A DNA stretch of 57,155 nucleotides from a virus (taxonomy: Duplodnaviria > Caudoviricetes), in the IMG/VR virus record IMGVR_UViG_3300049055_000031, positions 1-57,155 of that record; one strand, 5' to 3'. The position numbers and the translations under genes were made by a program. The first letter of the stretch is position 1; every line of letters starts with the position of its first letter. The notes below the pieces were generated by a model. That model did no database searches and was not told the origin of the DNA. It worked only from the letters and a program-made list of their open reading frames with translations. Of the stretch, positions 1 to 57,155 are shown one piece after another.

Positions 1-150
1 ATCATCGACGCCAGTTTTTCGTTCATCGCGCGGTCCTCGTTCCCAGCTGAGCGATCATGGCATCGTATTCCCGTTGCTGCTTGGCGCATGCATCACGTGT
101 TGCCTTGTCGTGTGGGTGGTAACACCGGTCATGCCGGATTCGCTTTGGCT
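1..150. repeat. Terminal direct repeat, copy 1 (150 bp)
   Basis: 1-150 matches 57006-57155 except G33 vs T57038. Confidence 0.97.
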
Positions 151-160
151 TGATGTTCAT
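23..160 (-). CDS. 45-aa early protein with H-x2-C-x-H-x6-R-x2-C motif (not in ORF track)
   Basis: MNIKPKRIRHDRCYHPHDKATRDACAKQQREYDAMIAQLGTRTAR; SD GGAGG; ATGA overlap with next gene; own promoter. Confidence 0.8.
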   Translation of the reverse strand: MNIKPKRIRHDRCYHPHDKATRDACAKQQREYDAMIAQLGTRTAR

Positions 161-185
161 CGTTCCTCCGGGTGGTTCGTCGTTT

Positions 186-230
186 GCCCTGACATCCACT
201 ACGCTATGGGGTCGGCTCAGGTCATGTCAA
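186..230 (-). promoter_or_regulatory. Early sigma70-type promoter with GTCAGGGC motif
   Basis: TTGACA-18-TAGCGT-7-GTCAGGGC. Confidence 0.85.
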
Positions 231-238
231 TAGGCCGG

Positions 239-646
239 TCATGCCACATCACGGTGGATCATCTGCGACACGTGCAATCCGCACGCCATCAGGCGGGCCT
301 CAAGCCATGCTTCCTGCTGAGCGGCTTTCCTCTTGATGCGATTCCTCACCCGAGGGTCACGAATGTCCTCCATCAATACTGGACCCTCTTCAGCCCATAC
401 CGCCTGATCCCGCAGTTGCTGCTCACGCACCTCGTCAACCTGCTTGCGCGGTGTGGTCACACGGGCAGTCTGCTTGTTACCCGCCCAGACGCTGAACCGA
501 CGCTCAAGCTCAGGTAGATCAGCTTCGGTGAAGTCGTACCGTGCACCTGACCCGACAGCTCGGAAGGTGGATGACTTGTCACGTAGAAACCGACGAAGAA
601 TTCTCGGCTCGGTGCCCAACGCTTCGGCAACTGTCTTCGTATCCAT
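239..646 (-). CDS. HTH DNA-binding protein
   Basis: TKTVAEALGTEPRILRRFLR...RYDFT; SD GAAAGGG. Confidence 0.75.
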   Translation of the reverse strand: MDTKTVAEALGTEPRILRRFLRDKSSTFRAVGSGARYDFTEADLPELERRFSVWAGNKQTARVTTPRKQVDEVREQQLRDQAVWAEEGPVLMEDIRDPRVRNRIKRKAAQQEAWLEARLMACGLHVSQMIHRDVA

Positions 647-685
647 GGCCTTACCCTTTCAAGTTCTCTGCCCTGACTATTGTGT

Positions 686-704
686 GGGGGGTCCGAAGAC
701 CCCC
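686..704 (-). terminator. GC hairpin after the DUF6011-like gene
   Basis: GGGGGTC-TTCG-GACCCCC on minus strand; no U tract. Confidence 0.5.
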
Positions 705-716
705 AGCGAGTTTGGA

Positions 717-1424
717 TTATGCCTTGTTGATGCAGACCGGACCGATGCCGTTTGCCCGAGAGGTTTCGTCGGTGAGCTCCCGGCCACACCTCCAGCAGTT
801 GCCCAGTTCGTCAGCGTACCGCTTGCCCGCGATCGGCGGGGTGTCACACCGGATTTTCTCAAGAATCGCGTCGGTCGCCTTGTACCCCTTAATGAGGTGA
901 AGTTCGCTCGAGGCCTGGACCTGGACCTTCCGGTCTCCCGATTTCTTCCAGGTGGACACCCGGTAGAACGCCAGATGGCCCTCATCAGCCGTCACGGCGT
1001 AGTAACCATCCGGCACATCGACGAATGGGTCACGCGGGGTACGAACGTACGCGACAGGAGTAGGAGCAACGTACATCGGAGGAGCACTGACCGGTTTGGT
1101 ACCCGCTTCCTCGATCCGCAACTTCAGCCGGTTGATGGTCTTGGACGCAACCTCCATCGTGAACATGGTCGGGTTATCGATATTGGCATCGATCCATTCC
1201 GAGGCCTTCGCCCAGGTGGACTCATCCAAACGGTGGAGGTTGGCAAGAAGCGCCCGGATCTTTCCCTTTTGCGCATCGTTCGCCGGAGCACCGGGGTCAC
1301 GGAATTTGAAGGGCTTCGGGGCAGTCTTGGCCTGGTTACGCGCGATAGCGGCGTTACGAACCTCATCCTGTCGGATCTCGGCCTGAGTAAGTTCGTGTTG
1401 TGTGTAGAAAACCGTGGTGGTCAT
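717..1424 (-). CDS. Early protein with C-terminal DUF6011-like Zn-binding domain
   Basis: CWRCGRELTDETSRANGIGPVC; start 1424 has SD GAAAGGA (1448 is the alternative). Confidence 0.75.
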   Translation of the reverse strand: MTTTVFYTQHELTQAEIRQDEVRNAAIARNQAKTAPKPFKFRDPGAPANDAQKGKIRALLANLHRLDESTWAKASEWIDANIDNPTMFTMEVASKTINRLKLRIEEAGTKPVSAPPMYVAPTPVAYVRTPRDPFVDVPDGYYAVTADEGHLAFYRVSTWKKSGDRKVQVQASSELHLIKGYKATDAILEKIRCDTPPIAGKRYADELGNCWRCGRELTDETSRANGIGPVCINKA

Positions 1425-1448
1425 CGGTCCATTCCTTTCGGTCGTCAT

Positions 1449-1493
1449 GCCCTGACGCCACTCACGTTACGACAGCCGATCACCCGGTGTCAA
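1449..1493 (-). promoter_or_regulatory. Early promoter with GTCAGGGC motif
   Basis: TTGACA-18-TAACGT-7-GTCAGGGC. Confidence 0.85.
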
Positions 1494-1625
1494 CCCCCTC
1501 CGTCAACTCGGGTTGTGTCACAGGTTATGCTAAAATTTCGCTCTGAACGGACACAAAGAGAACCCCGACCACACCTCCCCCGGGGAAGAGGAGGATCGTG
1601 ACCGGGGTTCGCTGGTGGGAGGAGA

Positions 1626-2162
1626 TTACTCCTCGTCTGCTTTACGCCGACGACGGGCAGCTGGGCGAGGCTTCTCGTCATCGTCGGCAGCAGCCTTGGA
1701 CTTGGACTTGCCGCGCTTCACCGGTTCCTCGTCGTCATCGTCGGCCTTGGCGCGCTTGCCTCCAGACTTCGCAGCGGCGAGTCGCTCCGCCTTCGCCGTG
1801 TCAGCTTCTCCGGCCCTGGCGCGCTTGAGCACAGCGCGAACGGTGGGATCTTTCTCGCCGGTGAACTGGTACCTGGCGCGGTCGGTGCCGACTTCACGCT
1901 CGAGGTCTCCATCCTTGGCCATCTTCCGGAGGATCACGCGCATGTTGGCAGCGGTGTACTCGGTGCCGAGCTCCTCATTCACGTACTCGGCCAGCCACGA
2001 CGCGCCCATGCCGGTGTTTGTCGACTCGGCCTTCGGTTCCTTGACAGCGGCCTTGGCCTTGGTCTTGCTCTTGGAGGCCTTGGGAGTCTCCTCCTCGTCG
2101 TCCTCGATGAGCTCCAGCTCGTCCGGCTCTTCGATGACTGCAGCCTTGCTCTTCTTCGCCAT
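1626..2162 (-). CDS. HTH-like protein with acidic/basic disordered tails
   Basis: WLAEYVNEELGTEYTAANMRVILRK...RYQFT core; K/E/D-rich termini; SD GGAGG. Confidence 0.7.
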   Translation of the reverse strand: MAKKSKAAVIEEPDELELIEDDEEETPKASKSKTKAKAAVKEPKAESTNTGMGASWLAEYVNEELGTEYTAANMRVILRKMAKDGDLEREVGTDRARYQFTGEKDPTVRAVLKRARAGEADTAKAERLAAAKSGGKRAKADDDDEEPVKRGKSKSKAAADDDEKPRPAARRRRKADEE

Positions 2163-2252
2163 TACGGCCCTCCGGTTTGGTGATGGTGTGATTTCTTCCC
2201 TGTCAACATACCCCGAGCACTACGCCTTCACCAAAAGCCTATGATGACCGCC

Positions 2253-2591
2253 ATGGGTTACCTCGTGATCACATACGTCGAAACGATAGACGATGCGAAG
2301 ACAATCATCAACGCCATACCGAACGCTGTAGATGGCGCGCGTAGTGTGGGGGTATATCGTATGCCGGACCGTGATGAACCGGTCTGTACGGGCCTCTCAG
2401 GCGGCTGCAAAGGTGTCGGGTGGACACGTCACGCACGCGGATACATGGTCCATACCTGCGGCTTGCGGAATCGCAACTACCGGGAACAACTTGCAGTCTC
2501 GATCATGGACAACTTCGGTATCAACCTGATGCCACGGGATCGAACCCCCGGAGTGTTCCGCAACCCGGCCGGATGGGATCGGAAGCGCTAA
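2253..2591 (+). CDS. Hypothetical protein, probably leaderless
   Basis: TATGAT 7 nt before ATG 2253; Cys/His cluster; followed by a hairpin. Confidence 0.6.
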   Translation: MGYLVITYVETIDDAKTIINAIPNAVDGARSVGVYRMPDRDEPVCTGLSGGCKGVGWTRHARGYMVHTCGLRNRNYREQLAVSIMDNFGINLMPRDRTPGVFRNPAGWDRKR

Positions 2592-2592
2592 A

Positions 2593-2631
2593 AAGCACCC
2601 CCTCTACCGTGGCGGCTGAAAGGGGGTGCTT
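2593..2631. terminator. Bidirectional terminator between convergent genes
   Basis: AAGCACCCCCT...AGGGGGTGCTT inverted repeat preceded by an A run. Confidence 0.75.
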
Positions 2632-2660
2632 CTCCGGTGAAATGGTCACCGAAGTCAATA

Positions 2661-3035
2661 CTACCGGGATCGTGCCTCTCCGTCGATGGCTTTCACACCA
2701 ACGTTCTCTTGCACGAACTCGGCTGCACCGGTCGGTTTCCACGCGATGAAGTGCGCCATACCAGCCAACAATACGTTGATGATGAGGTTCATCAGGAACG
2801 GTGCCCATCCGAAGTTGATGACGTCGTTGTCGTTGGCGATCAGTGCCTCCACCGTGGTCTTGGCCGCCACAACGAGCAGGAGTAAGAAGAACTTCACCCG
2901 AGCAGATGTAACCCGGGTGGTGATGACCGCCACCGCCAGCGGGAGCACAACGGTCAACATGAGCGATAGCAACCCGCCCCAGTTGGGCTGGAAGGCATAG
3001 ACGGGGAGTTCAGGAAGGTTCGGATCCTGCGCCAT
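2661..3035 (-). CDS. Holin-like membrane protein (~3 TM)
   Basis: Hydrophobic segments; last gene of lysis cassette. Confidence 0.65.
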   Translation of the reverse strand: MAQDPNLPELPVYAFQPNWGGLLSLMLTVVLPLAVAVITTRVTSARVKFFLLLLVVAAKTTVEALIANDNDVINFGWAPFLMNLIINVLLAGMAHFIAWKPTGAAEFVQENVGVKAIDGEARSR

Positions 3036-3378
3036 TGTTCTCCTCCATTACTTTGTGAACGGGTGTTCTGTCGGGGTTGTCACGCGCGATGATCTGCATT
3101 TTGACCAAGATTCTAACCTGACGCCACACCACAATGGTCAAGGCGCCATAGAGTATCAAGGCAACCCATGTCCGCACGATCACCGGAGGTGATGTAGCAA
3201 ACCCTATCCAACTCCACGTGAGTATGAGATCGCAGCACAACATGAAGGCCATGAAGTGCCGCCCCATCACACTTCCCCTCCAGTTCGCCAAGACATGGAA
3301 CAGCAAAGTGAAGGCCCAGAACCCCAAGGTGACTGCGAGAAGTTCCAATCCCGCAAGAACTCTGAGAACGTCAACCAT
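3010..3378 (-). CDS. Holin-like membrane protein (~3 TM)
   Basis: MVDVLRVLAG...; hydrophobic segments; lysis cassette position. Confidence 0.65.
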   Translation of the reverse strand: MVDVLRVLAGLELLAVTLGFWAFTLLFHVLANWRGSVMGRHFMAFMLCCDLILTWSWIGFATSPPVIVRTWVALILYGALTIVVWRQVRILVKMQIIARDNPDRTPVHKVMEENNGAGSEPS

Positions 3379-3601
3379 TTTGTTGCGGCCTACTTCCAAA
3401 TACCTCATTGAGTCTCTGACTAAAACGGTTCTCATTGCGTATGCGATAGGCCTCAATCGCAACGTCTTTTACCTCTTGTGCAGCCGTCCTTGCCTCTCTT
3501 AGTCTTTTCTCGGCTAAGATCCGCATTCTCCTAGCCTGATCCAGGTCAGTCTTGTCATTCTCGTCAGTCGGCTGCCTCGGTCGTTGCCAGAACCACTTCA
3601 T
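3371..3601 (-). CDS. Small lysis-cassette helical protein
   Basis: Coupled overlaps; ...RNENRFSQRL C-terminus of a type seen in actinophage lysis cassettes. Confidence 0.6.
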   Translation of the reverse strand: MKWFWQRPRQPTDENDKTDLDQARRMRILAEKRLREARTAAQEVKDVAIEAYRIRNENRFSQRLNEVFGSRPQQNG

Positions 3602-3912
3602 GTGCTATCCACCCCCGCACGCGGGAGAGCGGTCAGTGCCGCATTAGACGTCTTGCCCACTTCGATGAACTGAGCAATGGTGGTGGCCTGAATTCTATTG
3701 GTTTCCATCAAGAACTTGTTCCCGGCCTTGAGTTCTTCGATGATGTTGTCCTTATCAGCCATCCGACCCTCAAGGTGTTTTTGTTCCCGGTCAACTGACG
3801 ATGATGGGCGAAGCCAACCGCGAGCAAAACCGGTAATGATCAGAGCAACCGACCCGACGATCAGCCCTAACTGACCCCAGGGTCCTAGAGCGTCCATCAC
3901 CTCTTGTGGCAC
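3598..3912 (-). CDS. Single-TM plus coiled-coil lysis-cassette protein
   Basis: TM LGLIVGSVALIITGF then helical region; GTG start inferred. Confidence 0.6.
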   Translation of the reverse strand: MPQEVMDALGPWGQLGLIVGSVALIITGFARGWLRPSSSVDREQKHLEGRMADKDNIIEELKAGNKFLMETNRIQATTIAQFIEVGKTSNAALTALPRAGVDST

Positions 3913-3916
3913 CCGT

Positions 3917-4546
3917 TCACCTCCCTTCCCACTCCCGGGCAGTTTCACCTGCACAAACCGACATAATGATATCCTCTATCCACGGGTCATCAACGCAGTC
4001 AGGTAATACCTCAACGGTCAGATGCCACTGGTGGTCATTGCCTGTTTCAGCAACTGTCCCATTTAAGAAATCCCATCGCTGAGCGTTTCCTGATCCTTTC
4101 CACCCACTGAAACCGGTGAAGTACTCGCGGCGTTGGTCAAGCCAATTCGACCACACCGCCATCCATCGACGCGTGGCTGTGACCATGTCGTGAGTGCCCA
4201 TGGACATGTCCCATGGTCCGGCATACACCGCCGTAGGGTAAGCCTGCTCCCAACTGATGACGCCTTTCTCGGTCAATCCCAGACCCCATCCGACCGATCG
4301 GACATCGAACTCAACCTCTTCAGCCGCTCGAATCCGGTTCTTCGGTTGGTCACGGTCGCTAATGAGGGGTTCTCCGTCCCTCATCCGGACTTGAAAAGCG
4401 CCACCAGTAGGTGATTCACCGTACGGGATGTAGTCGTAGATCCATACCAGATCGCTCTCCTTGTCCACCAGTATGAATCCTGAGGGAAACCGCGAGGCTC
4501 CGTCTCGGGCGTTCATCGGTCCACCCAGACATGGTCCAGACCACAC
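3917..4546 (-). CDS. Fusion: paralogue of 5489-5743 plus degenerate copy of the endolysin catalytic domain
   Basis: GPCLGGP..SRFPSGFILVDK matches GPCRGGP..SRFPKGFLLVDK; DMSM...DHQWHLTVE matches DMSM...DHKWHTHLE. Confidence 0.8.
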   Translation of the reverse strand: MWSGPCLGGPMNARDGASRFPSGFILVDKESDLVWIYDYIPYGESPTGGAFQVRMRDGEPLISDRDQPKNRIRAAEEVEFDVRSVGWGLGLTEKGVISWEQAYPTAVYAGPWDMSMGTHDMVTATRRWMAVWSNWLDQRREYFTGFSGWKGSGNAQRWDFLNGTVAETGNDHQWHLTVEVLPDCVDDPWIEDIIMSVCAGETAREWEGR

Positions 4547-4562
4547 GTCGATACCTCCTCCG

Positions 4563-5492
4563 TCACGCGGGAGTTGCTGCTCCGGTCACACCACCAGATG
4601 CGCTCCCTGACCCGGTTGTGCTCACCGTGAGGGTAGGGATGGAGTGGGTATGTGGGACCAGCGTAGCCGGATTGTCTCCCCCTGACCCACCAGGACCGAA
4701 CTTCTCAGCGACCATCCGATCCAGCACGCCGAACCATCCACCGGTGACCTCTTCCCCAGCACCCCCGGTCAGAAGTACGGACACCCAGTAGGAAGTGTTA
4801 CTGCCGTACTTGCCATCAACAGTGAGGGGATGTTCAACCAGTCGGGGGTCACCCTCAACCAGGTGCAACATCATCTGCTGCAGGTACATAGAGTTATGGC
4901 TGACGGGTGTGCCATTCAGGCCCATTCCCTTTTTTGCGTACATGTCTTCCTCTCCGGTGACTGCGCCACCACTCTGCTCCCATTGCTGCTTGGACTCGCC
5001 GCGAAGCACAGACAGGATAGCGTTAGCAGCTGTCATGTCGGTGACCCACTTACGCCGGATCTCAAGATGAGTGTGCCACTTGTGGTCCGACGACGTTTCT
5101 GAGATCTCATTGCTATAGTAGTCGTATCGTTTGGCCGGGACGTTCGGCTCGTTGAACCAGCCGTTGAATGCGTTCATGTAGGTCCGGCGAGGATCCGTCC
5201 GGTCGTTCCAGACGTTCCAGAGCCGTCCGCAGCAAGTGGCCATGTCCGTTGCGCTCATGGACATGTCGATAGCCGCTGCGAGATTGCGTGGCCAGGTTCC
5301 CGGGGGAGCAGCGTCATCTGGACGATAGTTGCTGTACCCATCCTGATCGGGATTGTCTTCTAGCGAGTTGTGGTAGGAATTCTTTTGTTGATGTGCAGCG
5401 TCACCGACGATGCCGGAACACACCGCCGATGCGAAGTAGGTCTCCCAGGTGTCGGCAATGTACTTCGTGTAGTCGTGAGCAAGTGTGGTCAT
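4563..5492 (-). CDS. Endolysin: LAS/M15-like Zn peptidase plus peptidoglycan-binding domain
   Basis: SYH...AAIDMS...WHTH metal-ligand pattern; LTVDGKYGSNT PG-binding motif; upstream of holins. Confidence 0.75.
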   Translation of the reverse strand: MTTLAHDYTKYIADTWETYFASAVCSGIVGDAAHQQKNSYHNSLEDNPDQDGYSNYRPDDAAPPGTWPRNLAAAIDMSMSATDMATCCGRLWNVWNDRTDPRRTYMNAFNGWFNEPNVPAKRYDYYSNEISETSSDHKWHTHLEIRRKWVTDMTAANAILSVLRGESKQQWEQSGGAVTGEEDMYAKKGMGLNGTPVSHNSMYLQQMMLHLVEGDPRLVEHPLTVDGKYGSNTSYWVSVLLTGGAGEEVTGGWFGVLDRMVAEKFGPGGSGGDNPATLVPHTHSIPTLTVSTTGSGSASGGVTGAATPA

Positions 5493-5743
5493 TCGGCACC
5501 TACCCACGGAGCAGCAATCACGTCGTATTCGGATTCTTCAGCAGCTCGATAACGATTCTTCGGGCCCTCGATCAGAACCTCCATGCCGTAAGCATCACGG
5601 ACGTTGAAGGCTCGTTCCCTGTCATCCCAGTCGTAGATCCAGCATTGATTAGCCGGTTTGTCCACGAGCAAGAAACCCTTGGGAAACCGACTCTCCCCGG
5701 TTTCTCCCGCAAGTGGACCACCCCGACATGGACCTTGATACAT
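5489..5743 (-). CDS. 84-aa protein translationally coupled to the endolysin
   Basis: SD AAAGGAG; ATGA overlap; paralogue at 3917-4546. Confidence 0.75.
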   Translation of the reverse strand: MYQGPCRGGPLAGETGESRFPKGFLLVDKPANQCWIYDWDDRERAFNVRDAYGMEVLIEGPKNRYRAAEESEYDVIAAPWVGAE

Positions 5744-5756
5744 TCGTACTCCTTTC

Positions 5757-6695
5757 CTAGTTGCATTCCCTAGCTGAGATCGACAATGAGTCTCCGATGT
5801 CTCGGGTAAGCCCAGCTCCGGCATCCACGGCAGCCCATCGTCCTTGAACTGTGTATGTTCCAGCGGCAATACCGGTGATATATCGGTGACCCGAAACACT
5901 CAGGTGGGCGTTGGCGGTGATGGCACCGCGCTGACGACAGATTTCGTAGTCAACAGCATTGATCAGTACACCGAACTTCGGGCCAATAGCCCCGTTCCCG
6001 GTGAAGAATCCAGCAGAGATCATGACGAACACTCGCGTGCTGGCAAACCGCTTCGTGAATGAGAAAGACGTCTGTGAGCCAGTACCAGCCATGTTCACAA
6101 ACGCAGTACTGGATGTGGTATCTGAGCCACTTGTCACCGCCTGCCCATTCACTCCATTCTCTGAACCACAAACATAGTCACCAGAGACCTTGAGGGCATC
6201 ACCCGTGGATGTCCCTAGTTCGTTCGCGGCTGTCCGGCCAAAGAAGGTATCTGGACCACTACCGCCACCTGGACCCCATCCAAACTGACCATCAGCTTGA
6301 AGTTGAAACCTCAGGTTGGCCTCAGCTCCAACACGAAGTCTCAGCATGTGAGCGGCAGCAACAGTCCCCTGACCGTTAAAGCCTTCACCACCGGTGTCTG
6401 TTGAGGGCCCAAGAAGATAGGGACCGTTACCTCCTCGACCGATCAGAAGAGGTATCCAGGTAGACAAAGTTGTAGACCACATGTAGTTGCGTCGAGTATC
6501 AGTCTCGTAGATTTCTCGCCCATCCCATCGATCAGCTCCAGTTGGGCGTGTACCGCTCGTACAGATGGTCACACCAACCGCAGCATCAATCTTGTCCATA
6601 GACTCATTGATGTCGGTGACGACATTGATGAAGTCTCCAGTACTTGGATCAGGATCAGGCTTCCGTAGAAGGAGTCGAGTTGTTGTCGTCGCCAC
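5757..6695 (-). CDS. Tail fibre / minor tail protein
   Basis: DINESMDKID...WDGREIYETDT N-terminus typical of actinophage minor tail proteins; G/T-rich. Confidence 0.7.
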   Translation of the reverse strand: MATTTTRLLLRKPDPDPSTGDFINVVTDINESMDKIDAAVGVTICTSGTRPTGADRWDGREIYETDTRRNYMWSTTLSTWIPLLIGRGGNGPYLLGPSTDTGGEGFNGQGTVAAAHMLRLRVGAEANLRFQLQADGQFGWGPGGGSGPDTFFGRTAANELGTSTGDALKVSGDYVCGSENGVNGQAVTSGSDTTSSTAFVNMAGTGSQTSFSFTKRFASTRVFVMISAGFFTGNGAIGPKFGVLINAVDYEICRQRGAITANAHLSVSGHRYITGIAAGTYTVQGRWAAVDAGAGLTRDIGDSLSISARECN

Positions 6696-6707
6696 TTCAT
6701 TTCCTCC

Positions 6708-9443
6708 TCAGTACGGAAGAACCGCAATGTTGCGGTTACCGACATCACAAGCCCCGATGGGACAAGAGTAGTAAACCTGGAACTCATACCATCCCGGAGC
6801 AGTCGGGAAGGTGAAAGCGGTTTCCAGCAAGAACGAGTTCCCCATTTGCATACTGGAAGGAACGTGGGGAATGGCCGCGCTGCCCGTGTTGCCTCCGAGC
6901 TCCGAACCCATCGACGTGTTGCCAGGCGGAAGGGATTCAAGTCCGGTCGTCAGGTCCACCACCCGAACCTGCATCCAGCATGTCCGCCAGTCGTAGGTAC
7001 CAGCCGGATTGTCGAGGGCGTGTGAGATCTCGGCACCAATAAACAAAAGGGCTCGTCTTGAGTTTCCAATGTATGCCCGTACTTTGAGTCCGTCCGGATC
7101 TACAATGTTGTAGTCCGGCGCTCCTGTAGTGGCAATCGTCTGGAATCCATCTTGCCTTGCCGCCTCGGTACCAAATGCCAGCGTTGACAACGACACCAAC
7201 AATCCTGTCTCATCCACTGCCTCTAGTCCATAACCACCGCTTGCAAGTTCTCCTGCACGAATCTGAGGCTGTCCTGCGGGATTATCAACACGTAGGCCGT
7301 ATTTACCATCCGGCAGTAGACCCATCCGAACAATAATGTTGCCAAGCGCGTCCTTCACATGGAATGCACCTTCAGTAACAGACACATTTCCGCCACTACC
7401 AACCTCAATCATCGCCGCTAATATCGCATTAGCAGTAATGGTGCCTGCCGTTAATTTAGAAACCGACAGCGACGAAACATGCTGGTCGTCAATCAGAACG
7501 GCGGTCACTGTAGCACTCGGAGAGGGTGACGACTTATTCCCGGTCCGGTCGATCGCAACTACCTTGACGTGAACCGTCTCAGTAGGCTGAATGGTGAACG
7601 ATCCTACAGCCGCAGTGTGAGCTGTCATCATGCCAATGTTCGCCGTGAGCTCCCCCACTTTGTTCTCATCGCTCGGATTGAAACTAGCCGACCCTCCGAC
7701 ATGAACAGTCAACCGAACCAAGTCAGGCTCGAGGTTGTACGTCCCACCACTGGCCTTGCCCAAGGTGTGAACAACCTGAATCGATACCAGGTTACCGGCA
7801 ACCACTGGAGCAGCCGGAGTACTCGGGGCGAACAGATCTCCGGTTGTCGTCTTGAACTCACTGGTTGAGAAGTTACCGAAGTGTGGGGGATTAGCCGCAT
7901 CCACGGCACGAATCTGGAACTCATAGGTAACACCCGGAGTCAGCTCTAGGATGGTCGCCTCATTCACACCCCATCCGAACTGCATATAGATCCATTCTGG
8001 GTCTGCCGTGATTGCCTGGCTGATTGGCGCACCCCACCGGTTGCCGGATACTTGTCCCCATCGCAGGGACGACACAGCACCCCATCGAACCTGATACCCC
8101 AGCACCTCGGACACTCGATAACGAATCTCGTAATAAGAACCATCGACGATAGTGGAGCCGTCAGTGTTTAACGGCAATGACCACGTGACTCGGATAGCCG
8201 CCTTGGTTGTACTCAAATCCGAACCTTGATAGGCACCGAACTCCCACGACAGGAACGCAGGCGCAGCGGGGATCGACGTATCCGGCACTGGACGTGAGCC
8301 GACTGGCTCAGTCACACCTCCACCCATAAGTGACCGGGGTAGGTTACCCACTACAACGTTGGTCTCTCCGCCCTCGTAATGTACATACGGAGACAGATCG
8401 GTCCAGACCCCGTTGCTGTCACGGAAGGCCACTGTCCAGCCTTTTCGCACAGGCCAAGACAATTCGACCACCCGGAGCTTCACGGGGTTGATGATCTCAC
8501 CTCGCCAGGTCTCTTCATTGGACACATCTTCGAACCCTCGAGCAGGATCGTATACGAAGATGTAGTCACCGACAACGACGTCTCCCTTGATGTCGTAAGT
8601 CGAGGTGGAGAGGTTCACCGATGGTGCCTGCGGTTGACCGAACTCATTGAGAATCAATTGTGCTCGGGCATCTACGTTAGTTGGCTGTGTGAACGACTCA
8701 GACACAACGCGGGTGATGACCACGTCATTGCCGTGCAGGTCCTTGTACGGAACAACAGGAGCATCTGCCGTGCCAACCTGGATCGTTTCACCTTCACCTT
8801 CCCCGAGGACGACAACCCGTGTCGCATAATCTGCACTCTCGCGTCCGAGTGAAGCACGTCCCGGAAGAGCTCGATATCTGAGGTCTGACGAGTCGTCCTT
8901 GGTCACCAAGATAGCTCGAGGTGTCGTCGCGTACAACTGGTTGATCAGTCCGGCATCAAGCGTGCCGTTGTTATTAACGCGCCACTCTGCCCCATAGATC
9001 GATGTGATGTAGTCCAACACCTGGCGGGAAGTGACCCATTGATGCCGACCGGTGTACAACCCCGGACCTACGGAATAAATCGTTCCTGCGGTTATGGCAC
9101 CACCGGGCGGGAGTGCAGCCGCGATTGCTGTACCAAACCCAACGGCAGTCAATTCTAGTGGAGTCTCAAAGACGTCACCGGCGCTCTGTTCATCGCCAAG
9201 CCATGACTCCAAACCAACACCGCTGATCGTCACGCTGTTTTCATCGCTGTTCTGTGTGCGGAACACACCTACGTACCGAGCGGCAGTGAGAAGGTTGTCC
9301 CCATACTCATCGACACGAACAGACCCCGGCACGATCGCGACATGGCCAAACGGCACCAAGGTGAGCAGTACTCGTTTCGGTATGTTTCCTCGCAACCGAA
9401 TGTTCCATGACCCGACAGATTGCTTGACCTGAGTTACGCTCAT
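6708..9443 (-). CDS. Minor tail (hub/central fibre) protein with Fn3-like domains
   Basis: 911 aa; LTPGVTYEFQIRAVD and VKVVAIDRTGNKS Fn3 motifs; position. Confidence 0.8.
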   Translation of the reverse strand: MSVTQVKQSVGSWNIRLRGNIPKRVLLTLVPFGHVAIVPGSVRVDEYGDNLLTAARYVGVFRTQNSDENSVTISGVGLESWLGDEQSAGDVFETPLELTAVGFGTAIAAALPPGGAITAGTIYSVGPGLYTGRHQWVTSRQVLDYITSIYGAEWRVNNNGTLDAGLINQLYATTPRAILVTKDDSSDLRYRALPGRASLGRESADYATRVVVLGEGEGETIQVGTADAPVVPYKDLHGNDVVITRVVSESFTQPTNVDARAQLILNEFGQPQAPSVNLSTSTYDIKGDVVVGDYIFVYDPARGFEDVSNEETWRGEIINPVKLRVVELSWPVRKGWTVAFRDSNGVWTDLSPYVHYEGGETNVVVGNLPRSLMGGGVTEPVGSRPVPDTSIPAAPAFLSWEFGAYQGSDLSTTKAAIRVTWSLPLNTDGSTIVDGSYYEIRYRVSEVLGYQVRWGAVSSLRWGQVSGNRWGAPISQAITADPEWIYMQFGWGVNEATILELTPGVTYEFQIRAVDAANPPHFGNFSTSEFKTTTGDLFAPSTPAAPVVAGNLVSIQVVHTLGKASGGTYNLEPDLVRLTVHVGGSASFNPSDENKVGELTANIGMMTAHTAAVGSFTIQPTETVHVKVVAIDRTGNKSSPSPSATVTAVLIDDQHVSSLSVSKLTAGTITANAILAAMIEVGSGGNVSVTEGAFHVKDALGNIIVRMGLLPDGKYGLRVDNPAGQPQIRAGELASGGYGLEAVDETGLLVSLSTLAFGTEAARQDGFQTIATTGAPDYNIVDPDGLKVRAYIGNSRRALLFIGAEISHALDNPAGTYDWRTCWMQVRVVDLTTGLESLPPGNTSMGSELGGNTGSAAIPHVPSSMQMGNSFLLETAFTFPTAPGWYEFQVYYSCPIGACDVGNRNIAVLPY

Positions 9444-10648
9444 CTCGTTACCGCCAGTACCTGCTCAGACAGAGACCCAATGTACTGATCTCGAAGGTTG
9501 ATTGCCGTATTACCAGCAGCCGCTCCCGAGCCGTCGATCACGTATCCCGCGTACCAGGACAACGACACCACCGCTGCCTTGCTCACACCTCCGGTGGTCG
9601 ATCCGGTGAACGTGACCGGCACGCCCATAGTGAACTGATTCCCGTTCGCGTCGTTCGAGGTCTCTACAATGTAGCCGGTTGCGGCGTTGTTCGTTGTTGT
9701 AAGTGATGGATCTGTCTTGACGCCAAGCGTTGCCGACGAGTCAGTTTGAATGAACCCCTCGACGAACATGGCTCCTCGCCGGAGGGTGAGGTCAACCAGG
9801 ATCCGACCTGACGGGGACTTGGTCTTCACTAGTCTCAAGACAATGCATTCGAAGTCGTTCCGCAGAATCGTTACCGACTCGAACGGGGGTGCGAGATCAG
9901 ATCCTACGGTGATGTCCAGGTCTTTGGACGACCATGCCGAACCATCCCATCCCTCGACACGCAGCATAGCACCGGAAGACAGCGGTGTGACCCGTATCAA
10001 CCCGTTCGTCAAGACCCAGGTTCCCGTGATGATGCGGATACCCGCACCAGACCGCTCCAGACCGTCCACAAGGACCCTAGAACGCCCGAGAAGGTAATTG
10101 GGCGCCGTGATACCCCATGTTGGGTTTACTGCCGCTGGAATGGACCTGAAGACGGTTATCGTGCCCTCTGCGTCGGCAAGTGCGCGCCCGATGTTTGACG
10201 CCGGTTGCGTCGTGCCGGTGAAGTACCCATAGGCGCCCACGGCTGGAGCATGCCATCGTTCGCCGGTCAGCGAGAACGAGTTTGTTCTTACGGTAGACCC
10301 CAGGCGTGACTCCATGTCCACTGCGTTTTCTGCGCCGATGCGTTTCAGACTCAACGTCCAGTTGAAGAACGTTGCCTCCGGCCATTGAGTGACATTCGCT
10401 CCGACATCACTCACGGTGTAGAACCCGGTCTGGGTTTGCTTGGTAGAGAACACCAGAGGCAACGCCCGTTCCAGCAGAGCCACCATGTCTTCAGACCGGG
10501 CGACTATCTGCGCTTGTGTGAACGGCGGACTTGACTCCATACCCTCCAGGTTGACGGATTGCTCCCCGGTGGTGGCGTTCACCTGATTTCCCAGGCTGTA
10601 TGTCTCTCGGAGGGCGATTCGCCCTACTTGCAGGCTACCCCATGCCAT
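9440..10648 (-). CDS. Minor tail protein (Dit position)
   Basis: Directly follows tape measure; beta-rich. Confidence 0.7.
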   Translation of the reverse strand: MAWGSLQVGRIALRETYSLGNQVNATTGEQSVNLEGMESSPPFTQAQIVARSEDMVALLERALPLVFSTKQTQTGFYTVSDVGANVTQWPEATFFNWTLSLKRIGAENAVDMESRLGSTVRTNSFSLTGERWHAPAVGAYGYFTGTTQPASNIGRALADAEGTITVFRSIPAAVNPTWGITAPNYLLGRSRVLVDGLERSGAGIRIITGTWVLTNGLIRVTPLSSGAMLRVEGWDGSAWSSKDLDITVGSDLAPPFESVTILRNDFECIVLRLVKTKSPSGRILVDLTLRRGAMFVEGFIQTDSSATLGVKTDPSLTTTNNAATGYIVETSNDANGNQFTMGVPVTFTGSTTGGVSKAAVVSLSWYAGYVIDGSGAAAGNTAINLRDQYIGSLSEQVLAVTR

Positions 10649-13416
10649 CACTTATACCCGTTCTTGTAAAGGGTGAGTTCGGTGTCCAATTGTCCAACCA
10701 TCTTACGAGTTGCCATCGGGTCAGTGAAGTCCCAAACGCCCTGCACATTGACAGACCCAATGTTGGTTGATCCGGCGACCGTAGTTGTCGTACTGGTTGC
10801 TGTAGTAGCAGGCGACATCGTTGGGTTGAGGGACAATGCCAGGTTGTCAAGTGCTCCAAAGGCGGTATCGAACGACATCGTTGCTGCACGATCCATTCCC
10901 TTAGCAAAGTCGCGTATCAATGCTTCACCAGAGAACCCGGTCCATCCCTTGCCTGAGAACGGGCCCTCCTTGGCCGGTGAGAATGGGAACAGGTTCCGCA
11001 GTCCACCGAGCAGATCTTTCGCCGTGTTCATCAACTTGGACACCATCGACTTGATACCGTCGATGAGGCCTTGAATCAGTTTCCGGCCGGAGTCGAATAG
11101 CATAGACCCGAGGTCACCAAGAGCCCCGAAGATCTTCCCTGGTATGGTCTTGACGAAATCTATCAACGGACCTACGCCTTTGTCAGCAGCCGCCTTCAAC
11201 TCACCGAAGAAGTTCCGGATCTTGTCAACGATTACCTTGATACCGTCGATGATTGCCACGACTCGATCACGCGCGAAGGTGAAGATGGCTACGATACCGT
11301 CCCAGATGGTCCCCAGGAAGTTCTTAATGCCATTCCACACTACCGAGGTCATCGTAGTGATGGCGCTCCAGGCCTTCTGGATAAAGTCCCAGATTGTCTT
11401 GACGGCTGCGATCACGAATGGTCCAATGAAGTCCCAGATCGCTGTGATGATGTTCTTGATGAGGTTGAACGCCCAGGTGGTTATCGCCACTAGTCCATTC
11501 CAGACGAACTGAACGTAGTCCCACCACATCTTGATAGCGCCGATGATGAATGGTCCTATGAACCCCCATACTGCCTTGACCAGTCCAAGAATGGCATTGA
11601 ACACTGTGCTGACGATCGTCCACCACACGGTGAACACGGCTTTGACTACTGTCACCATTACGGAGAAGATCGCAGAGATGATAGCCCATGCAGTCTTGAT
11701 GATGGATACGACCAGTCCGAAAGCAGCCTTGACTACCGGGGCTATGAAGCTCCAGACCTTCAAAAGAATCATTATCTGCAGTTTCACCGAGTCTACGATT
11801 GCAGTGAAGATCTTGACGATCCAGCCCCAGAGCCACTTGGCGACAGCGACAATGCCTTCAAACGCTTTCTTGATCCAGGGCCAGGCGGTATTGACGATCC
11901 AGTCAACGGCTGCCTTGATTGCCTTCTGAACTGCCGCCCACACTGCGAGTACCACTTTGCGGAAGGTCTCGTTCTTCTTCCACAGCAGGATGATGACCGC
12001 GACCAGTGCCGCGATGATGGCTATGATAAGAATCACAATCAAGAAGGTGGCATTCATCGCAGCGGCCAGCACCCACTGCACAGCCGACCATGCCGCAGTC
12101 GCTACTTTGGCGATGTTCGCCCATATGCTCCAGGCCTTGGCAATCGCCACGGCAACCTGCAGAGCTTTGATGGCCTGTGTTATCTTGATGAAAGCAGCCG
12201 CAGTCAATGCCAGTGCTCCGGCCACACCCAACACTGACGAGATGGTATTCTGCGTTGACTTGTCAAGGTTCGAGAACCACGTGACGACTGCTTGTGCACC
12301 ATCCACGATCTTGTTCAACGCCGGTAGCAACGTCGTTCCTATCGAGATGGCCAGCGTCTCCAGAGACCCTTTGAGTTGTTCGATGGACCCCGCTGTGTTA
12401 TCCAACCGGGTTGCCGCAACCTCGGCAGCCGTGGTCTTGTTCATCTCGGCATTGAGTTTTGCGAACCCCTCAGCGCCCGCGTTGGAGATGATGGCAGCCG
12501 CTCGGATAGCGTCGGCACCGAACAGCGTTTCAAGAGCCAGCGTCTTTTGAGACTCACTCAGCCCAGCCGTCGCGGTGTGCAACACTCCGGCGATCTCACC
12601 TAGCGATTTGTAGTTGCCCTGTGCATCGATGAACGCGTTACCAGAAGCACCAACCGCAAGTCCCAATTCCTTGAACGTCTTCTTGGCTCGATCGGTTGTC
12701 GGGATCAAGTTGTTCAAGAAGGTCTTCAATGACGTACCGGCATCAGACCCCTTGATACCCGCGTTACCCATCAACGCAATGGCAGTAGCCGTATCTTCAA
12801 ACGACTGTCCGGCCAGATGAGCAACCGCACCAACCTGACTCAGGGAAAACCCGAACTCCTTGACATCGATCGCTGAGGCATTAGCCGCTCCCGCGATGTT
12901 GTCAACGACCTTGGTCAGATCTGATGCCTTGAGATTGAACTGGTTGAGGGCATTACTGGCAATCTGTGCGGCAAACGGCAGATCTACTTCACCAGCAGCT
13001 GCAAGGTTCACCGCTGCATCTGCCGCCCCACCGAGTACCTCTTCAACCGACAGACCGGCTTTGACCAGTTCCTCCATGGCCAGAGCCGCTTCACTTGCGG
13101 AGAACTTGGTATCAGCCCCGAGTTGAAGAGCTTTCTTGGACAAGAGATCCATCTGCTGGGCAGTGGCACCGGATACCGCCTCAATGGCGGACAACCGCTT
13201 CTCAAAGGAGATGGCACTGTTCGCAGCGACCGCGAAACCGGCAGCGATCACACCGCCGAACAGTGCCAGATTCCTAGCCATTTTGTCCAGTCCGGCAGCC
13301 GTCTTGACAGATGACTTTTCAAGTCCCTCTACGTCAGACTTTGCCCTGATGACTCCCTTGCCATCATAGTCAATCTCAATGGTTCCCCGGATGGTCCCGA
13401 TAGTTGGCCCAGCCAT
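10648..13416 (-). CDS. Tape measure protein
   Basis: 922 aa; TP901-type core (TKFSASEAA, GIKGSDAGTSLK); W/F-periodic repeats; PFSPAKEGP motif. Confidence 0.95.
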   Translation of the reverse strand: MAGPTIGTIRGTIEIDYDGKGVIRAKSDVEGLEKSSVKTAAGLDKMARNLALFGGVIAAGFAVAANSAISFEKRLSAIEAVSGATAQQMDLLSKKALQLGADTKFSASEAALAMEELVKAGLSVEEVLGGAADAAVNLAAAGEVDLPFAAQIASNALNQFNLKASDLTKVVDNIAGAANASAIDVKEFGFSLSQVGAVAHLAGQSFEDTATAIALMGNAGIKGSDAGTSLKTFLNNLIPTTDRAKKTFKELGLAVGASGNAFIDAQGNYKSLGEIAGVLHTATAGLSESQKTLALETLFGADAIRAAAIISNAGAEGFAKLNAEMNKTTAAEVAATRLDNTAGSIEQLKGSLETLAISIGTTLLPALNKIVDGAQAVVTWFSNLDKSTQNTISSVLGVAGALALTAAAFIKITQAIKALQVAVAIAKAWSIWANIAKVATAAWSAVQWVLAAAMNATFLIVILIIAIIAALVAVIILLWKKNETFRKVVLAVWAAVQKAIKAAVDWIVNTAWPWIKKAFEGIVAVAKWLWGWIVKIFTAIVDSVKLQIMILLKVWSFIAPVVKAAFGLVVSIIKTAWAIISAIFSVMVTVVKAVFTVWWTIVSTVFNAILGLVKAVWGFIGPFIIGAIKMWWDYVQFVWNGLVAITTWAFNLIKNIITAIWDFIGPFVIAAVKTIWDFIQKAWSAITTMTSVVWNGIKNFLGTIWDGIVAIFTFARDRVVAIIDGIKVIVDKIRNFFGELKAAADKGVGPLIDFVKTIPGKIFGALGDLGSMLFDSGRKLIQGLIDGIKSMVSKLMNTAKDLLGGLRNLFPFSPAKEGPFSGKGWTGFSGEALIRDFAKGMDRAATMSFDTAFGALDNLALSLNPTMSPATTATSTTTTVAGSTNIGSVNVQGVWDFTDPMATRKMVGQLDTELTLYKNGYK

Positions 13417-13422
13417 CTTGCC

Positions 13423-13785
13423 TTATCTCCTTCGGTTCACCGAAAGAGCGGGGTCACGGTAACGCCCCTTCTGCGTTACTTCCCTTGCCTTTCCAATCTC
13501 AAGGTAACTGTCAAGTACTTTTTGTCTAGCACGATTGACGATCTCACCTTTCGGCTGGGACTTGCCCTTCTTCAAACGGGCCTCTGCCGCGTCCATATCT
13601 ACCTCGATCGACGTGCCCAGGGTCCACACCGCCCGATCGATCATGTACGCGAGAAGTACCCTACCGTCGTCTGGGTGGGCGCTTCCGTCGAGTGGCGCGA
13701 TTCCCATCAACACGCTGGGACGAGTCCGGTACGCCTTCGCCATCAGCCAGGTCTCCCATAACACGCGCGGATTCCTGACGAAAGG
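13423..13785 (-). CDS. Tail assembly chaperone extension (+1 frame)
   Basis: Overlaps the TAC gene in the +1 frame; FVRNPRVLWETWLMAK...; no clear own SD. Confidence 0.7.
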   Translation of the reverse strand, partial: PFVRNPRVLWETWLMAKAYRTRPSVLMGIAPLDGSAHPDDGRVLLAYMIDRAVWTLGTSIEVDMDAAEARLKKGKSQPKGEIVNRARQKVLDSYLEIGKAREVTQKGRYRDPALSVNRRR

Positions 13786-14278
13786 TTTCCACCTCTTTCA
13801 CGCCGGATAGCGCGAAGTTGAAGATGAACATCTTGTCTTCGAGTGGGATCTGGTCAGTATAGATCACTCCGGATTTGCGTTCCCCCGGAGGAATCATCCG
13901 AGTATCTTCGTCCTCTTTTCCCAGGTTGATAACCTCGTAGTGGCACATCACCCTAGGATCGACGATCACGTGAGGCATCAGCCCATCCACCATCTTGATG
14001 ATTTTCTGAAGAGTTTTGGGGTTCTTCATCAATTCAACAGGATCGATCTCTTCGCGGTCAGGTATGCCCTTACCCCCGCGCACCTTGCGCACGTACTCTC
14101 GACCGACAAACGCTGTGAGACTATCGGCCTCGCCCATTACTCCGGCCTCAAGCACTCCCTGCATGCCGACTACCTTCGCCCGGCAGGTTTGAGTGGAGGG
14201 AAGTTCAAGGAACACTGAGGTTCCAAGGGTCGATTGACCCCAGACATTGTTCACTTGCTGGTCTGGTGTGGGAGGCAT
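13661..14278 (-). CDS. Tail assembly chaperone
   Basis: Between major tail and tape measure; SD AGGAG. Confidence 0.8.
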   Translation of the reverse strand: MPPTPDQQVNNVWGQSTLGTSVFLELPSTQTCRAKVVGMQGVLEAGVMGEADSLTAFVGREYVRKVRGGKGIPDREEIDPVELMKNPKTLQKIIKMVDGLMPHVIVDPRVMCHYEVINLGKEDEDTRMIPPGERKSGVIYTDQIPLEDKMFIFNFALSGVKEVETFRQESARVMGDLADGEGVPDSSQRVDGNRATRRKRPPRRR

Positions 14279-14309
14279 CGCGTGCTCCTAAATCCCGGTG
14301 TGGTGTGGA

Positions 14310-15164
14310 CTAGACGTAGGTGTAGGTGTTGGCAGCCGTGCCAACGGCAGAAGACGAACCCGTGGCATTGGTCACTACCACGACAGCAGCGCCAGCTGCG
14401 TGTGCCGGAGCCACGGCAACAATGGTGTTCGGATTGACCACCTCGTAGTCAGTGGCAGCAGTACCGCCGAACGTCACGCCGGTCACGCCGATGAACGAGG
14501 TACCGGAGATCGTGACGATCTCACCCCCCGCAGCCGGACCCGTGATGTCGGACAGTCCGAGGACGGTCGGAGCAGCGGCAACGTCGATGACAGGAGCCGC
14601 GATGGTCGTGATGGTCTCATGCTGCACGAAGTCGTACAGCGTGCCGTTGATCTCGTTCCCATCCACCAGACCACTGACGAGACATCCGAACCCGGTCAGG
14701 TCTGCCGTGGGAATGAAGAACGCACCATCAGAGAACTCACCGGCGATATCCCCGGTAGCACGACACCGATACACAACCGCCCAGATGTCCCCTCCGGAGT
14801 CGGAGATGGACTGCCCGACAGCGGTGAAGAACGGACGTGCGTCGGTGATCTTCTTCCGGTACCGCTTGACCTGATTGGGAGTCACGCCGGACTCGATGAT
14901 GGTTCCGCCGTTGAGGACCTTGTAGGCGTCGGTCGAGATACCTCCGGACTCCAGGCTGCAATCCAGTGTTGGGCCCTGACCGTGCGAGGTGACCAGAGTG
15001 TCATCTCCTCGCAGCTCAACGTACTCTTCGGTCTCGGTGAATTCGAAGGTCTGCGAGTTCGGCAGATCTACCAGTTGAGTACCGAACGCGGTTGCCGCAA
15101 GGCTCGGATACGCAATCAACTTCACGTCCCGGAGCCCAAACGGGAGGGTTGTCCCGAGTGTCAT
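14310..15164 (-). CDS. Major tail protein with C-terminal IPT/TIG (Ig-like) domain
   Basis: LPFGLRDVKL, ELRGDD motifs; GPAAGGEIVTISGTSFIGVTGVTFGG IPT signature. Confidence 0.88.
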   Translation of the reverse strand: MTLGTTLPFGLRDVKLIAYPSLAATAFGTQLVDLPNSQTFEFTETEEYVELRGDDTLVTSHGQGPTLDCSLESGGISTDAYKVLNGGTIIESGVTPNQVKRYRKKITDARPFFTAVGQSISDSGGDIWAVVYRCRATGDIAGEFSDGAFFIPTADLTGFGCLVSGLVDGNEINGTLYDFVQHETITTIAAPVIDVAAAPTVLGLSDITGPAAGGEIVTISGTSFIGVTGVTFGGTAATDYEVVNPNTIVAVAPAHAAGAAVVVVTNATGSSSAVGTAANTYTYV

Positions 15165-15165
15165 A

Positions 15166-15366
15166 CTAATTCTCCTTTGCTGGTTCTCTGAAGAGGCGAG
15201 TTTCTACGAGCTCTCCGGTCGAAGTATCAAATACGTGCCTGACCACAACCCCCGGTTGTCGTCCACACCATCGCGAAGTGCACGCAATCTCGATCAGGCC
15301 CGAATCCTTGGATGGCCTGACCAGTACGGCGTGCTTTCGCAGTGGACACCGGAGATCCATGATCAC
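15166..15366 (-). CDS. Small Mu Com-like zinc-finger protein
   Basis: DLRCP..KH...IEIAC....CG. Confidence 0.55.
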   Translation of the reverse strand: MIMDLRCPLRKHAVLVRPSKDSGLIEIACTSRWCGRQPGVVVRHVFDTSTGELVETRLFREPAKEN

Positions 15367-15677
15367 ATCGAGCCTGGGATCTCGTCCTGGCTGTGGAGGG
15401 CTTCGGTGCCGGACATCCGAGCACGCAACCGTCGCGTAGCAGCCTCAACAGCGGCCTCAGTTTGCTCTGAGACATCGGGACGATCGCCCGTGAACACGAT
15501 GCCCGGATCGTTGCCCAAAATGGCCCAGGCATCGTCTGAGAGCGCGGAACGAGGCACCGAGTAACCATTCGCCTGGTTCCATGACACCGTGCCCTGGTTG
15601 GGCACTCCAGCGTTCACCCAATCACGTTCTTGCATCACGCGGGAGTCAGCCATTCCTACGTATTTTGCGTACTCCAT
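15363..15677 (-). CDS. Hypothetical virion-region protein
   Basis: MEYAKYVG start with SD GAGGA. Confidence 0.6.
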   Translation of the reverse strand: MEYAKYVGMADSRVMQERDWVNAGVPNQGTVSWNQANGYSVPRSALSDDAWAILGNDPGIVFTGDRPDVSEQTEAAVEAATRRLRARMSGTEALHSQDEIPGSM

Positions 15678-15687
15678 GTCTTCCTCT

Positions 15688-16089
15688 CTAACTTTGACTG
15701 CCGTTGATGATATAACTAGTCTGACGAGTAACGGTCCGATGACCATCGTCCTTGAAATCTTGACTGTCACCGGTCCAAGTGATCTGCGACACATAGTCGC
15801 CTTCAAGGGAGTCAGCCATGCCGACCAGAGAGGGCAACAACACCCTGAGTCTCTTGATGATGGCGTCAATCCTGGCATAGTCGTTCGGCTCGTCATGTAC
15901 CCAGATCGTGAGAACGTTCTGATACGCGGCTCCGCCGAACGGTGCAGGTGTAGTGATCCCCCACTTCAGATTGAGAAAAGGTCGTGGCTCCGGGGTGTCA
16001 ACGTCCCCTGATAACACCCCGGAGTCCACAACCCCCAAAGACTGAAGAGCGACATCAGACGTGATCGCTGCTCGTATCACCGCGCGCAT
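15688..16089 (-). CDS. Tail terminator
   Basis: RPFLNLKWG, TIWVHD motifs; position. Confidence 0.7.
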   Translation of the reverse strand: MRAVIRAAITSDVALQSLGVVDSGVLSGDVDTPEPRPFLNLKWGITTPAPFGGAAYQNVLTIWVHDEPNDYARIDAIIKRLRVLLPSLVGMADSLEGDYVSQITWTGDSQDFKDDGHRTVTRQTSYIINGSQS

Positions 16090-16091
16090 AG

Positions 16092-16469
16092 TCAGTCTCC
16101 CAGCAAGTCTATTGATCGTTTTACAGACTCTGCCACTACAATTGCGAGTTGAGGCGCAACGTTGAACATCGTCGGACCAATGATCGCATATCGTCCGGAC
16201 CATCGTACTTCAAGCCACAACCCGTAAGGCATGGTGTGATACACAACCAGTTGGTGAAACACCATGGGAGTACTTTGGTGGTCCACAAACAAGCCGTTAC
16301 GTGCATTACCGGTCCGGTCAGTCCACGGCGCATTAGTCCGCGCGTAACTCTCGGCATACGTCTTCATGAAGTCAAACGCCAGGTCTACCCCGGCATCCAC
16401 CTGAGGCAGCAAACGCTGGAGGCTTGGGGACAACGTATTGAAGTCGAATATCCCGCGCTTGCGTGCCAC
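16092..16469 (-). CDS. HK97 gp10-like tail completion protein
   Basis: NAPWTDRTGNARNGL, YGLWLE motifs. Confidence 0.8.
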   Translation of the reverse strand: MARKRGIFDFNTLSPSLQRLLPQVDAGVDLAFDFMKTYAESYARTNAPWTDRTGNARNGLFVDHQSTPMVFHQLVVYHTMPYGLWLEVRWSGRYAIIGPTMFNVAPQLAIVVAESVKRSIDLLGD

Positions 16470-16852
16470 TACGTCACCCCATCCCGGAGCAGATGCCGTT
16501 CGCACAAAAACTTCTTCTCATAACCGTGTCCGTCAGCGATCGCCACCACAAGGTAATACTCGTTTGGGTCGCTAAGGGTGAACCGATCCCACACCGCGCC
16601 TTCAGCGTCCCATGTGCCAAGAAGGGTGTAGTCAATAATCCGCTCAACTCCGCCAGCCGTCACGGTCGGACGTTGGTCGAAGGTCATCGGAATGACTTTG
16701 AAGGTTTGATCAGCGCGGGGCTGATCTTGCTCCAATTTCCGCCCTCCACCAGGGGTTATGACCTCATTCTGTGGTATCAACGAGATCACCGTAGGATCAG
16801 CATCTATGAAAGCCTTGGTCATCCGACGCTGACGGTCAACCTCACCCATCAC
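16469..16852 (-). CDS. Head-to-tail stopper
   Basis: Size, position, beta-rich. Confidence 0.6.
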   Translation of the reverse strand: MMGEVDRQRRMTKAFIDADPTVISLIPQNEVITPGGGRKLEQDQPRADQTFKVIPMTFDQRPTVTAGGVERIIDYTLLGTWDAEGAVWDRFTLSDPNEYYLVVAIADGHGYEKKFLCERHLLRDGVT

Positions 16853-17172
16853 ACACGCTCAATCGGCATCGTGTATGCGTAACCGGCAAGGTCAATTGGC
16901 TGTTCTGCTGGTGTGACCAGGTTCCGGTAATACGAGACCATCTTTAGCGCTTGGTCATGCAACTGTGACATACGCCTCGACGAGCCCGACTCTGTGGTAT
17001 CCACGAACGACGCAGCCTCACTGGCTTTGGCTTCCCATACCTCCAGTGCAGCTGAGTTCAAGTCCTCGTTGTCATCGATGATCCCGGCCAGAACCTCATC
17101 AGTCCATGGTTCTACATCGTCTGGCTCACCGATCAACCGGCGAAGCCGTGCGATGTCTTCAAGCTCAGCCAT
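16849..17172 (-). CDS. Head-to-tail adaptor
   Basis: RLRRLIGE...AALEVWEAKA..ESGSSR; position. Confidence 0.7.
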   Translation of the reverse strand: MAELEDIARLRRLIGEPDDVEPWTDEVLAGIIDDNEDLNSAALEVWEAKASEAASFVDTTESGSSRRMSQLHDQALKMVSYYRNLVTPAEQPIDLAGYAYTMPIERV

Positions 17173-17191
17173 TAGTTCACTTCCCTAAAGA

Positions 17192-17228
17192 GGAGGGTGG
17201 ACATGGGCAGTAACCCACATCCACCCTC
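17192..17228 (-). terminator. Hairpin after head genes
   Basis: GAGGGTGGA...TCCACCCTC. Confidence 0.55.
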
Positions 17229-17249
17229 GCGCCGGTCGAGCAGCGGAAA

Positions 17250-17381
17250 TTACTCGTCGTCCTCTTCGCGTTCCGCCCGGTCCTCAGCGGCCTCCGTGTC
17301 AGCGTTGGCGTTCGCCTCGTCGGCAGCGGCCTGATCCACGGGCTGCGTCGGCTCCGGCTCTCGGAACTCCGGCTCAGTCAT
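17250..17381 (-). CDS. 43-aa acidic microprotein (not in ORF track)
   Basis: MTEPEFREPEPTQPVDQAAADEANANADTEAAEDRAEREEDDE; SD GAAGGAG. Confidence 0.65.
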   Translation of the reverse strand: MTEPEFREPEPTQPVDQAAADEANANADTEAAEDRAEREEDDE

Positions 17382-17446
17382 CGGGGTCTCCTTCTCGGGA
17401 ATTGGTGTGGTTCATCGATGACACACACGTTACCCGAAAATTCCGG

Positions 17447-17755
17447 CTAGGCTTCGATGGCCTCGGGATGCTCGGCATCCCAAGTGCGCAACGCAGCGAT
17501 GATGTCAGCCTTCTTGCTGAGTCCGGCGATGTCCACCGGAGGCTCACGACCATCACATTCTGCCTTGAGTTCCTCGACCTTCCACTTGTCGTAGTCGTCC
17601 TCGAACGCGGGAGCCTTAGCCGACTCGGTGTCGGATTCCTTGTTGAACTTCGCGTCGTTCTCGGCGATCTTGTCAATCAGTTCCGGGGTCAGCCGCTGCT
17701 CGAGCCATTCCCTGTCGTCACCCGACAGCGGCTTCTCCCAATCGATAGTCCTCAT
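17447..17755 (-). CDS. Post-capsid protein with Rho-N/SAP-like C-terminal domain
   Basis: YDKWKVEELKAEC...KKADIIAAL; SD AGGAGG. Confidence 0.7.
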   Translation of the reverse strand: MRTIDWEKPLSGDDREWLEQRLTPELIDKIAENDAKFNKESDTESAKAPAFEDDYDKWKVEELKAECDGREPPVDIAGLSKKADIIAALRTWDAEHPEAIEA

Positions 17756-17787
17756 TTCGAGGAACCTCCTAATTCGGTCAGGTGGTG

Positions 17788-17829
17788 GACACCGGGGATG
17801 CTACCGGAGGGAATCACATCCCCGGTGTC
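17788..17829 (-). terminator. 13-bp hairpin downstream of the major capsid gene
   Basis: GACACCGGGGATG...CATCCCCGGTGTC. Confidence 0.65.
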
Positions 17830-17848
17830 TCGGAGGGGGGAGTGAGAC

Positions 17849-19132
17849 TTACGCGTAAGCAGCCGGAGGGTCGTACGTGGCGTCAGCGGTGATTTCCATC
17901 ACCATTCCTGCGCCACGGTGACGCACGCCGGTCCCGAACCCGAAGGCCCAGAACGAGTCAATCAGCGGGTAGTCAGGTTGCTTGCCCTTGACCAGTCGCA
18001 GACCCCGCAGGTTAGTGTTCGCGTGCTCGCGAATGCCAACAGGGTTGCTCAGCGAATCCACACCACCGGTCGTGAAGCCGAAGATGTGCGTCGAAGGCAG
18101 CCAGTCATCCTGCACGATGATCAGCGGACCGTAGTTGCCGATCACCTGCAAGCCGTCGAGCGTTGACGCAACGGGAGCCTGGCCGAGCACCTGAGTGGTC
18201 TGGTTGGTGATCTGGCCGGGCTGGCCCTGGGCGGGGATGAAGTCGTAGAGACCCGTTCCGCCGTTCGCCGTGCTCCGGAAGTTGCGGATGACATTGCCCT
18301 GCGTGGTGTGGACCATCAACACCTGGCGGTAGCCGTTTTCCTGGCTGTATCCGTGCGAGTTGAAGTCAGCGATCATCTCATCGAGATCACCGGCGTTCAA
18401 CGTGCCAGCACCAGTGGTCCGATAGTGCTGGTGAGTGCTCAGGAAAGTGTTGTTCTTGTACGGCGGTGGCACAGTGCCATCGTTGTTGTAGAACTTGAAC
18501 ACCGTATAGGGCTGCTGGTTGATCGACGCGCTGAGGTTGTTCGCGTTGAACACGGTCTTGAAGACCTCGAACAACTGCTTGCGCCAGTAGGCCTCGACAG
18601 CCGCAGTGGCAAGCGAGTTCACCATGGTCTCAGTTGCATCAGCGAGGTACTGCCAGGTGTAACGCCCGGCCAAGTCGTACCACTTGAAGGTGTACGCCAT
18701 GTTGAAGTACGTCGGCGTGACGCGCTGACCGACAGGCTCACCGAATTGCGACGACTCCTCGAAGTCCACCCCAGTACCCTGCTGCGGAACGAGTTCCAGC
18801 GGCGACTGCACCGAGAACGTGAGGAATCGGATGAGGGCCTGACGCTGCGAGTTGACAGCGTTGAGCAGTTGTAGGAAGGAAGTCCAGATCTCATTGAGAT
18901 CCCGACCATCGGCGGTCTGTGTGACGACATCACCTGAGACGTGGAAACCGGAGTTGGTCTCCGGAGCCGCAGCACCAGCGATGCCCATGAGCATACCCAG
19001 CTCACGGATGTTGACACGCTCGAAACCGGCACGCGCAGGACCACCGGCCCAGGCTGGCCAGATGGTGTCATACCCCTTCTCAGGGGTCCAGACCGTTCCG
19101 TGCCCCTTGGGCAGGATGAGACTTGTGTTCAC
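17849..19132 (-). CDS. Major capsid protein
   Basis: ~427 aa after scaffold; strong codon bias; GFGTGVRHRG C-terminus; GTGA overlap. Confidence 0.85.
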   Translation of the reverse strand: MNTSLILPKGHGTVWTPEKGYDTIWPAWAGGPARAGFERVNIRELGMLMGIAGAAAPETNSGFHVSGDVVTQTADGRDLNEIWTSFLQLLNAVNSQRQALIRFLTFSVQSPLELVPQQGTGVDFEESSQFGEPVGQRVTPTYFNMAYTFKWYDLAGRYTWQYLADATETMVNSLATAAVEAYWRKQLFEVFKTVFNANNLSASINQQPYTVFKFYNNDGTVPPPYKNNTFLSTHQHYRTTGAGTLNAGDLDEMIADFNSHGYSQENGYRQVLMVHTTQGNVIRNFRSTANGGTGLYDFIPAQGQPGQITNQTTQVLGQAPVASTLDGLQVIGNYGPLIIVQDDWLPSTHIFGFTTGGVDSLSNPVGIREHANTNLRGLRLVKGKQPDYPLIDSFWAFGFGTGVRHRGAGMVMEITADATYDPPAAYA

Positions 19133-19560
19133 AGTTGCACCGCCTGACAACGAACGACGAGGCGACCAACCTCGACAACTTGACCGACGTAGAAACCGTT
19201 GACACCTGCACCAGGCGCAGTCGAGGTGAGCCGCGATGCCGTGGTGTCCATGTACAACTTCTGACCGGCAGTCGGGGCAACACCACCCTGCATGTCCGCG
19301 CCGGAGATCTCCACCACTTCGCCGTGCGTCATGACGTCGATCACGTCACCGGCTGCAGCAGCCACGGCGTGAACGATCAGGATACCGGAGGCAGCCGCAA
19401 CCGTTGTTGCCTTGATGACCTGACCGGAGGCGTTGAGCGCCACACACATGATGCGATTGAGGTCAGTGACCCCAGCGGGTCCGCTTGTCGCAGTCCACGC
19501 GGCAAAGAGTTTCCCTCGGAAACCGCCCGAGACGGGGTTATACTTGTCATATCGACTCAT
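19129..19560 (-). CDS. Capsid decoration/cement-like protein
   Basis: Between scaffold and capsid; AGDVIDVMTHGEV, AGQKLY motifs. Confidence 0.65.
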   Translation of the reverse strand: MSRYDKYNPVSGGFRGKLFAAWTATSGPAGVTDLNRIMCVALNASGQVIKATTVAAASGILIVHAVAAAAGDVIDVMTHGEVVEISGADMQGGVAPTAGQKLYMDTTASRLTSTAPGAGVNGFYVGQVVEVGRLVVRCQAVQL

Positions 19561-19657
19561 CCGCTTATACACTCCCTTCAGAGCCTATGGGATGGCCTGG
19601 GATGTTTTGGCCCATGTTGTCCTTCCCCGGATCTCAGACCATCGGGGAGTGCATGGA

Positions 19658-20554
19658 TCAATTCAGGCGGTTTACGAGTGCCGGGAACTTTTTGGCCAGT
19701 TGTTCCCGAGTCAGCTCCTTGTCCGACTTCTTCGACCCCTTGCGCTTTCCATTCATTCTCGAAGCCGTGGCCCTCGGGGCATCATCGCCTTCATCGGAAT
19801 CCTTGTCGTCATCCTTCGGCTCAGCCTTCTTGACGAGATGAGGATTCGCCTTTGCAAACCGCTTGAGCTCAGCTCTGAGCGATTTGCGATCCACCTTACC
19901 ATCGTCGTCAAACTCCACCTCGTAGTCATCATCGGCCAACATGAGCGCAAGCGCTTGTTCCGGCTTGATCCACGTAACCTCGTTGACCCGTAGAAAAGCG
20001 TTCTCAACGCGCAGTTTCTGCGCAGCCGCTTCTGCCTCTCTGATCTTGGAATCATCGACGATCACTTTGGGCTTGTCCTTGTTCTTGCCCTTGGTCTTGC
20101 CGTTGTCGTCCTCGTCATCTTCATCTTCGCCGGACTCGTACTTGGCCTTTAGGGCAGCCAACTCGGCTAGAGCGGCATCACGTTCTTTGTTAGCTCGCTT
20201 AGCTTTGCGGAAGTGACGATCCTTCTCCTCCTCGAGAGCCTTTATCTTAGCTTTGGCATTGCCCTTTTTCTTGCCTCTCTTAGAGTCGTCATCATCCGAG
20301 TCATCATCATCATCATCTTCCTCGGAATCTTCGTCTTCCTCGTCGTCTTCCTCGGAGTCATCCTCATCCGAGTTCTTGTCGTCCTTGTCCCCGTCTGAAT
20401 CATCATCCGGTGCTCCACCTATCATCGGCCATATGGGCAAACCACGCTTGGTCCAGCCCATTGGGGTAATTGCCCTCCCGGTCACCGGATCGACCATGAA
20501 CAGCGGCATCTGCGACCCAGCCGCGATACCCGGCTTGACAGACCTCAGGTCCAT
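19658..20554 (-). CDS. Scaffolding protein
   Basis: Acidic tracts, coiled coil, KANPHLVK and KKFPAL C-terminus. Confidence 0.85.
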   Translation of the reverse strand: MDLRSVKPGIAAGSQMPLFMVDPVTGRAITPMGWTKRGLPIWPMIGGAPDDDSDGDKDDKNSDEDDSEEDDEEDEDSEEDDDDDDSDDDDSKRGKKKGNAKAKIKALEEEKDRHFRKAKRANKERDAALAELAALKAKYESGEDEDDEDDNGKTKGKNKDKPKVIVDDSKIREAEAAAQKLRVENAFLRVNEVTWIKPEQALALMLADDDYEVEFDDDGKVDRKSLRAELKRFAKANPHLVKKAEPKDDDKDSDEGDDAPRATASRMNGKRKGSKKSDKELTREQLAKKFPALVNRLN

Positions 20555-20601
20555 CTGTATTCACTCTCCCTCATTCCGGGACCATCCCGGATCATACGAT
20601 C

Positions 20602-21186
20602 TTAAAAGAACGGCAGGAACTCAGCCCCTTTGGCATGTCCGCTAGCTGGACTCACGTCCGTAACCAACTCCACAAAAAAGTTGTATCCATCTCCACCGGG
20701 AAAATTGTTAGCCGCCAAACTATCCATGAATGTCCCGGCACTACCGCCGTTAGTCCACCGGCCATTACCTGATGTGGCCTCATCTAGCGCCGATAGAGTG
20801 CCATTCGTGATCGGCCAGACGTCGGGGGGTGTGTATGTATACCGACTACCCTCAATGGCTACCTGAGCAGCCCTCGGGGTGTTCTGCGGCCATGCCAGCG
20901 GAGCCCCAAGGTTGACTCGGTTCCACACCCCCGCAGTGATGCTTCCGAGGGTCAGTTGCACCAACCGGCTACCGGTCCCCGAAGCGGGGTTGTTCCCGGT
21001 GAGCGACCAGACAGACAACAACACTGCAGTGATACCAGTCAGCGTCTGCGGAGCAAACCATCGGATGCCGACTATGTTGGTATCCACTGTTGACTGCTCG
21101 ATAGTTGCCAGGACTCGTCTTGCCTCTCCGTCAACCGCATCCGGCGTGCTCGGCGTTTGACTAGTGAGGACTGTTAACTCAGGCAT
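20602..21186 (-). CDS. DUF4082-like beta-sandwich structural protein
   Basis: VGIRWF, GVWNRVNLGAPL, NFFVELV motifs. Confidence 0.55.
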   Translation of the reverse strand: MPELTVLTSQTPSTPDAVDGEARRVLATIEQSTVDTNIVGIRWFAPQTLTGITAVLLSVWSLTGNNPASGTGSRLVQLTLGSITAGVWNRVNLGAPLAWPQNTPRAAQVAIEGSRYTYTPPDVWPITNGTLSALDEATSGNGRWTNGGSAGTFMDSLAANNFPGGDGYNFFVELVTDVSPASGHAKGAEFLPFF

Positions 21187-22619
21187 CAGTACCCCTTGGT
21201 GAAAGCAATGACATCCCACTTAGAGTCCGTCGCGTTGTATCGCACGCCCAGGTAATCCGTCTTGTTGGCAGCCGTTGAAAGGACAACCGAAGGAATGTCA
21301 GTTCCCAACCGATAGTCTGAGCCCAAGGTCAACACCCGACTACCAGTGCCGTCCTGACGGATAGCGAATAAGATCTTCTGACCATTGCTTGAGTTGGTTG
21401 GGTTGCCAAGGGTCGCCGGACCGGTCATTGTCAGCGTGAAGTCATTACCCAGCGACGCGTCCACCGCCACCGTTGCTGCAAAGGTCAAAACATCTGGTGT
21501 ACTTAGGTACCGACCGGACTGGGTCAGGTTCACGGCCGTGGCTGTACCGGTCAATGCCGGGTTGGCGAGCGGTGCCAATAGCGCCAGCGCGGCAGTCAAC
21601 CCAGCGACATCGGATTGCGCGATAGCAAGCAACGTCTTCACCTGAGCGGTAGTCAGTGCGATCGGCGCAGCTGCCCCTCCAGTGTTGTTACCCAGGATAG
21701 TCGATGCAGCGATGTTAGCCAGCTTGGCCAAGGTGACATTGCCGTCTACAATCTTGGCCATAGTCACCGTTCCGTCTGTTGGCGTGCGTGTGTCGGTGAA
21801 CCGAGGATCACTGGTCAACGCGAGTAGCGAAGTATCGACAATGCCGTGAATGGCTGTGGTGTCACTCGTATGTGTTGCCAACGCCCCTGCGGCATTGTTG
21901 GCTACTGTCGTATCAGCGGCAGCCTGAGCCGTGCTCACTGGCTTATTGACATCCGAGGTGTTATCCACGTTGCCCAGTCCAACCTGGGCCTTAGTGTAGT
22001 CTCCGGTCTGCGCGACAACATCTCCATCACGCCCAAACACCGACGACACAGCGCCGCCTCCACCACCGGACGACGGGTAGGTCTTCCACACCGCCGCATT
22101 GGTCCCCGGGGTCACCCCGGAAGAGGCCTTGAGAGCTCCGTAGACCGACGAACCGTGTTGAACCGTATCACCGGTAAGGTACAACGACGTGACGAGCCAC
22201 GTACCCCTGTAGCCGCCATCAGCGACGGGCAAACCGGTGCCCTGCCGAATGGTGAGCGACGGTGTACCTACGTTGGGCTCTCCCACGTCTGCCAGATCCA
22301 GCGCCGCCCCGGGGGTATCCCATGGCAACGGGAACGCCCACCACAGTTTTCTGTAGTCATCACTAAACGTTGCTTGAACAACGTACTCTGCCGTGTTCGG
22401 CAGCCAATCAGCGTCAGTGGTCGCCGGTATCTCAACGGAGAACACCCCAGCCACCAGGGGAACCTCCAAGTCGAAGGGAGGAATGATGATGTTGTCTCCC
22501 TCCGACCGTATCGGTGTAGGAAGAGTGATCGTGACCACACCTTCTCGGGGTTCGCCGCTGTCCCCGTGCAAGAACTCACCCGAAAGTGTTATCAGGGTCA
22601 AAGAGACGGGAAAAGGCAT
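21186..22619 (-). CDS. Fibre protein with CBM5/12-like module
   Basis: YRGTW...YLTGDTVQHGSSVY...PG....W; VSSVFGRDGDV, VGLGNVDNTSD fibre motifs. Confidence 0.7.
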   Translation of the reverse strand: MPFPVSLTLITLSGEFLHGDSGEPREGVVTITLPTPIRSEGDNIIIPPFDLEVPLVAGVFSVEIPATTDADWLPNTAEYVVQATFSDDYRKLWWAFPLPWDTPGAALDLADVGEPNVGTPSLTIRQGTGLPVADGGYRGTWLVTSLYLTGDTVQHGSSVYGALKASSGVTPGTNAAVWKTYPSSGGGGGAVSSVFGRDGDVVAQTGDYTKAQVGLGNVDNTSDVNKPVSTAQAAADTTVANNAAGALATHTSDTTAIHGIVDTSLLALTSDPRFTDTRTPTDGTVTMAKIVDGNVTLAKLANIAASTILGNNTGGAAAPIALTTAQVKTLLAIAQSDVAGLTAALALLAPLANPALTGTATAVNLTQSGRYLSTPDVLTFAATVAVDASLGNDFTLTMTGPATLGNPTNSSNGQKILFAIRQDGTGSRVLTLGSDYRLGTDIPSVVLSTAANKTDYLGVRYNATDSKWDVIAFTKGY

Positions 22620-22624
22620 CAGCC

Positions 22625-22849
22625 CTATCCTTTCAGATCGATCATGAGATAGGCGTTTGACCAGCCGGTCTTCATGAGGTTGCGAAACGCCGCGTGTCGG
22701 TCTTTCTTGCCTTTAAGCGCTTCTTGAACAACCGACTTGATAACTCCCTCATCAACGCCGGTGTACACGACCTTGCCCGATGGCGTCATGGTAGCTCTTG
22801 CCACCTCAAGAGACGGATCGGTTACTACCACTATTCTTATCTGATCCAT
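22625..22849 (-). CDS. 74-aa protein; candidate immunity partner of the MuF kinase
   Basis: Starts 3 nt after the MuF stop; GWSNAY C-terminal motif. Confidence 0.6.
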   Translation of the reverse strand: MDQIRIVVVTDPSLEVARATMTPSGKVVYTGVDEGVIKSVVQEALKGKKDRHAAFRNLMKTGWSNAYLMIDLKG

Positions 22850-22852
22850 GAC

Positions 22853-24607
22853 CTATCCCGCCAGGATGTTTCGCGTTCCCTTAGAGAAGGGACGCAACTT
22901 GTCAAGAACGGCTAATGCGTAATCCAAAAAATTCCTTTGGCCCATATGGATTAAACCAGGCCCCACTGCCTCAATCCGGCTTCGAGCCCAGTCGATATCC
23001 GCCGTGGTGAACTTGTGGTTCTTGCTTATGCCGATGAAGATCTGTTCTGCAAACGGACCACTGGCGCTCAACTGCGGCATAGCCCGGCCACCAATGATGA
23101 CCGGTTGTGCGTGACCGTGGTCGATCGGGACAATCCGGCCTGCGTTACTGACCATCCAGTTACCCGTGTTGCGGTCTCCGTTTCGGATCAACAGATCAAA
23201 CAACCCGACTCGAAGCCCTTCATCCGATTCGGCAAGAGCAAAATGCTCTTTTCTCAATTCTGCCAGGTTTCCGGCCTTATTAGCCCTCACCTGAAGTTCA
23301 ACAGCCGTCTTCGCATCTCCAACGTAGTCCATCCAGACTTCTCCGGGATGGTTCCGATACACGCGCGGTGCTTTGGTCCCCAGTGCACCACCGATTACAG
23401 ACGAGGCCTGTTCGGCACCAGGGTTGCCAGCCGACTTGCGGACAAGCTTGGTACCATTAGCGAACGTCACCAGTTCAGTATCGGCAGACACACCGCCTGT
23501 CAGTTTTTGGACAGACTTAATAGCAGACTTCTCCACCGTATTGGCCAGGTCTTCAATACCCTTGATGCTGGTGTGATACGGCTGGGCGTTCTTCGGAACC
23601 GGTATCTCTTTCGGTGCCGGAGGAGGTGCGGTTTTCTTCGGTGCCGTTGTAGTCTTTTTGGGTGTCGGTGCTGTTTTCTTTGCTGTCGTCTTTTTGACAG
23701 GCTCCGGTTGACCCTTCAACCTCGCCAGGTTGGCGTCAAAGCGTCGGCGTAGTTCGTCATCGTACTTGCCGGATCGCACATCATCGGCGAATTTCCGGGG
23801 AGACACAGAGGTAGCAGTCAGGAAGCACAAACACTGCGGGTGTGGTTTACCTGGCACCTTCCCTCGTGGAAACTGTCCTGGTCCCAGGTTGTACTGATCC
23901 GACTCGGCCAGAGTGTTGCATTCGTCCTTGCGCGGGTGTGACCCAGACAGATTCCACTTCACTGACTCTACCCAGGGGAACTGAAACCCCTTGATCTGCT
24001 GGTTGTGAAAGGCGTTGTTTATCTCAGTGCGTGCCAACCGCATAGCGACGTACGACGCTCCACCCGGTGCCGTTGGCGATACAAACCGATAGACGTCTTT
24101 AGCCAACTCTCTTGCCGAGGCATTCCGCAGAATCCCGTTCCGAATCAACGTCTCGATATGATCGGTAGACCATTGGCCATTCTTGTACAGCCGAGTGGAC
24201 AATTCACGCTTGACCCGAGAGTAGAACGTATTGATCCCAGCCTGGGCAGAAGCCATCAGCGAGTCAACGAACTCGGTAGCCGCTGCCCGAGGCAACGACG
24301 ACAACCCGATACGTGCCAACTTCTCGAGGTCATCGGTGGCGAAGATGGCCGCTGCCAACTGACCTGCACGAATCTCGTCACCAATCGACAAGAACATATC
24401 AAGTTGAGTGCGTCGGATCTGCGACAGTACCAATCTCAACTGCGACGCTCGAATCGAGTCAGAAAACCGAGTCGAGACCTTGAGCTTTTCAACCCGTCGC
24501 TGAATGTCGAGTGCTGCCTCCTCGAGGATCTTCATGATCCGTTCATCGTACTGACGCTGCAAGCGCAAGTATCGCCTAAGCGGCTCCGGAAGCGCCATCG
24601 TCGCCAC
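22853..24607 (-). CDS. MuF-like minor head protein fused to a PI3/4K/HipA-like kinase domain
   Basis: RLARTEINNA...HPQCLC MuF motif; K/T/P linker; FDLLIRNGDRNTGN...IDHG kinase motifs. Confidence 0.85.
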   Translation of the reverse strand: MATMALPEPLRRYLRLQRQYDERIMKILEEAALDIQRRVEKLKVSTRFSDSIRASQLRLVLSQIRRTQLDMFLSIGDEIRAGQLAAAIFATDDLEKLARIGLSSLPRAAATEFVDSLMASAQAGINTFYSRVKRELSTRLYKNGQWSTDHIETLIRNGILRNASARELAKDVYRFVSPTAPGGASYVAMRLARTEINNAFHNQQIKGFQFPWVESVKWNLSGSHPRKDECNTLAESDQYNLGPGQFPRGKVPGKPHPQCLCFLTATSVSPRKFADDVRSGKYDDELRRRFDANLARLKGQPEPVKKTTAKKTAPTPKKTTTAPKKTAPPPAPKEIPVPKNAQPYHTSIKGIEDLANTVEKSAIKSVQKLTGGVSADTELVTFANGTKLVRKSAGNPGAEQASSVIGGALGTKAPRVYRNHPGEVWMDYVGDAKTAVELQVRANKAGNLAELRKEHFALAESDEGLRVGLFDLLIRNGDRNTGNWMVSNAGRIVPIDHGHAQPVIIGGRAMPQLSASGPFAEQIFIGISKNHKFTTADIDWARSRIEAVGPGLIHMGQRNFLDYALAVLDKLRPFSKGTRNILAG

Positions 24608-26075
24608 CCTCTAGCTCATCGTCAACCCGCGTACCGAAGGTGTCGGCCTTCTGGTCATCACGCCATGCCTTTGAACGTGCAGCCATATCCTGAGGGAACA
24701 CGTATCCAAGCTTAGATGCCTCTTGACGGTAGTACTCGTCATCAATCACACCACCGGCCAGCATGTCGTTGAGTTCTCTGAATCGGGTCTCTCGATCCAC
24801 CGGAACGGCATCTCCGAATACTGACTTGGCTGACACTTCAGCAAACGTAGTGTCCTCGTACGTCGGATACCACATGTTGACTAAGTCAAACCACATCTGG
24901 TCATGCTTCTCGGCGATCAGATCATTCTTCTCGGCCGATTTCTCCATGATGGGTAGCAGTTGTAGTGATAGAGCAATACCCGATTGAGCAATCTGCACGT
25001 CAACCGTCCCCACAGCAACGTCAGGTGACGCTGTGGCCTGCTTCATGGACTCCCAGAGCCGGTTGTAGTGATCACCGAACGGCGCCACGGTTCCCACCCC
25101 AGCGATGCGTTCCCACTCCGTACCCTCAGGCCGGTGGATGACCACTCCCGGACCGATCCTCCACGGAACCGGTTTCTTGGTGTCGGGGTCAATCGGCCTC
25201 GGCGCAGTGGTGCTGTACATCCCGAGACCTTGCATGGCGAGCGTCAGGTCTTCATCACTCATTGTTTGGTGTAAACCAGCGATGATGCGCTCCATACCGC
25301 GCAGTTCTGACGACCCGAACACATTACCGGGCTCCTCAAAGTTCTTGATGTGGTAGACCGGTATCGAGGTGATCCCGACAAGAACACTCTGGGGACTGAT
25401 AACCTGAACTGGCTGTGCCTCGAGATCCTGCCAGTCATCAGTCGCGAAATACCCTTCCTCAACCGTCACCACTGCATCACTCGTTGCCGTAGCTGCCGTC
25501 TTCCGATAGCACACTCGCCGGACCACTGGGTCGTCATTCAGAGTCGTCGGTTCGGCGAGGAACACGGCAATGATGCGATCCACTGAGTCTGGATCGGGAA
25601 CAGGAAAGTAGAACCCGGGGTCAATAGTGTTCAGCGACACTCGAGATCCCAACGGCTTGTCAGGATTGGCGGTGACGTGCCACACCCAATCACCTTGAAT
25701 CTGGCAATACCGCTTGGCACCTCGGAACTTGGACTTGAATCTCTCCCGGGTCATCAGGTCTGACAGCGCCATTCGAGCAGCCAGCACATCCGGCGTGTCT
25801 TTACCTGTCAGGCGATTGGTCACCGCGATCGAGTACCCCGCTCCGGTGTACCGGTTGGAGGTATCTACGATGGTCCGCCCAGCCGGAACGTAGATAGGCT
25901 TGTCGTCAGTCCCGCGTTGACTCAATTTGAACACATCAGGAACGTTCCAGTAGATCTGCTCGTACAACGTGTACGACTGGAGACGCTCGATATCCAGGGG
26001 GTCGGCAACCCAGGCAGGCTTCGGGCCGAACAGCTTGGCTCCCGTGGTATACGGGGTGAAGACCGGTGTGGTCAT
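24576..26075 (-). CDS. Portal protein
   Basis: 499 aa after terminase; VYHIKN..FGSSEL, SGIAL motifs. Confidence 0.88.
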   Translation of the reverse strand: MTTPVFTPYTTGAKLFGPKPAWVADPLDIERLQSYTLYEQIYWNVPDVFKLSQRGTDDKPIYVPAGRTIVDTSNRYTGAGYSIAVTNRLTGKDTPDVLAARMALSDLMTRERFKSKFRGAKRYCQIQGDWVWHVTANPDKPLGSRVSLNTIDPGFYFPVPDPDSVDRIIAVFLAEPTTLNDDPVVRRVCYRKTAATATSDAVVTVEEGYFATDDWQDLEAQPVQVISPQSVLVGITSIPVYHIKNFEEPGNVFGSSELRGMERIIAGLHQTMSDEDLTLAMQGLGMYSTTAPRPIDPDTKKPVPWRIGPGVVIHRPEGTEWERIAGVGTVAPFGDHYNRLWESMKQATASPDVAVGTVDVQIAQSGIALSLQLLPIMEKSAEKNDLIAEKHDQMWFDLVNMWYPTYEDTTFAEVSAKSVFGDAVPVDRETRFRELNDMLAGGVIDDEYYRQEASKLGYVFPQDMAARSKAWRDDQKADTFGTRVDDELEGGDDGASGAA

Positions 26076-27454
26076 CCATTCACCTCTGAATTGACTTGGA
26101 ACGATCCGCCCTCAACAGACGGCGCTCCGTAGTGGCCACGGAAGAAACGGCCGAGAGCCTCTACTCCGTGATTGTCTTTGTCCATCGGGTTCTCACTATC
26201 TGACTTGACCTTCGGCTTGATATCCGACTTACGCTCCGGCCACTTGTACCCCTCACGCATCTCCCAGGCGAGACCAGTACATGACCGGTCAACCATCAGC
26301 GTCGGTATGCGGTCAGGGTGTCCCTCGGGTAGGTATGAGTTGCGGCACTTCAGCGACCGGCGAATCATGCTCAGTCGCGTCTTGAGTGGTCCCCCGGTGT
26401 TGCTTCGAGCGGCGATTCGGAGCTTCCTCTCCAGGGTCCGCGTGTCGTCAGGCTCCGCAGGATCCGGATACAAAGTCTCACACACTCGGACTAAACCGGG
26501 TATCTCATTCAAGACATCGATCGCTACCTCTTCAGTATCCAGGTGGTAATATCGCTTCTCCCAAATCACCCGGATCTCACCAAACGGTCCCTCTTGGATG
26601 ATTAGAACCACGAACGGGTTAGTAAAGCCGTAGTCCACCGCCATGAACGTGCGCCACGATGGCTCAAATGAGAAATCACCAAGGTGTGTGTCATCATCCC
26701 ATTCCTTCATGACCACACCGGTCTTTTCCGAGAATTCGGCTCCATATTGGCGAGCGAACTCGTCAGTCGTCAGGTCGTCTTCAGCATCCAGGATTTCTGG
26801 ATCAGCCCTACCACCCGGAAAGACAATAGTGTTCGTCCAACTGGGCATTTTCCAGGATCGCCAGCCGCGTAACTGCGCCGATGGGGTCAATCCCCGTTGG
26901 TAAAGCGAATAGAGAAGTGAATGCTCAGACTTACCCTCGGGAACGCCGGTGAACACCGCCCACCCCCGCTTGTCTGACAGCGTTGGACGGATGAATTCAC
27001 CCCACGTCCGGCGACGATGACGACCGGCCTCTACCATCAGCACAAAATCCAGGCCTTCACCGACCAATGACTCCGGTTTGGCTGCCGACTTACCAATAAG
27101 CTCAAAACCCCAGTTGGTCAAGATATGCAGGTTACCTGATTCGACGTTGTGCAGAAACTTGACAGAGTCTCTATCCACACCTAACTTACGCAGTGAATCG
27201 TACACTATCTTGAACTCTTTGTCAGTGTCGCTGTACTGGGGACCAACGATCCAGCCGGTCTGGGGTTCTCCCGTGATTCGAGACGTCACGAAGCAATTCG
27301 GTTCTGCTTCACGTGCACCGAAGATGGTCTTACCCCAGCGCCTGCCGTTCGAGATGACCTTAAACCGCGCTGGGGTATAGTGGATCTGCTGCTGACCGGG
27401 ATGAGGACGATATCCGACTGTCTCGTAGTACCCGGATTTGCTAAGAGAAGGCAT
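26072..27454 (-). CDS. terL: Terminase large subunit
   Basis: GRRWGKT Walker A; AVDYGFTNP nuclease; DKDNHGVEAL. Confidence 0.93.
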   Translation of the reverse strand: MPSLSKSGYYETVGYRPHPGQQQIHYTPARFKVISNGRRWGKTIFGAREAEPNCFVTSRITGEPQTGWIVGPQYSDTDKEFKIVYDSLRKLGVDRDSVKFLHNVESGNLHILTNWGFELIGKSAAKPESLVGEGLDFVLMVEAGRHRRRTWGEFIRPTLSDKRGWAVFTGVPEGKSEHSLLYSLYQRGLTPSAQLRGWRSWKMPSWTNTIVFPGGRADPEILDAEDDLTTDEFARQYGAEFSEKTGVVMKEWDDDTHLGDFSFEPSWRTFMAVDYGFTNPFVVLIIQEGPFGEIRVIWEKRYYHLDTEEVAIDVLNEIPGLVRVCETLYPDPAEPDDTRTLERKLRIAARSNTGGPLKTRLSMIRRSLKCRNSYLPEGHPDRIPTLMVDRSCTGLAWEMREGYKWPERKSDIKPKVKSDSENPMDKDNHGVEALGRFFRGHYGAPSVEGGSFQVNSEVNG

Positions 27455-27693
27455 CACCGGTATCCACGGGACGAGAAATCTCCTTCGAGTTCCGGGGGAA
27501 GCACCGAGTCAGGCCGCGTCCCGTCGTCCATCGGGTCAATGGCGTAGACCATGGACAGCCGCTCACTCGCCGTGGGATTGTGCGGAGGTGGCTGGACTAC
27601 TCCCCCGACACCCCCGAACTCCGATCCAATGTCTGGGTCTTCCGTCGAGATCAGACTCTTGCTGTGAATCTCCAGCGGAAACGGCTGTGTCAT
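27454..27693 (-). CDS. Hypothetical protein
   Basis: ATGA-type coupling on both sides. Confidence 0.55.
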   Translation of the reverse strand: MTQPFPLEIHSKSLISTEDPDIGSEFGGVGGVVQPPPHNPTASERLSMVYAIDPMDDGTRPDSVLPPELEGDFSSRGYR

Positions 27694-28043
27694 GACGGTA
27701 CTCCTCCCGATGCCGCAAACTGGTTAGTGACCGCGCGTATCTTGTTCTCAGCTGCAGTCAGGTCCTCAGGTGTGATCACACCTTTGTCGATCAATGCTTG
27801 ACGAAGCACCGGATCGAATGGCCACGGGGCAACCTCACGCACCGCCCCAGTTTCGCTGCTGGCGGGTTTTCCCGGCTTGGTACGAGTACCGTCCGGCAAC
27901 CTGGTCCCAAACGTCTGAGACGTCGGTATGGACCCGTCGTTGAATTGATGCCTAGTCTCGTTGTTCATGTGCCATGCCCAGGTATTGTCGCAAGTCTGAC
28001 AGACCTCACCCGGTGCGCGCTCCACGTCAATCCTCGTCCCCAT
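27690..28043 (-). CDS. Hypothetical protein with CxxC..H
   Basis: SD GGAGGGAG; LRQALIDKGVITPEDL motif. Confidence 0.65.
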   Translation of the reverse strand: MGTRIDVERAPGEVCQTCDNTWAWHMNNETRHQFNDGSIPTSQTFGTRLPDGTRTKPGKPASSETGAVREVAPWPFDPVLRQALIDKGVITPEDLTAAENKIRAVTNQFAASGGVPS

Positions 28044-28620
28044 CTTCGTCTCCCTCCGATGTAACTACAGCAGTACCCTCGATCACCGGGTGTGCCGGTG
28101 ACCCGTCATCGAGCACGAGTGCACTTGCCAGCATGGCCTGCAGATGAACGTTGCCGGTCACGTGCACGTTCTTGTCAGGTGACCCAGCCGCATACTCAAT
28201 GATCAGTTGAGCAGCCCTGAACTTGAGATGCGGCTCTTCGTCATTCTTTAGAAACTCTGCCAAGACCTTGATTGCAGCCCCGGTATGACCGACCAGATTT
28301 TGGATGGTCTCCTCACGCAACCGACGTCTGATCTCGGCTTGGATCATGGGTGTAATCCACTTCGGGCGTGGTCCTCTCCATCCTCCGGTGGGATGGCGAG
28401 GCCTACCATGCTGCAATTCCTCAAGCGTCCATTGGTCAACCGGCTTCACTTCTCCATACTGGATCTCATGGAGCAAGGCAATGTCTTCGGCTGCACGTCC
28501 ACCATTACGCCGGATACGATGTCTGATCGCTCGAGGGTTTTGGGACAGACGACGGGTGTCTTCGGTGATCTTAGTGGCAAGACCATCCTCATCTACATCT
28601 GATCCCTTACGTTGTGCCAT
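28027..28620 (-). CDS. Terminase small subunit (putative)
   Basis: First gene of late operon; WTLEEL.HGRPR..GGWRG; helical. Confidence 0.65.
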   Translation of the reverse strand: MAQRKGSDVDEDGLATKITEDTRRLSQNPRAIRHRIRRNGGRAAEDIALLHEIQYGEVKPVDQWTLEELQHGRPRHPTGGWRGPRPKWITPMIQAEIRRRLREETIQNLVGHTGAAIKVLAEFLKNDEEPHLKFRAAQLIIEYAAGSPDKNVHVTGNVHLQAMLASALVLDDGSPAHPVIEGTAVVTSEGDEDGDED

Positions 28621-28755
28621 GGCCCCTCCGGTGATAGCCAAGAATGGGGTGCCGGGTAGTGAGTGGCACCCCATCCATCTCGACGAACCACATTGTCTAT
28701 GTTACCCCCTCGGGGAGGAGAGGAAACAACCCTCACTGTGATTCGATCTTCACTA

Positions 28756-28785
28756 ACTTTACGGCAAGATCCCGCCTACCGGCAA
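28756..28785 (-). promoter_or_regulatory. Putative late-operon promoter
   Basis: TTGCCG-18-TAAAGT upstream of a structured ~130-nt leader. Confidence 0.55.
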
Positions 28786-28796
28786 CTAGCGCCCGG

Positions 28797-29507
28797 CTAG
28801 AACGATCCCGGTCGTTGTTCACCCTTCAGCATGAGCGATGTAGCCCCAGACCAATCCAATGTCTCACGATCGCCCTCAGCGGGATCGTTGCTCCATACCG
28901 GCGTGCCGGTGTGGTCAGCTTGATGCGATCCCGAATCCACTTCAGGCTTTTTCTCTTCGTCAGCCCATACCGGTGTCTGTTCGGTGATGTCCAGTCGACT
29001 CATTGCCTTGTTGACCATCTTCGCGTTATGGCGCGCGTCGAAGTTCGACTGGTTGGCCTGTGCCTGCAGGTCCGCATTCTTGTCCTGTTCCTGGATCAAC
29101 TTGACCCGAAGTGCTTTTACAGAATCCTCAAGATGCCGGATGTATCCCATGACGATGGTCAGGCGGGTATCGTCCTCATTGTACAGATCATATTCCTTGG
29201 GGACCATCGAGAACACTTGGTCAATGAATGCATCTGCGTGAGTACTCTCACGCTCTCTTATGTCGGCAACCTCGGTGTTCGCCACATCCAGACCGTCCAC
29301 CATGTATCGAGCCGCGTCATTAGCTCGCCGCATATGGTCAGTAACGTCTTGAGTACGTTGTTCCAGTAGGTTGACTATCCGGTCTAATGCCGACTTCTGC
29401 CGGGCGATACGGTCCTCATATCCCGCCTGCATCTTGGCGATCTGATCCGAATCGACCGAGATCCGATTAGGAACACGTCCCTTTGCCAGCCGATGCCCAT
29501 CCTTCAT
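28797..29507 (-). CDS. Coiled-coil hypothetical protein
   Basis: 236-aa ORF, coupled start. Confidence 0.7.
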   Translation of the reverse strand: MKDGHRLAKGRVPNRISVDSDQIAKMQAGYEDRIARQKSALDRIVNLLEQRTQDVTDHMRRANDAARYMVDGLDVANTEVADIRERESTHADAFIDQVFSMVPKEYDLYNEDDTRLTIVMGYIRHLEDSVKALRVKLIQEQDKNADLQAQANQSNFDARHNAKMVNKAMSRLDITEQTPVWADEEKKPEVDSGSHQADHTGTPVWSNDPAEGDRETLDWSGATSLMLKGEQRPGSF

Positions 29508-29797
29508 TGCCCTGACTCCTCGTCCTCATCGTCGTCAGCCCACCGGCCAACACCCCGGATGACATCTTTACCAATCTGCAGCAATCCCAGGGCCACATGA
29601 TCCGGCGTCGATCCACCCATGTACACAATCGGGTGTGCCGAGTCTTTGACCTCGCCGGTTTGCTCGTTCACCCTATGCTGATGGGCAATTAGAATCCAAC
29701 CGCTCAGAAAGCCATCCCATCCCAGAGCCTTGAAGTACTTCTCAACAGCCGCATCGAGCTCAGCTTGAGCGGCGATCTGTTCCGGAGTGTCGATCAC
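29504..29797 (-). CDS. Hypothetical protein
   Basis: Coupled overlaps; HVALGLL motif. Confidence 0.65.
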   Translation of the reverse strand: MIDTPEQIAAQAELDAAVEKYFKALGWDGFLSGWILIAHQHRVNEQTGEVKDSAHPIVYMGGSTPDHVALGLLQIGKDVIRGVGRWADDDEDEESGQ

Positions 29798-30579
29798 AGT
29801 CCATCCAACCGATGAGTGAGGTACTGGCGCCCACGAGCGTCAACCTCGACCACAAAGTCCTGGTACAGCGCAGGCTCCACCTGGTGAGCCCACTCGTAGA
29901 TCTCGCATGCCAGTTGACGGATCTCAGCATCGGCATGCAGCGACCCCCGTAGTTTCAGAAAGTGCCGCCATGCCCGGTGATTGCCGGTCATCACAATGCG
30001 CGTAGGCGTCATGTTGGGCAGCACACACCGAGCGGCCTCCCGAGACTCCTTCTTGAGCGCGGTCCCGGTCACACCTTCCCGGTACAACCGTGCCTCGGCG
30101 ATCTCAACCAACTCATCATACGCGCGCAGCGCCTCGTTCCATGCCCTCTCGAGGATTCCCTGAACCTCGGATGCTTCTGGATCACTGTCATCTGTGACCC
30201 ACCCCAACGAGTAGTACAATGGCGGGATGATGGGCTTCACCGATGCTGCCAGCTTCACAAACCGCTGAGACTCCTGCGAGGGAGACAGGTGTCGATGCCG
30301 GATCAACTCATGCGTGAGCGACCGCGACACGCCCTCGATGTAGAACGTGAACGTCCCATGCTCGAACGTGGAGGTGTGGTCCAACTCGAGAATGTGCGCC
30401 AGATACGCAGGATTAGCGGAGGTCTGAAGATTTGGTTTCTTCCACGACTGATAACACGCTCGACCGGCAAACTCCGCCAGCAGTGAACCATCGGGGTCTT
30501 TAGCCGTTCCCTCCCATCCGGTCAGATCGTGAGCAACCTCAGAGTTGAACGCAGTGCGACCTATCAGTGTGACTTTCAC
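29794..30579 (-). CDS. thyX: Flavin-dependent thymidylate synthase
   Basis: AGRACYQS, HTSTFEH, ELIRHRHLSPSQESQRFV, AR..LP, EIR motifs. Confidence 0.96.
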   Translation of the reverse strand: MKVTLIGRTAFNSEVAHDLTGWEGTAKDPDGSLLAEFAGRACYQSWKKPNLQTSANPAYLAHILELDHTSTFEHGTFTFYIEGVSRSLTHELIRHRHLSPSQESQRFVKLAASVKPIIPPLYYSLGWVTDDSDPEASEVQGILERAWNEALRAYDELVEIAEARLYREGVTGTALKKESREAARCVLPNMTPTRIVMTGNHRAWRHFLKLRGSLHADAEIRQLACEIYEWAHQVEPALYQDFVVEVDARGRQYLTHRLDGL

Positions 30580-31058
30580 GCGGCAATCCTTTCAGGTAGA
30601 TTATCAGGACGAAGTCTGGACAGCTGGACCACATTGTCTATCCGATCACATTCAACTTCATCCCACGGTGAAGACGCACGGTCCTCGAGAGGTGTAACAA
30701 AGTGATTCCCATACAGTTCTTCGTGAATTCTTAGAAGGGTCGGTCTTGACTGCCGCGCTTCGGATTCCTCACGAAGCCTCATTATGAGGGTCACCGCCGA
30801 AACCGGTTCCTTCTCAGTCCCAGTCCAACTGTGACGCTCTGGATACACGTACCGCCAGTCAATGATAAACACCACCGCGCGGAATGCCGTACCGGCACCG
30901 TAGTGGCGCCAAATCATGGGGAGCACGACCAGCACGGCGAATTGAGCACACCACCAGCAGTACCGGAGAATAAGCAGTCCCTCTTCCGACCGTTGCCATG
31001 TCCGATCGAACCAGTAGATCACTAAACCCTGCTTCGGGGTCAACTCCAAAGCCACCAT
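30576..31058 (-). CDS. Hypothetical membrane protein
   Basis: Hydrophobic central segment; start uncertain. Confidence 0.5.
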   Translation of the reverse strand: MVALELTPKQGLVIYWFDRTWQRSEEGLLILRYCWWCAQFAVLVVLPMIWRHYGAGTAFRAVVFIIDWRYVYPERHSWTGTEKEPVSAVTLIMRLREESEARQSRPTLLRIHEELYGNHFVTPLEDRASSPWDEVECDRIDNVVQLSRLRPDNLPERIAA

Positions 31059-31114
31059 GGCTTTCACCGCCCTTCGTGTACCGATCGTGCCCCCACGAGG
31101 CCTTACGTGCAACT

Positions 31115-31597
31115 TCAGTTGACTTTCAACCCCGCACTGCGCAGCACATGCAGTACGTTTCCCCACATCGTCATGAGATGTGGCCACAAGGCCTGCACTA
31201 CGTCTCGAGTGTCGTTCAATATCTTGAGGATGTGTGGAACCGGGTTCTGGTCGCCTTCAAGCTCGATCTTGGTATTCTCATAAATCCATCGACGCAGGAG
31301 ATCCATCTGCACATCAAGCATCAGCAGCCGCTCACCGCGCGCAGCAAGACTATCCACAAGCAGCCGCTTGTCGGCTGGAATTCCAACACGGTAGAAATGC
31401 AGTTCTCTGAGCAACTGAGCCAAATGCTCCTCGGTCAGGCCAATGTAGTTGTTCTCGTCGTCAGTGATCTTTTCACCGATCTCCACTGCCAGGTCTGTGA
31501 TCGTCTTGCTGTGAATCGCATGTGTGGTAGGATCCCGGTTCTCATCTCCGGTTCTCTGAGCTGGACTCGCCCATGTGTACTCGTTGGCCTCGGTCAT
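31115..31597 (-). CDS. Hypothetical protein
   Basis: 160 aa, ATGA overlap. Confidence 0.65.
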   Translation of the reverse strand: MTEANEYTWASPAQRTGDENRDPTTHAIHSKTITDLAVEIGEKITDDENNYIGLTEEHLAQLLRELHFYRVGIPADKRLLVDSLAARGERLLMLDVQMDLLRRWIYENTKIELEGDQNPVPHILKILNDTRDVVQALWPHLMTMWGNVLHVLRSAGLKVN

Positions 31598-31917
31598 GGG
31601 GTGATCGGCTCTACCTCGGGAGTCCCGCGAAACTCCAAAGTACCGGTTGCAAGGTCTCCTTCAATCCATGCATCAACCGGTATACCAGGGATACTGGCCC
31701 AAATGAGACTCTGTCCGGAGACTTGAACGTTGTCTTCCTTGACGTTGTTGTAAAGACGCATGGTGTCCTGAGCGTCTTCTGGGTCGTGGAACATCCGAAT
31801 CTTGTACATGAATCCTACAGCGTCTTTCACTGTAAGCATGTACACCTCACCCTGTATGACCACCACATCATAGATTGGCGGAAGAGGGACAGGGGTGTCG
31901 TAGTTGTACGTCGGCAT
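31594..31917 (-). CDS. Hypothetical protein
   Basis: SD GAGGGG. Confidence 0.65.
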   Translation of the reverse strand: MPTYNYDTPVPLPPIYDVVVIQGEVYMLTVKDAVGFMYKIRMFHDPEDAQDTMRLYNNVKEDNVQVSGQSLIWASIPGIPVDAWIEGDLATGTLEFRGTPEVEPITP

Positions 31918-31981
31918 AAGATTCCCCTCTACTCTGATGCGGAAGCAAACCGCTCCCGCATCATATCGATAAAGTTGAGGC

Positions 31982-32182
31982 TCAATGGCGAACGCGCGAA
32001 GGGATCAGCGTCATGACGACGAAGTGACCGGCGATGAACAGAACCAGCAAACCGAGGAAGGGAAGGCTCTCCGCAAACCCCGCCCAACGAGCGATCTTGT
32101 CGCCCAGCGCAATCATTACCATCATCACCCCCGCAAGAATCGCGACCAAGCTACCGACCACGATGGAAACCTTGAACTTCAT
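31982..32182 (-). CDS. 2-TM small membrane protein
   Basis: MKFKVSIVVG...; SD AGGAGG. Confidence 0.65.
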   Translation of the reverse strand: MKFKVSIVVGSLVAILAGVMMVMIALGDKIARWAGFAESLPFLGLLVLFIAGHFVVMTLIPSRVRH

Positions 32183-32255
32183 GTCTTCCCTCCTCTCGAA
32201 TGTCTTCCGCGTTCTATCGTACGAGATCAACTCAACTTTTGTGTACACCTGTCGG

Positions 32256-32384
32256 CTAGCGTACTACAGTAGCCACCAACGCAGTCACGACCAGACCGAT
32301 CGCAAAACCGCCTAGAGCGTTTCCGGTAAGTAAAGCACCCCCACCCCCGATGACGATGAATACCACGCCAAGAAACGTCTTCAC
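32256..32384 (-). CDS. 42-aa hydrophobic peptide
   Basis: VKTFLGVVFIVIGVGG...; GTGA overlap. Confidence 0.55.
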   Translation of the reverse strand: MKTFLGVVFIVIGGGGALLTGNALGGFAIGLVVTALVATVVR

Positions 32385-32551
32385 GACTTTGTCCCCTTGT
32401 CTCCTAACCAGAACAGCAGTATGACCCACACCACCACGCCGGAACCGAAACCCACGGCAGCAGATGGAACCATGGGCTGAAACCTATTCACGATCAGCAC
32501 CACAGTGACCCCGACCGCTACCCCTACCGACGATATGATCTTGTTTCTCAC
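32381..32551 (-). CDS. 56-aa 2-TM protein
   Basis: GTGA overlap; SD GGAGG. Confidence 0.6.
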   Translation of the reverse strand: MRNKIISSVGVAVGVTVVLIVNRFQPMVPSAAVGFGSGVVVWVILLFWLGDKGTKS

Positions 32552-32721
32552 GGGTCCTGCCTCCCGGTCTGAAGCGGGCAATCCCACTGTCCGGAAGCGT
32601 CAGTTGAACACACCTTCGGGTTGTCGGTCCGGTCTTTGCACTGCGACGCACCAGCGCCCAGGACAATGGCGATGGCTACCAGCGCGGTGATGTGTCCGAA
32701 CCCGAACAACTTACGATTCAT
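32548..32721 (-). CDS. 57-aa exported/lipoprotein-like peptide with 3 Cys
   Basis: MNRKLFGFGHITALVAIAIVLGAGASQCKD...; SD AAGGA. Confidence 0.6.
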   Translation of the reverse strand: MNRKLFGFGHITALVAIAIVLGAGASQCKDRTDNPKVCSTDASGQWDCPLQTGRQDP

Positions 32722-32744
32722 CTTCTCTGTCCTTGAGGTTCATC

Positions 32745-32966
32745 TCAATCCTTTCCTATCCATTCAATCTCCTTGAGAATGCCTTTAAGGAAACCCACGA
32801 AGACGTAAGATCCAGTGATGACAAAACCCGTCTTGAGCCAGGTCCAGTACCCCGGGGCATGCAGCCCCATCTCCGGAAGAACGATATTACCGACCCAGCA
32901 AGACACAACGGCACCCATGAAAGGTAGGGTGAGTAGCAAGACGATGATCCCAATGGTTTTCTTCAT
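32745..32966 (-). CDS. 2-TM membrane protein
   Basis: MKKTIGIIVLLL...; SD GAGGA. Confidence 0.6.
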   Translation of the reverse strand: MKKTIGIIVLLLTLPFMGAVVSCWVGNIVLPEMGLHAPGYWTWLKTGFVITGSYVFVGFLKGILKEIEWIGKD

Positions 32967-32994
32967 GGTCCTCACCCTACCTCTAAGGCAAACC

Positions 32995-33372
32995 TCACAC
33001 CACAGCTGTAAGGCAAGTAACGTGCCCGTTCCCAGAGCCGCTAACTGATAGCTGACCAGTGACATCTATCCGACAAGTAATCTGATTCACGGTGAATGCT
33101 TTAGGATCCGCGTTCACCAGGATCTGGTCACCACGTTTCACCGGGTACGTCTCACTGAACGGGCTAGTGACGAAAGTCCTGCCTGACACCTTGTACTTCA
33201 TCGCGATGTACACCACGATGACCACGCCAGGTGATCCTCTCTCCGGAACCCACGTCACGGTCACCGTAGCGGACCTCTCGTCTGCCTTCTCCTTTACGGA
33301 CTGAGCAACCCCGTACGCGAGTATCAGCAACACCGCTGTTGCCCCAACACTAATTCTAGTCTTGATGCTCAT
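32995..33372 (-). CDS. MmpS-like membrane-anchored Ig-fold protein
   Basis: TM then SPF...ITCRIDVTG...VTC; SD AGGAGG. Confidence 0.65.
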   Translation of the reverse strand: MSIKTRISVGATAVLLILAYGVAQSVKEKADERSATVTVTWVPERGSPGVVIVVYIAMKYKVSGRTFVTSPFSETYPVKRGDQILVNADPKAFTVNQITCRIDVTGQLSVSGSGNGHVTCLTAVV

Positions 33373-33421
33373 CACCCCTCCTAAAAGGACCGGCCATGAC
33401 GACCGGTCCCCCTCCGATTTC

Positions 33422-33598
33422 CTACGGCGTTTCGTCGCCCTTCCAGTCGGTAACCCCATCGCTGTGCTGGTCACGCGGTGTGTGACCGAACGGACGTGAA
33501 CAGACGAGTATCGTCCCCTCCATAGCCTGGGTGAACCCGAACTGTATGATCTCCGCCGATCCGATTTCCAGCACAACTCCGCACGGATCCTCGTCCAT
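33422..33598 (-). CDS. Small Cys/His protein
   Basis: C...CSRPFGH...H pattern. Confidence 0.55.
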   Translation of the reverse strand: MDEDPCGVVLEIGSAEIIQFGFTQAMEGTILVCSRPFGHTPRDQHSDGVTDWKGDETP

Positions 33599-33990
33599 CA
33601 CGGCACCACCCCGTAACACTCGACTATCCCTTGAGAGCTGTTCGGCTTCTCATACAGGGTCATCTCTTCGATTCCGTTGATAACCACCGAGCACCCGAGC
33701 AGCGTTGCCGGAGCACTGCCCACCAATCGAGCTCGAATCCGCACAATCTCACCGGAGACAGCCGGAAACGCCCGGTTGAACGGAGCAACGGTTTCGAGTT
33801 TGTCTACCTTGTTGGATCTACCGATCGTCACATAAATGCTCACGCCATCAGGCCTTGGCGATGGTGACCAGATAGCGGATACTTGGGCATTGTTCCCATC
33901 TCTCTGGGTCAGTACGTAAAACCCAGCGAACGCGACAACGACAGCCGCCGCTGTAAGAATAGCCCTGGTCCCGGTCAAAACCGTTTTCAT
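33598..33990 (-). CDS. MmpS-like membrane-anchored Ig-fold protein
   Basis: TM then APF...LGCSVVING...VEC. Confidence 0.65.
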   Translation of the reverse strand: MKTVLTGTRAILTAAAVVVAFAGFYVLTQRDGNNAQVSAIWSPSPRPDGVSIYVTIGRSNKVDKLETVAPFNRAFPAVSGEIVRIRARLVGSAPATLLGCSVVINGIEEMTLYEKPNSSQGIVECYGVVP

Positions 33991-34088
33991 CTCGGTGGAT
34001 CATCCTTTCGCCCATACAAGGCCCAGAATAACGTCAGCATGATGACGATGAAGGCACCCCCCGCCATCCACTTCTGCTCAGTTGTCAC
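33987..34088 (-). CDS. 33-aa single-TM peptide
   Basis: VTTEQKWMAGGAFIVIMLTLFWALYGRK; SD AGGAGG. Confidence 0.5.
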   Translation of the reverse strand: MTTEQKWMAGGAFIVIMLTLFWALYGRKDDPPR

Positions 34089-34294
34089 TACTCGATTGCA
34101 CCTCCTTTCTTCTGCCATTCCACGATGTCCTTCGGCTGCACGATCCGTGACCCGTTCCCCGGAATCTGTGGATAGGTGGGCCAGAAGTCCCGGCACTGAA
34201 CCCCGTCCAGATGGACGAATACGCAGTAGAAACCAGCCCGGTTACTGCTCGCGGTCACTTGGTGTCCGTGCATTTCAATCACGAGATGCATCAT
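34088..34294 (-). CDS. Hypothetical protein
   Basis: SD GAGGAGG before MMHLVIE. Confidence 0.6.
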   Translation of the reverse strand: MMHLVIEMHGHQVTASSNRAGFYCVFVHLDGVQCRDFWPTYPQIPGNGSRIVQPKDIVEWQKKGGAIE

Positions 34295-34328
34295 GTCCTC
34301 CTCTGTGGTCGGTTGTTCAGGACATGAA

Positions 34329-34377
34329 ACCAGGGCGGGAGCAGCGCCGCAATGAGCCACCCCCGCCCTGGTCTTTT
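34329..34377. terminator. Hairpin/terminator
   Basis: ACCAGGGCGGG...CCCGCCCTGGT flanked by A and T runs. Confidence 0.6.
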
Positions 34378-34516
34378 ACTTCTGCGAGGTGCCGAAGCAG
34401 GGTCGGTTCAACCGCTTGCAGGAGTCGATAGTCGCAGCCGCTGCGCATAGGAGCACAGCAATGACCACCGCAACAATAACTCCGCCCAACTTGCTCTTGC
34501 CTTTGTTGTCGGACAT
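34376..34516 (-). CDS. 46-aa TM/exported peptide with Cys pair
   Basis: MSDNKGKSKLGGVIVAVVIAVLLC...; SD AAGGAG. Confidence 0.6.
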   Translation of the reverse strand: MSDNKGKSKLGGVIVAVVIAVLLCAAAATIDSCKRLNRPCFGTSQK

Positions 34517-34525
34517 CGGCTCTCC

Positions 34526-34672
34526 TTAATACGTCGGGATGATCTGTCCCGGATCGCTGAACAAACCCTCGAAGAACTCGAAGATGTGGAACTCTCGGAT
34601 CGCCCAGACTGCGCCGATGAACGCCGCAACACCCAACCAGAACACGATCCGTTTCCGAAGGTTTTCGAACAT
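34526..34672 (-). CDS. 48-aa single-TM peptide
   Basis: MFENLRKRIVFWLGVAAFIGAVWAI... Confidence 0.55.
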   Translation of the reverse strand: MFENLRKRIVFWLGVAAFIGAVWAIREFHIFEFFEGLFSDPGQIIPTY

Positions 34673-34750
34673 GCTTCGATCCAATCACGTCATTGACAGC
34701 TGTGCATCTCTATGATCTGTCACCTAACCGACACACAGCCGGATACCGTA

Positions 34751-34912
34751 TCACTCACCCCGAGAAGCCCTGAGACGTGCTGCATGCGGGGGTGTGGCAA
34801 TTGATGTCCGAAGCATTCCAGATGACGGACGACACCTCTCAAACGGCTTCGCTCCGCACTTCGAGCAGCTCACTGCCATCACTGCCGGGTTGTACTTGTT
34901 CAACGTGCTCAT
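34751..34912 (-). CDS. Phage zinc-finger protein
   Basis: CSKCGAKPFERC...PHAAR; SD GGAGG. Confidence 0.65.
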   Translation of the reverse strand: MSTLNKYNPAVMAVSCSKCGAKPFERCRPSSGMLRTSIATPPHAARLRASRGE

Positions 34913-35135
34913 CGTCGTGCAACCTCCTCCGAGAGGCGAAGTACTTTCCACCCCACCAACCAATTTCGTCATTGAAAATCGCCCACTCCAGGCAGACTGC
35001 CCTAATTGGACAACCCCGGCACACGCGGGTTACCATGTCGTCGTCGCGCCATCCGTTGATCCCTTCGGGGAAGAACGCTTCCGGATCAGTACCGACACAG
35101 GCTCCCTCACCCCAGGGAATGTCCTCAAATCTCAC
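34839..35135 (-). CDS. whiB: WhiB-family Fe-S transcription factor
   Basis: ACVGTDPEAFFP, CRGCPIRAVCLEWA, GWWGG. Confidence 0.92.
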   Translation of the reverse strand: MRFEDIPWGEGACVGTDPEAFFPEGINGWRDDDMVTRVCRGCPIRAVCLEWAIFNDEIGWWGGKYFASRRRLHDDEHVEQVQPGSDGSELLEVRSEAV

Positions 35136-35385
35136 GGCGCCTCCGTGGCTTCCTCTGAGCTACCCTAGGTACACGAGTTCTTTCCAACTCCCGCCTAACA
35201 GCCTCACGTTGCTCCGGCGTTAGAGATGCCCACCACCTCAGAAGACGGTCAAGTGTCCACACCACCTTGCCAACGTCCCAGTTGTTCTCAACCGTCTTGC
35301 GCGCGAGATTGGCCAATGCCATTTCTAAGCCTTTAGGTATTCGCTTTCGCTTATCGGATTCTTCAGCACTCATTTTCTCAATCAC
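35125..35385 (-). CDS. Basic hypothetical protein
   Basis: 86-aa ORF upstream of whiB. Confidence 0.6.
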   Translation of the reverse strand: MIEKMSAEESDKRKRIPKGLEMALANLARKTVENNWDVGKVVWTLDRLLRWWASLTPEQREAVRRELERTRVPRVAQRKPRRRREI

Positions 35386-35430
35386 CCTTTATTTCCTTAG
35401 GAATGGCCATTCGTATGAGGCGATTCTCTA

Positions 35431-35471
35431 TTGACACGCACCTTTCCTGCGTTAGAATTCTGGTACAGGGC
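35431..35471 (+). promoter_or_regulatory. Early-type promoter with TACAGGGC variant motif
   Basis: TTGACA-16-TAGAAT-5-TACAGGGC; A-rich leader and AAGGAG. Confidence 0.75.
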
Positions 35472-35503
35472 GAACGACAAAACCAAAACGAAGGAGAACC
35501 GAA

Positions 35504-36133
35504 ATGAACACCACCGCGAACCTCGCCGAAATCCCCGCCGACTCGATCCTCAAGACCGCCTCGATCATCAAGAAGATCGCATACGGCATCGCGGGCATCG
35601 GCACGCTGGCCTCATATGGCACGCAGGTCACGCTGCTCCTGAACAACGAATTCGGGATGTTCTCTTACGCCATCCCGGCCACGATCGACATGCTGGCGCT
35701 GGGCGCGGCGATGGCGCTGCAGATCCCCCGTCTCGACACGGTCTCCCGGAAGATCGCCGGTGCGATCCTCTCCGTTGCGGTTGTGGTCTCCGTGATTGCT
35801 AACGTGTGGGACGCGAAGACCGGTATCCAGGCCGCTGGCCACGCGTGGCCGGTGATCGCTTATCTGCTCGGCGAACTGCTGGCCAACCGGGTTCGGGCAT
35901 TCGCGGAGCGCCTCCAGGCCACCCAGGCCGCCGCTGCGGTTACCCCGATCGTGACCCCGGCACCGATCCCCGCTCCCGTGGTTGCACCGGTTCAGGTGGC
36001 TGCTCCACTCCCCACCGCGACGGTGACCACCCGCAAGGCTCCGGCCCAGCACACCACGCGACGCACCTCTCACGCGTCCTGCACGCACGCGGCGACCCCT
36101 CGGGACCGTGCGGTGTGCCGGGCTGCCAACTGA
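35504..36133 (+). CDS. DUF2637/Spd-like multi-TM protein with C-terminal H-x2-C-x-H-x6-R-x2-C module
   Basis: ASY..., PATID, SVIANV, AWP motifs; P/A/T linker; SHASCTHAATPRDRAVC. Confidence 0.75.
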   Translation: MNTTANLAEIPADSILKTASIIKKIAYGIAGIGTLASYGTQVTLLLNNEFGMFSYAIPATIDMLALGAAMALQIPRLDTVSRKIAGAILSVAVVVSVIANVWDAKTGIQAAGHAWPVIAYLLGELLANRVRAFAERLQATQAAAAVTPIVTPAPIPAPVVAPVQVAAPLPTATVTTRKAPAQHTTRRTSHASCTHAATPRDRAVCRAAN

Positions 36134-36138
36134 TCTGA

Positions 36139-36432
36139 TCAACGCCCCTCGGCCCTCGGGTCGGGGGGTTTCTCTTTGTCCTCACCGGAAAGCGCTTTCC
36201 TAACGCGATCCATCCAGACAGCGTACACGTCTTTTGGAATCGCGTTCAGGGCATACAACGTCTCCAACATCTCCTGGACATCGCGCGCATCGACGACCAT
36301 CAGAACAAACGCTGGTACCTCACGAGGCATCGTAACTTCGACTACCTCCTGTGGACCCTTGCGCGCGTTGAAGCATCCGTCGAGCAAGCAGATCGCCAAG
36401 GTATTGCACGTCACGCACGGCACTTCACTCAT
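36139..36432 (-). CDS. Hypothetical protein with Cys cluster
   Basis: MSEVPCVTC...C....C. Confidence 0.55.
   Translation of the reverse strand: MSEVPCVTCNTLAICLLDGCFNARKGPQEVVEVTMPREVPAFVLMVVDARDVQEMLETLYALNAIPKDVYAVWMDRVRKALSGEDKEKPPDPRAEGR
36145..36177 (+). terminator. Intrinsic terminator
   Basis: CCCCTCGGCC-CTCG-GGTCGGGGGG then TTTCTCTTT. Confidence 0.75.
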
Positions 36433-36529
36433 CTCGCTTCCCTCGCCATGAATGTGCGAGGTACGCAACTGCTGCAATGCCGAGCCACAACCCCGCGACT
36501 ATCAACAGCACTCGAACCCATCCCGGCAT
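36425..36529 (-). CDS. 34-aa single-TM peptide
   Basis: MPGWVRVLLIVAGLWLGIAAVAYLAHSWRGKRDE; SD GAAGGGG. Confidence 0.6.
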   Translation of the reverse strand: MPGWVRVLLIVAGLWLGIAAVAYLAHSWRGKRDE

Positions 36530-36550
36530 CTCGATCACCCCTTCTTGAGG

Positions 36551-36628
36551 TCAGGATATTACCCAGAGAACGATAATCCAGACTATTGCAACTACTACGA
36601 TAGTTACCTTTAGCAGTTTGATGATCAT
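36551..36628 (-). CDS. 25-aa single-TM peptide
   Basis: MIIKLLKVTIVVVAIVWIIVLWVIS; ATGA overlap. Confidence 0.5.
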   Translation of the reverse strand: MIIKLLKVTIVVVAIVWIIVLWVIS

Positions 36629-36858
36629 AGCCCTGACCACCCTTGTCTCTCCTCGTCCCAGTCGTCCAGCATCGCCTTGAACCTACGGGGGTCAACTCCG
36701 ATCGGCCACCCGCAGGGGGTCGGTACGCAGCACGATGGCCGCTGGCCGCTCTGTACGCGCTCCAGTTCACCTGCCAGCGTCCCCGGTAGGTTTTGCATCA
36801 CCGGGCGTGGTTCTCGCTTCAGACGTCCGCTCAGCGGGTCGTATTCAGGTTCCGTCAT
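36625..36858 (-). CDS. Hypothetical protein
   Basis: ATGA overlap; CCVPTPCGWP. Confidence 0.6.
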   Translation of the reverse strand: MTEPEYDPLSGRLKREPRPVMQNLPGTLAGELERVQSGQRPSCCVPTPCGWPIGVDPRRFKAMLDDWDEERQGWSGL

Positions 36859-36956
36859 TTTCTCTTACCGTCCCTCCACTCAAGCCATGCTCCTATGCCA
36901 ATCGGCACGCAGAACAGCGCGACGAATAGCAACACAGGTTGCAGCCACTCTGGCAT
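36855..36956 (-). CDS. 33-aa single-TM peptide
   Basis: MPEWLQPVLLFVALFCVPIGIGAWLEWRDGKRK; coupled on both sides. Confidence 0.55.
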   Translation of the reverse strand: MPEWLQPVLLFVALFCVPIGIGAWLEWRDGKRK

Positions 36957-37114
36957 CAGTTCACCAGCGAACTAAAGAACCCTCCGACACCCTCGAAGAT
37001 GTCGATTGCCGTTTGCCCGAGCGTACCAACGAGGTCTGCAGCCGCTCCTGGCCGGAACGCCACAAAGAACACCACGAACGCGATACCGCCCCAGACCAAC
37101 ACTTTCTTGAGCAC
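36956..37114 (-). CDS. 52-aa membrane protein resembling a small actinomycete chromosomal protein
   Basis: MLKKVLVWGGIAFVVFFVAFRPGAAADLV...GVGGFFSSLVN; SD AAGGAG. Confidence 0.7.
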   Translation of the reverse strand: MLKKVLVWGGIAFVVFFVAFRPGAAADLVGTLGQTAIDIFEGVGGFFSSLVN

Positions 37115-37123
37115 GTTCTCTCC

Positions 37124-37300
37124 TTAAATCCACTCGAGTATTTTGACGCGACATGGCTTGCACAGATGACGAATGTTCCCTCCACGGAAGTTGACCGAGA
37201 GCACATCCTCAATGCCTCCGCAGTAACCGCAATACAGGTGATCGATTTTCTCAGCCCGAACGTTGTTCAGGATCTCTTCATAATCCGGTTCCGTCATCAT
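37124..37300 (-). CDS. 58-aa zinc-ribbon protein
   Basis: CGYC...LCKPC; ATGA overlap. Confidence 0.65.
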
Positions 37301-37437
37301 CGCCCCTTCCGTTTCCTTAATTGTCCCGCTTTCCGCAACGCTATAGCAACTGCCTGTTTCTGCGGAAATCCCTCACGGCGCAGTCGCCGGATGTTGTCAC
37401 TGATTGTCTTCTTGGACCGACCCTTCTTGAGTGGCAT
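37297..37437 (-). CDS. 46-aa basic phage protein
   Basis: [34 protein letters not shown]; SD GAGGGAG. Confidence 0.8.
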
Positions 37438-37628
37438 TGTCGCCCTCCCTCAACTTAACCTGAGCGCATCCTTCCAAAGCGCACTTGTGACGATCGAAGC
37501 ATGAGTGACATCTCAGAAAATCGTAGAACTCCTGCATCGCCCTTCGATCTCCCTCAGTCAGTTCACCGCGAACCCGAGCGAGCGCCATGGTTCCATCCGG
37601 CATCTCAACCGGTTCACACCTTAGCCGG

Positions 37629-37853
37629 TTATCGCGTGAGTGTGACATCTCTCTTCACTCTCCTTCCCGGGCACCGCGCCATCGGGTCGCTTCCGTCAGG
37701 TCCCATGTGGAGATGATGGTTGTGAGGCCACCAGCGCCAGCACTCGCGATGAGGCCGGTTACCCACTCTCCCTCGCTCCGGTTTGCTGAGCAACGTGTAC
37801 TCATCGCCCCAGTTGTTCCGCAGCCCCTGGCCAATCATCGGCGTATCCTCCAT
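37629..37853 (-). CDS. Hypothetical His/Cys protein
   Basis: Coupled start; H.EC...H..H...C. Confidence 0.5.
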   Translation of the reverse strand: MEDTPMIGQGLRNNWGDEYTLLSKPERGRVGNRPHRECWRWWPHNHHLHMGPDGSDPMARCPGRRVKRDVTLTR

Positions 37854-38117
37854 CAGATCTCACGCTCCACTCGTCCACAGGTCATGTCGCAGTCTGGACA
37901 CACCGCCACAGTGTAGTTCTCGTCATCCGGCTTCGGTGACAGGATCAGCACTCGCTGCCCGCGCTTCATGCACAACCGGCAAGTCCTCGATCGGTTCAAT
38001 CTCAGCAGCGGATTCCAGTTCACCATAGTCCTATCTTTCGTCCGACCCACAGGCCACCGAACAACCAGACCGCGAATCCGGCCAATACTAAGATCGCTTG
38101 AATCTGTTCCGCGCGCA

Positions 38118-38708
38118 TCACTGCAGCCCTCTCATCTCAGCTCCATCCCACGGACAGAACGACCACTTCTCCTCGCCATAACGACGACACCTGACGCATT
38201 TTCGCACATTCCTCAGCCCATTCTCTTCTCTGTTAGAACTCCTCCGTTCTAGCCACCTCTCCATCTCTCTCGTCACCTTTCGCAACTTCCTGTCTATCTC
38301 GGATTTGAACGCCAGCGCCGCCTCATCCACCACCAGTCCTCCACTGTTCACCACTCCGCCAGACCGACCCGCACCACGCATCACAAGACCACGGTCTGTA
38401 AGGCCCGTAGCGCGTCTGAAACCGTCACGACCCACACGGACATGCATCCCATCCCCAGCTCCCGTCAGCGTGGACCTCAGGTACCTTAAAGACGCCACCC
38501 AAACGCCCTCCAACGCATTCGCGAACCGTTCTCCCACCAGACGCCGCAAGTCATCATCGCCTCCCCCGCGCTTTTCACGCCTAGCATCCACCTCCCCCAG
38601 CGCAGCGTTCCATCCATCACCCCAAGCCCTCTCCACCGCAACCCGCATTTCCCGCGCAGAGAACACCTGGTCGTCATCCCACTGCTGACTGTCTCGGACC
38701 TTTTTCAC
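38118..38708 (-). CDS. Hypothetical protein with C-terminal zinc ribbon
   Basis: CVRC...WSFCPWDG; GTG start inferred just downstream of the iteron block. Confidence 0.65.
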   Translation of the reverse strand: MKKVRDSQQWDDDQVFSAREMRVAVERAWGDGWNAALGEVDARREKRGGGDDDLRRLVGERFANALEGVWVASLRYLRSTLTGAGDGMHVRVGRDGFRRATGLTDRGLVMRGAGRSGGVVNSGGLVVDEAALAFKSEIDRKLRKVTREMERWLERRSSNREENGLRNVRKCVRCRRYGEEKWSFCPWDGAEMRGLQ

Positions 38709-39010
38709 CACCAACACCCTTCCCACCGTCTCCAAAGCACGATGGTAACGACCGTCTCGGTTGTGTACCCCCCTACGGGGGGTATTACACAATCCCGAGA
38801 CAGTCGTTCCCTTACCGTGCGACCACTGTCTCGCTGACTGTCTCGCAGTTCCGAGACAGTGAGACAGTCAAACGGACTAATTGGACTTCCGCCGGTCACG
38901 ACGTTTTTTCCCCTCTGCCATCACCTGCAGGTCTGATAGCCCTTTAGGATTCACAATTTGAGGAGTGGCTTTTGTCCCGTTTCCCACTGTCTCGGAGCTT
39001 CCGAGACAGT
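38688..39010. repeat. CGAGACAGT iteron cluster plus cruciform (putative origin)
   Basis: Exact copies at 38688, 38796, 38825, 38837, 38852, 38986 and 39002 in mixed orientation; 1-mismatch copies at 38751 and 38860. Confidence 0.85.
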
Positions 39011-41063
39011 CAGTATCGTCATGGCTAGATAAAATCGGCCAGTAGCGTTTCTCGCCCCTAGGGCCATCAACGACGCGCATTGCACCTAGTACCACAGCCT
39101 CATCGATCGCGCGTTTAACTCTCTCGGCACCGTTACCCGCTCCTGCCCTCTCACGCACAACAGACCTGAGCGCACGACCGTTGTACTCACCCGGATGGTC
39201 GGCAACCAGTGACACAACCAGCGCGGTCAAACCATCCACCTTAGCCGATACAGGATCGTGTGTACCGAGCACCATACGAGAGGTCTCTTTGTCGAAATCG
39301 AGAGATCTAGGCTCCATGTCCGTCACTGACCGACCCTCGACACTGAGGAATCTCACAGCTCCTTGCCGCGTGAGCACCCATCGTGCGTCCGCCCAATCGT
39401 CTATCACAGTAGCGCCGCGTGCTCGAGCGATCCCTCCGCCCATTCCATCCGAACCGTTGTCTCCCCGGCCAGTGTGCACGAGATAGTACAGCTCTCCCAC
39501 ACCAGCAGCTTCTTTTATCTCATCCAGCCGATGCAGCAGACTCAGCACCGCGCCATTATCGTTCTCGTCCACACCAGCCATACGGCACATGCGCGCGTGA
39601 GAGTCGATGACCCACACACCGCATCCCCATTGCTTGAGCCAGTTGACTGCCCACTGCCTACCGACGTCTGTCAAGATGTTGACACCGTAACCTCTGCCGT
39701 TCAGAATGGCCAACCGAGAAGACGCGTCAGGTCCTATGGCGAGGGGGTCTATGTAACCGTCGAGATCTGTCATGCTCATTTCCAGCGACCAGAAGCCGAC
39801 GCGTGCGGACCCGCCACTGGTACCCACCTTGAACTCCTCTAGGAACGGTTCGCTCTCCACCAGCGACCGGATGAGGTTGAGGGCGAGGAGCGTTTTACCG
39901 GCTTTGTACTGCCCGGTGATGGTGACGTTCTGGCCAATGGCAGCGATGCGGTCTACGGCGAACTGGACGGGCGGACGGGGGGTTGCACAGCGGTTTGCCC
40001 ATGTGTACGACACGTCATCAGGCGGGGGTGTGAACACTCGTTGCGCGCGTATCTGCCGGGCGAGGTCTTCCACGTCCCACGTGCGCAGGCGTTTACGGGC
40101 GGATACCATGAGCGAGTCGTCAGGCTCATCGTCACTGACTACTTCGAAAACGTCCTCGACAATCTCAAGGGCTTCAATCGTCGGCTGTGTGGACAGACAC
40201 CTTGAGATATCGGTGTGGAGAGAATAACCGCGTTCCTCATCCTCTTTGTCCAAACCAGCAGGAAACTCGGCCATGAGGCTATGGATCTGATCAGCGGTCA
40301 ATCCCTTTCTAGACAGCCAACTGGCCACTTGGAACACCGCACCATGACGAGTGCCGTACCGGCCTCGTGCTTCGTCTACTTCCATCGTGCAACGGCGTTT
40401 GATCTCGCCCTTCCAGAGATGGGTGATATCCACCGTGTCATAGGCGCCATCGTTCACACCGCGCTCATCGGTGAGCACAATGTCTTTCCACGCGGGGAGG
40501 GCGAGTAGCTGAGACGATTTAGCACGGCGACGGGATACCTGACCCATGACGACACGTCCACCGCCCGGCTTGCGGTTGATGGTTCCCGGGAGCCTGAGCA
40601 GCGCGTTGTCGGTGTGTTTGGCATCAGCGCACAGGTATGCGCGTAGACCGGCGTTGAGTCGTCGCCATACGTCGAGCGTATACGTTTGGTCCATCTGCAC
40701 GTATACATGCATGTTGTCATCAGTGCCGGATGCAACTGTAAACGTATTTAACTTTTCGATGCGGCGCTTGATCACGTTGTGTTGGTCGTCTGGTACGTCT
40801 TGCCAGTCAACGTCAGCCCACAGCCAACCTAGATGAGCACCGTCATTTTTGGCTCGATCTCTACTACGCCGGAGGGCTGGACATATGAACACATCACCAT
40901 CGCGGTTAGCCTCAGCCCATTCAAGGATGTGGTTCTTATCGTCCGGCCATGGGAACACGCGCTCAGCCCATGCACCACCGGCGCCGTTCTTGGCGGCTAC
41001 CGCGACGTACCCCTTGTGTTGACTGAACAAGAGATTGAGATATTCCTCGGACTCACGAGGCAC
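38877..41063 (-). CDS. RepB-type primase fused to AAA_25/RecA-like helicase
   Basis: LWADVD, HVY, LLRLPGT primase motifs; GQYKAGKT Walker A; VIDS; ARGA. Confidence 0.88.
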   Translation of the reverse strand: MPRESEEYLNLLFSQHKGYVAVAAKNGAGGAWAERVFPWPDDKNHILEWAEANRDGDVFICPALRRSRDRAKNDGAHLGWLWADVDWQDVPDDQHNVIKRRIEKLNTFTVASGTDDNMHVYVQMDQTYTLDVWRRLNAGLRAYLCADAKHTDNALLRLPGTINRKPGGGRVVMGQVSRRRAKSSQLLALPAWKDIVLTDERGVNDGAYDTVDITHLWKGEIKRRCTMEVDEARGRYGTRHGAVFQVASWLSRKGLTADQIHSLMAEFPAGLDKEDEERGYSLHTDISRCLSTQPTIEALEIVEDVFEVVSDDEPDDSLMVSARKRLRTWDVEDLARQIRAQRVFTPPPDDVSYTWANRCATPRPPVQFAVDRIAAIGQNVTITGQYKAGKTLLALNLIRSLVESEPFLEEFKVGTSGGSARVGFWSLEMSMTDLDGYIDPLAIGPDASSRLAILNGRGYGVNILTDVGRQWAVNWLKQWGCGVWVIDSHARMCRMAGVDENDNGAVLSLLHRLDEIKEAAGVGELYYLVHTGRGDNGSDGMGGGIARARGATVIDDWADARWVLTRQGAVRFLSVEGRSVTDMEPRSLDFDKETSRMVLGTHDPVSAKVDGLTALVVSLVADHPGEYNGRALRSVVRERAGAGNGAERVKRAIDEAVVLGAMRVVDGPRGEKRYWPILSSHDDTDCLGSSETVGNGTKATPQIVNPKGLSDLQVMAEGKKRRDRRKSN

Positions 41064-41229
41064 GGCGATGCTCCCGAACAACCTCACGAACCATTTCACG
41101 CACACGGTCGCTGGCTGATCGGCCTTGGTCCTTCATCAGTTGAACGAAGATCACCCACTCCTCTCGATCAACGTTGAGAGATGTTGTTGTGCGCTCGGAT
41201 TCTATGGGAGCCAATGTGTTATGGGGCAT
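41053..41229 (-). CDS. Ribbon-helix-helix DNA-binding protein, probably leaderless
   Basis: TTTSLNVDREEW..F.......SASDRVREMV; TATATT 6 nt before ATG. Confidence 0.7.
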   Translation of the reverse strand: MPHNTLAPIESERTTTSLNVDREEWVIFVQLMKDQGRSASDRVREMVREVVREHRRAS

Positions 41230-41277
41230 CGGGTGAATATATATCCCCCGTGGGCACTCCCCATAACGCTCATTGGC
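41210..41277. promoter_or_regulatory. Divergent promoter region with large inverted repeat
   Basis: GCCAATG-n-GTTATGGGG ... CCCCATAAC-nnn-CATTGGC around a central ATATATAT. Confidence 0.7.
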
Positions 41278-41322
41278 ACGGTGTATTGTGCGGCAAATCC
41301 GAAGGGCGATAAGGAGAGCACG

Positions 41323-41499
41323 ATGGATGACGATATGTTGCTCACCGCCATATTGGCGGAAGACGTTGGAACTATAGCCAACATCGTTCAGGCAGCGAGC
41401 GAGCTTACTGGCACAATGTCTGAGCGATTGGCAAAGGGGTACTACGAACTGACGAATCGTGATCCCGGAGCGGACACCGACACCATTGGGCTGAGGTAA
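41323..41499 (+). CDS. 58-aa hypothetical protein
   Basis: SD AAGGAG before MDDDML. Confidence 0.65.
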   Translation: MDDDMLLTAILAEDVGTIANIVQAASELTGTMSERLAKGYYELTNRDPGADTDTIGLR

Positions 41500-41502
41500 C
41501 CC

Positions 41503-41955
41503 GTGCCACCAACGTTGAGAGAGCTGTTGAATGATCCGGTGTTTCGGTTGTACTACCAGAGAGTACCGAGGCTGCCGGAAAACTTGCAGTGGGGTGAGCC
41601 TTGGCAGGTGTGGGCAGTGACACACGATGGCCGGTGGGGTAGTCGTCTGTACGTTGAATACCGCGATGCCTGGGCTAAGGTGATGGACTGCTACAAGAAT
41701 CCGGCCAAGTTCCGTGATGTGTGCATCGTGAGCAGACGAATGATGTTCGATCCACCCCGGCATGCCTTCTGGCCAGCCAGCCGGTTCAATTGGTGTTCAC
41801 GATGCAGGCGGCCTAGCGAATTCCGGCAACGGTCACCGGAGCATCACGCGTTGCGCAGCCAGCCTGTATTGACGGACGATGAGCCTCGCCGCTGTTACTA
41901 CTGCGGCATCAGGAAAACCGCCATGCGGTTTTGGGTACCAGGAGAGTTGAGATGA
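41503..41955 (+). CDS. Hypothetical protein with split Cys4 zinc ribbon
   Basis: WCSRCRRP...RRCYYCG. Confidence 0.75.
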   Translation: MPPTLRELLNDPVFRLYYQRVPRLPENLQWGEPWQVWAVTHDGRWGSRLYVEYRDAWAKVMDCYKNPAKFRDVCIVSRRMMFDPPRHAFWPASRFNWCSRCRRPSEFRQRSPEHHALRSQPVLTDDEPRRCYYCGIRKTAMRFWVPGELR

Positions 41956-42122
41956 GGTACTTAAGTCCGGTGGGCCGAGGAGTGAAAATCAACCTGTGCC
42001 GTGATCCAGCACTAGTCGCCGGTTGGTGCTGGCGGTTACGCACTCAGCGTTCTGAGTGGTACCTATGGCATTACCGGTGGAGAGTCAACATAAAGCGTGT
42101 TGTGATCAGGCAGGACGGCTGA
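41952..42122 (+). CDS. 56-aa Trp/Arg-rich protein
   Basis: SD GGAGAG; coupled overlaps. Confidence 0.45.
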   Translation: MRYLSPVGRGVKINLCRDPALVAGWCWRLRTQRSEWYLWHYRWRVNIKRVVIRQDG

Positions 42123-43657
42123 TGTTAAAATATAGATTCAAGACTAAGCCGTATCAACACCAGGTGAAAGGGATCAAATTCGTCTTCCGACAATGGAGTA
42201 ATGGTTTAGGCGCCGCATTGCTCTTCGATCCGCGTACGGGCAAGACCAAGACCAGTATCGACGCGGTAAGCATTCTGCACCTCAAGCATAACGTGAAGCG
42301 AATCCTGGTCATATGCCCTAACCGGGTGATGGGTACCTGGGTCCGTGAGTTCCACAACCACTGCCCGCTGCATGCCGATGTGATCCTGTGGGATGCGAAG
42401 GGACGCCGGAGAGCACTACCGCGCAACATCTCGCCGTATGACATCCAGGTAGTAGTGGTCAACTTCGACGCGTTCTCAACTCCCGGAAAGCGCTTACCCA
42501 GTGGACGACGATCGCGCAAGACCGGACGCTTCGCAGTGAGGAAAAAGATCAGGGAATGGATTGGAGATCAGCCTGCCGCTGCTATTGTGGACGAAGGACA
42601 TAAGATCAAGTCTCCATCAGGCAAAGCGTCAATGGCCATCGTGTCTATGCGTGACGACTTCGAGTACCGGTTGCTGCTGACCGGCACGCCGACTACCAAA
42701 GCACACCGCCTCCATGACGTATACATGCAGTGGCAGTGGGTCAACCCGCGTCGGTTCGCTAGGTGGGGTCCAGACGCTACAACGTTCCGCAACCATGTCG
42801 GGGTGTGGACCGAACGGAACGGTTTTCCGCAGTTCTTGCGTGCCAAGCCGAAAGGGGTTGAAGATGTGCGTCACGGAATGCACAAGGACGGGATGGTGGT
42901 CCGTCGTGAGGAGTGTTTCGACCTGCCTAAGAAAATGCCTGATCAGATAATCCCCGTCACCCTTTCGGCCAAATCTCGCAAGGTATACAACGACATGGCC
43001 GAGACCATGATTGCCGAGATCGAAGAAGGTGTGATTGCTGAGGCTGCCATCCCAGTTGTGGTGTTTCTCCGGCTTCAGCAGATCACAGGGGGATTCATCG
43101 GAATCACACCGCAGGACACCGACAACGCCAGCACGGGCAATCGCCGGTTGATGTCTCGTACCCACCGGTTCGGCTCGGAGAAACTCAAGGCTCTCGAGGA
43201 GATACTGGTCGATGAGTACCTTGAGACAGACAGTGATGAGAAAGTAGTTGTGGCTGCCAAGTACGTACGCGACCTTGACGACATCACCAAACTGTGCTTC
43301 AAGCTTGAGATTCCAATGTACAGCATACGCGGGGGGTTGACTCGAGCGCATACCGACGAACAGGTGATCAAGTTCCGCAAGCATAAGGGCATGGGGTTGA
43401 TGCTCGTACAACCCGACGCGGCGTCTCTTGGTATTGACCTATCGTCGGCTCCCCGAATGATCTGGTACTCACTGACCAACTCCTGGGTTAATTGGACACA
43501 GTGCTCAGACCGTATCGCGCTGTCACCCGTGCCGACGACATGCACCTATCTACAGGTGCCTGGCAGCGTGGATCAGTTGATGTATGAGGGATTGCTCAAT
43601 GATACAAACGTAGCCAAGTACATCATGAAACGACCGAAGAAACTGAGGCTGAAGTGA
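42122..43657 (+). CDS. SNF2-family helicase/translocase
   Basis: PYQHQ, DPRTGKT, DEGH, LLTGTP, SLGIDL. Confidence 0.9.
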   Translation: MLKYRFKTKPYQHQVKGIKFVFRQWSNGLGAALLFDPRTGKTKTSIDAVSILHLKHNVKRILVICPNRVMGTWVREFHNHCPLHADVILWDAKGRRRALPRNISPYDIQVVVVNFDAFSTPGKRLPSGRRSRKTGRFAVRKKIREWIGDQPAAAIVDEGHKIKSPSGKASMAIVSMRDDFEYRLLLTGTPTTKAHRLHDVYMQWQWVNPRRFARWGPDATTFRNHVGVWTERNGFPQFLRAKPKGVEDVRHGMHKDGMVVRREECFDLPKKMPDQIIPVTLSAKSRKVYNDMAETMIAEIEEGVIAEAAIPVVVFLRLQQITGGFIGITPQDTDNASTGNRRLMSRTHRFGSEKLKALEEILVDEYLETDSDEKVVVAAKYVRDLDDITKLCFKLEIPMYSIRGGLTRAHTDEQVIKFRKHKGMGLMLVQPDAASLGIDLSSAPRMIWYSLTNSWVNWTQCSDRIALSPVPTTCTYLQVPGSVDQLMYEGLLNDTNVAKYIMKRPKKLRLK

Positions 43658-44187
43658 AGCACATCATTGTCGAAGGCCCTGATGGCTCGGGCAAAACAAC
43701 TCTCGTCGCGCACCTTGCTCACACCTTGGGTATTCCGGTGCACGAGCGTGCGTCATCGTCGAAAGGTGGTCCTCGTCCAGATCTGTATGAATGGGTGATC
43801 TGGGACGCCAAGAAGAACCACCCTCGTACGGAGGACTCATGGATCTATGATCGGTACCCGGTGATCAGCGAGCCGATATACGGCCATCACGTCCGGCATG
43901 AAATCATGGTGCCCTTTGACCAAGAACCGTTTCTCACCGAGATCAAAGACGTTCTTTACACGTCATCCGTGGTGGTGTGGTGTCTGCCCAACTTGGACAC
44001 AGTATGCCGGAACGTATACGCCAATCCCCATGACCAGATGCCCGGGGTGGTGCTGAACATAGGTAAGGTGCATCAGGCGTACATGACCGCGTATTTTCGT
44101 TGGCGTGGTCCGAAGCGCCAGTACGACTACACGCGCCATGACCTAGTCTGGTTCACCGACGAGTTGAAAAGGATGATAATTGAATGA
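43654..44187 (+). CDS. dNMP (thymidylate-type) kinase
   Basis: IIVEGPDGSGKTT P-loop; IYDRY..SE.IYG. Confidence 0.88.
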   Translation: MKHIIVEGPDGSGKTTLVAHLAHTLGIPVHERASSSKGGPRPDLYEWVIWDAKKNHPRTEDSWIYDRYPVISEPIYGHHVRHEIMVPFDQEPFLTEIKDVLYTSSVVVWCLPNLDTVCRNVYANPHDQMPGVVLNIGKVHQAYMTAYFRWRGPKRQYDYTRHDLVWFTDELKRMIIE

Positions 44188-44792
44188 TCACCGACATCTT
44201 AGCCGCGATGATCGAGTCTCAGCGGTTGGTCCAGAAGGAACACGGGTATGATTTCACTGCCATGACCGACCAGGAACGCATGACCTACCTCAGCACCATG
44301 ACTACGGCATGCACTAGTGAACTGCACGAGGCGCTTGCTGAAACCGGGTGGAAGCCCTGGGCATCATCCAACCACATCAACCGCGAAGAGTGGATGGGGG
44401 AAATGGCCGATGCTTGGCTGTTCTTCATGAATCTCATGCTAGTCGGGGGAATGACGGCAGAGGATCTGACCCAGCGTACGGCCAAGAAGCAAGACAACGC
44501 ATACAAGCGGATCAGGGACGGCTACGACGGGGTGAGCACCAAGTGCCCACGATGCCGACGCGCATACGACAACGAGGGCGTGAAATGCACGCCGGGTGCA
44601 TTCGGGGAGCTGGGGCAATGTGCGTACGTATCTCCGGATGTCAAGGTAGATGTCAACCCGGATATCTCCTGCATCATCTGCGGGCATGACTACATGGACA
44701 CTAAGTGTGCCCCAGCCAGTGAGCAGGGATTCGGTTGGTGCCACACCCAGAGCAAGTCCTTCCATCTTGACGGGACAATCGTCGGTGCTTAA
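44184..44792 (+). CDS. All-alpha dUTPase/dCTPase (MazG-like) with two Cys4 repeats
   Basis: ELHEAL..GWKPW...EMADAWLF. Confidence 0.85.
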   Translation: MITDILAAMIESQRLVQKEHGYDFTAMTDQERMTYLSTMTTACTSELHEALAETGWKPWASSNHINREEWMGEMADAWLFFMNLMLVGGMTAEDLTQRTAKKQDNAYKRIRDGYDGVSTKCPRCRRAYDNEGVKCTPGAFGELGQCAYVSPDVKVDVNPDISCIICGHDYMDTKCAPASEQGFGWCHTQSKSFHLDGTIVGA

Positions 44793-45762
44793 TTCCTTCG
44801 TGTACGACGACATTGACGATATGCATGAGACAGTGTGCAGCGCATTCTTTCGAGGTCGACTGGGTGAGGAATTCAACTGGCTTGGATCGTCTGAAGTCGG
44901 ACTGGACAATGTGACGTTGGGCGTTCGGTCGTTCGCTATACCGAGCATGGATTTGTCCCGTCTGTGGCTGACCCAGTCTCGATGGAACACCATGGTTCGG
45001 CAGTACATCAACCCCGATGCCCTCGACGCTACCCTGGGTATGGTAGAAGACCATCTCGCCAGGTCCAAGCGCAAGTCCGGTACGGCAACGCTTCGACTCA
45101 TGGCAACCGAGATATTATCCGGTGACGATCCCGGAGATGAAGTGATCGAATTGCAAACCAAGCTGGTCGAGGGTAAGAAATCGGGCAGGCAGGTTCGCCG
45201 GAGGTGGGGGTCATGCATGCTGGCTCTGACATACCGTAATGTGCCACATCCCACAGTGACCCTGACCAGCCGGACAACGTACTTCGGTTACCTCGCCATC
45301 ATGGACGCGATGGTAGCAAATGTCTTCGCCCAGAAGTGCGGTGCCATCGTCGGCATTGACCCTGAGGTGATGCGGTTTGTGTGGCACATCAACCTGGCAC
45401 AGTACCACGGCTTTCGGTCGCTGGCGTACCCGGCTGGCAATCCACGCATGTTGAAGTTCCTGGATCAATGCGTGGATGATGAGGCAAGATGGAAGAAATT
45501 GAAGACCGAAGGACGATTCGGAGTGCTCCGTACTCTCACCGGGTATCGACGGATATTGCAGTCAGATCGCGAAAAGCGTTTGTACGGAGACGAATCCTTC
45601 TCCTCTTTCTGTCGCGTACGCCGGAGGTTTCATACCGAGGTGCACGGATTCGACTACGCAAGTCAGTTCAATGGGGGAACCAGAATCGGCAGCACGAAGG
45701 CGTTCAAGCCGGTACCCTCATTGCCCGCAGAGTTATTGACGTTCTCAGCCATAGGGAGATAG
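44785..45762 (+). CDS. Divergent thymidylate-synthase-fold protein
   Basis: GSCML...SRTTYFGYLAIMD...WHINLAQYH aligns to the TS PC...RSxD...N/D...LH segments; GTG start inferred. Confidence 0.6.
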   Translation: MLNSFVYDDIDDMHETVCSAFFRGRLGEEFNWLGSSEVGLDNVTLGVRSFAIPSMDLSRLWLTQSRWNTMVRQYINPDALDATLGMVEDHLARSKRKSGTATLRLMATEILSGDDPGDEVIELQTKLVEGKKSGRQVRRRWGSCMLALTYRNVPHPTVTLTSRTTYFGYLAIMDAMVANVFAQKCGAIVGIDPEVMRFVWHINLAQYHGFRSLAYPAGNPRMLKFLDQCVDDEARWKKLKTEGRFGVLRTLTGYRRILQSDREKRLYGDESFSSFCRVRRRFHTEVHGFDYASQFNGGTRIGSTKAFKPVPSLPAELLTFSAIGR

Positions 45763-45764
45763 AC

Positions 45765-46004
45765 ATGCCGACACCACCCCATGACCTCGATGAGAAACGA
45801 GCGGACTTGATCCGCCAGTTCAAAGAATATCAACTGCAGGTATCAGAGGCCTTCGATGGGGTCCTGTCGGCATTGAACGATGGTCGCTTTGCTGAAGCCT
45901 GTAGCATCATGCTTACTATCAGTCGACACCAAGGACAAGCATCAGTCGGCATGCGAACGGTTCTTGTCAAGAACGGGTTTCTGGTCAGGGAGAAAACAGA
46001 ATGA
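45765..46004 (+). CDS. 79-aa helical protein between the TS paralogues
   Basis: SD AGGGAG; ATGA overlap with next gene. Confidence 0.65.
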   Translation: MPTPPHDLDEKRADLIRQFKEYQLQVSEAFDGVLSALNDGRFAEACSIMLTISRHQGQASVGMRTVLVKNGFLVREKTE

Positions 46005-46900
46005 TTCAGTCAGGGCAAGATGAGGTCGTCAACTTCCACAGTGGGGTAATGCCGTATCTTGCAGCAACGTTGCTGGATACCGACCCTGTACACATTGGAG
46101 AGTGGCAGTCAAAGGACACATCGGCAGTCCCTCACATGGCCACTTACGAGGTCATGGATATGCAGATCCGGATTGACGTCCCGAGAACCGACGTTGATCT
46201 AGCCCTGATGCTGGGCGAAGATCTAAACCTACCGTGGGCGGAGGAACACTTCGCTGAGAGAGTCAGCGGTAGGCCGTTCAATCCCCCGCCCTCGCACAAG
46301 GACTGGCCATGGGCTAAGTACAACGGTAACCACCAGACCGGCGATGAACAACAGTTCAGCCACACCTACCCTGAGCGCATGTGGCCGAAGCATGCTGGGT
46401 TGGGCAATGCTCCGGTTCCACCTGTGTTTGATGGCAACCACCATCGCGGTATCCGGTTCGACTACGGAGACCTGGATGATGTCGTAGACCTGCTGGTTCG
46501 GTCACCGTTGACACGTCAGGCGTATCTGCCCATCTGGTTCCCCGAGGACACTGGAGCACACCACCGGCAACGGGTACCGTGCACCCTCGGATACCACTTC
46601 ATGATCCGTGAATCTCAACTGTCGTGCCGGTACTATATGAGATCATGTGACCTCATCCGGCATTTCACCGATGATCTCTACATGGCTGCTCGTCTGATGC
46701 AGTGGATAACCGATCAACTGAACATGTGCCCAAACCCATGGCATGACTCAGCTCCTGCTCGAAAAGTCCTTGTCTGTCCGGAGTGCAAGTCGTCCGTCAA
46801 GACAGGTCGCTTGATCATGTACATCTCGAGCCTTCACGCATTCACCGGCGATGCGTACAAACTCAAGCAGATCAAGGACAGAGCTAATGTCGATCGGTGA
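46001..46900 (+). CDS. ThyA/dCMP-hydroxymethylase-family enzyme
   Basis: TRQA, VPCTLGYHFMIR, MRSCDLIRHFTDD, SLH. Confidence 0.9.
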   Translation: MIQSGQDEVVNFHSGVMPYLAATLLDTDPVHIGEWQSKDTSAVPHMATYEVMDMQIRIDVPRTDVDLALMLGEDLNLPWAEEHFAERVSGRPFNPPPSHKDWPWAKYNGNHQTGDEQQFSHTYPERMWPKHAGLGNAPVPPVFDGNHHRGIRFDYGDLDDVVDLLVRSPLTRQAYLPIWFPEDTGAHHRQRVPCTLGYHFMIRESQLSCRYYMRSCDLIRHFTDDLYMAARLMQWITDQLNMCPNPWHDSAPARKVLVCPECKSSVKTGRLIMYISSLHAFTGDAYKLKQIKDRANVDR

Positions 46901-47384
46901 AGCAACCCGACCAACGCGCGAAGAGACCCTCATGAGGCAGGCTGAGATCGTCGCAGAGCGCTCGACATGCTCCCGCGCACATGTGGGTGTGGTCATCGCC
47001 CATGAGGGCCGTATCGTGTCCCAGGGGTACAACGGTGCGCCTGCCGGGATGGACCACTGTAGTCACGATTGCTCGTGCGGCCTGGACTATGATCCCACCG
47101 ACGTTGAGGATGAGCACTTGACATCATGTCCGGTCGGTGCTTCGACTCGTACCGGATGCAAGGTATCTGTTCATGCCGAGGCCAACGCCATAGCATTCGC
47201 GGCCAAGCATGGTGTTGCCACCGGTGGCGCGGTGCTGTTCACCACGATGGCTCCGTGCCTGGCCTGTGCCCAACTCATCATCAACGCGGGTATCATGCGG
47301 GTGGTGTACGCTCGACCGTATCGGTTCGATGAAGGCCTTCAACTCTTGATTGAGGCCGGTGTAATGGTGGAGTTCGGAGGATGA
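46887..47384 (+). CDS. dCMP deaminase
   Basis: RSTC, GYNG, HAEANAI, PCLAC. Confidence 0.93.
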   Translation: MSIGEATRPTREETLMRQAEIVAERSTCSRAHVGVVIAHEGRIVSQGYNGAPAGMDHCSHDCSCGLDYDPTDVEDEHLTSCPVGASTRTGCKVSVHAEANAIAFAAKHGVATGGAVLFTTMAPCLACAQLIINAGIMRVVYARPYRFDEGLQLLIEAGVMVEFGG

Positions 47385-50029
47385 ACAAACGCCTGAGATT
47401 GGCGGTGCGCAATGCCGCATGTGCCGACTGCAAGTTGTCTAAAGACACTGACGACGAAGACATATGCATCACAGGCAGCGGACCGAATGACGCGATCATA
47501 GGGATTGTAACTCAGTTCCCAACGAACCCTGATTCGTCACACCGCGCGGTTATTGAGGAGACATTATCCAGTCTCGGGTTAGACCCCAGAACGTTCATGT
47601 GGATGTCCGCTGTGAAGTGCCGGGCATGGTCGGCAACGCCGAGCAAGGGAGACCTGAGGGCGTGCCGACCATACCTCACCAAAGAACTACAGTTCCTGAA
47701 CCTGACCCATGTGATCGCGTTCGGCAATGAGGCCCTGTTCGCGGCAACTGGCCGGAGCGGAATCACGAAGTGGCGCGGTCAGTTGTACGACCATCCGGCT
47801 GGACCTGTCATCTTCCCGACAATCAGTCCCTCTATGGTGTCGCGTAATCCCCGGTTTGCCGAGGGGTTCGCCGGAGACCTGCGATACTTCGCTAACCTGG
47901 TTCGTGGTGTAGAGGTCGAAGAGGACCCGTGGCATCTTCCCTTTGACGACCAGTGGACAAACGTTCTCACGAAGAAAGACCTGCAAACGATGGGTAAATC
48001 CATCGAGACGGCAGATGCAATCTCCTACGACATTGAGACCAATGGGGCATCAGAGGTCAAGACTGGGGCCAAGATAATGTCTCTCGCGGTAACCACCCTG
48101 CATTGGGTCGAAGACAAACCCGACCATGAGGGACGTGCGCATGTGTGGGCGTTACCGCTGGCGCATCCCGAGTCACCGTGGTTGCACATCTGGGAGCGTG
48201 TACTCAGGTGGTTGGCAAAGCGGATGTACAAACCGCGCTATCGTATCGCGCATAATGCCAAGTTTGACACCCGATGGCTTGTCCACTTCGGCATGCCCAA
48301 ACTGCTACCCACATTCGACACGATTATCGCTGCTGCTCTTCTGAATGAGAACCGCCAGAAGGGCCTGAAGCCACTGGCCCAGCAGATTCTTTCGGCCGAT
48401 CCATGGGCGATTGACACGAAAGACATTGCCACCACACCACTTGACGAAGTGCTAGACTACAACGGCCTAGACACATGGCACACCCTTCGACTCTGGATGC
48501 ACTTCCGCAAGGAACTCCAGGCGCAGCCACGGCTTGCCAAGTTGATGCTCCACCTCATGATGCCAGCCATTCAGGAGCTCGTCCATGTGGAGCGCCATGG
48601 GGTGTATGTGGACCAAGACCAACTGCTCAACAACTGGGCAATCGCTCAGGGCACGCTGGCTGGTATCGAAGCCGAGCTGATGACACACGTTCCAGACCCC
48701 GACGAAGTGCCGGATAACCTGAAGCACAAAAAGACTGGTGAAGTCAATGTCAACTGGAACGCATCCAACTTCTTACGGTGGTTGCTTTACGAGCACATAG
48801 AACTGCCGGTGATTCGACGAGGCAAGGTGAAAGACAACGGGTCACCCGGTGATCCATCATGCGCCGAGGACATCATGATGATGCTGGCGCCTGAGCATGA
48901 CGTACCTCGGCTACTGGTTGACCGCGTAGAGTGGAACAAGTTCAACACTTCCTTCTTCGGTCCATATGTCGAGCAGTTGAAAGAATCACCGGACGGACGA
49001 ATCAGATCCACATTCAAGCCGTGGGGTACAGTTACCGGCCGGTTGTCTTCAGGCAAAGAGGATAAAGAGAAGATCACAGGTAGGTCACAACTTCGCGGAG
49101 TTAATCTCCAGCAGGTCCCCCGTAACAAGTTGGTTCGCGGCGTGTTCGGAGCTGCTCCTGGTTGGGCATTCGTCGAAGCAGACTACAGCCAGATTGAGTT
49201 GCGGCTGGCGGCATTCCTCGCACAGGAACGCACCATGCTGAGCCTGTATGCCAGTGGACAAGACATCCATATGGCAATGGCTATGCGCATGACCGGTAAA
49301 CCCGCACACCTGGTCACCGCAGAGGAACGCAAGAAGGCTAAGGCAGTGAACTTCGGGTTCCTTTATGGCATGGGATGGGCCAAGTTTATTCACACCGCCT
49401 TCGCCAATTATGGTGTGATCGTAACCGAGGAAGAGTCTCGAGCCTTCCGCAAGTCGTTCTTCGATCAGTTCCCAGATCTCCTTCCATGGCACGCTCGGCA
49501 GCGTCGACTAGCGATGCAGTTCAAACGAGTAGAGACCCCGATGGGTCGCATTCGCCACCTACCCGACATTGACTCTTCGAATCCTGAGGTTCGATCTGAG
49601 GCTGAACGTCAGGCCATCAACTCACCAGTGCAGGGATTCGCATCGGACATGGCGTTGCTGTCGTTGGTCCACACCTCCCGGTTGTTCCGGCGTGTTGGCA
49701 TCCAAGCGTACCCCATTGGTGCCGTACACGATGCGGTGAACTTCGAGATTCGTATTGACGATCTTCCGGTTGCCCTACCGCTGATTAAGCAAACAATGGA
49801 GAATCTGCCCTTGGATCGGCTTTTTGACATCAACCTCACTGTGCCCATCGTGGCAGACCTCAAGGTGGGTTCGCACTGGGGCGGGGCTACTGAGATTCCG
49901 GCCAAACTTCTGAAGGTGCGTGGCGGTGACGGTGACAAAGCCGACACTGAACTGATTGAATGGTTGGCGGAGGAAATGCATTACAACATGAGGAAGTGGG
50001 ATGGCAATGGGCGAAAACTTGCTGCCTGA
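47381..50029 (+). CDS. polA: Family A DNA polymerase with N-terminal UDG-4-like domain and 3'-5' exonuclease
   Basis: CADCKL..VKC..ACRPYL; DIET, HNAKFD; DYSQIELR, KAVNFGFLYG, VHD. Confidence 0.95.
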   Translation: MNKRLRLAVRNAACADCKLSKDTDDEDICITGSGPNDAIIGIVTQFPTNPDSSHRAVIEETLSSLGLDPRTFMWMSAVKCRAWSATPSKGDLRACRPYLTKELQFLNLTHVIAFGNEALFAATGRSGITKWRGQLYDHPAGPVIFPTISPSMVSRNPRFAEGFAGDLRYFANLVRGVEVEEDPWHLPFDDQWTNVLTKKDLQTMGKSIETADAISYDIETNGASEVKTGAKIMSLAVTTLHWVEDKPDHEGRAHVWALPLAHPESPWLHIWERVLRWLAKRMYKPRYRIAHNAKFDTRWLVHFGMPKLLPTFDTIIAAALLNENRQKGLKPLAQQILSADPWAIDTKDIATTPLDEVLDYNGLDTWHTLRLWMHFRKELQAQPRLAKLMLHLMMPAIQELVHVERHGVYVDQDQLLNNWAIAQGTLAGIEAELMTHVPDPDEVPDNLKHKKTGEVNVNWNASNFLRWLLYEHIELPVIRRGKVKDNGSPGDPSCAEDIMMMLAPEHDVPRLLVDRVEWNKFNTSFFGPYVEQLKESPDGRIRSTFKPWGTVTGRLSSGKEDKEKITGRSQLRGVNLQQVPRNKLVRGVFGAAPGWAFVEADYSQIELRLAAFLAQERTMLSLYASGQDIHMAMAMRMTGKPAHLVTAEERKKAKAVNFGFLYGMGWAKFIHTAFANYGVIVTEEESRAFRKSFFDQFPDLLPWHARQRRLAMQFKRVETPMGRIRHLPDIDSSNPEVRSEAERQAINSPVQGFASDMALLSLVHTSRLFRRVGIQAYPIGAVHDAVNFEIRIDDLPVALPLIKQTMENLPLDRLFDINLTVPIVADLKVGSHWGGATEIPAKLLKVRGGDGDKADTELIEWLAEEMHYNMRKWDGNGRKLAA

Positions 50030-50183
50030 GGGACAACAAGTGTACGAGGGCTTGGAGATGTGGCTAAAAGCTCGCCGTGATGAACAACGTCAGCCGATCG
50101 CCCGACAGGCCATTGACGCATTGCTTGACGAGGTTCGTGAAGACGGAGCGGAGGGCTGGCTTCCGTGGCAAAAGGGACTCTGA
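50007..50183 (+). CDS. Hypothetical protein
   Basis: Overlaps polA end and exonuclease start. Confidence 0.55.
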   Translation: MGENLLPEGQQVYEGLEMWLKARRDEQRQPIARQAIDALLDEVREDGAEGWLPWQKGL

Positions 50184-51259
50184 CGTTCAACGGCCCAGCG
50201 CTGTATCTCGATGGAGGTAAGCGCGTCACGACGCACAGCATGATCTCATGCATGCGCAGATGCGCGAACCAGGCCAGATACAAGTACGCCGAGCGTCTGA
50301 AGATCCGATACGCCACTAAGCGTGACCGGCCGTTGAAGCGGGGTACGTGGTTCCATGCATTGCTTGAGGAGCACTATGCCGGTCGATCGTGGAAAGCGAT
50401 GCATGCTCGATTCACGCTCCAGTACGAGGCGTTGTTCGATGAGGAGAAAGAGGCTCTCGGGGATCTCCCCAACGAACTCCGGAACATGATGAGATCTTAC
50501 CTCTGGCACTACGGTGCCGACAAGGAAGACCCCTACCACGGCACGCGCACAGTCGGTACCGAAGTAACGCTTGAGTGCCCATGGCCGGACAGCAAAGACG
50601 GACTGGACATCTACCGGTGCCGGATTGATCGGATCTATGAGGACGAGTGGGGATTGTGGGCGGAGGATCACAAAACAAACCTGCGCCTACCGAGTCACAC
50701 CTTCCGTCAACTCGACGCGGCGAGTCCTCTCTACATCTGGTGTCTGCACGAAAACGGGTATCCGGTCAGTGGGTTCGTATGGAACTACATACGCGCTAAG
50801 ATTCCTAGTATGCCCAAGCTGACGCAATCGGGTCGGTTGTCAAGGGCTGCCATAGACACCGACTATCCGACAATGGTGCGTGGCCTGAGGCAACTCGGGT
50901 TGAACCCGGGAGATTACAAGAGCCTACTCCGCCCGTTGTATGACCAGAGGTATAAATACAATAAGGTGCAGACCTCAACGTTTTTCCGGCGTGATACGCT
51001 AGAAAAGGACCTTGGAATGATTCAGCGCGCTGTGGCCTCCGGCATGCGCACTCGGGATCGACTACACAATTACGATTGGGAAGACACCGATTCAGTTGAG
51101 CGGTCAGTTGAACGAACATGCGAAACCATGTGTTCATTCTGCAATCTCTGCACTGTAGAACTAATCGGGGGAGACGCAAAGACACTCCGAAAGCGACTGT
51201 TCCGCATTGGTGACCCACTCGATTACTACCACGATAAACCAGATCCTGAGACAAGTTGA
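50165..51259 (+). CDS. PD-(D/E)xK Cas4/RecB-like exonuclease
   Basis: C near N-terminus, RGTWFHALLE, RIDRI..EDHKT, C...CSFCNLC. Confidence 0.88.
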   Translation: MAKGTLTFNGPALYLDGGKRVTTHSMISCMRRCANQARYKYAERLKIRYATKRDRPLKRGTWFHALLEEHYAGRSWKAMHARFTLQYEALFDEEKEALGDLPNELRNMMRSYLWHYGADKEDPYHGTRTVGTEVTLECPWPDSKDGLDIYRCRIDRIYEDEWGLWAEDHKTNLRLPSHTFRQLDAASPLYIWCLHENGYPVSGFVWNYIRAKIPSMPKLTQSGRLSRAAIDTDYPTMVRGLRQLGLNPGDYKSLLRPLYDQRYKYNKVQTSTFFRRDTLEKDLGMIQRAVASGMRTRDRLHNYDWEDTDSVERSVERTCETMCSFCNLCTVELIGGDAKTLRKRLFRIGDPLDYYHDKPDPETS

Positions 51260-51307
51260 CCGGTAGTCCACACCGCGAAACGATGAACACCCGAACGGAG
51301 GGGCAAT

Positions 51308-51778
51308 ATGGATTACCGACCATCGGCCGAACGTACTCGGTCTCGCCGTTGGCGTGCCGGAAGCCGACGAAACAAGAGATACTCAATCACGCACATTCAG
51401 GTATGCCCCATGCCCGAGGTATGCCTGATCCATCGCAAAGGTGTGTTCCCCCGGCATCCAGCGATGGCTATGAAGTTGACTCGATGTGAGCAGCAGTGGG
51501 TTGATGACATGCGCTCGGATCATGTGCACATCCACATGAACCAAAGGCGCAAACCGTGGGAGACAGCCCTGCTTGCATTGCGTCAGAGAATCAACACTGA
51601 ACGGTTCCGGCGATCAGGTACTATCAACCAGTGCAGTCCTGGGATTGGCATGGATTACGGCTACCACAACCCCTATGCCCTGAGCGGAATGGTGGGAGCC
51701 ATGGACATTGCCATAGAAAATGCCCGTCAGGCTGAACTGTACCGAATGCAACTTCAGGCAATAACCAATGGCCGGTAA
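51308..51778 (+). CDS. Hypothetical protein
   Basis: SD GGAGGGG. Confidence 0.55.
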   Translation: MDYRPSAERTRSRRWRAGSRRNKRYSITHIQVCPMPEVCLIHRKGVFPRHPAMAMKLTRCEQQWVDDMRSDHVHIHMNQRRKPWETALLALRQRINTERFRRSGTINQCSPGIGMDYGYHNPYALSGMVGAMDIAIENARQAELYRMQLQAITNGR

Positions 51779-52580
51779 AACCAACTACTCGGCCCTTGCC
51801 AAGCAGCATATCCGGATGCCAGACACCGACAAGCCCCGGATGCCGCGAATCCTGGTGTACGGCCGGAACAAGAAGGGCAAGACGACATTCGGCAACAGCG
51901 CGCCGGATGTGCTGGCACTCGACCCCGACGACCAGCCCAAGGCCCTCAGGCCAACTTGGCCCATCGAACAATGGGAGGACATGCACGAGGCCTATCTCTA
52001 TCTCCGGGCTGGTAATCACCCTTACAAGTGGATCAATGTAGACGGGTTGTCGAAGATCTACGTGTACGCTCTCCGGTGGGTTCGGCGTGAAAGCGAAGAG
52101 CGCGCTAAGGCGATGGACAAGAAGCCGGGAATGAAAAAGATCCAGCATTACGGCTGGGCAAACGATCTCTTTGAAACCATGCTGAACAACTTCCACTCGC
52201 TCCGTGACCTGGGTATTGTGTTCACCGCACAGGAGCGAATGGTTGGTGTGTCCGAGCTGGACGACAACACCGACGACGATGACTACACACCAACATCTTA
52301 CCAGTACGTAGTACATTTGCCCAAAGGCGCTCGTGCGCCGCTGAATGCCATAGTTGACTTGACCGGTCGTATCTACGTTGTGAGAGGGGACTTCGAGCGA
52401 CGGGTTAAAGTCAATGGCGAGTGGGAAATCCAGGAGTACAGGAAACAACGTCGTCTCTTGATCGGAGTAGACGACATGTACGAAACCGGATACCGATCTG
52501 ACTTCGTACTTCCCGATATCATCGAAGACCCGACCGTGAAGAAAGTGGTCAGGGCGTTACGAACAGGAGTGGTGAAGTAA
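51768..52580 (+). CDS. AAA_24/Sak4-like recombinase ATPase
   Basis: ILVYGRNKKGKTT; NVDGLS; FTAQE. Confidence 0.85.
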   Translation: MAGKTNYSALAKQHIRMPDTDKPRMPRILVYGRNKKGKTTFGNSAPDVLALDPDDQPKALRPTWPIEQWEDMHEAYLYLRAGNHPYKWINVDGLSKIYVYALRWVRRESEERAKAMDKKPGMKKIQHYGWANDLFETMLNNFHSLRDLGIVFTAQERMVGVSELDDNTDDDDYTPTSYQYVVHLPKGARAPLNAIVDLTGRIYVVRGDFERRVKVNGEWEIQEYRKQRRLLIGVDDMYETGYRSDFVLPDIIEDPTVKKVVRALRTGVVK

Positions 52581-52581
52581 A

Positions 52582-53337
52582 GTGGCAGCCAAGACTAAGA
52601 CCTTGGATTTCAGTGGTGTCGAGGATCGCGCTGGCAACTTCCGGCCTCGCCGGAAACCGGAGGGTGACTACTATGCAGTCATCACCGACGTCTCGGATCA
52701 CACCTCCAAGGAGGGTAACGACGGTTGGGTTTTCACGGTCAAGGTGAACGGTGACAGCCGGGCTACCTACCCGTACTACTGCAACTTCGACAAGGAGCAA
52801 CTGTGGAAGTCGCGGGGTCTCTGCATCGCGGCTGGCCTCAAGGTTCCTTCGTCCAAGGTCAAGATGGACCCCAACAAGTTGGTTGGCCGGGGTATCGGCA
52901 TCGCCCTTGAAGACGACGAGTACGAGGGTCGAATGAAGTCGGTCATCGCCGCCGTGTTCCCCAAGGACGACATCTCCGACGCGCGCAACGACGGGGACGC
53001 CAAGTCATCTAAGGCCAAGGCCAAGTCCCGCCAGGCCGAAGAGGACGACGACGAGGACGACGACGAGGACGAAGAAGAAGAAACCCCGAAGCGTAAGGGC
53101 AAGAAGTCGCGCAAACCGGAACCCGACGACGATGAAGACGAGGACGAGGACGAGGACGAGGAGTCCCCGGCCAAGTCCAAGAAGGGCAAGTCCAAGTCCA
53201 AGAAGTCGCGCGATGACGACGACGAAGATGAGGACGACGACGAGCCACCGGCCAAGAAGTCCAAGTCCAAGAAAAAGGGCAAGAAGGCCCGTGACGAGGA
53301 CGACGATGATGATGAGCTGGACATCGACGATCTGTGA
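52582..53337 (+). CDS. Single-stranded DNA-binding protein (DUF669-like) with long D/E-K tail
   Basis: PEGDY, DEYEGR motifs; acidic C-terminus; follows recombinase. Confidence 0.8.
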   Translation: MAAKTKTLDFSGVEDRAGNFRPRRKPEGDYYAVITDVSDHTSKEGNDGWVFTVKVNGDSRATYPYYCNFDKEQLWKSRGLCIAAGLKVPSSKVKMDPNKLVGRGIGIALEDDEYEGRMKSVIAAVFPKDDISDARNDGDAKSSKAKAKSRQAEEDDDEDDDEDEEEETPKRKGKKSRKPEPDDDEDEDEDEDEESPAKSKKGKSKSKKSRDDDDEDEDDDEPPAKKSKSKKKGKKARDEDDDDDELDIDDL

Positions 53338-53350
53338 CATTTGCTGAATA

Positions 53351-53484
53351 GCCGGATGGCGTGCCACCATATAAGTGGATGACGTTACTTCGGCCTCCAA
53401 TCGGGTTCTGTCAACGCCCTGACTAACCCCACCCTAGAAGTCCCGGTGTCCTTGATCGTCGTGGCGATCGGCACCGGGACTTCT
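53351..53484 (+). other. Structured intergenic region (two long hairpins)
   Basis: GCCGGA..TTCGGC stem 53351-53394; AGAAGTCCCGGTG..CACCGGGACTTCT stem 53436-53484. Confidence 0.55.
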
Positions 53485-53503
53485 GGTTGTTCGAGGAGGA
53501 ACG

Positions 53504-53806
53504 ATGGCACAAGGCGAATCGCGTTTGTCACGGCAGATCGCTACCAGAATCCGCCAGCGTGGCGGGTTCGTGTTCAAGGTGCACGGGGGTCCAACCATGA
53601 TGGCCGGTCTGCCCGATCTCGTCGGTTGCTACCGGGGTGTGTCCATATGGCTGGAGACCAAGATGCCGGAGGGCAAGGACCCCACTCCAGTTCAATTACT
53701 AAGGCACAACCAGATTAGAGCCGCTCAGGGCGTCTGTACGGTCGTTCGGAGCGTGGCCGATGCGATGGCCGTATTGGATGCCATTGACGCGTCTACGGAC
53801 ATCTGA
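53504..53806 (+). CDS. VRR-NUC nuclease (Holliday junction resolvase-like)
   Basis: ES.L, AGLPDL, WLETK, PTPVQ. Confidence 0.9.
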   Translation: MAQGESRLSRQIATRIRQRGGFVFKVHGGPTMMAGLPDLVGCYRGVSIWLETKMPEGKDPTPVQLLRHNQIRAAQGVCTVVRSVADAMAVLDAIDASTDI

Positions 53807-53816
53807 GGGCACTAGA

Positions 53817-53851
53817 AACCCCCGCCACGGTTCACACCACCAGCGGGGGTT
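53817..53851. terminator. Bidirectional terminator
   Basis: AACCCCCGC...GCGGGGGTT between convergent genes. Confidence 0.7.
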
Positions 53852-53855
53852 CCGA

Positions 53856-54248
53856 TTACCGGCGTGGTCGCCGGTTGACGTAGCACCTCACGGAACCGAT
53901 CTCTGTCCGGGTGTTTGGCCCGTCCACCAGTACTCCGTTGAGATGTGCCGTGCACGTAAGCGTACCGGCCTCGACTTGCTGAGCCATCAGTGATGCGCCA
54001 GCACCTTTCGGTATCCATGTGCTGGCGATGTACGGGCTACGGGACACGAGATCCTCAGCGAAATACACACCTTCGACCTCTCCGTGTATGTCTATACCGA
54101 TTCGTCTCGGTTCCGGACTGAACGTCACCGTGAACGTAGCATGATCCTGAACCTCGTTTCGGATCAGTACCGAATACCCGACATACGCCACCACGCCGAC
54201 AACCAGCGTCGCCACCACCCGGTTTCGAGTGGCCTGAATGACTCCCAC
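53856..54248 (-). CDS. MmpS-like membrane-anchored Ig-fold protein
   Basis: TM then SPY...SLMAQ..LTCTAHLNGVLV...VRC; SD AGGAGG. Confidence 0.7.
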   Translation of the reverse strand: MGVIQATRNRVVATLVVGVVAYVGYSVLIRNEVQDHATFTVTFSPEPRRIGIDIHGEVEGVYFAEDLVSRSPYIASTWIPKGAGASLMAQQVEAGTLTCTAHLNGVLVDGPNTRTEIGSVRCYVNRRPRR

Positions 54249-54329
54249 CGTTTACCTCCTCTAGGGTTACATCAACCTTAAACGATGACCCCCACCCGAG
54301 TCAGGTGAGGGCCATCCAGAAGCGGAGGG

Positions 54330-54386
54330 TCAAATTCGAGCCAACGCCCGGATAACCTCCCGAAGAAAGTTCAGGAACTTGCGCAT
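54330..54386 (-). CDS. 18-aa amphipathic cationic peptide
   Basis: MRKFLNFLREVIRALARI; SD GAAGGGG; hairpin follows. Confidence 0.45.
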   Translation of the reverse strand: MRKFLNFLREVIRALARI

Positions 54387-54391
54387 CAAAG

Positions 54392-54967
54392 TCACCCCTT
54401 CCGGAGCATTGAGCGGAACGTCGGTGAGGCCAGCTGAGCGGGAGTCAGTTTCGGCATCGGGAGGCTGGTCACGTCGGTAACCCCGGTTGCCTTCGAGTTG
54501 GCCTTTTTCATGTTGGCCTCAGCGCGCCGGATCTTGTCCTTGTTGTGCACGATCTCTGCAGGCGTACCCTTGAGCGAACATTTGTGCGAGTGGATGAACA
54601 CCGGACCATCGGTAGCCTCATTGCCCCCGCAGGTGCACCGGGGCTTGTTCACATCCCGAGTAGTCCGCGCCTTCCGACAGGCCGCCCGTGCTTTCGGGGT
54701 CAGCGGGTGGTCACACCCTGCGTGGCTGGTCCGAGACTTCGCGACGGTGTTGGTGTGACCGATCTTGGGATTCCGGTTGTCCAGCTCCGGGTGACAGACC
54801 ATGCAGTCCTTCATCAAGTAGCCAGGCGTTTCGTTACCGCCCTCGTGGTCATCATCAGTGTGAGTGTTCTCGTGGTCCGCGTACTCCAGGCAAACGTCGC
54901 ATAGGTCCGCACGAGCGTTATTGCTGACCGGACGGGTTTTGCAGTCCCAACACGTTTTGCGAGCCAT
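54392..54967 (-). CDS. Multi-zinc-finger early protein with H-x2-C-x-H-x6-R-x2-C module
   Basis: CWDC..LCDVC, CMVCH, SHAGCDHPLTPKARAAC, CTC..H..C; SD GAAAGGA. Confidence 0.75.
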   Translation of the reverse strand: MARKTCWDCKTRPVSNNARADLCDVCLEYADHENTHTDDDHEGGNETPGYLMKDCMVCHPELDNRNPKIGHTNTVAKSRTSHAGCDHPLTPKARAACRKARTTRDVNKPRCTCGGNEATDGPVFIHSHKCSLKGTPAEIVHNKDKIRRAEANMKKANSKATGVTDVTSLPMPKLTPAQLASPTFRSMLRKG

Positions 54968-54991
54968 GATCGTTGTCCTTTCGAGTTGTTC

Positions 54992-55036
54992 GCCCTGACA
55001 ACCCAAACTCTACACGACTCCTGCATGTATCGTCAA
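54992..55036 (-). promoter_or_regulatory. Early promoter with GTCAGGGC motif
   Basis: TTGACG-18-TAGAGT-7-GTCAGGGC. Confidence 0.85.
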
Positions 55037-55040
55037 CAGG

Positions 55041-55190
55041 TCACGGCAGAAAAGTTCCGATGATCCCGTAGAACGCATCCGGCCACGTCAGGCAAGCAAC
55101 CCCAACCAGGGAGCACCCCACCATGATCATTCCTGAAATGATTAGAGCCATTGGGTTACTAGTAATGAGATAGTCGAATGCCTTCTTCAT
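55041..55190 (-). CDS. 49-aa membrane peptide
   Basis: MKKAFDYLITSNPMALIISGMIMVG...; SD GGAGGG. Confidence 0.6.
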   Translation of the reverse strand: MKKAFDYLITSNPMALIISGMIMVGCSLVGVACLTWPDAFYGIIGTFLP

Positions 55191-55332
55191 GATCGCCCTC
55201 CCCGGACAAGCCAGACGAGCCGCGCAACAGTGTGCAACGACTCGCCCTCCTGGCAATTTACCCCGCATTTTACGCGGGATAGTGAGGCCGGGGGAACATC
55301 GTTGAGCGGTTCGCACCCGGCTTTTGTAGTTG

Positions 55333-55878
55333 TTACGCGGTGGCCGGAGTGCCCTCCAGCGCGGCCTTTACGGTGGTGATCTGGTCGGCGGTCAGGTGGT
55401 AGCGGTGGCCCTTGCCAACGCCCATTCCCAGCGCCCGGAGCGTCACGCGGAGTTCCTTGGCCTCGATCCCGAACACAGCGGCCAGTTCAGCAGTGGTCAC
55501 CCCATCGAGCTCCTCGACCAGTGCGTCCACCTCGGACATCTCGGTGACCAATGCCTCGACCTCAGCCTCGTCGTCGTCGTCCGCCTCGATCGTTCCCTCT
55601 TCGATCATCTCGGCCAGCATGTCGGCCTCGTCGTCCTCGGTCAGTTCAACATCGCCCTCATCGATCGCAACCCAGGCGATCCGGGACAGTGCCCGCGAGG
55701 TGACGCGACCATCAACCTTGAAATTCACACCCTTCGAGTTGACCGAGATCAGTTGACCGGTCACGGTGTCGGAGATAACCGGTCCCTCGGGGGACGGAGC
55801 GATGAGGGTCAGCTCGGCCAGTTCGCCCTTGTTGGCGTTGACGATTTCGGTGATCTGGTCGGCGGTCATGGGGGTCAT
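55333..55878 (-). CDS. Early protein with acidic linker and C-terminal HTH
   Basis: TTAELAAVFGIEAKELRVTLR...RYHLT; SD AGGAGG. Confidence 0.75.
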   Translation of the reverse strand: MTPMTADQITEIVNANKGELAELTLIAPSPEGPVISDTVTGQLISVNSKGVNFKVDGRVTSRALSRIAWVAIDEGDVELTEDDEADMLAEMIEEGTIEADDDDEAEVEALVTEMSEVDALVEELDGVTTAELAAVFGIEAKELRVTLRALGMGVGKGHRYHLTADQITTVKAALEGTPATA

Positions 55879-55913
55879 TTCGGGTTCCTCCTGTTTAGGT
55901 TTTTTGTTTTGTT

Positions 55914-55957
55914 GCCCTGACACCACTAACGTTACCTGGCCTCGAAGGGGGTGTCAA
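55914..55957 (-). promoter_or_regulatory. Early promoter with GTCAGGGC motif
   Basis: TTGACA-17-TAACGT-7-GTCAGGGC; A-rich leader. Confidence 0.85.
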
Positions 55958-56020
55958 CAGAAAACGGAGGGCCGGTCCAAGATTCTTTAGAAATCTCGTC
56001 CGACCCTGGTCAGGAGCGGG

Positions 56021-57031
56021 TTACAGCTCGATCGCGCGTTGTGGAGCGGGGTTAACCCGATGAGCGGGGATGTGGGTACGGTCGATCTCGACCTTCGCAG
56101 CGGCCGCGCCACCGGCCGAACGGCCAGCACGGGCAGAATCGTTGTTACGGCGTTGGTACGCGCGCTCATCAGCCTGGGTCCATGGCTTGCGCCGACCGTC
56201 CACCTTCGGAGCGGAGAGATTGGCACGATCCTCCTGGAGTTTCGCGATCTCCGAAGCAGGCATCGGGCGAAGACGCGGGTAAGCCTGGTACTTGGCCTCC
56301 TTGACCCGCTCAGCCCGACCGTGCAACACTAATGCCCCGCCGACCGAATCCGTAGCATCGCGAGAGGCCCTCAGACGGTCCGAGAGGCGCGAAACGAACC
56401 CCTGCGCGTATGACTGCCGGTACATGTCCGCATCGGTTCCCAGGCCGCTCACAAGCGGTCGTTCACCACGAGCCGCGCACTCGGCCAAGTACAACCTTTG
56501 TGCCTTCGACCGAAGCGCGGGGGTGTTCTCCTCCCACAGTTTCCGCGCGATGTCCTTCCGCAGCACACCAGCCTGGCGCAGGTTGTACGCGTTAACCTGG
56601 TCCGACAGTCTGGGGTCAACCTGTGGCTCAAGGTGTGACCCGAAGACCAAACGTGCCGAAGACCACAACCACTCGGCCATACGAAGATCACCCTCGTAGC
56701 CAAATAGGTCAAACCAGAATCCGTGTTGCTCACCCTCCCGGTTGTACCGGATGACGTACTCAACTCCGCAATGGTCGGCAATCCAGTACATCGTCATCCG
56801 GTACTCGTTGTAAAAGTCCGAGTTCGTGTCGTACCCGAGCATGGAGTGCATCACCGGCACCGCCGCGAACTGATCCTCGGCGATCAATTGCTCTTCGGTA
56901 ATCCGGTACTTCCGCATGAGTTCCTCGGCCTTCGCATACAGCGCAGCGGCCTCATCCGGGAATTCGGTACTGTCGGCCTTGGCCAGCAATGCCTGGATCT
57001 TCGACATCATCGACGCCAGTTTTTCGTTCAT
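56021..57031 (-). CDS. DUF2786-domain protein
   Basis: KIQALLAKADSTEFPDEAAALYAKAEELMRKYRI; start coupled to the 45-aa ORF across the circular junction. Confidence 0.8.
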   Translation of the reverse strand: MNEKLASMMSKIQALLAKADSTEFPDEAAALYAKAEELMRKYRITEEQLIAEDQFAAVPVMHSMLGYDTNSDFYNEYRMTMYWIADHCGVEYVIRYNREGEQHGFWFDLFGYEGDLRMAEWLWSSARLVFGSHLEPQVDPRLSDQVNAYNLRQAGVLRKDIARKLWEENTPALRSKAQRLYLAECAARGERPLVSGLGTDADMYRQSYAQGFVSRLSDRLRASRDATDSVGGALVLHGRAERVKEAKYQAYPRLRPMPASEIAKLQEDRANLSAPKVDGRRKPWTQADERAYQRRNNDSARAGRSAGGAAAAKVEIDRTHIPAHRVNPAPQRAIEL

Positions 57032-57155
57032 CGCGCGTTCCTCGTTCCCAGCTGAGCGATCATGGCATCGTATTCCCGTTGCTGCTTGGCGCATGCATCA
57101 CGTGTTGCCTTGTCGTGTGGGTGGTAACACCGGTCATGCCGGATTCGCTTTGGCT
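57006..57155. repeat. Terminal direct repeat, copy 2
   Basis: Matches 1-150 with 1 mismatch. Confidence 0.97.

Follow-up and report, generated by a model that had tools for sequence, protein, structure and literature searches.

A MuF-like phage head protein with a predicted PI3/PI4-kinase-like C-terminal domain and a kinase-linked small partner gene

Introduction

[quoted passage not shown] Jamet et al. (2017, PMC5576092) described polymorphic toxins of temperate phages, in which a MuF-type N-terminus is joined to a variable C-terminal enzyme and a small ORF of less than 150 residues lies directly downstream. The word "kinase" is absent from the main text of that paper, its supplementary tables aside. 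Polyvalent proteins, treated by Iyer, Burroughs, Anand, de Souza and Aravind (2017, PMC5512222), carry enzymes on MuF or portal domains and are predicted to be packed into the head and injected; MuF-fused enzymes in particular were proposed as injected effectors. The text of that work covers a kinase clade without the C-terminal lobe, from elements of Verrucomicrobia, Chlamydia and Bacteroidetes, and as its other kinase the zeta-toxin P-loop kinase.

Atypical kinases are also found in the head module of the tailed "Gratiaviridae" gut phages, which infect Bacteroidetes. In five of them, a HipA-family kinase gene lies between the genes for portal and capsid (Benler et al. 2021, PMC8008677). These kinases are stand-alone genes and were interpreted in terms of superinfection exclusion; the description given there mentions no head-protein fusion and no partner gene. 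Phage T7 Gp0.7 (cited in PMC5512222 and PMC8008677) is a phage kinase acting on host proteins early in infection. Its kinase family is a different one, and it is expressed from an early gene once the DNA has entered instead of being part of the virion. For the kinase HipT, neutralization by a small separate protein has been described: HipS silences it by insertion of a conserved Trp (Baerentsen et al. 2023, PMC10627512).

Here we describe a locus of a complete, uncultured actinobacterial phage; the window, i.e. the whole stretch of DNA that was analysed, comprises 57,155 nucleotides. The locus resembles the systems of Jamet et al. in its MuF-type N-terminus, its variable C-terminal enzyme and a small ORF directly downstream, here of 74 residues, separated by 3 nt and tied to the kinase; relatives of its MuF domain likewise bear other toxin-type domains (compare PMC5576092). 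It differs from them in that the phage shows no sign of lysogeny among the ORFs scanned and in that the MuF domain is of a divergent actinophage type below the Pfam threshold. As in the polyvalent proteins, larger relatives of the kinase belong to multi-enzyme proteins together with ADP-ribosyltransferases. Unlike the proteins in the text of Iyer et al. (PMC5512222, its supplementary alignments aside), ours has a single effector domain, a full helical C-lobe according to its model and a dedicated small partner. The likeness to HipT-HipS concerns the atypical-kinase branch and a candidate role of this partner. The partner lies downstream of the kinase, whereas HipB and HipS lie upstream, and similarity to HipS or HipB was detectable neither by single-sequence nor by profile searches. 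The module has no DNA-binding antitoxin and is part of a phage head gene instead of a chromosomal toxin-antitoxin module such as hip. We found no literature on a PI3/PI4-kinase-like domain fused to MuF or on its partner; the supplements of Jamet et al. and Iyer et al. might list it. The strategy of MuF-fused or polyvalent effectors is already known, and the kinase-partner pair is a new variant of it, unstudied so far.

Results

Locus and gene layout

22853..24607, minus strand: gene for a MuF-like head protein with a predicted kinase domain (ORF and translation; the range includes the TAG stop)
22625..22849, minus strand: gene for a 74-residue partner, a candidate inhibitor or immunity protein (ORF; kinase linkage)

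The initial annotation had claimed this pair of ORFs with a spacing of 3 nt, and both were recovered in exactly this form on the minus strand. The MuF-kinase gene ends with a TAG stop at 22853-22855 and the partner starts with an ATG at 22847-22849, closely preceded on its 5' side by GGCGGGA. Counted from a GTG codon, the larger ORF encodes 584 residues; an ATG follows three codons in, and the database call has 571 residues. The gene lies directly after the portal gene (24576-26075) and overlaps it at the junction. The order of the head module is TerL, portal, MuF-kinase, partner, scaffold and major capsid. Portal, MuF-kinase and partner gene form one closely packed minus-strand operon, and neither promoter-like nor terminator-like sites were found on the minus strand between 20630 and 27196.

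A megablast search of the segment 20000-28000 against phages gave no match. The capsid relatives are actinobacteriophages. No integrase or repressor was found among 39 ORFs compared with PHROGs and 24 compared with Pfam, a set covering part of the small ORFs, which makes a lysogen-protecting immunity role unlikely in this phage. Judged by its gene content the phage looks lytic, so that the lysogen-immunity logic of temperate-phage MuF toxins is not directly transferable.

MuF-like head domain and linker

23687..24580, minus strand: MuF-like minor head (head morphogenesis) domain, residues about 10-307 (PHROG matches and annotated relatives)
24023-24040, minus strand: RLARTE, residues 190-195 (sequence)
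23825-23842, minus strand: HPQCLC, residues 256-261 (sequence)
23588..23701, minus strand: low-complexity Pro/Lys/Thr/Ala linker PVKKTTAKKTAPTPKKTTTAPKKTAPPPAPKEIPVPKN, residues 303-340 (composition)

The N-terminal part of the protein matches PHROG head morphogenesis and minor head families over residues 10-307 with E-values from 1e-40 to 2e-19, among them phrog_1657 (E = 2e-35) and phrog_115 (E = 1.8e-19). It is 34-40% identical to proteins of Mycobacterium, Gordonia and Arthrobacter phages annotated as "MuF-like minor capsid protein". The Pfam model PF04233 gave no match to the protein at E ≤ 1. In 9 of 18 relatives it matched below threshold (15-19 bits versus 29.6), in all cases in the second half of the domain, from residues 140-160 onwards. 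The NCBIfam model TIGR01641 reached 13 bits (E = 0.092) against a cut-off of 39.65. The MuF assignment is thus based on PHROGs and annotated relatives, with the Pfam and NCBIfam models below threshold. With this qualification as to Pfam's own threshold, the proposed reading as a MuF head protein agrees with the sequence of the N-terminal part and with its place directly after the portal.

The linker region (residues 297-345) contains 12 Pro, 11 Lys, 8 Thr and 6 Ala residues. A comparable P/A/K/T-rich linker precedes the kinase domain in 8 of 10 relatives examined; it is more mixed in P0017 and P0033.

To describe what follows this MuF domain in its relatives, we collected 80 viral loci that encode homologues of it. 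Five carry the kinase and 25 another C-terminal extension of at least 140 residues; the remaining proteins have a tail of no more than 67 residues beyond the MuF match or are truncated by the locus end. Among 16 sampled non-kinase extensions, six were assigned to ADPrib_exo_Tox, one to ART-PolyVal and two to Gln_amidase, and seven were unnamed. The closest relative of the MuF domain (64% identity) has no extension. The C-terminal domain is interchangeable among relatives, a point that the initial annotation had proposed to check: its place is taken by ADP-ribosyltransferases or a glutamine deamidase (9/16 sampled), or is empty.

Predicted kinase domain

22856..23575, minus strand: predicted atypical kinase domain (PI3/PI4-kinase-like), residues 345-584, 240 residues (PF00454, model and fold matches)
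23483..23503, minus strand: Gly-rich loop LTGGVSA, residues 369-375 (conservation)
23435..23437, minus strand: predicted ATP-binding Lys391 of LVRK, residues 388-391 (conservation)
23411-23413, minus strand: Glu399 of AEQ, residues 398-400 (conservation)
23159..23176, minus strand: predicted catalytic loop DRNTGN, residues 478-483 (conservation)
23114..23125, minus strand: predicted metal-binding IDHG, residues 495-498, the DFG equivalent (conservation)

All motifs on which the initial annotation had built its reading (RLARTE, HPQCLC, the linker, LTGGVSA, LVRK, the EQ of AEQ, DRNTGN and IDHG) were located, and their agreement with a kinase exceeds what chance would give. The Pfam model PF00454 (PI3_PI4_kinase) matches with 28.9 bits in the whole protein and 30.4 bits in the kinase domain alone, at a gathering cut-off of 27.1. 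The match spans only the segment from the catalytic loop to the DFG equivalent and was also obtained for 25 of 27 relatives. The residues G372, K391, E399, D478, N483 and D496 are invariant in two alignments of relatives (A1, 31/31; A2, 27/27). G371 is invariant in A1 and conserved in at least 90% of the sequences in A2. In domain numbering, the invariant Lys391 and Glu399 (31/31 and 27/27) correspond to K57 and E65. Around the catalytic loop, D144, R145, N146, G148, N149 and W150 of the domain are invariant in 27/27 sequences; of the IDHG motif, D162 is invariant, and I161, H163 and G164 are each found in 90% or more of the same alignment.

An AlphaFold2 model of the domain (pLDDT 91.4, pTM 0.89) has a two-lobed kinase fold. 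The best matches among solved folds were PI4KII-alpha (Z = 13.4), CtkA (13.0), Fam20C (12.7), actin-fragmin kinase (12.3) and HipA (10.4), with 203-223 aligned residues. The superposition with PI4KII-alpha resulted in an rmsd of 4.5 over 218 residues. In total, 63 solved chains matched with Z ≥ 8, those listed among them being kinases, and a Foldseek search returned at least 500 matches at E ≤ 1e-3. A profile of the kinase family found PI4K2B in the PDB (E = 1.2e-4), the catalytic loop IIRNTDRGNDNW of which is aligned with LIRNGDRNTGNW. Type II PI 4-kinases (PI4KII-alpha, PDB-entries 4pla and 4hnd; PI4K2B, 9hhm) are thus the best match both in structure and in profile. The phage domain, however, has only 17% identity to them, is much smaller and lacks the eukaryotic insertions. 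HipA (5k98) and HipT (7ab3; Z = 9.9) belong to the same atypical-kinase branch. Length and sequence of the loop following IDHG are variable, and the model is least confident there.

Other searches returned little. A single-sequence search of the PDB with the whole protein gave no matches. The HipA models of Pfam did not match the kinase of this phage; HipA_2 matched 3 of the 27 relatives (best E = 9e-5). NCBIfam yielded weak matches only (SCO1664 family, E = 0.0033), and PADLOC recognised neither the kinase nor the partner nor the next two genes. The PF00454 score above threshold, the confidently modeled kinase fold and the complete, invariant catalytic set bear out the earlier suggestion of a PI3/4K-HipA-like kinase. 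The C-terminal domain is accordingly predicted, from sequence and model, to be an atypical kinase of the PI4K-II/actin-fragmin-kinase/CtkA/HipA branch with an intact-looking catalytic set. Since a lipid kinase (PI4KII) and protein kinases are found within one Z unit, the fold assigns no single substrate class.

Head and portal anchors of the kinase

The same kinase occurs in fusion with head or portal proteins of four kinds. Fusions to Phage_min_cap2 (SPP1-gp7-like) were observed in 4 of 31 relatives and 6 of 45 representatives, fusions to VG15 in 8 of 31 and 5 of 45. Phage_Mu_F is the anchor in one and a portal protein in three of the 45 representatives. ADP-ribosyltransferase domains are located next to the kinase domain in four of these 45. 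One protein of 2461 residues contains three kinase domains and is followed by two partner paralogues. Cassettes of a stand-alone kinase and a partner, free of any head fusion, were found at four loci (L005, L037, L044 and L052). In the Micromonospora phage pMLP1 the same module is borne by a gp7-like anchor.

The 74-residue partner

22649-22666, minus strand: GWSNAY motif of the partner (family form GWSNGY)

The partner belongs to a new family. A word-based search with the 74-residue protein alone retrieved only itself, and relatives required a profile search, by which the family comprises 129 clusters. A model built from 40 distinct partner sequences has invariant N65 and Y67, with W63, S64 and G66 conserved in 90% or more; six of the 40 aligned partners have Asn or Ala in place of the motif Ser. 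The partner had no match in Pfam, PHROG, NCBIfam, PADLOC or the PDB, the best scores of its profile being E = 0.28 (PDB) and E = 0.041 (Pfam). Its Atlas model is poor (pLDDT 0.60) and the structural look-alikes are uninformative.

A homologue of the partner is present in 47 of 61 kinase loci, a set that is partly redundant with several pairs from the same or near-identical contigs. In 43 of the 61 it follows the kinase gene directly on the same strand, at -48 to +110 nt from the stop. Among the MuF loci, all 5 with the kinase have the partner, compared with 0/75 without it. Conversely, the kinase lies directly upstream in 11 of 12 loci that were found with a single partner sequence as query. 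Other arrangements occur: at L047-L049 the partner lies 2-3 kb upstream of the kinase and at L055 it is convergent. The loci L050, L051, L053, L056 and L057 have real kinase-like matches and no partner within the locus DNA examined. L147 is an orphan partner gene with no kinase in the 1.3 kb of contig upstream. The partner thus follows the kinase rather than the MuF domain. Of the earlier proposal of a candidate immunity gene, the specific linkage to the kinase domain stands, while the immunity function stays at the level of a candidate.

The mean distance within the family is 0.71 for the partner and 0.64 for the kinase. Kinase and partner distances are correlated in a mirror-tree comparison (r = 0.83, reached by 0/2000 permutations). 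We set this correlation aside as evidence for binding, because neighbouring genes share their history.

Discussion

Proposed mechanism

With a probability of roughly 55%, we regard as the best explanation a kinase effector that is carried in the head and injected, together with a small cognate inhibitor; packaging, ejection, catalytic activity, substrate and inhibition by the partner are the steps that we infer. The MuF part would bring the protein into the procapsid beside the portal. In the next infection the MuF-kinase protein would exit the capsid together with the DNA, and the kinase would phosphorylate a host component in favour of the phage, either for take-over or for counter-defence. 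The initial annotation proposed defence or translation proteins as its targets, for which a lipid or some other molecule would be an equal candidate. As a point against this, no prohead protease able to free the kinase domain was recognised among the scanned ORFs. The 74-residue protein would be the co-transcribed and translationally coupled cognate partner of the kinase. Most likely it keeps the kinase silent by binding to it in the producing cell and stays behind, which would leave the packaged enzyme free to act. That a cell about to lyse needs such an inhibitor is a matter of argument only. The two genes define a compact module of a predicted 240-residue atypical kinase and a partner of about 70 residues that moves among head or portal anchors of four kinds. 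Its small size makes toxicity, rescue, substrate and virion content directly testable, and the partner may turn out to be a natural kinase inhibitor of a new kind.

Alternative readings

The substrate could be a lipid. A lipid kinase would act at the membrane on phosphatidylinositol and thereby change the envelope so that the genome can enter, or shut out superinfecting phages. The top structural matches, type II PI 4-kinases with Z = 13.4 and 13.2 over 218-223 residues, and the profile match to PI4K2B across the catalytic loop agree with this. Phosphatidylinositol is present in Actinomycetota, to which all named hosts of the kinase loci belong, and the actinobacteriophage capsid relatives point the same way. 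However, the protein kinases CtkA, Fam20C and actin-fragmin kinase score within one Z unit, the loop after IDHG, which in lipid kinases reads the head group, is the variable and least confident part noted above, and haloarchaeal and gut phages have fold relatives too. We consider a lipid substrate quite unlikely. A miniature type-II-PI4K-like enzyme that actinobacterial phages inject to phosphorylate host phosphatidylinositol lipids at the entry site is accordingly a long shot. It is just as speculative that the membrane would thus be remodelled for genome entry, or competing phages locked out, with the GWSNGY protein as a plug guarding the membrane of the producer. If host phosphatidylinositol were indeed the substrate, the mechanism would be new; it would be the first phosphoinositide signalling-type reaction in a bacterial virus. 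For a small-molecule phosphotransferase, acting on an antibiotic, a cell-wall precursor or a signalling nucleotide, there are matches to corramycin phosphotransferase (E = 0.051), LicA choline kinase and APH(3') (Z = 8.2), all of them weaker, and MuF-fused zeta-toxin kinases were proposed to act on cell-wall precursors (PMC5512222). These matches are far below the group of PI4KII, CtkA, Fam20 and actin-fragmin kinase, and such a function is very unlikely. The idea of a catalytically dead pseudokinase that the head keeps for structure or binding is extremely improbable, as the phosphotransfer residues are all invariant among sequences that are otherwise 25-46% identical.

Other readings concern the place of action and the role of the partner. 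The kinase might not be cargo at all and act late in the producing cell, in superinfection exclusion or by modifying phage or host proteins, which we judge rather unlikely. At the same low likelihood, the MuF fusion would be a convenient expression context only and the partner a regulator or substrate. Benler et al. interpreted the "Gratiaviridae" kinase along such lines (PMC8008677), and the stand-alone cassettes would be compatible with it. Against this, the kinase is repeatedly joined to capsid-internal proteins of the portal site (MuF, gp7-like, VG15) or to the portal itself, and it shares this position with ADP-ribosyltransferases, as ejected effectors would. It is somewhat doubtful, though deserving of attention, that the partner is a chaperone, packaging adaptor, activator or physiological (pseudo)substrate of the kinase instead of an inhibitor. 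Genetic linkage gives no sign of interaction, the Ser and the invariant Tyr of GWSNGY could be phospho-acceptors, and host protection is not obviously needed by a phage that seems lytic. On the other hand, the motif Ser is exchanged in the six partners mentioned above and an orphan copy exists (L147). Size, directly downstream place and fast divergence moreover fit the immunity genes of polymorphic toxins (PMC5576092).

Distribution of the module

The kinase family comprises 725 cluster representatives at E ≤ 1e-3 among 1.84 billion. The median G+C content of the kinase loci is 68%. Of 401 genomes sampled from the phylum to which one host genome belongs, 6 match at E ≤ 1e-10, a count that carries little information on host range. 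Some relatives are located in bacterial genomes, and the Micromonospora phage pMLP1 has a kinase-partner module as well.

Architecture of the MuF-like kinase protein and its operon

The gene at 22853–24607 encodes a protein of 584 residues, in which a MuF-like part is joined by a Pro/Lys/Thr/Ala linker to a kinase domain (residues 345–584). It lies in a late operon of siphovirus type on the minus strand, with the following gene order:

26072–27457, minus: large terminase
24576–26075, minus: portal
22853–24607, minus: MuF-like-kinase gene
22625–22849, minus: 74-aa partner gene
20602–22619, minus: 477-aa tail-fibre-like gene (PHROG tail fibre and minor tail families) and 205-aa DUF4082-like gene
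19658–20554, minus: scaffold, followed by a cement-like protein
17849–19150, minus: major capsid protein
farther along the operon, minus: tape measure

All motifs quoted in the initial annotation are present at their coordinates, as is the 3-nt gap between the kinase gene and the 74-aa gene. A purine-rich stretch lies immediately 5' of the ATG of the small gene, and its stop is separated by 5 nt from the start of the next gene. No promoter- or terminator-like sites were found on the minus strand between 20630 and 27196. Within the head module, the tail-fibre-like and DUF4082-like genes separate the kinase–partner pair from the scaffold, an unusual site for tail-type genes. The scaffold protein contains a run of about 45 residues that is almost purely Asp, Glu and Ser.

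Residues 10–307 match PHROG head morphogenesis and minor head families (E 1e-40 to 2e-19) and are 34–40% identical to annotated MuF-like minor capsid proteins of Mycobacterium, Gordonia and Arthrobacter phages. The Pfam MuF model PF04233 gave no match for this protein, and TIGR01641 reached only E 0.092. In 9 of 18 relatives PF04233 matched below threshold, always in the second half of the domain (from residues 140–160). Since the curated models are not reached, we call this part MuF-like; by sequence it appears to be a divergent actinophage branch, with Pfam membership not proven.

Fold and catalytic residues of the kinase domain

Residues 345–584 exceed the Pfam PI3_PI4_kinase threshold (28.9 and 30.4 bits versus 27.1), and 25 of 27 relatives also pass it. 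When the PDB was searched with a profile built from 27 relatives, it returned PI4K2B (E 1.2e-4), together with a Ser/Thr kinase N-lobe, a mycobacterial ABC1-like kinase, actin-fragmin kinase and PI4KII-alpha. AlphaFold2 yielded a confident model (pLDDT 91.4, pTM 0.89), which was compared exhaustively with solved structures; Foldseek also supported a kinase fold.

Solved structures ranked by structural comparison with the kinase-domain model
PI4KII-alpha: Z 13.4 and 13.2
H. pylori CtkA: Z 13.0
Fam20C: Z 12.7
Actin-fragmin kinase: Z 12.3
CotH: Z 11.1
PI3K-alpha: Z 10.4
HipA: Z 10.4
HipT: Z 9.9

Two alignments of relatives, whose sequences are elsewhere only 25–46% identical, show no variation at the Gly loop, Lys391, Glu399, Asp478, Asn483 and Asp496. 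This conservation speaks for an active enzyme. The matching PHROG family, phrog_3162, is listed with unknown function, and automatic names in UniProt already assign a PI3K/PI4K catalytic domain to some phage relatives.

Linkage of the partner gene to the kinase

A partner profile was grown stepwise from the 74-aa protein (40 distinct partner sequences in the model) and used to search all six frames of 61 kinase-holding loci. A homologue was present in 47 of them, although numerous duplicates and near-duplicates among the loci reduce the count of independent cases. In 43 of the 47 it is encoded on the kinase strand, and its start falls in the range from 48 nt before to 110 nt after the kinase stop. 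The exceptions are three near-identical loci with the partner 2–3 kb upstream of a stand-alone kinase and one convergent pair. Among the 14 loci with no partner match, five end before the site becomes visible, four hold only a 32–39-residue loop match and five hold a real kinase-like match with no visible partner. One of the cut loci (L143, Micromonospora sp. contig, 5484–13701) was extended and revealed a 2461-aa frame in which the kinase domain occurs three times in tandem. Two partner paralogues, likewise in tandem, come after this frame; the motif is GWSNGY in one and GWTDGR in the other.

The small gene had been proposed as a candidate immunity gene. Its linkage is to the kinase and not to MuF: across 80 MuF loci, the partner occurred in 5/5 with a kinase and in 0/75 without (4 of the 75 cut short). 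With the partner protein as query, the kinase was directly upstream in 11 of 12 loci (one of the 11 cut by the contig end). The twelfth holds an orphan partner gene beside a scaffold-like gene close to a contig end (L147, 1343–1591); the upstream 1.3 kb of that contig holds a 193-aa opposite-strand gene and no kinase domain.

Of the 5.8 billion clusters in the database searched, 129 belong to the partner family, with lengths of 60–93 aa; Streptosporangium, Nonomuraea and Microtetraspora are the only organisms named among them. It carries no Pfam domain, and no relatives were found in Pfam, PHROGs, NCBIfam, PADLOC or the PDB. Its hallmark is the motif GWSNGY near the C-terminus, with invariant Asn and Tyr and with Trp, Ser and Gly in at least 90% of the members.

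The kinase as an exchangeable putative effector domain

Among 1.84 billion proteins the kinase family has 725 cluster representatives at E ≤ 1e-3, 308 at 1e-10 and 41 at 1e-30, in proteins of 161 to 5452 aa. Close relatives and representatives are fused to Phage_min_cap2 (SPP1 gp7-like), VG15, Phage_Mu_F or portal domains. The kinase is often preceded by P/A/K-rich, Rho_N or SAP linkers and sometimes shares one protein with ADP-ribosyltransferase domains. Among 50,697 phage records, a search found the full domain in a single one, Micromonospora phage pMLP1, which is unannotated. Pfam Intein_splicing matches (27–39 bits versus 35.8; only that in P0048 above the cut-off, those in P0043, P0080 and P0064 below) break up the gp7-like or portal part of several kinase-bearing head proteins; P0064 additionally passes the threshold for LAGLIDADG_3.

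Conversely, we inspected the 80 viral loci with homologues of the MuF domain (35–64% identity). The kinase is present on five and another C-terminal extension of at least 140 aa on 25; in the rest, no more than 67 residues follow the MuF match, or the end of the locus truncates the gene. Sixteen sampled extensions comprise six ADPrib_exo_Tox, one ART-PolyVal, two papain-fold glutamine deamidases and seven with no Pfam match. The closest MuF relative (64% identity) has no extension. Relatives thus swap the C-terminal domain, as the initial annotation had suggested checking, with ADP-ribosyltransferases or glutamine deamidase in place of the kinase. This exchange places the gene with the MuF-fused effectors described by Jamet 2017 (PMC5576092) and Iyer 2017 (PMC5512222). 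The module also occurs unfused, as a 337-aa kinase with its partner on a Microtetraspora MAG contig (L005, 2513–3750). Glycosyltransferase, HNH endonuclease and terminase genes lie near this cassette.

An effector carried by a head protein is a known strategy. What appears new is a compact PI4KII/HipA-like kinase as MuF cargo in actinophages and, foremost, the dedicated GWSNGY partner family. Our literature search found no paper on either, although the supplementary tables of Jamet 2017 or Iyer 2017 might list the domain. The word 'kinase' is absent from the main text of Jamet 2017, and the kinases in the accessible part of Iyer 2017 are of a different clade from ours and of the zeta-toxin type.

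Proposed mechanism

Taken together, the domain architecture, kinase fold, intact catalytic set, swapping of C-terminal domains and linkage of the partner lead us to propose an injected, capsid-borne kinase effector with a cognate silencing partner, a reading to which we assign a probability of roughly 55%. The MuF-like part would let the protein enter the procapsid at the portal, and the protein would exit the capsid together with the DNA. The kinase could then modify a host target early in infection, ahead of any phage gene expression. The partner, made from the same late message, would silence new kinase until packaging and then remain behind.

Three main alternatives bear on these steps. 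The closest folds include both lipid kinases and protein kinases, separated by no more than one Z unit, and the fold therefore does not tell the substrate class; PI4KII-alpha ranks first, and the enzyme may be a lipid kinase acting on host phosphatidylinositol. The kinase might also not be injected but work at a late stage in the cell that makes the phage. Benler 2021 (PMC8008677) proposed such late action for a HipA-family kinase that gut phages encode in their head module; the company of exchangeable MuF-fused effectors is consistent with injection. The partner, finally, could be a chaperone, adaptor, activator or substrate. For silencing there is a close mechanistic precedent in HipS, a small protein described by Baerentsen 2023 (PMC10627512) as blocking the HipT kinase by a conserved Trp put into the active site. 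Because GWSNGY has a near-invariant Trp and an invariant Tyr, a HipS-like plug or a pseudosubstrate is plausible by analogy.

Further features of the genome

The window comprises an entire virus record, and its 57,155 bases are 100% complete by the CheckV estimate. Although this record is classed as linear, its two ends share a 150-nt direct repeat (1–150 and 57006–57155, 99% identical), which is a terminal repeat or else an overlap left by assembling a complete genome. The closest cultured relatives of the major capsid protein are all actinobacteriophages, led by Microbacterium phages of about 56 kb (47% identity). The scanned ORFs (39 against PHROGs, 24 against Pfam) yielded no recognisable integrase or repressor. 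The window also holds two different thymidylate-synthase-like genes, a dCMP deaminase and a thymidylate-kinase-like gene (29794–30579, 43654–44187, 46001–47384), a pyrimidine gene set that may point to a modified pyrimidine in the phage DNA.

Follow-up and report, generated by a model that had tools for sequence, protein, structure and literature searches.

What nucleotide is made by a phage gene block that encodes two proteins with the fold of thymidylate synthase (TS)? This question is raised by the DNA analysed here, a stretch of 57,155 nucleotides from a virus of the Caudoviricetes (hereafter, the window). The source is a soil phage, and the block adjoins its DNA polymerase gene. The original prediction proposed that the TS-fold pair is the centre of a cytosine-modification pathway, and every gene that it named was found in the open reading frames (ORFs) and family searches (Table 1). 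On balance, although not firmly, we favour the view that the block reprogrammes pyrimidine nucleotides before replication, in the manner of T4 and Xp12, that its target is cytosine and that it includes an extra TS-fold enzyme.

Table 1 Features of the window discussed in the text
Feature	Coordinates	Strand	Evidence or content
ThyX flavin-dependent thymidylate synthase, intact	29794-30579	-	PF02511, E 2.5e-51
SNF2-type helicase	42056-43657	+	PF00176, E 1.9e-23; PF00271, E 3.4e-11
Predicted cytosine-nucleotide module	43654-50029	+	Kinase, pyrophosphatase, 325-aa div protein, 79-aa ORF, TS-family protein, deaminase, polymerase
P-loop nucleotide kinase, thymidylate-kinase-like	43654-44187	+	phrog_761 'thymidylate kinase', E 2.2e-13
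All-alpha dUTPase_2/MazG-type dNTP pyrophosphatase	44184-44792	+	PF08761, E 7.1e-6; phrog_18650, E 1.9e-31; phrog_173, E 7e-10
Putative divergent TS-fold enzyme (div), 325 aa	44785-45762	+	C144, R163, Y166, D174; TS-superfamily fold of AF2 model
79-aa ORF between the two TS-fold genes	45765-46004	+	Abuts both neighbours
TS-family enzyme, 299 aa	46001-46900	+	PF00303, E 6.6e-7; R191-V-P-C194-T195, R214-S-C-D217, D225; short C-terminus
dCMP/dCTP-type zinc deaminase	46851-47384	+	PF00383, E 2.3e-22
UDG-like/exo/PolA polymerase	47381-50029	+	PF03167, E 3.9e-11; PF01612, E 8e-13; PF00476, E 4.8e-72

The family matches place the TS-fold pair in an operon with kinase, pyrophosphatase, deaminase and polymerase genes, as had been proposed. 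Of 51 related viral contigs, 50 share this gene order. Among the 51 loci, the gene for the divergent TS-fold protein (div) and the TS-family gene are each present in 50, the deaminase and kinase genes are each present in 49, and the pyrophosphatase gene was detected by phmmer in 41. In all untruncated loci, the kinase-div-TS-deaminase-PolA order is constant and lies on a single strand. As for the context, the SNF2-type helicase gene opens the conserved plus-strand block and its homolog is found upstream in 49 of the 51 loci. The carriers include Muddy, GTE2-like Gordonia phages, Streptomyces phages and phages of Pseudomonas, Serratia and Yersinia; for example, the kinase-to-PolA order is identical in Muddy, KimJongPhill, PMBT14, P744 and Opt-155. 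The 79-aa ORF had no family match in Pfam, PHROGs or NCBIfam. By jackhmmer, 8 of 50 loci have a homolog at this place, and in at least seven loci the div and TS genes leave no gap, their ends overlapping by 4 nt. The 79-aa ORF is an accessory gene outside the core.

The TS-family protein matches PF00303 with 29.2 bits (cut-off, 24.3), covering only profile positions 110-196 (the core), and its scores for five NCBIfam TS equivalogs are far under every cut-off (for example, 37.7 versus 174.6). Its AF2 model (pLDDT 78) resembles human TS with a VIA Z of 17.1 over 207 residues. C194 and R214 correspond to C146 and R166 of ThyA, and D225 falls on N177/D179 when E. coli ThyA and T4 gp42 are aligned with the protein. 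The Asp that had been noticed 11 residues past the Arg in both motifs, RSCDLIRHFTDD and RTTYFGYLAIMD, is therefore located in the TS-family protein at the residue that reads the base in its relatives. C194, R214 and D225 are present in all 51 TS-family sequences, and Asn177, which confers uracil specificity, is absent from the window protein and from all 51 relatives. According to published work, N177D selects dCMP, and the L143 residue and the C-terminal tail bear on methyl versus hydroxymethyl transfer (PMC13326640, PMC6400193): Asp145 of gp42, at the L143 position, is reported to activate the substrate water (PMC6400193, PMC13326640), and the ThyA tail to seal the folate site for hydride transfer (PMC6400193). 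Positions 177 and 147 are described as those that best single out modified contigs (PMC8670742). In the TS-family protein, the L143 position is Arg191 in 51 of 51 sequences instead of the Asp or Glu expected of the gp42 type. The equivalents of Y94, W80/W83 and D169 are retained, and no R21 'DRTG' motif was visible when the protein was aligned with gp42, ThyA and the homolog of PaMx74. The protein ends about 20 residues past the H207 equivalent, whereas the chains of E. coli ThyA and of the PaMx74 homolog continue for more than 50 residues. Its features do not match those of a dUMP-type ThyA (Asp225 at N177 and no folate-sealing tail), of a plain gp42 orthologue (Arg at the L143 position and no visible R21 motif) or of an Xp12-type dCMP methyltransferase (Asp177 is present, but the tail is missing and no DHFR family was detected among the window ORFs scanned). 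We predict that this protein is a folate-dependent dCMP C5-transferase.

The div protein had no match in Pfam, NCBIfam or PDB sequence searches and no PDB profile match, and Pfam likewise did not match 48 distant members. In PHROGs, it belongs to phrog_13667, annotated as 'unknown' (E 2.3e-66). When the div family was compared with the neighbouring TS family by hhalign, the probability was below 1%, with no profile-profile sequence similarity. In contrast to these sequence searches, its AF2 model (mean pLDDT 88) gave clear matches: the top seven PDB matches in Foldseek are dCMP hydroxylase AfhB and MilA, and the VIA Z is 13.8-14.1 to AfhB (a flavin-dependent dCMP hydroxylase), 11.8-13 to MilA and about 10 to ThyA. 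In a Foldseek-independent VIA search of 48,161 PDB representatives, 7 chains had Z≥8 and all 7 belong to the TS superfamily; the next best Z was 5.0. Thus, the TS fold of div, which the original prediction had put forward as its own test, is borne out by the model. In this model, C144, R163 and D174 are carried by strands 145-151 and 157-166 followed by helix 171-189, and the element order is that of the TS superfamily (Cys, strand, hairpin, Arg-bearing strand, and helix starting with the base-reading residue); the residue equivalences are taken from motif spacing and predicted secondary-structure order rather than from residue-level superposition. An Arg-rich motif, RVRRRFH, lies near the C-terminus. 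For conservation, an unbiased set of 116 members with at most 50% identity was used. C144 and R163 are present in 116 of 116 and D174 in 114 (Glu in the other two), and position 166 is Tyr in 86, Phe in 10, and Ser, Leu, Arg, His or another residue in the remaining 20. The retained Cys, and Tyr at the position of the folate-contacting Asp, agree with the original prediction. The div versions of proteobacterial phages have Glu at the D169-equivalent position; in both families, the distant versions from proteobacterial phages still have the nucleophile Cys, the phosphate Arg and the Asp at N177. Strong conservation of the Cys, the Arg and the cytosine-selecting Asp across 51 TS-family and 116 div sequences is not a product of chance and agrees with a pathway built on two TS-fold proteins.

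Of the flanking enzymes, the kinase has only P-loop matches in Pfam, TIGR00041 (dTMP kinase) matches its P-loop alone (E 5e-4, far under the cut-off), and PDB sequences gave nothing better than E 0.1; it would phosphorylate a dNMP, possibly a modified one. The pyrophosphatase, which has a Cys-rich C-terminal tail, probably acts as a dCTPase/dUTPase. The deaminase matches 2hvv, 1vq2 (T4 cd), 4p9c and 7fh4 in the PDB, and its real start may lie downstream of position 46851.

We propose the following scheme. The pyrophosphatase would convert dCTP (and dUTP) to the monophosphate. Cys194 of the TS-family enzyme would attack C6 of dCMP, Asp225 would read the N3/N4 edge of cytosine, and the one-carbon unit of methylene-tetrahydrofolate would be transferred to C5. 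Because this enzyme lacks the tail that seals ThyA and possesses H147T and Q165M as in gp42, its product is, judging from these residues, more likely 5-hydroxymethyl-dCMP than 5-methyl-dCMP. The kinase would phosphorylate the modified product to the diphosphate level, and incorporation would be by the phage polymerase. The deaminase may supply the dUMP used by ThyX or by the TS of the host, or it may convert a 5-substituted dC nucleotide to a T-type nucleotide, as in related phage deaminases. The div protein, whose core is structurally closest to flavin-dependent dCMP hydroxylases, would be the second catalytically competent enzyme of the block that acts on cytosine nucleotides, its cofactor pocket being remodelled by Tyr or Glu in place of Asp169 of ThyA; it probably modifies C5 of dCMP, or of the first enzyme's product, by a different reaction. 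We further suggest, tentatively and as a rather unlikely case, that div is a new enzyme class in the TS superfamily, with a C5 reaction other than methylation, hydroxymethylation or known flavin hydroxylation, perhaps on its neighbour's product. Several features speak against the plain scheme: Arg at the L143 position and no visible R21 motif in the TS-family enzyme, its core-only Pfam match and low NCBIfam scores, and the lack of profile similarity between the two families. In addition, the kinase is thymidylate-kinase-like rather than like T4 gp1, and a T-type product would also be compatible with it.

This point leads to the possibility that the module serves thymidylate supply. In this explanation, which we regard as improbable, one of the TS-fold enzymes makes 5-methyl-dCMP and the deaminase converts it to a thymidine nucleotide, so that dTTP supply is raised and virions contain little or no modified cytosine. 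Deamination of 5mdCTP to dTTP is described for the Xp12-type logic (bioRxiv 10.1101/2024.12.05.627091), and the thymidylate-kinase-like kinase would suit it. The distribution of ThyX bears on both sides. The original prediction was right that an intact thyX gene lies apart from the operon. However, its inclusion of ThyX in the pathway is not upheld: ThyX lies outside the conserved system and is present in only 14 of 49 related records, namely the source phage and 13 others (KimJongPhill has it, Muddy does not). ThyX is accessory among the relatives. In the other 35 records, including Muddy, there is neither ThyX nor canonical ThyA, and the module may be the sole phage-borne route to T; in the 14 records with ThyX, a pure bypass would make ThyX redundant. 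Moreover, the same pathway in Xp12-type phages is reported to leave 5mC fully replacing C (PMC9206674), the short C-terminus speaks against reductive methylation by the TS-family enzyme, and the keeping of two TS-fold enzymes is left unexplained.

Alternatively, a thymine analogue might be the end product: 5-hydroxymethyl-dCMP, made by one of the TS-fold proteins, would be deaminated to 5-hydroxymethyl-dUMP, phosphorylated by the kinase and partially replace T, perhaps with further processing. Some related phage deaminases are reported to convert 5hmdCTP to 5hmdUTP (bioRxiv 10.1101/2024.12.05.627091), UDG-fused family A polymerases are described in phages with T modifications (PMC13697223), and the kinase type is again compatible. 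We nevertheless consider this very unlikely: ThyX of the source phage is predicted from PF02511 to make ordinary dTMP, the ORFs scanned gave no match to a 5-hmU DNA kinase, an aGPT-Pplase or any other family that modifies T after replication, and the polymerase was not placed in the SP15-like or SPO1-like groups. Equally unlikely is the idea that div is a regulatory or structural partner of the TS-family enzyme (a pseudo-enzyme or heterodimer subunit), and the TS heterodimer of the original prediction gained no support, because, although the two genes are neighbours in 50 of 50 loci, often with a 4-nt overlap, and TS-family enzymes are described as obligate dimers in which each subunit shares its phosphate-binding arginines with the other (PMC6400193), no fused div-TS forms were found and the Cys, Arg and Asp invariance across the 116 div members looks like an active-site pattern and not like that of a degenerate subunit.

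The cytosine-directed reading is also consistent with published metavirome data. Neighbourhoods in which a deaminase, PRA-PH and PolA lie within 3 kb of a TS that has Asp177 are reported to be enriched on cytosine-modified contigs; a TS near a deaminase gene was found in 104 of 149 cases on modified contigs versus 17 of 277 on unmodified contigs, and many of these deaminases prefer 5mdCTP or 5hmdCTP (bioRxiv 10.1101/2024.12.05.627091). This link supports the earlier suggestion that the neighbourhood points to cytosine-modified DNA. Two observations speak against it. More than 80 isolated actinophages, Muddy among them, carry the module and are handled routinely, and our literature searches gave no report of modified DNA in these phages. 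Moreover, the window genome could be assembled from 20 soil metagenome runs of the ordinary type; therefore, any modification is compatible with standard sequencing. The module looks built for altering the cytosine building block of DNA, and its second TS relative, which is unstudied, is shared with Muddy, a phage used in therapy. If div is indeed a new class, a large cross-phylum group of phages, including Muddy, would carry a cytosine derivative not yet described.

Among known systems, T4 (gp56 dCTPase/dUTPase, gp42, gp1 dNMP kinase, cd and td TS) follows the same logic: a TS-fold dCMP C5-transferase that has Asp at N177 works together with a pyrophosphatase and a kinase, and a dCMP deaminase is encoded alongside a thymidylate synthase distinct from the transferase. 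T4 gp42 and the window TS-family enzyme share Thr at H147, Met at Q165, the SLH motif and the missing C-terminal tail. In contrast, the water-activating position is Asp in gp42 and Arg in the window enzyme, whose N-terminal half is long, strongly conserved and atypical. Furthermore, the TMPK-like kinase and the dUTPase_2 pyrophosphatase belong to other families than those of T4, the thymidylate synthase is ThyX and dispensable among relatives, an extra TS-fold enzyme is present, and no glucosyltransferase was detected; indeed, no glycosyltransferase family was found among 64 ORFs (Pfam) and 60 ORFs (PHROGs), the scans covering ORFs of about 60 aa or longer, in agreement with the original prediction. 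The 5-methylcytosine pathway of Xp12/PaMx74 (Pamexvirus) likewise has a pyrophosphatase and a ThyA homolog with Asp at N177 adjoining a dCMP-type deaminase, and it provides the published connection of such clusters with complete replacement of cytosine. However, the single TS homolog of PaMx74 carries a long ThyA-like C-terminus and has a DHFR nearby, whereas the window has two TS-fold genes and a short tail; five other PaMx74 proteins gave no convincing match to the div profile (best E 0.0044; 8 sequences, --max). The closest solved structures to div are flavin-dependent 5-hydroxy-dCMP synthases (RB69 gp48, DLP3 gp80 and HY126 AfhB; PDB 9iqu, 9iqc), with 190 residues aligned, rmsd 3.7 and only 10% identity. 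Like them, div possesses the Cys and an equivalent of Asp177, and the residue at D169 is altered in both. The synthases are reported to have a D169N signature (PMC13326640), whereas div has Tyr, Phe or, in proteobacterial phages, Glu; Tyr166 of the window protein speaks against assigning div to these synthases, an equivalence based on motif spacing and predicted strand/helix order. Moreover, div has an additional helical C-terminal region of about 100 residues that contains the Arg-rich motif, and no arabinosyl- or glycosyltransferase genes lie near it. Finally, MilA, the CMP 5-hydroxymethylase of the mildiomycin pathway (PDB 5b6d, 5jnh), is the best PDB profile match of the TS-family protein (E 3e-6) and the second-best structural match of div, and it has Asp at N177 like both window proteins. 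MilA differs in its ribonucleotide substrate, of which the window module gives no indication, in its place in a Streptomyces antibiotic pathway and in Asp at the L143 position. The original prediction held that the chemistry may be new. The pathway as a whole is not new in kind, having precedents in T4 and Xp12, and any novelty would lie in the extra TS-fold enzyme and its product.

The window record of 57,155 bp is complete (CheckV rating, 100%). A densely packed gene block occupies its + strand between 42056 and about 53800, and structural and lysis genes occupy the - strand between about 2.6 and 27.5 kb. The original prediction had listed a kinase, an all-alpha dNTPase, two genes of the thymidylate synthase (TS) fold separated by a 79-aa ORF, a deaminase, a polymerase and a distant thyX, and had proposed a cytosine-modification pathway. 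Each item of this gene list was recovered from the ORFs and family searches of the window.

Genes and features of the window considered in this study
Feature	Position	Strand	Remark
Head-morphogenesis/protease-like protein	22853-24607	-	phrog_17987, E 1.4e-40
ThyX	29794-30579	-	PF02511, E 2.5e-51; away from block
Primase-like/AAA_25 protein	38877-41105	-	742 aa
SNF2 helicase	42056-43657	+	
P-loop kinase	43654-44187	+	
All-alpha pyrophosphatase	44184-44792	+	dUTPase_2 match in Pfam
Divergent TS-fold protein	44785-45762	+	325 aa, family-less
79-aa ORF	45765-46004	+	
TS-family protein	46001-46900	+	Thymidylat_synt, PF00303
dCMP-type deaminase	46851-47384	+	
UDG-like/exonuclease/PolA polymerase	47381-50029	+	
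UDG-like domain of polymerase	47381-47860		N-terminal
Cas4-like nuclease, Sak4-like protein, resolvase-like endonuclease			Downstream of polymerase
Protein with low-complexity tail	52582-53337		251 aa; phrog_14876, E 4.1e-47; phrog_3724

Several features of the layout were observed beside the module. At about 41 kb, gene orientation and GC skew switch sign together; the primase-like/AAA_25 protein lies directly to the left of this switch and the replication block to its right on the + strand. The switch may be an origin or a divergent early promoter region. Family matches of the pyrophosphatase cover residues ~4-138 only. Its last ~80 residues are rich in Cys and His, with several C-x2-C-like pairs that suggest a zinc-binding tail, and the Muddy homolog is shorter (152 aa). 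In the UDG-like domain of the polymerase, the Pfam UDG match begins at profile position 34 of 141, so that the region of the first catalytic motif is unmatched. The 251-aa protein downstream is conserved in its N-terminal half and ends in ~90 residues of extreme Asp/Glu/Lys/Ser low complexity; it may be a replication factor of the SSB-like or DNA-mimic type. The head-morphogenesis/protease-like protein has a short Pfam PI3_PI4_kinase match (residues 469-500, E 1.3e-6; 28.9 bits, cut-off 27.1), probably a local similarity due to chance. No near-identical phage record was found when the block was compared with the phage collection by megablast. Of the words sampled from 42001-52000, 0.99-1.00 were present in 20 soil metagenome runs (14 studies, dated 2019-2025), all flagged as possible sources of the record. 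Thus, this phage or its very close kin is widespread in soil.

The PF00303 match of the TS-family protein (299 aa) covers only the core of the family (positions 110-196 of the 266 in the profile; 29.2 bits, cut-off 24.3), and all NCBIfam TS models score far under their cut-offs. When its profile was compared with the PDB, the best match was the CMP hydroxymethylase MilA (E 3e-6), and its AF2 model (pLDDT 78) gave a Z of 17.1 to human TS. Residues were mapped by alignment with E. coli ThyA, T4 gp42 (the dCMP hydroxymethylase, dCH) and the ThyA homolog of the 5mC phage PaMx74. C194 corresponds to ThyA C146, Y123 to Y94, W102 and W104 to W80 and W83, and R214-S-C-D217 to R166-S-C-D169. T195 and M213 stand in the places of ThyA H147 and Q165, where gp42 also has Thr and Met. 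D225 occupies the position of ThyA N177 and gp42 D179. The ThyA sequence G-D-T-H-L-Y is replaced by S-S-L-H-A-F (G-S-L-H-V-Y in gp42). Like gp42, the TS-family protein stops ~20 residues past the His of this motif, whereas ThyA and the PaMx74 enzyme run more than 50 residues further. The R21 'DRTG' motif was not visible in the TS-family protein in this alignment. Among 51 relatives, R191, P193, C194, R214 and D225 are each present in all 51 and D217 in 50; at position 195, 40 have Thr and 11 have Ser.

These residues have been assigned roles in characterized enzymes. N177D turns TS toward dCMP, an acidic residue at L143 accompanies hydroxymethyl products, and D169N marks the flavin-dependent 5-hydroxy-dCMP synthases (PMC13326640). 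Positions 177 and 147 were the best discriminators between modified and unmodified metavirome contigs (PMC8670742). T4 dCH has no equivalent of the C-terminal tail with which ThyA is sealed for hydride transfer; its water is activated by Asp145, and its product is THF, not DHF, so that DHFR is not required (PMC6400193). None of the window ORFs scanned matched a DHFR family. The TS-family enzyme appears, from its sequence, to combine the cytosine-selecting residue and the folate-holding residues with the absence of the tail for reductive methylation. Hydroxymethylation would therefore be its more likely outcome. At the L143 position, in contrast, it has Arg191 where gp42 has Asp. Because this Arg is at the water-activating position, the enzyme is not a plain gp42 orthologue.

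The divergent TS-fold protein had no match in Pfam, NCBIfam, a phmmer search of the PDB or a profile search of the PDB. For 48 distant members of its family, no Pfam family was obtained; there were only two sub-threshold matches, to unrelated families. Profile-profile comparison with hhalign, including the 116-sequence divergent profile against the 51-sequence TS-family profile, detected no similarity between the two families. The AlphaFold2 model (44 homologs; mean pLDDT 88, pTM 0.86) is confident, with one disordered loop (109-141). The best PDB matches by Foldseek were AfhB (the dCMP hydroxylase of phage HY126, E 4.2e-5), MilA, T4 dCMP hydroxymethylase and ThyA. VIA-align gave a Z of 14.1 to AfhB (190 residues, rmsd 3.7), 13.0 to MilA and ~10 to ThyA. 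In a Foldseek-independent comparison with 48,161 representative chains, seven chains reached a Z of at least 8 and all belong to the TS superfamily: 9iqc (13.8), MilA (11.8), four ThyA-type thymidylate synthases, one of them DHFR-fused (8.6-9.3), and T4 dCH (8.5). The next chain was at 5.0. Thus, the TS fold that the original prediction ascribed to this protein is present in the predicted model. A search of the ESM Atlas returned only clusters of viral 'hypothetical proteins', one of them with PF00303 on 37% of its members; this cluster is a lead that agrees with the TS fold and nothing beyond it. No protein of 570-2000 aa containing the divergent domain was found, a fusion search of weak evidential value. 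Within the loop 109-141 (window 45109-45207; all pLDDT < 50), an insertion of ~20 residues just before the RRWGSC motif is absent from Muddy gp47 and KimJongPhill gp77.

In the model, C144 lies just before strand 145-151, R163, T164 and Y166 at the end of strand 157-166, and D174 at the start of helix 171-189. Judged by spacing and topology, these residues would correspond in order to ThyA C146, R166-S167-D169 and N177. Conservation was measured in 116 sequences, comprising the window protein and 115 representatives at no more than 50% identity from an all-against-library HMMER search, a set independent of word patterns. G142, C144 and R163 are present in all 116; D174 in 114 (Glu in the other two); S162 in 113; R66 in 110; and Y166 in 86, with Phe in 10 more. 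The same residues are all invariant in 52 viral-contig sequences, partly by construction because that set was found with the pattern RRWGSCM. The versions of Pseudomonas phage PMBT14 and Serratia phage Opt-155 are far more distant (weak family-HMM matches, E ~1e-5). ORF027 of Yersinia phage P744 is below the reach of the family HMM and is a clear homolog of PMBT14 gp48 (E 2.6e-54). All three retain G-x-C-M, Y-R-[SA]-T-E and the Asp 11 residues past the Arg, and have Glu at the site of the actinophage Tyr. This conservation reads as the pattern of a working cytosine-reading active site. It is quite improbable that the second TS-fold protein is a non-catalytic partner of the first, a role at odds with the near-invariant Cys, Arg and Asp.

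In a library of 1.84 billion proteins, the divergent family amounts to 144 representatives at 50% identity. The gene is annotated 'hypothetical' in the isolated actinophage records inspected. The depositors of P744 named it 'pyrimidine hmase synthase'; thus, its TS-like nature had already been noticed in annotation. No study of the family was found in the open-access literature.

By tblastn, 85 phage records contain the divergent protein, and every one is of an actinophage (68 Gordonia, 9 Mycobacterium, 4 Streptomyces, 2 Microbacterium, 1 Curtobacterium and 1 Mycobacteroides). The TS-family protein was found in 116 records, which add phages of Serratia, Pseudomonas, Yersinia, Brevundimonas and Desulfofustis. 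The common annotated order is helicase/primase, kinase, dUTPase/MazG, hypothetical protein, thymidylate synthase, deaminase, DNA polymerase I and Cas4 exonuclease. Muddy (gp50-gp43), KimJongPhill, PMBT14, P744 and Opt-155 have the same gene order, and Muddy gp45, annotated as hypothetical, is a dCMP deaminase (PF00383, E 2.5e-18). We then counted the genes by phmmer with the window proteins in 51 IMG/VR loci fetched by the divergent family. The divergent and TS-family genes were each found in 50 loci, the deaminase, kinase and helicase in 49, the polymerase in 48, the pyrophosphatase in 41 and the exonuclease in 33. All matches are on one strand and in a single order. Absent genes fall in loci cut by contig ends (L009, L053, L054 and L058), except for the kinase in locus L047 and the pyrophosphatase, which phmmer missed in 10 loci. 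One related viral contig (L024) has tandem divergent TS-fold genes (5866-6873 and 6873-7796, together 5866-7796) upstream of its TS-family gene.

The 79-aa ORF starts 3 nt past the upstream stop and overlaps the TS-family start by 4 nt. Homologs in the same gap were detected in 8 of 50 loci by jackhmmer and in 6 by phmmer, all in closer relatives. In at least seven loci the two TS-fold genes share a 4-nt overlap and no gene lies between them, and no 79-aa-type gene separates them in Muddy and KimJongPhill. It is probably a real gene, and it is accessory. ThyX was present in 14 of 49 related records and in 11 of the 35 with a completeness of 90% or more; KimJongPhill has it and Muddy does not. 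ThyX may supply dTMP in the window phage, as originally proposed, but it lies outside the conserved system.

A similar gene set has been linked to modified DNA. In an NEB preprint (bioRxiv 10.1101/2024.12.05.627091), 104 of the 149 dCMP-deaminase genes from contigs selected as cytosine-modified had a TS gene within 3 kb, whereas on unmodified contigs 17 of 277 did. The most frequent neighbours were Thymidylat_synt, MafB19-deam, PRA-PH and DNA_pol_A with its exonuclease; 85.1% of those TS homologs had dCMP-type active sites, more than 60% of 56 active deaminases favoured 5mdCTP and/or 5hmdCTP, and the five TS homologs that were tested produced 5mdC. The domains agree with those of the window, except that the window pyrophosphatase matches dUTPase_2 in Pfam, not PRA-PH. 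A second TS-fold gene is not mentioned in the passages of the preprint covered here; such a gene would escape a Pfam-based neighbourhood plot. For isolates that carry the module, no report of modified DNA was found in the open-access literature. The papers on Rhodococcus phage WC1 and Yersinia phage P744 are silent on DNA modification, and the main text of the latter contains none of 'restriction', 'modif', 'thymidylate' and 'hmase'.

On balance, we lean toward a module that modifies cytosine nucleotides bound for DNA. In this pathway, the pyrophosphatase would yield dCMP, and the TS-family enzyme would put a one-carbon unit on C5, ending more likely as hydroxymethyl. The kinase and host enzymes would convert the product to its triphosphate, which the phage polymerase would incorporate. 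The deaminase may supply the T branch, via dUMP or by deamination of a 5-substituted dC nucleotide. The second TS-fold enzyme would be catalytically competent and cytosine-directed, with an altered cofactor pocket and a core nearest to the flavin-dependent hydroxylases. Candidate reactions are a second C5 transfer with a different product, oxidation or hydroxylation, and further conversion of the first product.

Several points count against this reading: the kinase is thymidylate-kinase-like, the TS-family enzyme differs from gp42 at the water-activating residue, the residue mapping in the divergent protein is indirect, many module-carrying isolates have been handled routinely, and the genome assembles from 20 soil metagenome runs. 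Any modification must therefore be one that standard library preparation tolerates, as it does 5mC and 5hmC. That the module is a thymidylate bypass and leaves no lasting modification is unlikely; the kinase would suit it. A thymine analogue as the end product is about as improbable as the non-catalytic partner. Deamination of a 5-substituted dC nucleotide would suit it; the UDG-PolA fusion, considered as a marker of T modification (PMC13697223), carries little weight here, the window polymerase not being placed in the groups of that paper.

Cytosine modification by this module would matter in several respects. Pre-replicative base replacement is a major phage escape from restriction and CRISPR nucleases, and its enzymes are now also tools for epigenetic sequencing. 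The module is no rarity: it is fixed next to the polymerase in actinobacterial and proteobacterial phages. One of them is Muddy, which is used against Mycobacterium abscessus. If cytosine is modified in these phages, this bears on the restriction behaviour of their DNA, on engineering and sequencing, and on how host range is read; existing isolates allow the question to be tested directly. There is a fair chance that the second TS-fold enzyme conceals new chemistry, which would add a branch to a textbook enzyme family. Pathways of this type are already known for T4 and Xp12. In the 5mC phage PaMx74, the genes for DHFR, the deaminase, the ThyA homolog and the pyrophosphatase lie together, and there is a single TS homolog. 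As far as our literature searches reach, a fixed pair of cytosine-type TS-fold enzymes next to the polymerase, shared by phages of Actinobacteria and of Proteobacteria, has not been described before.
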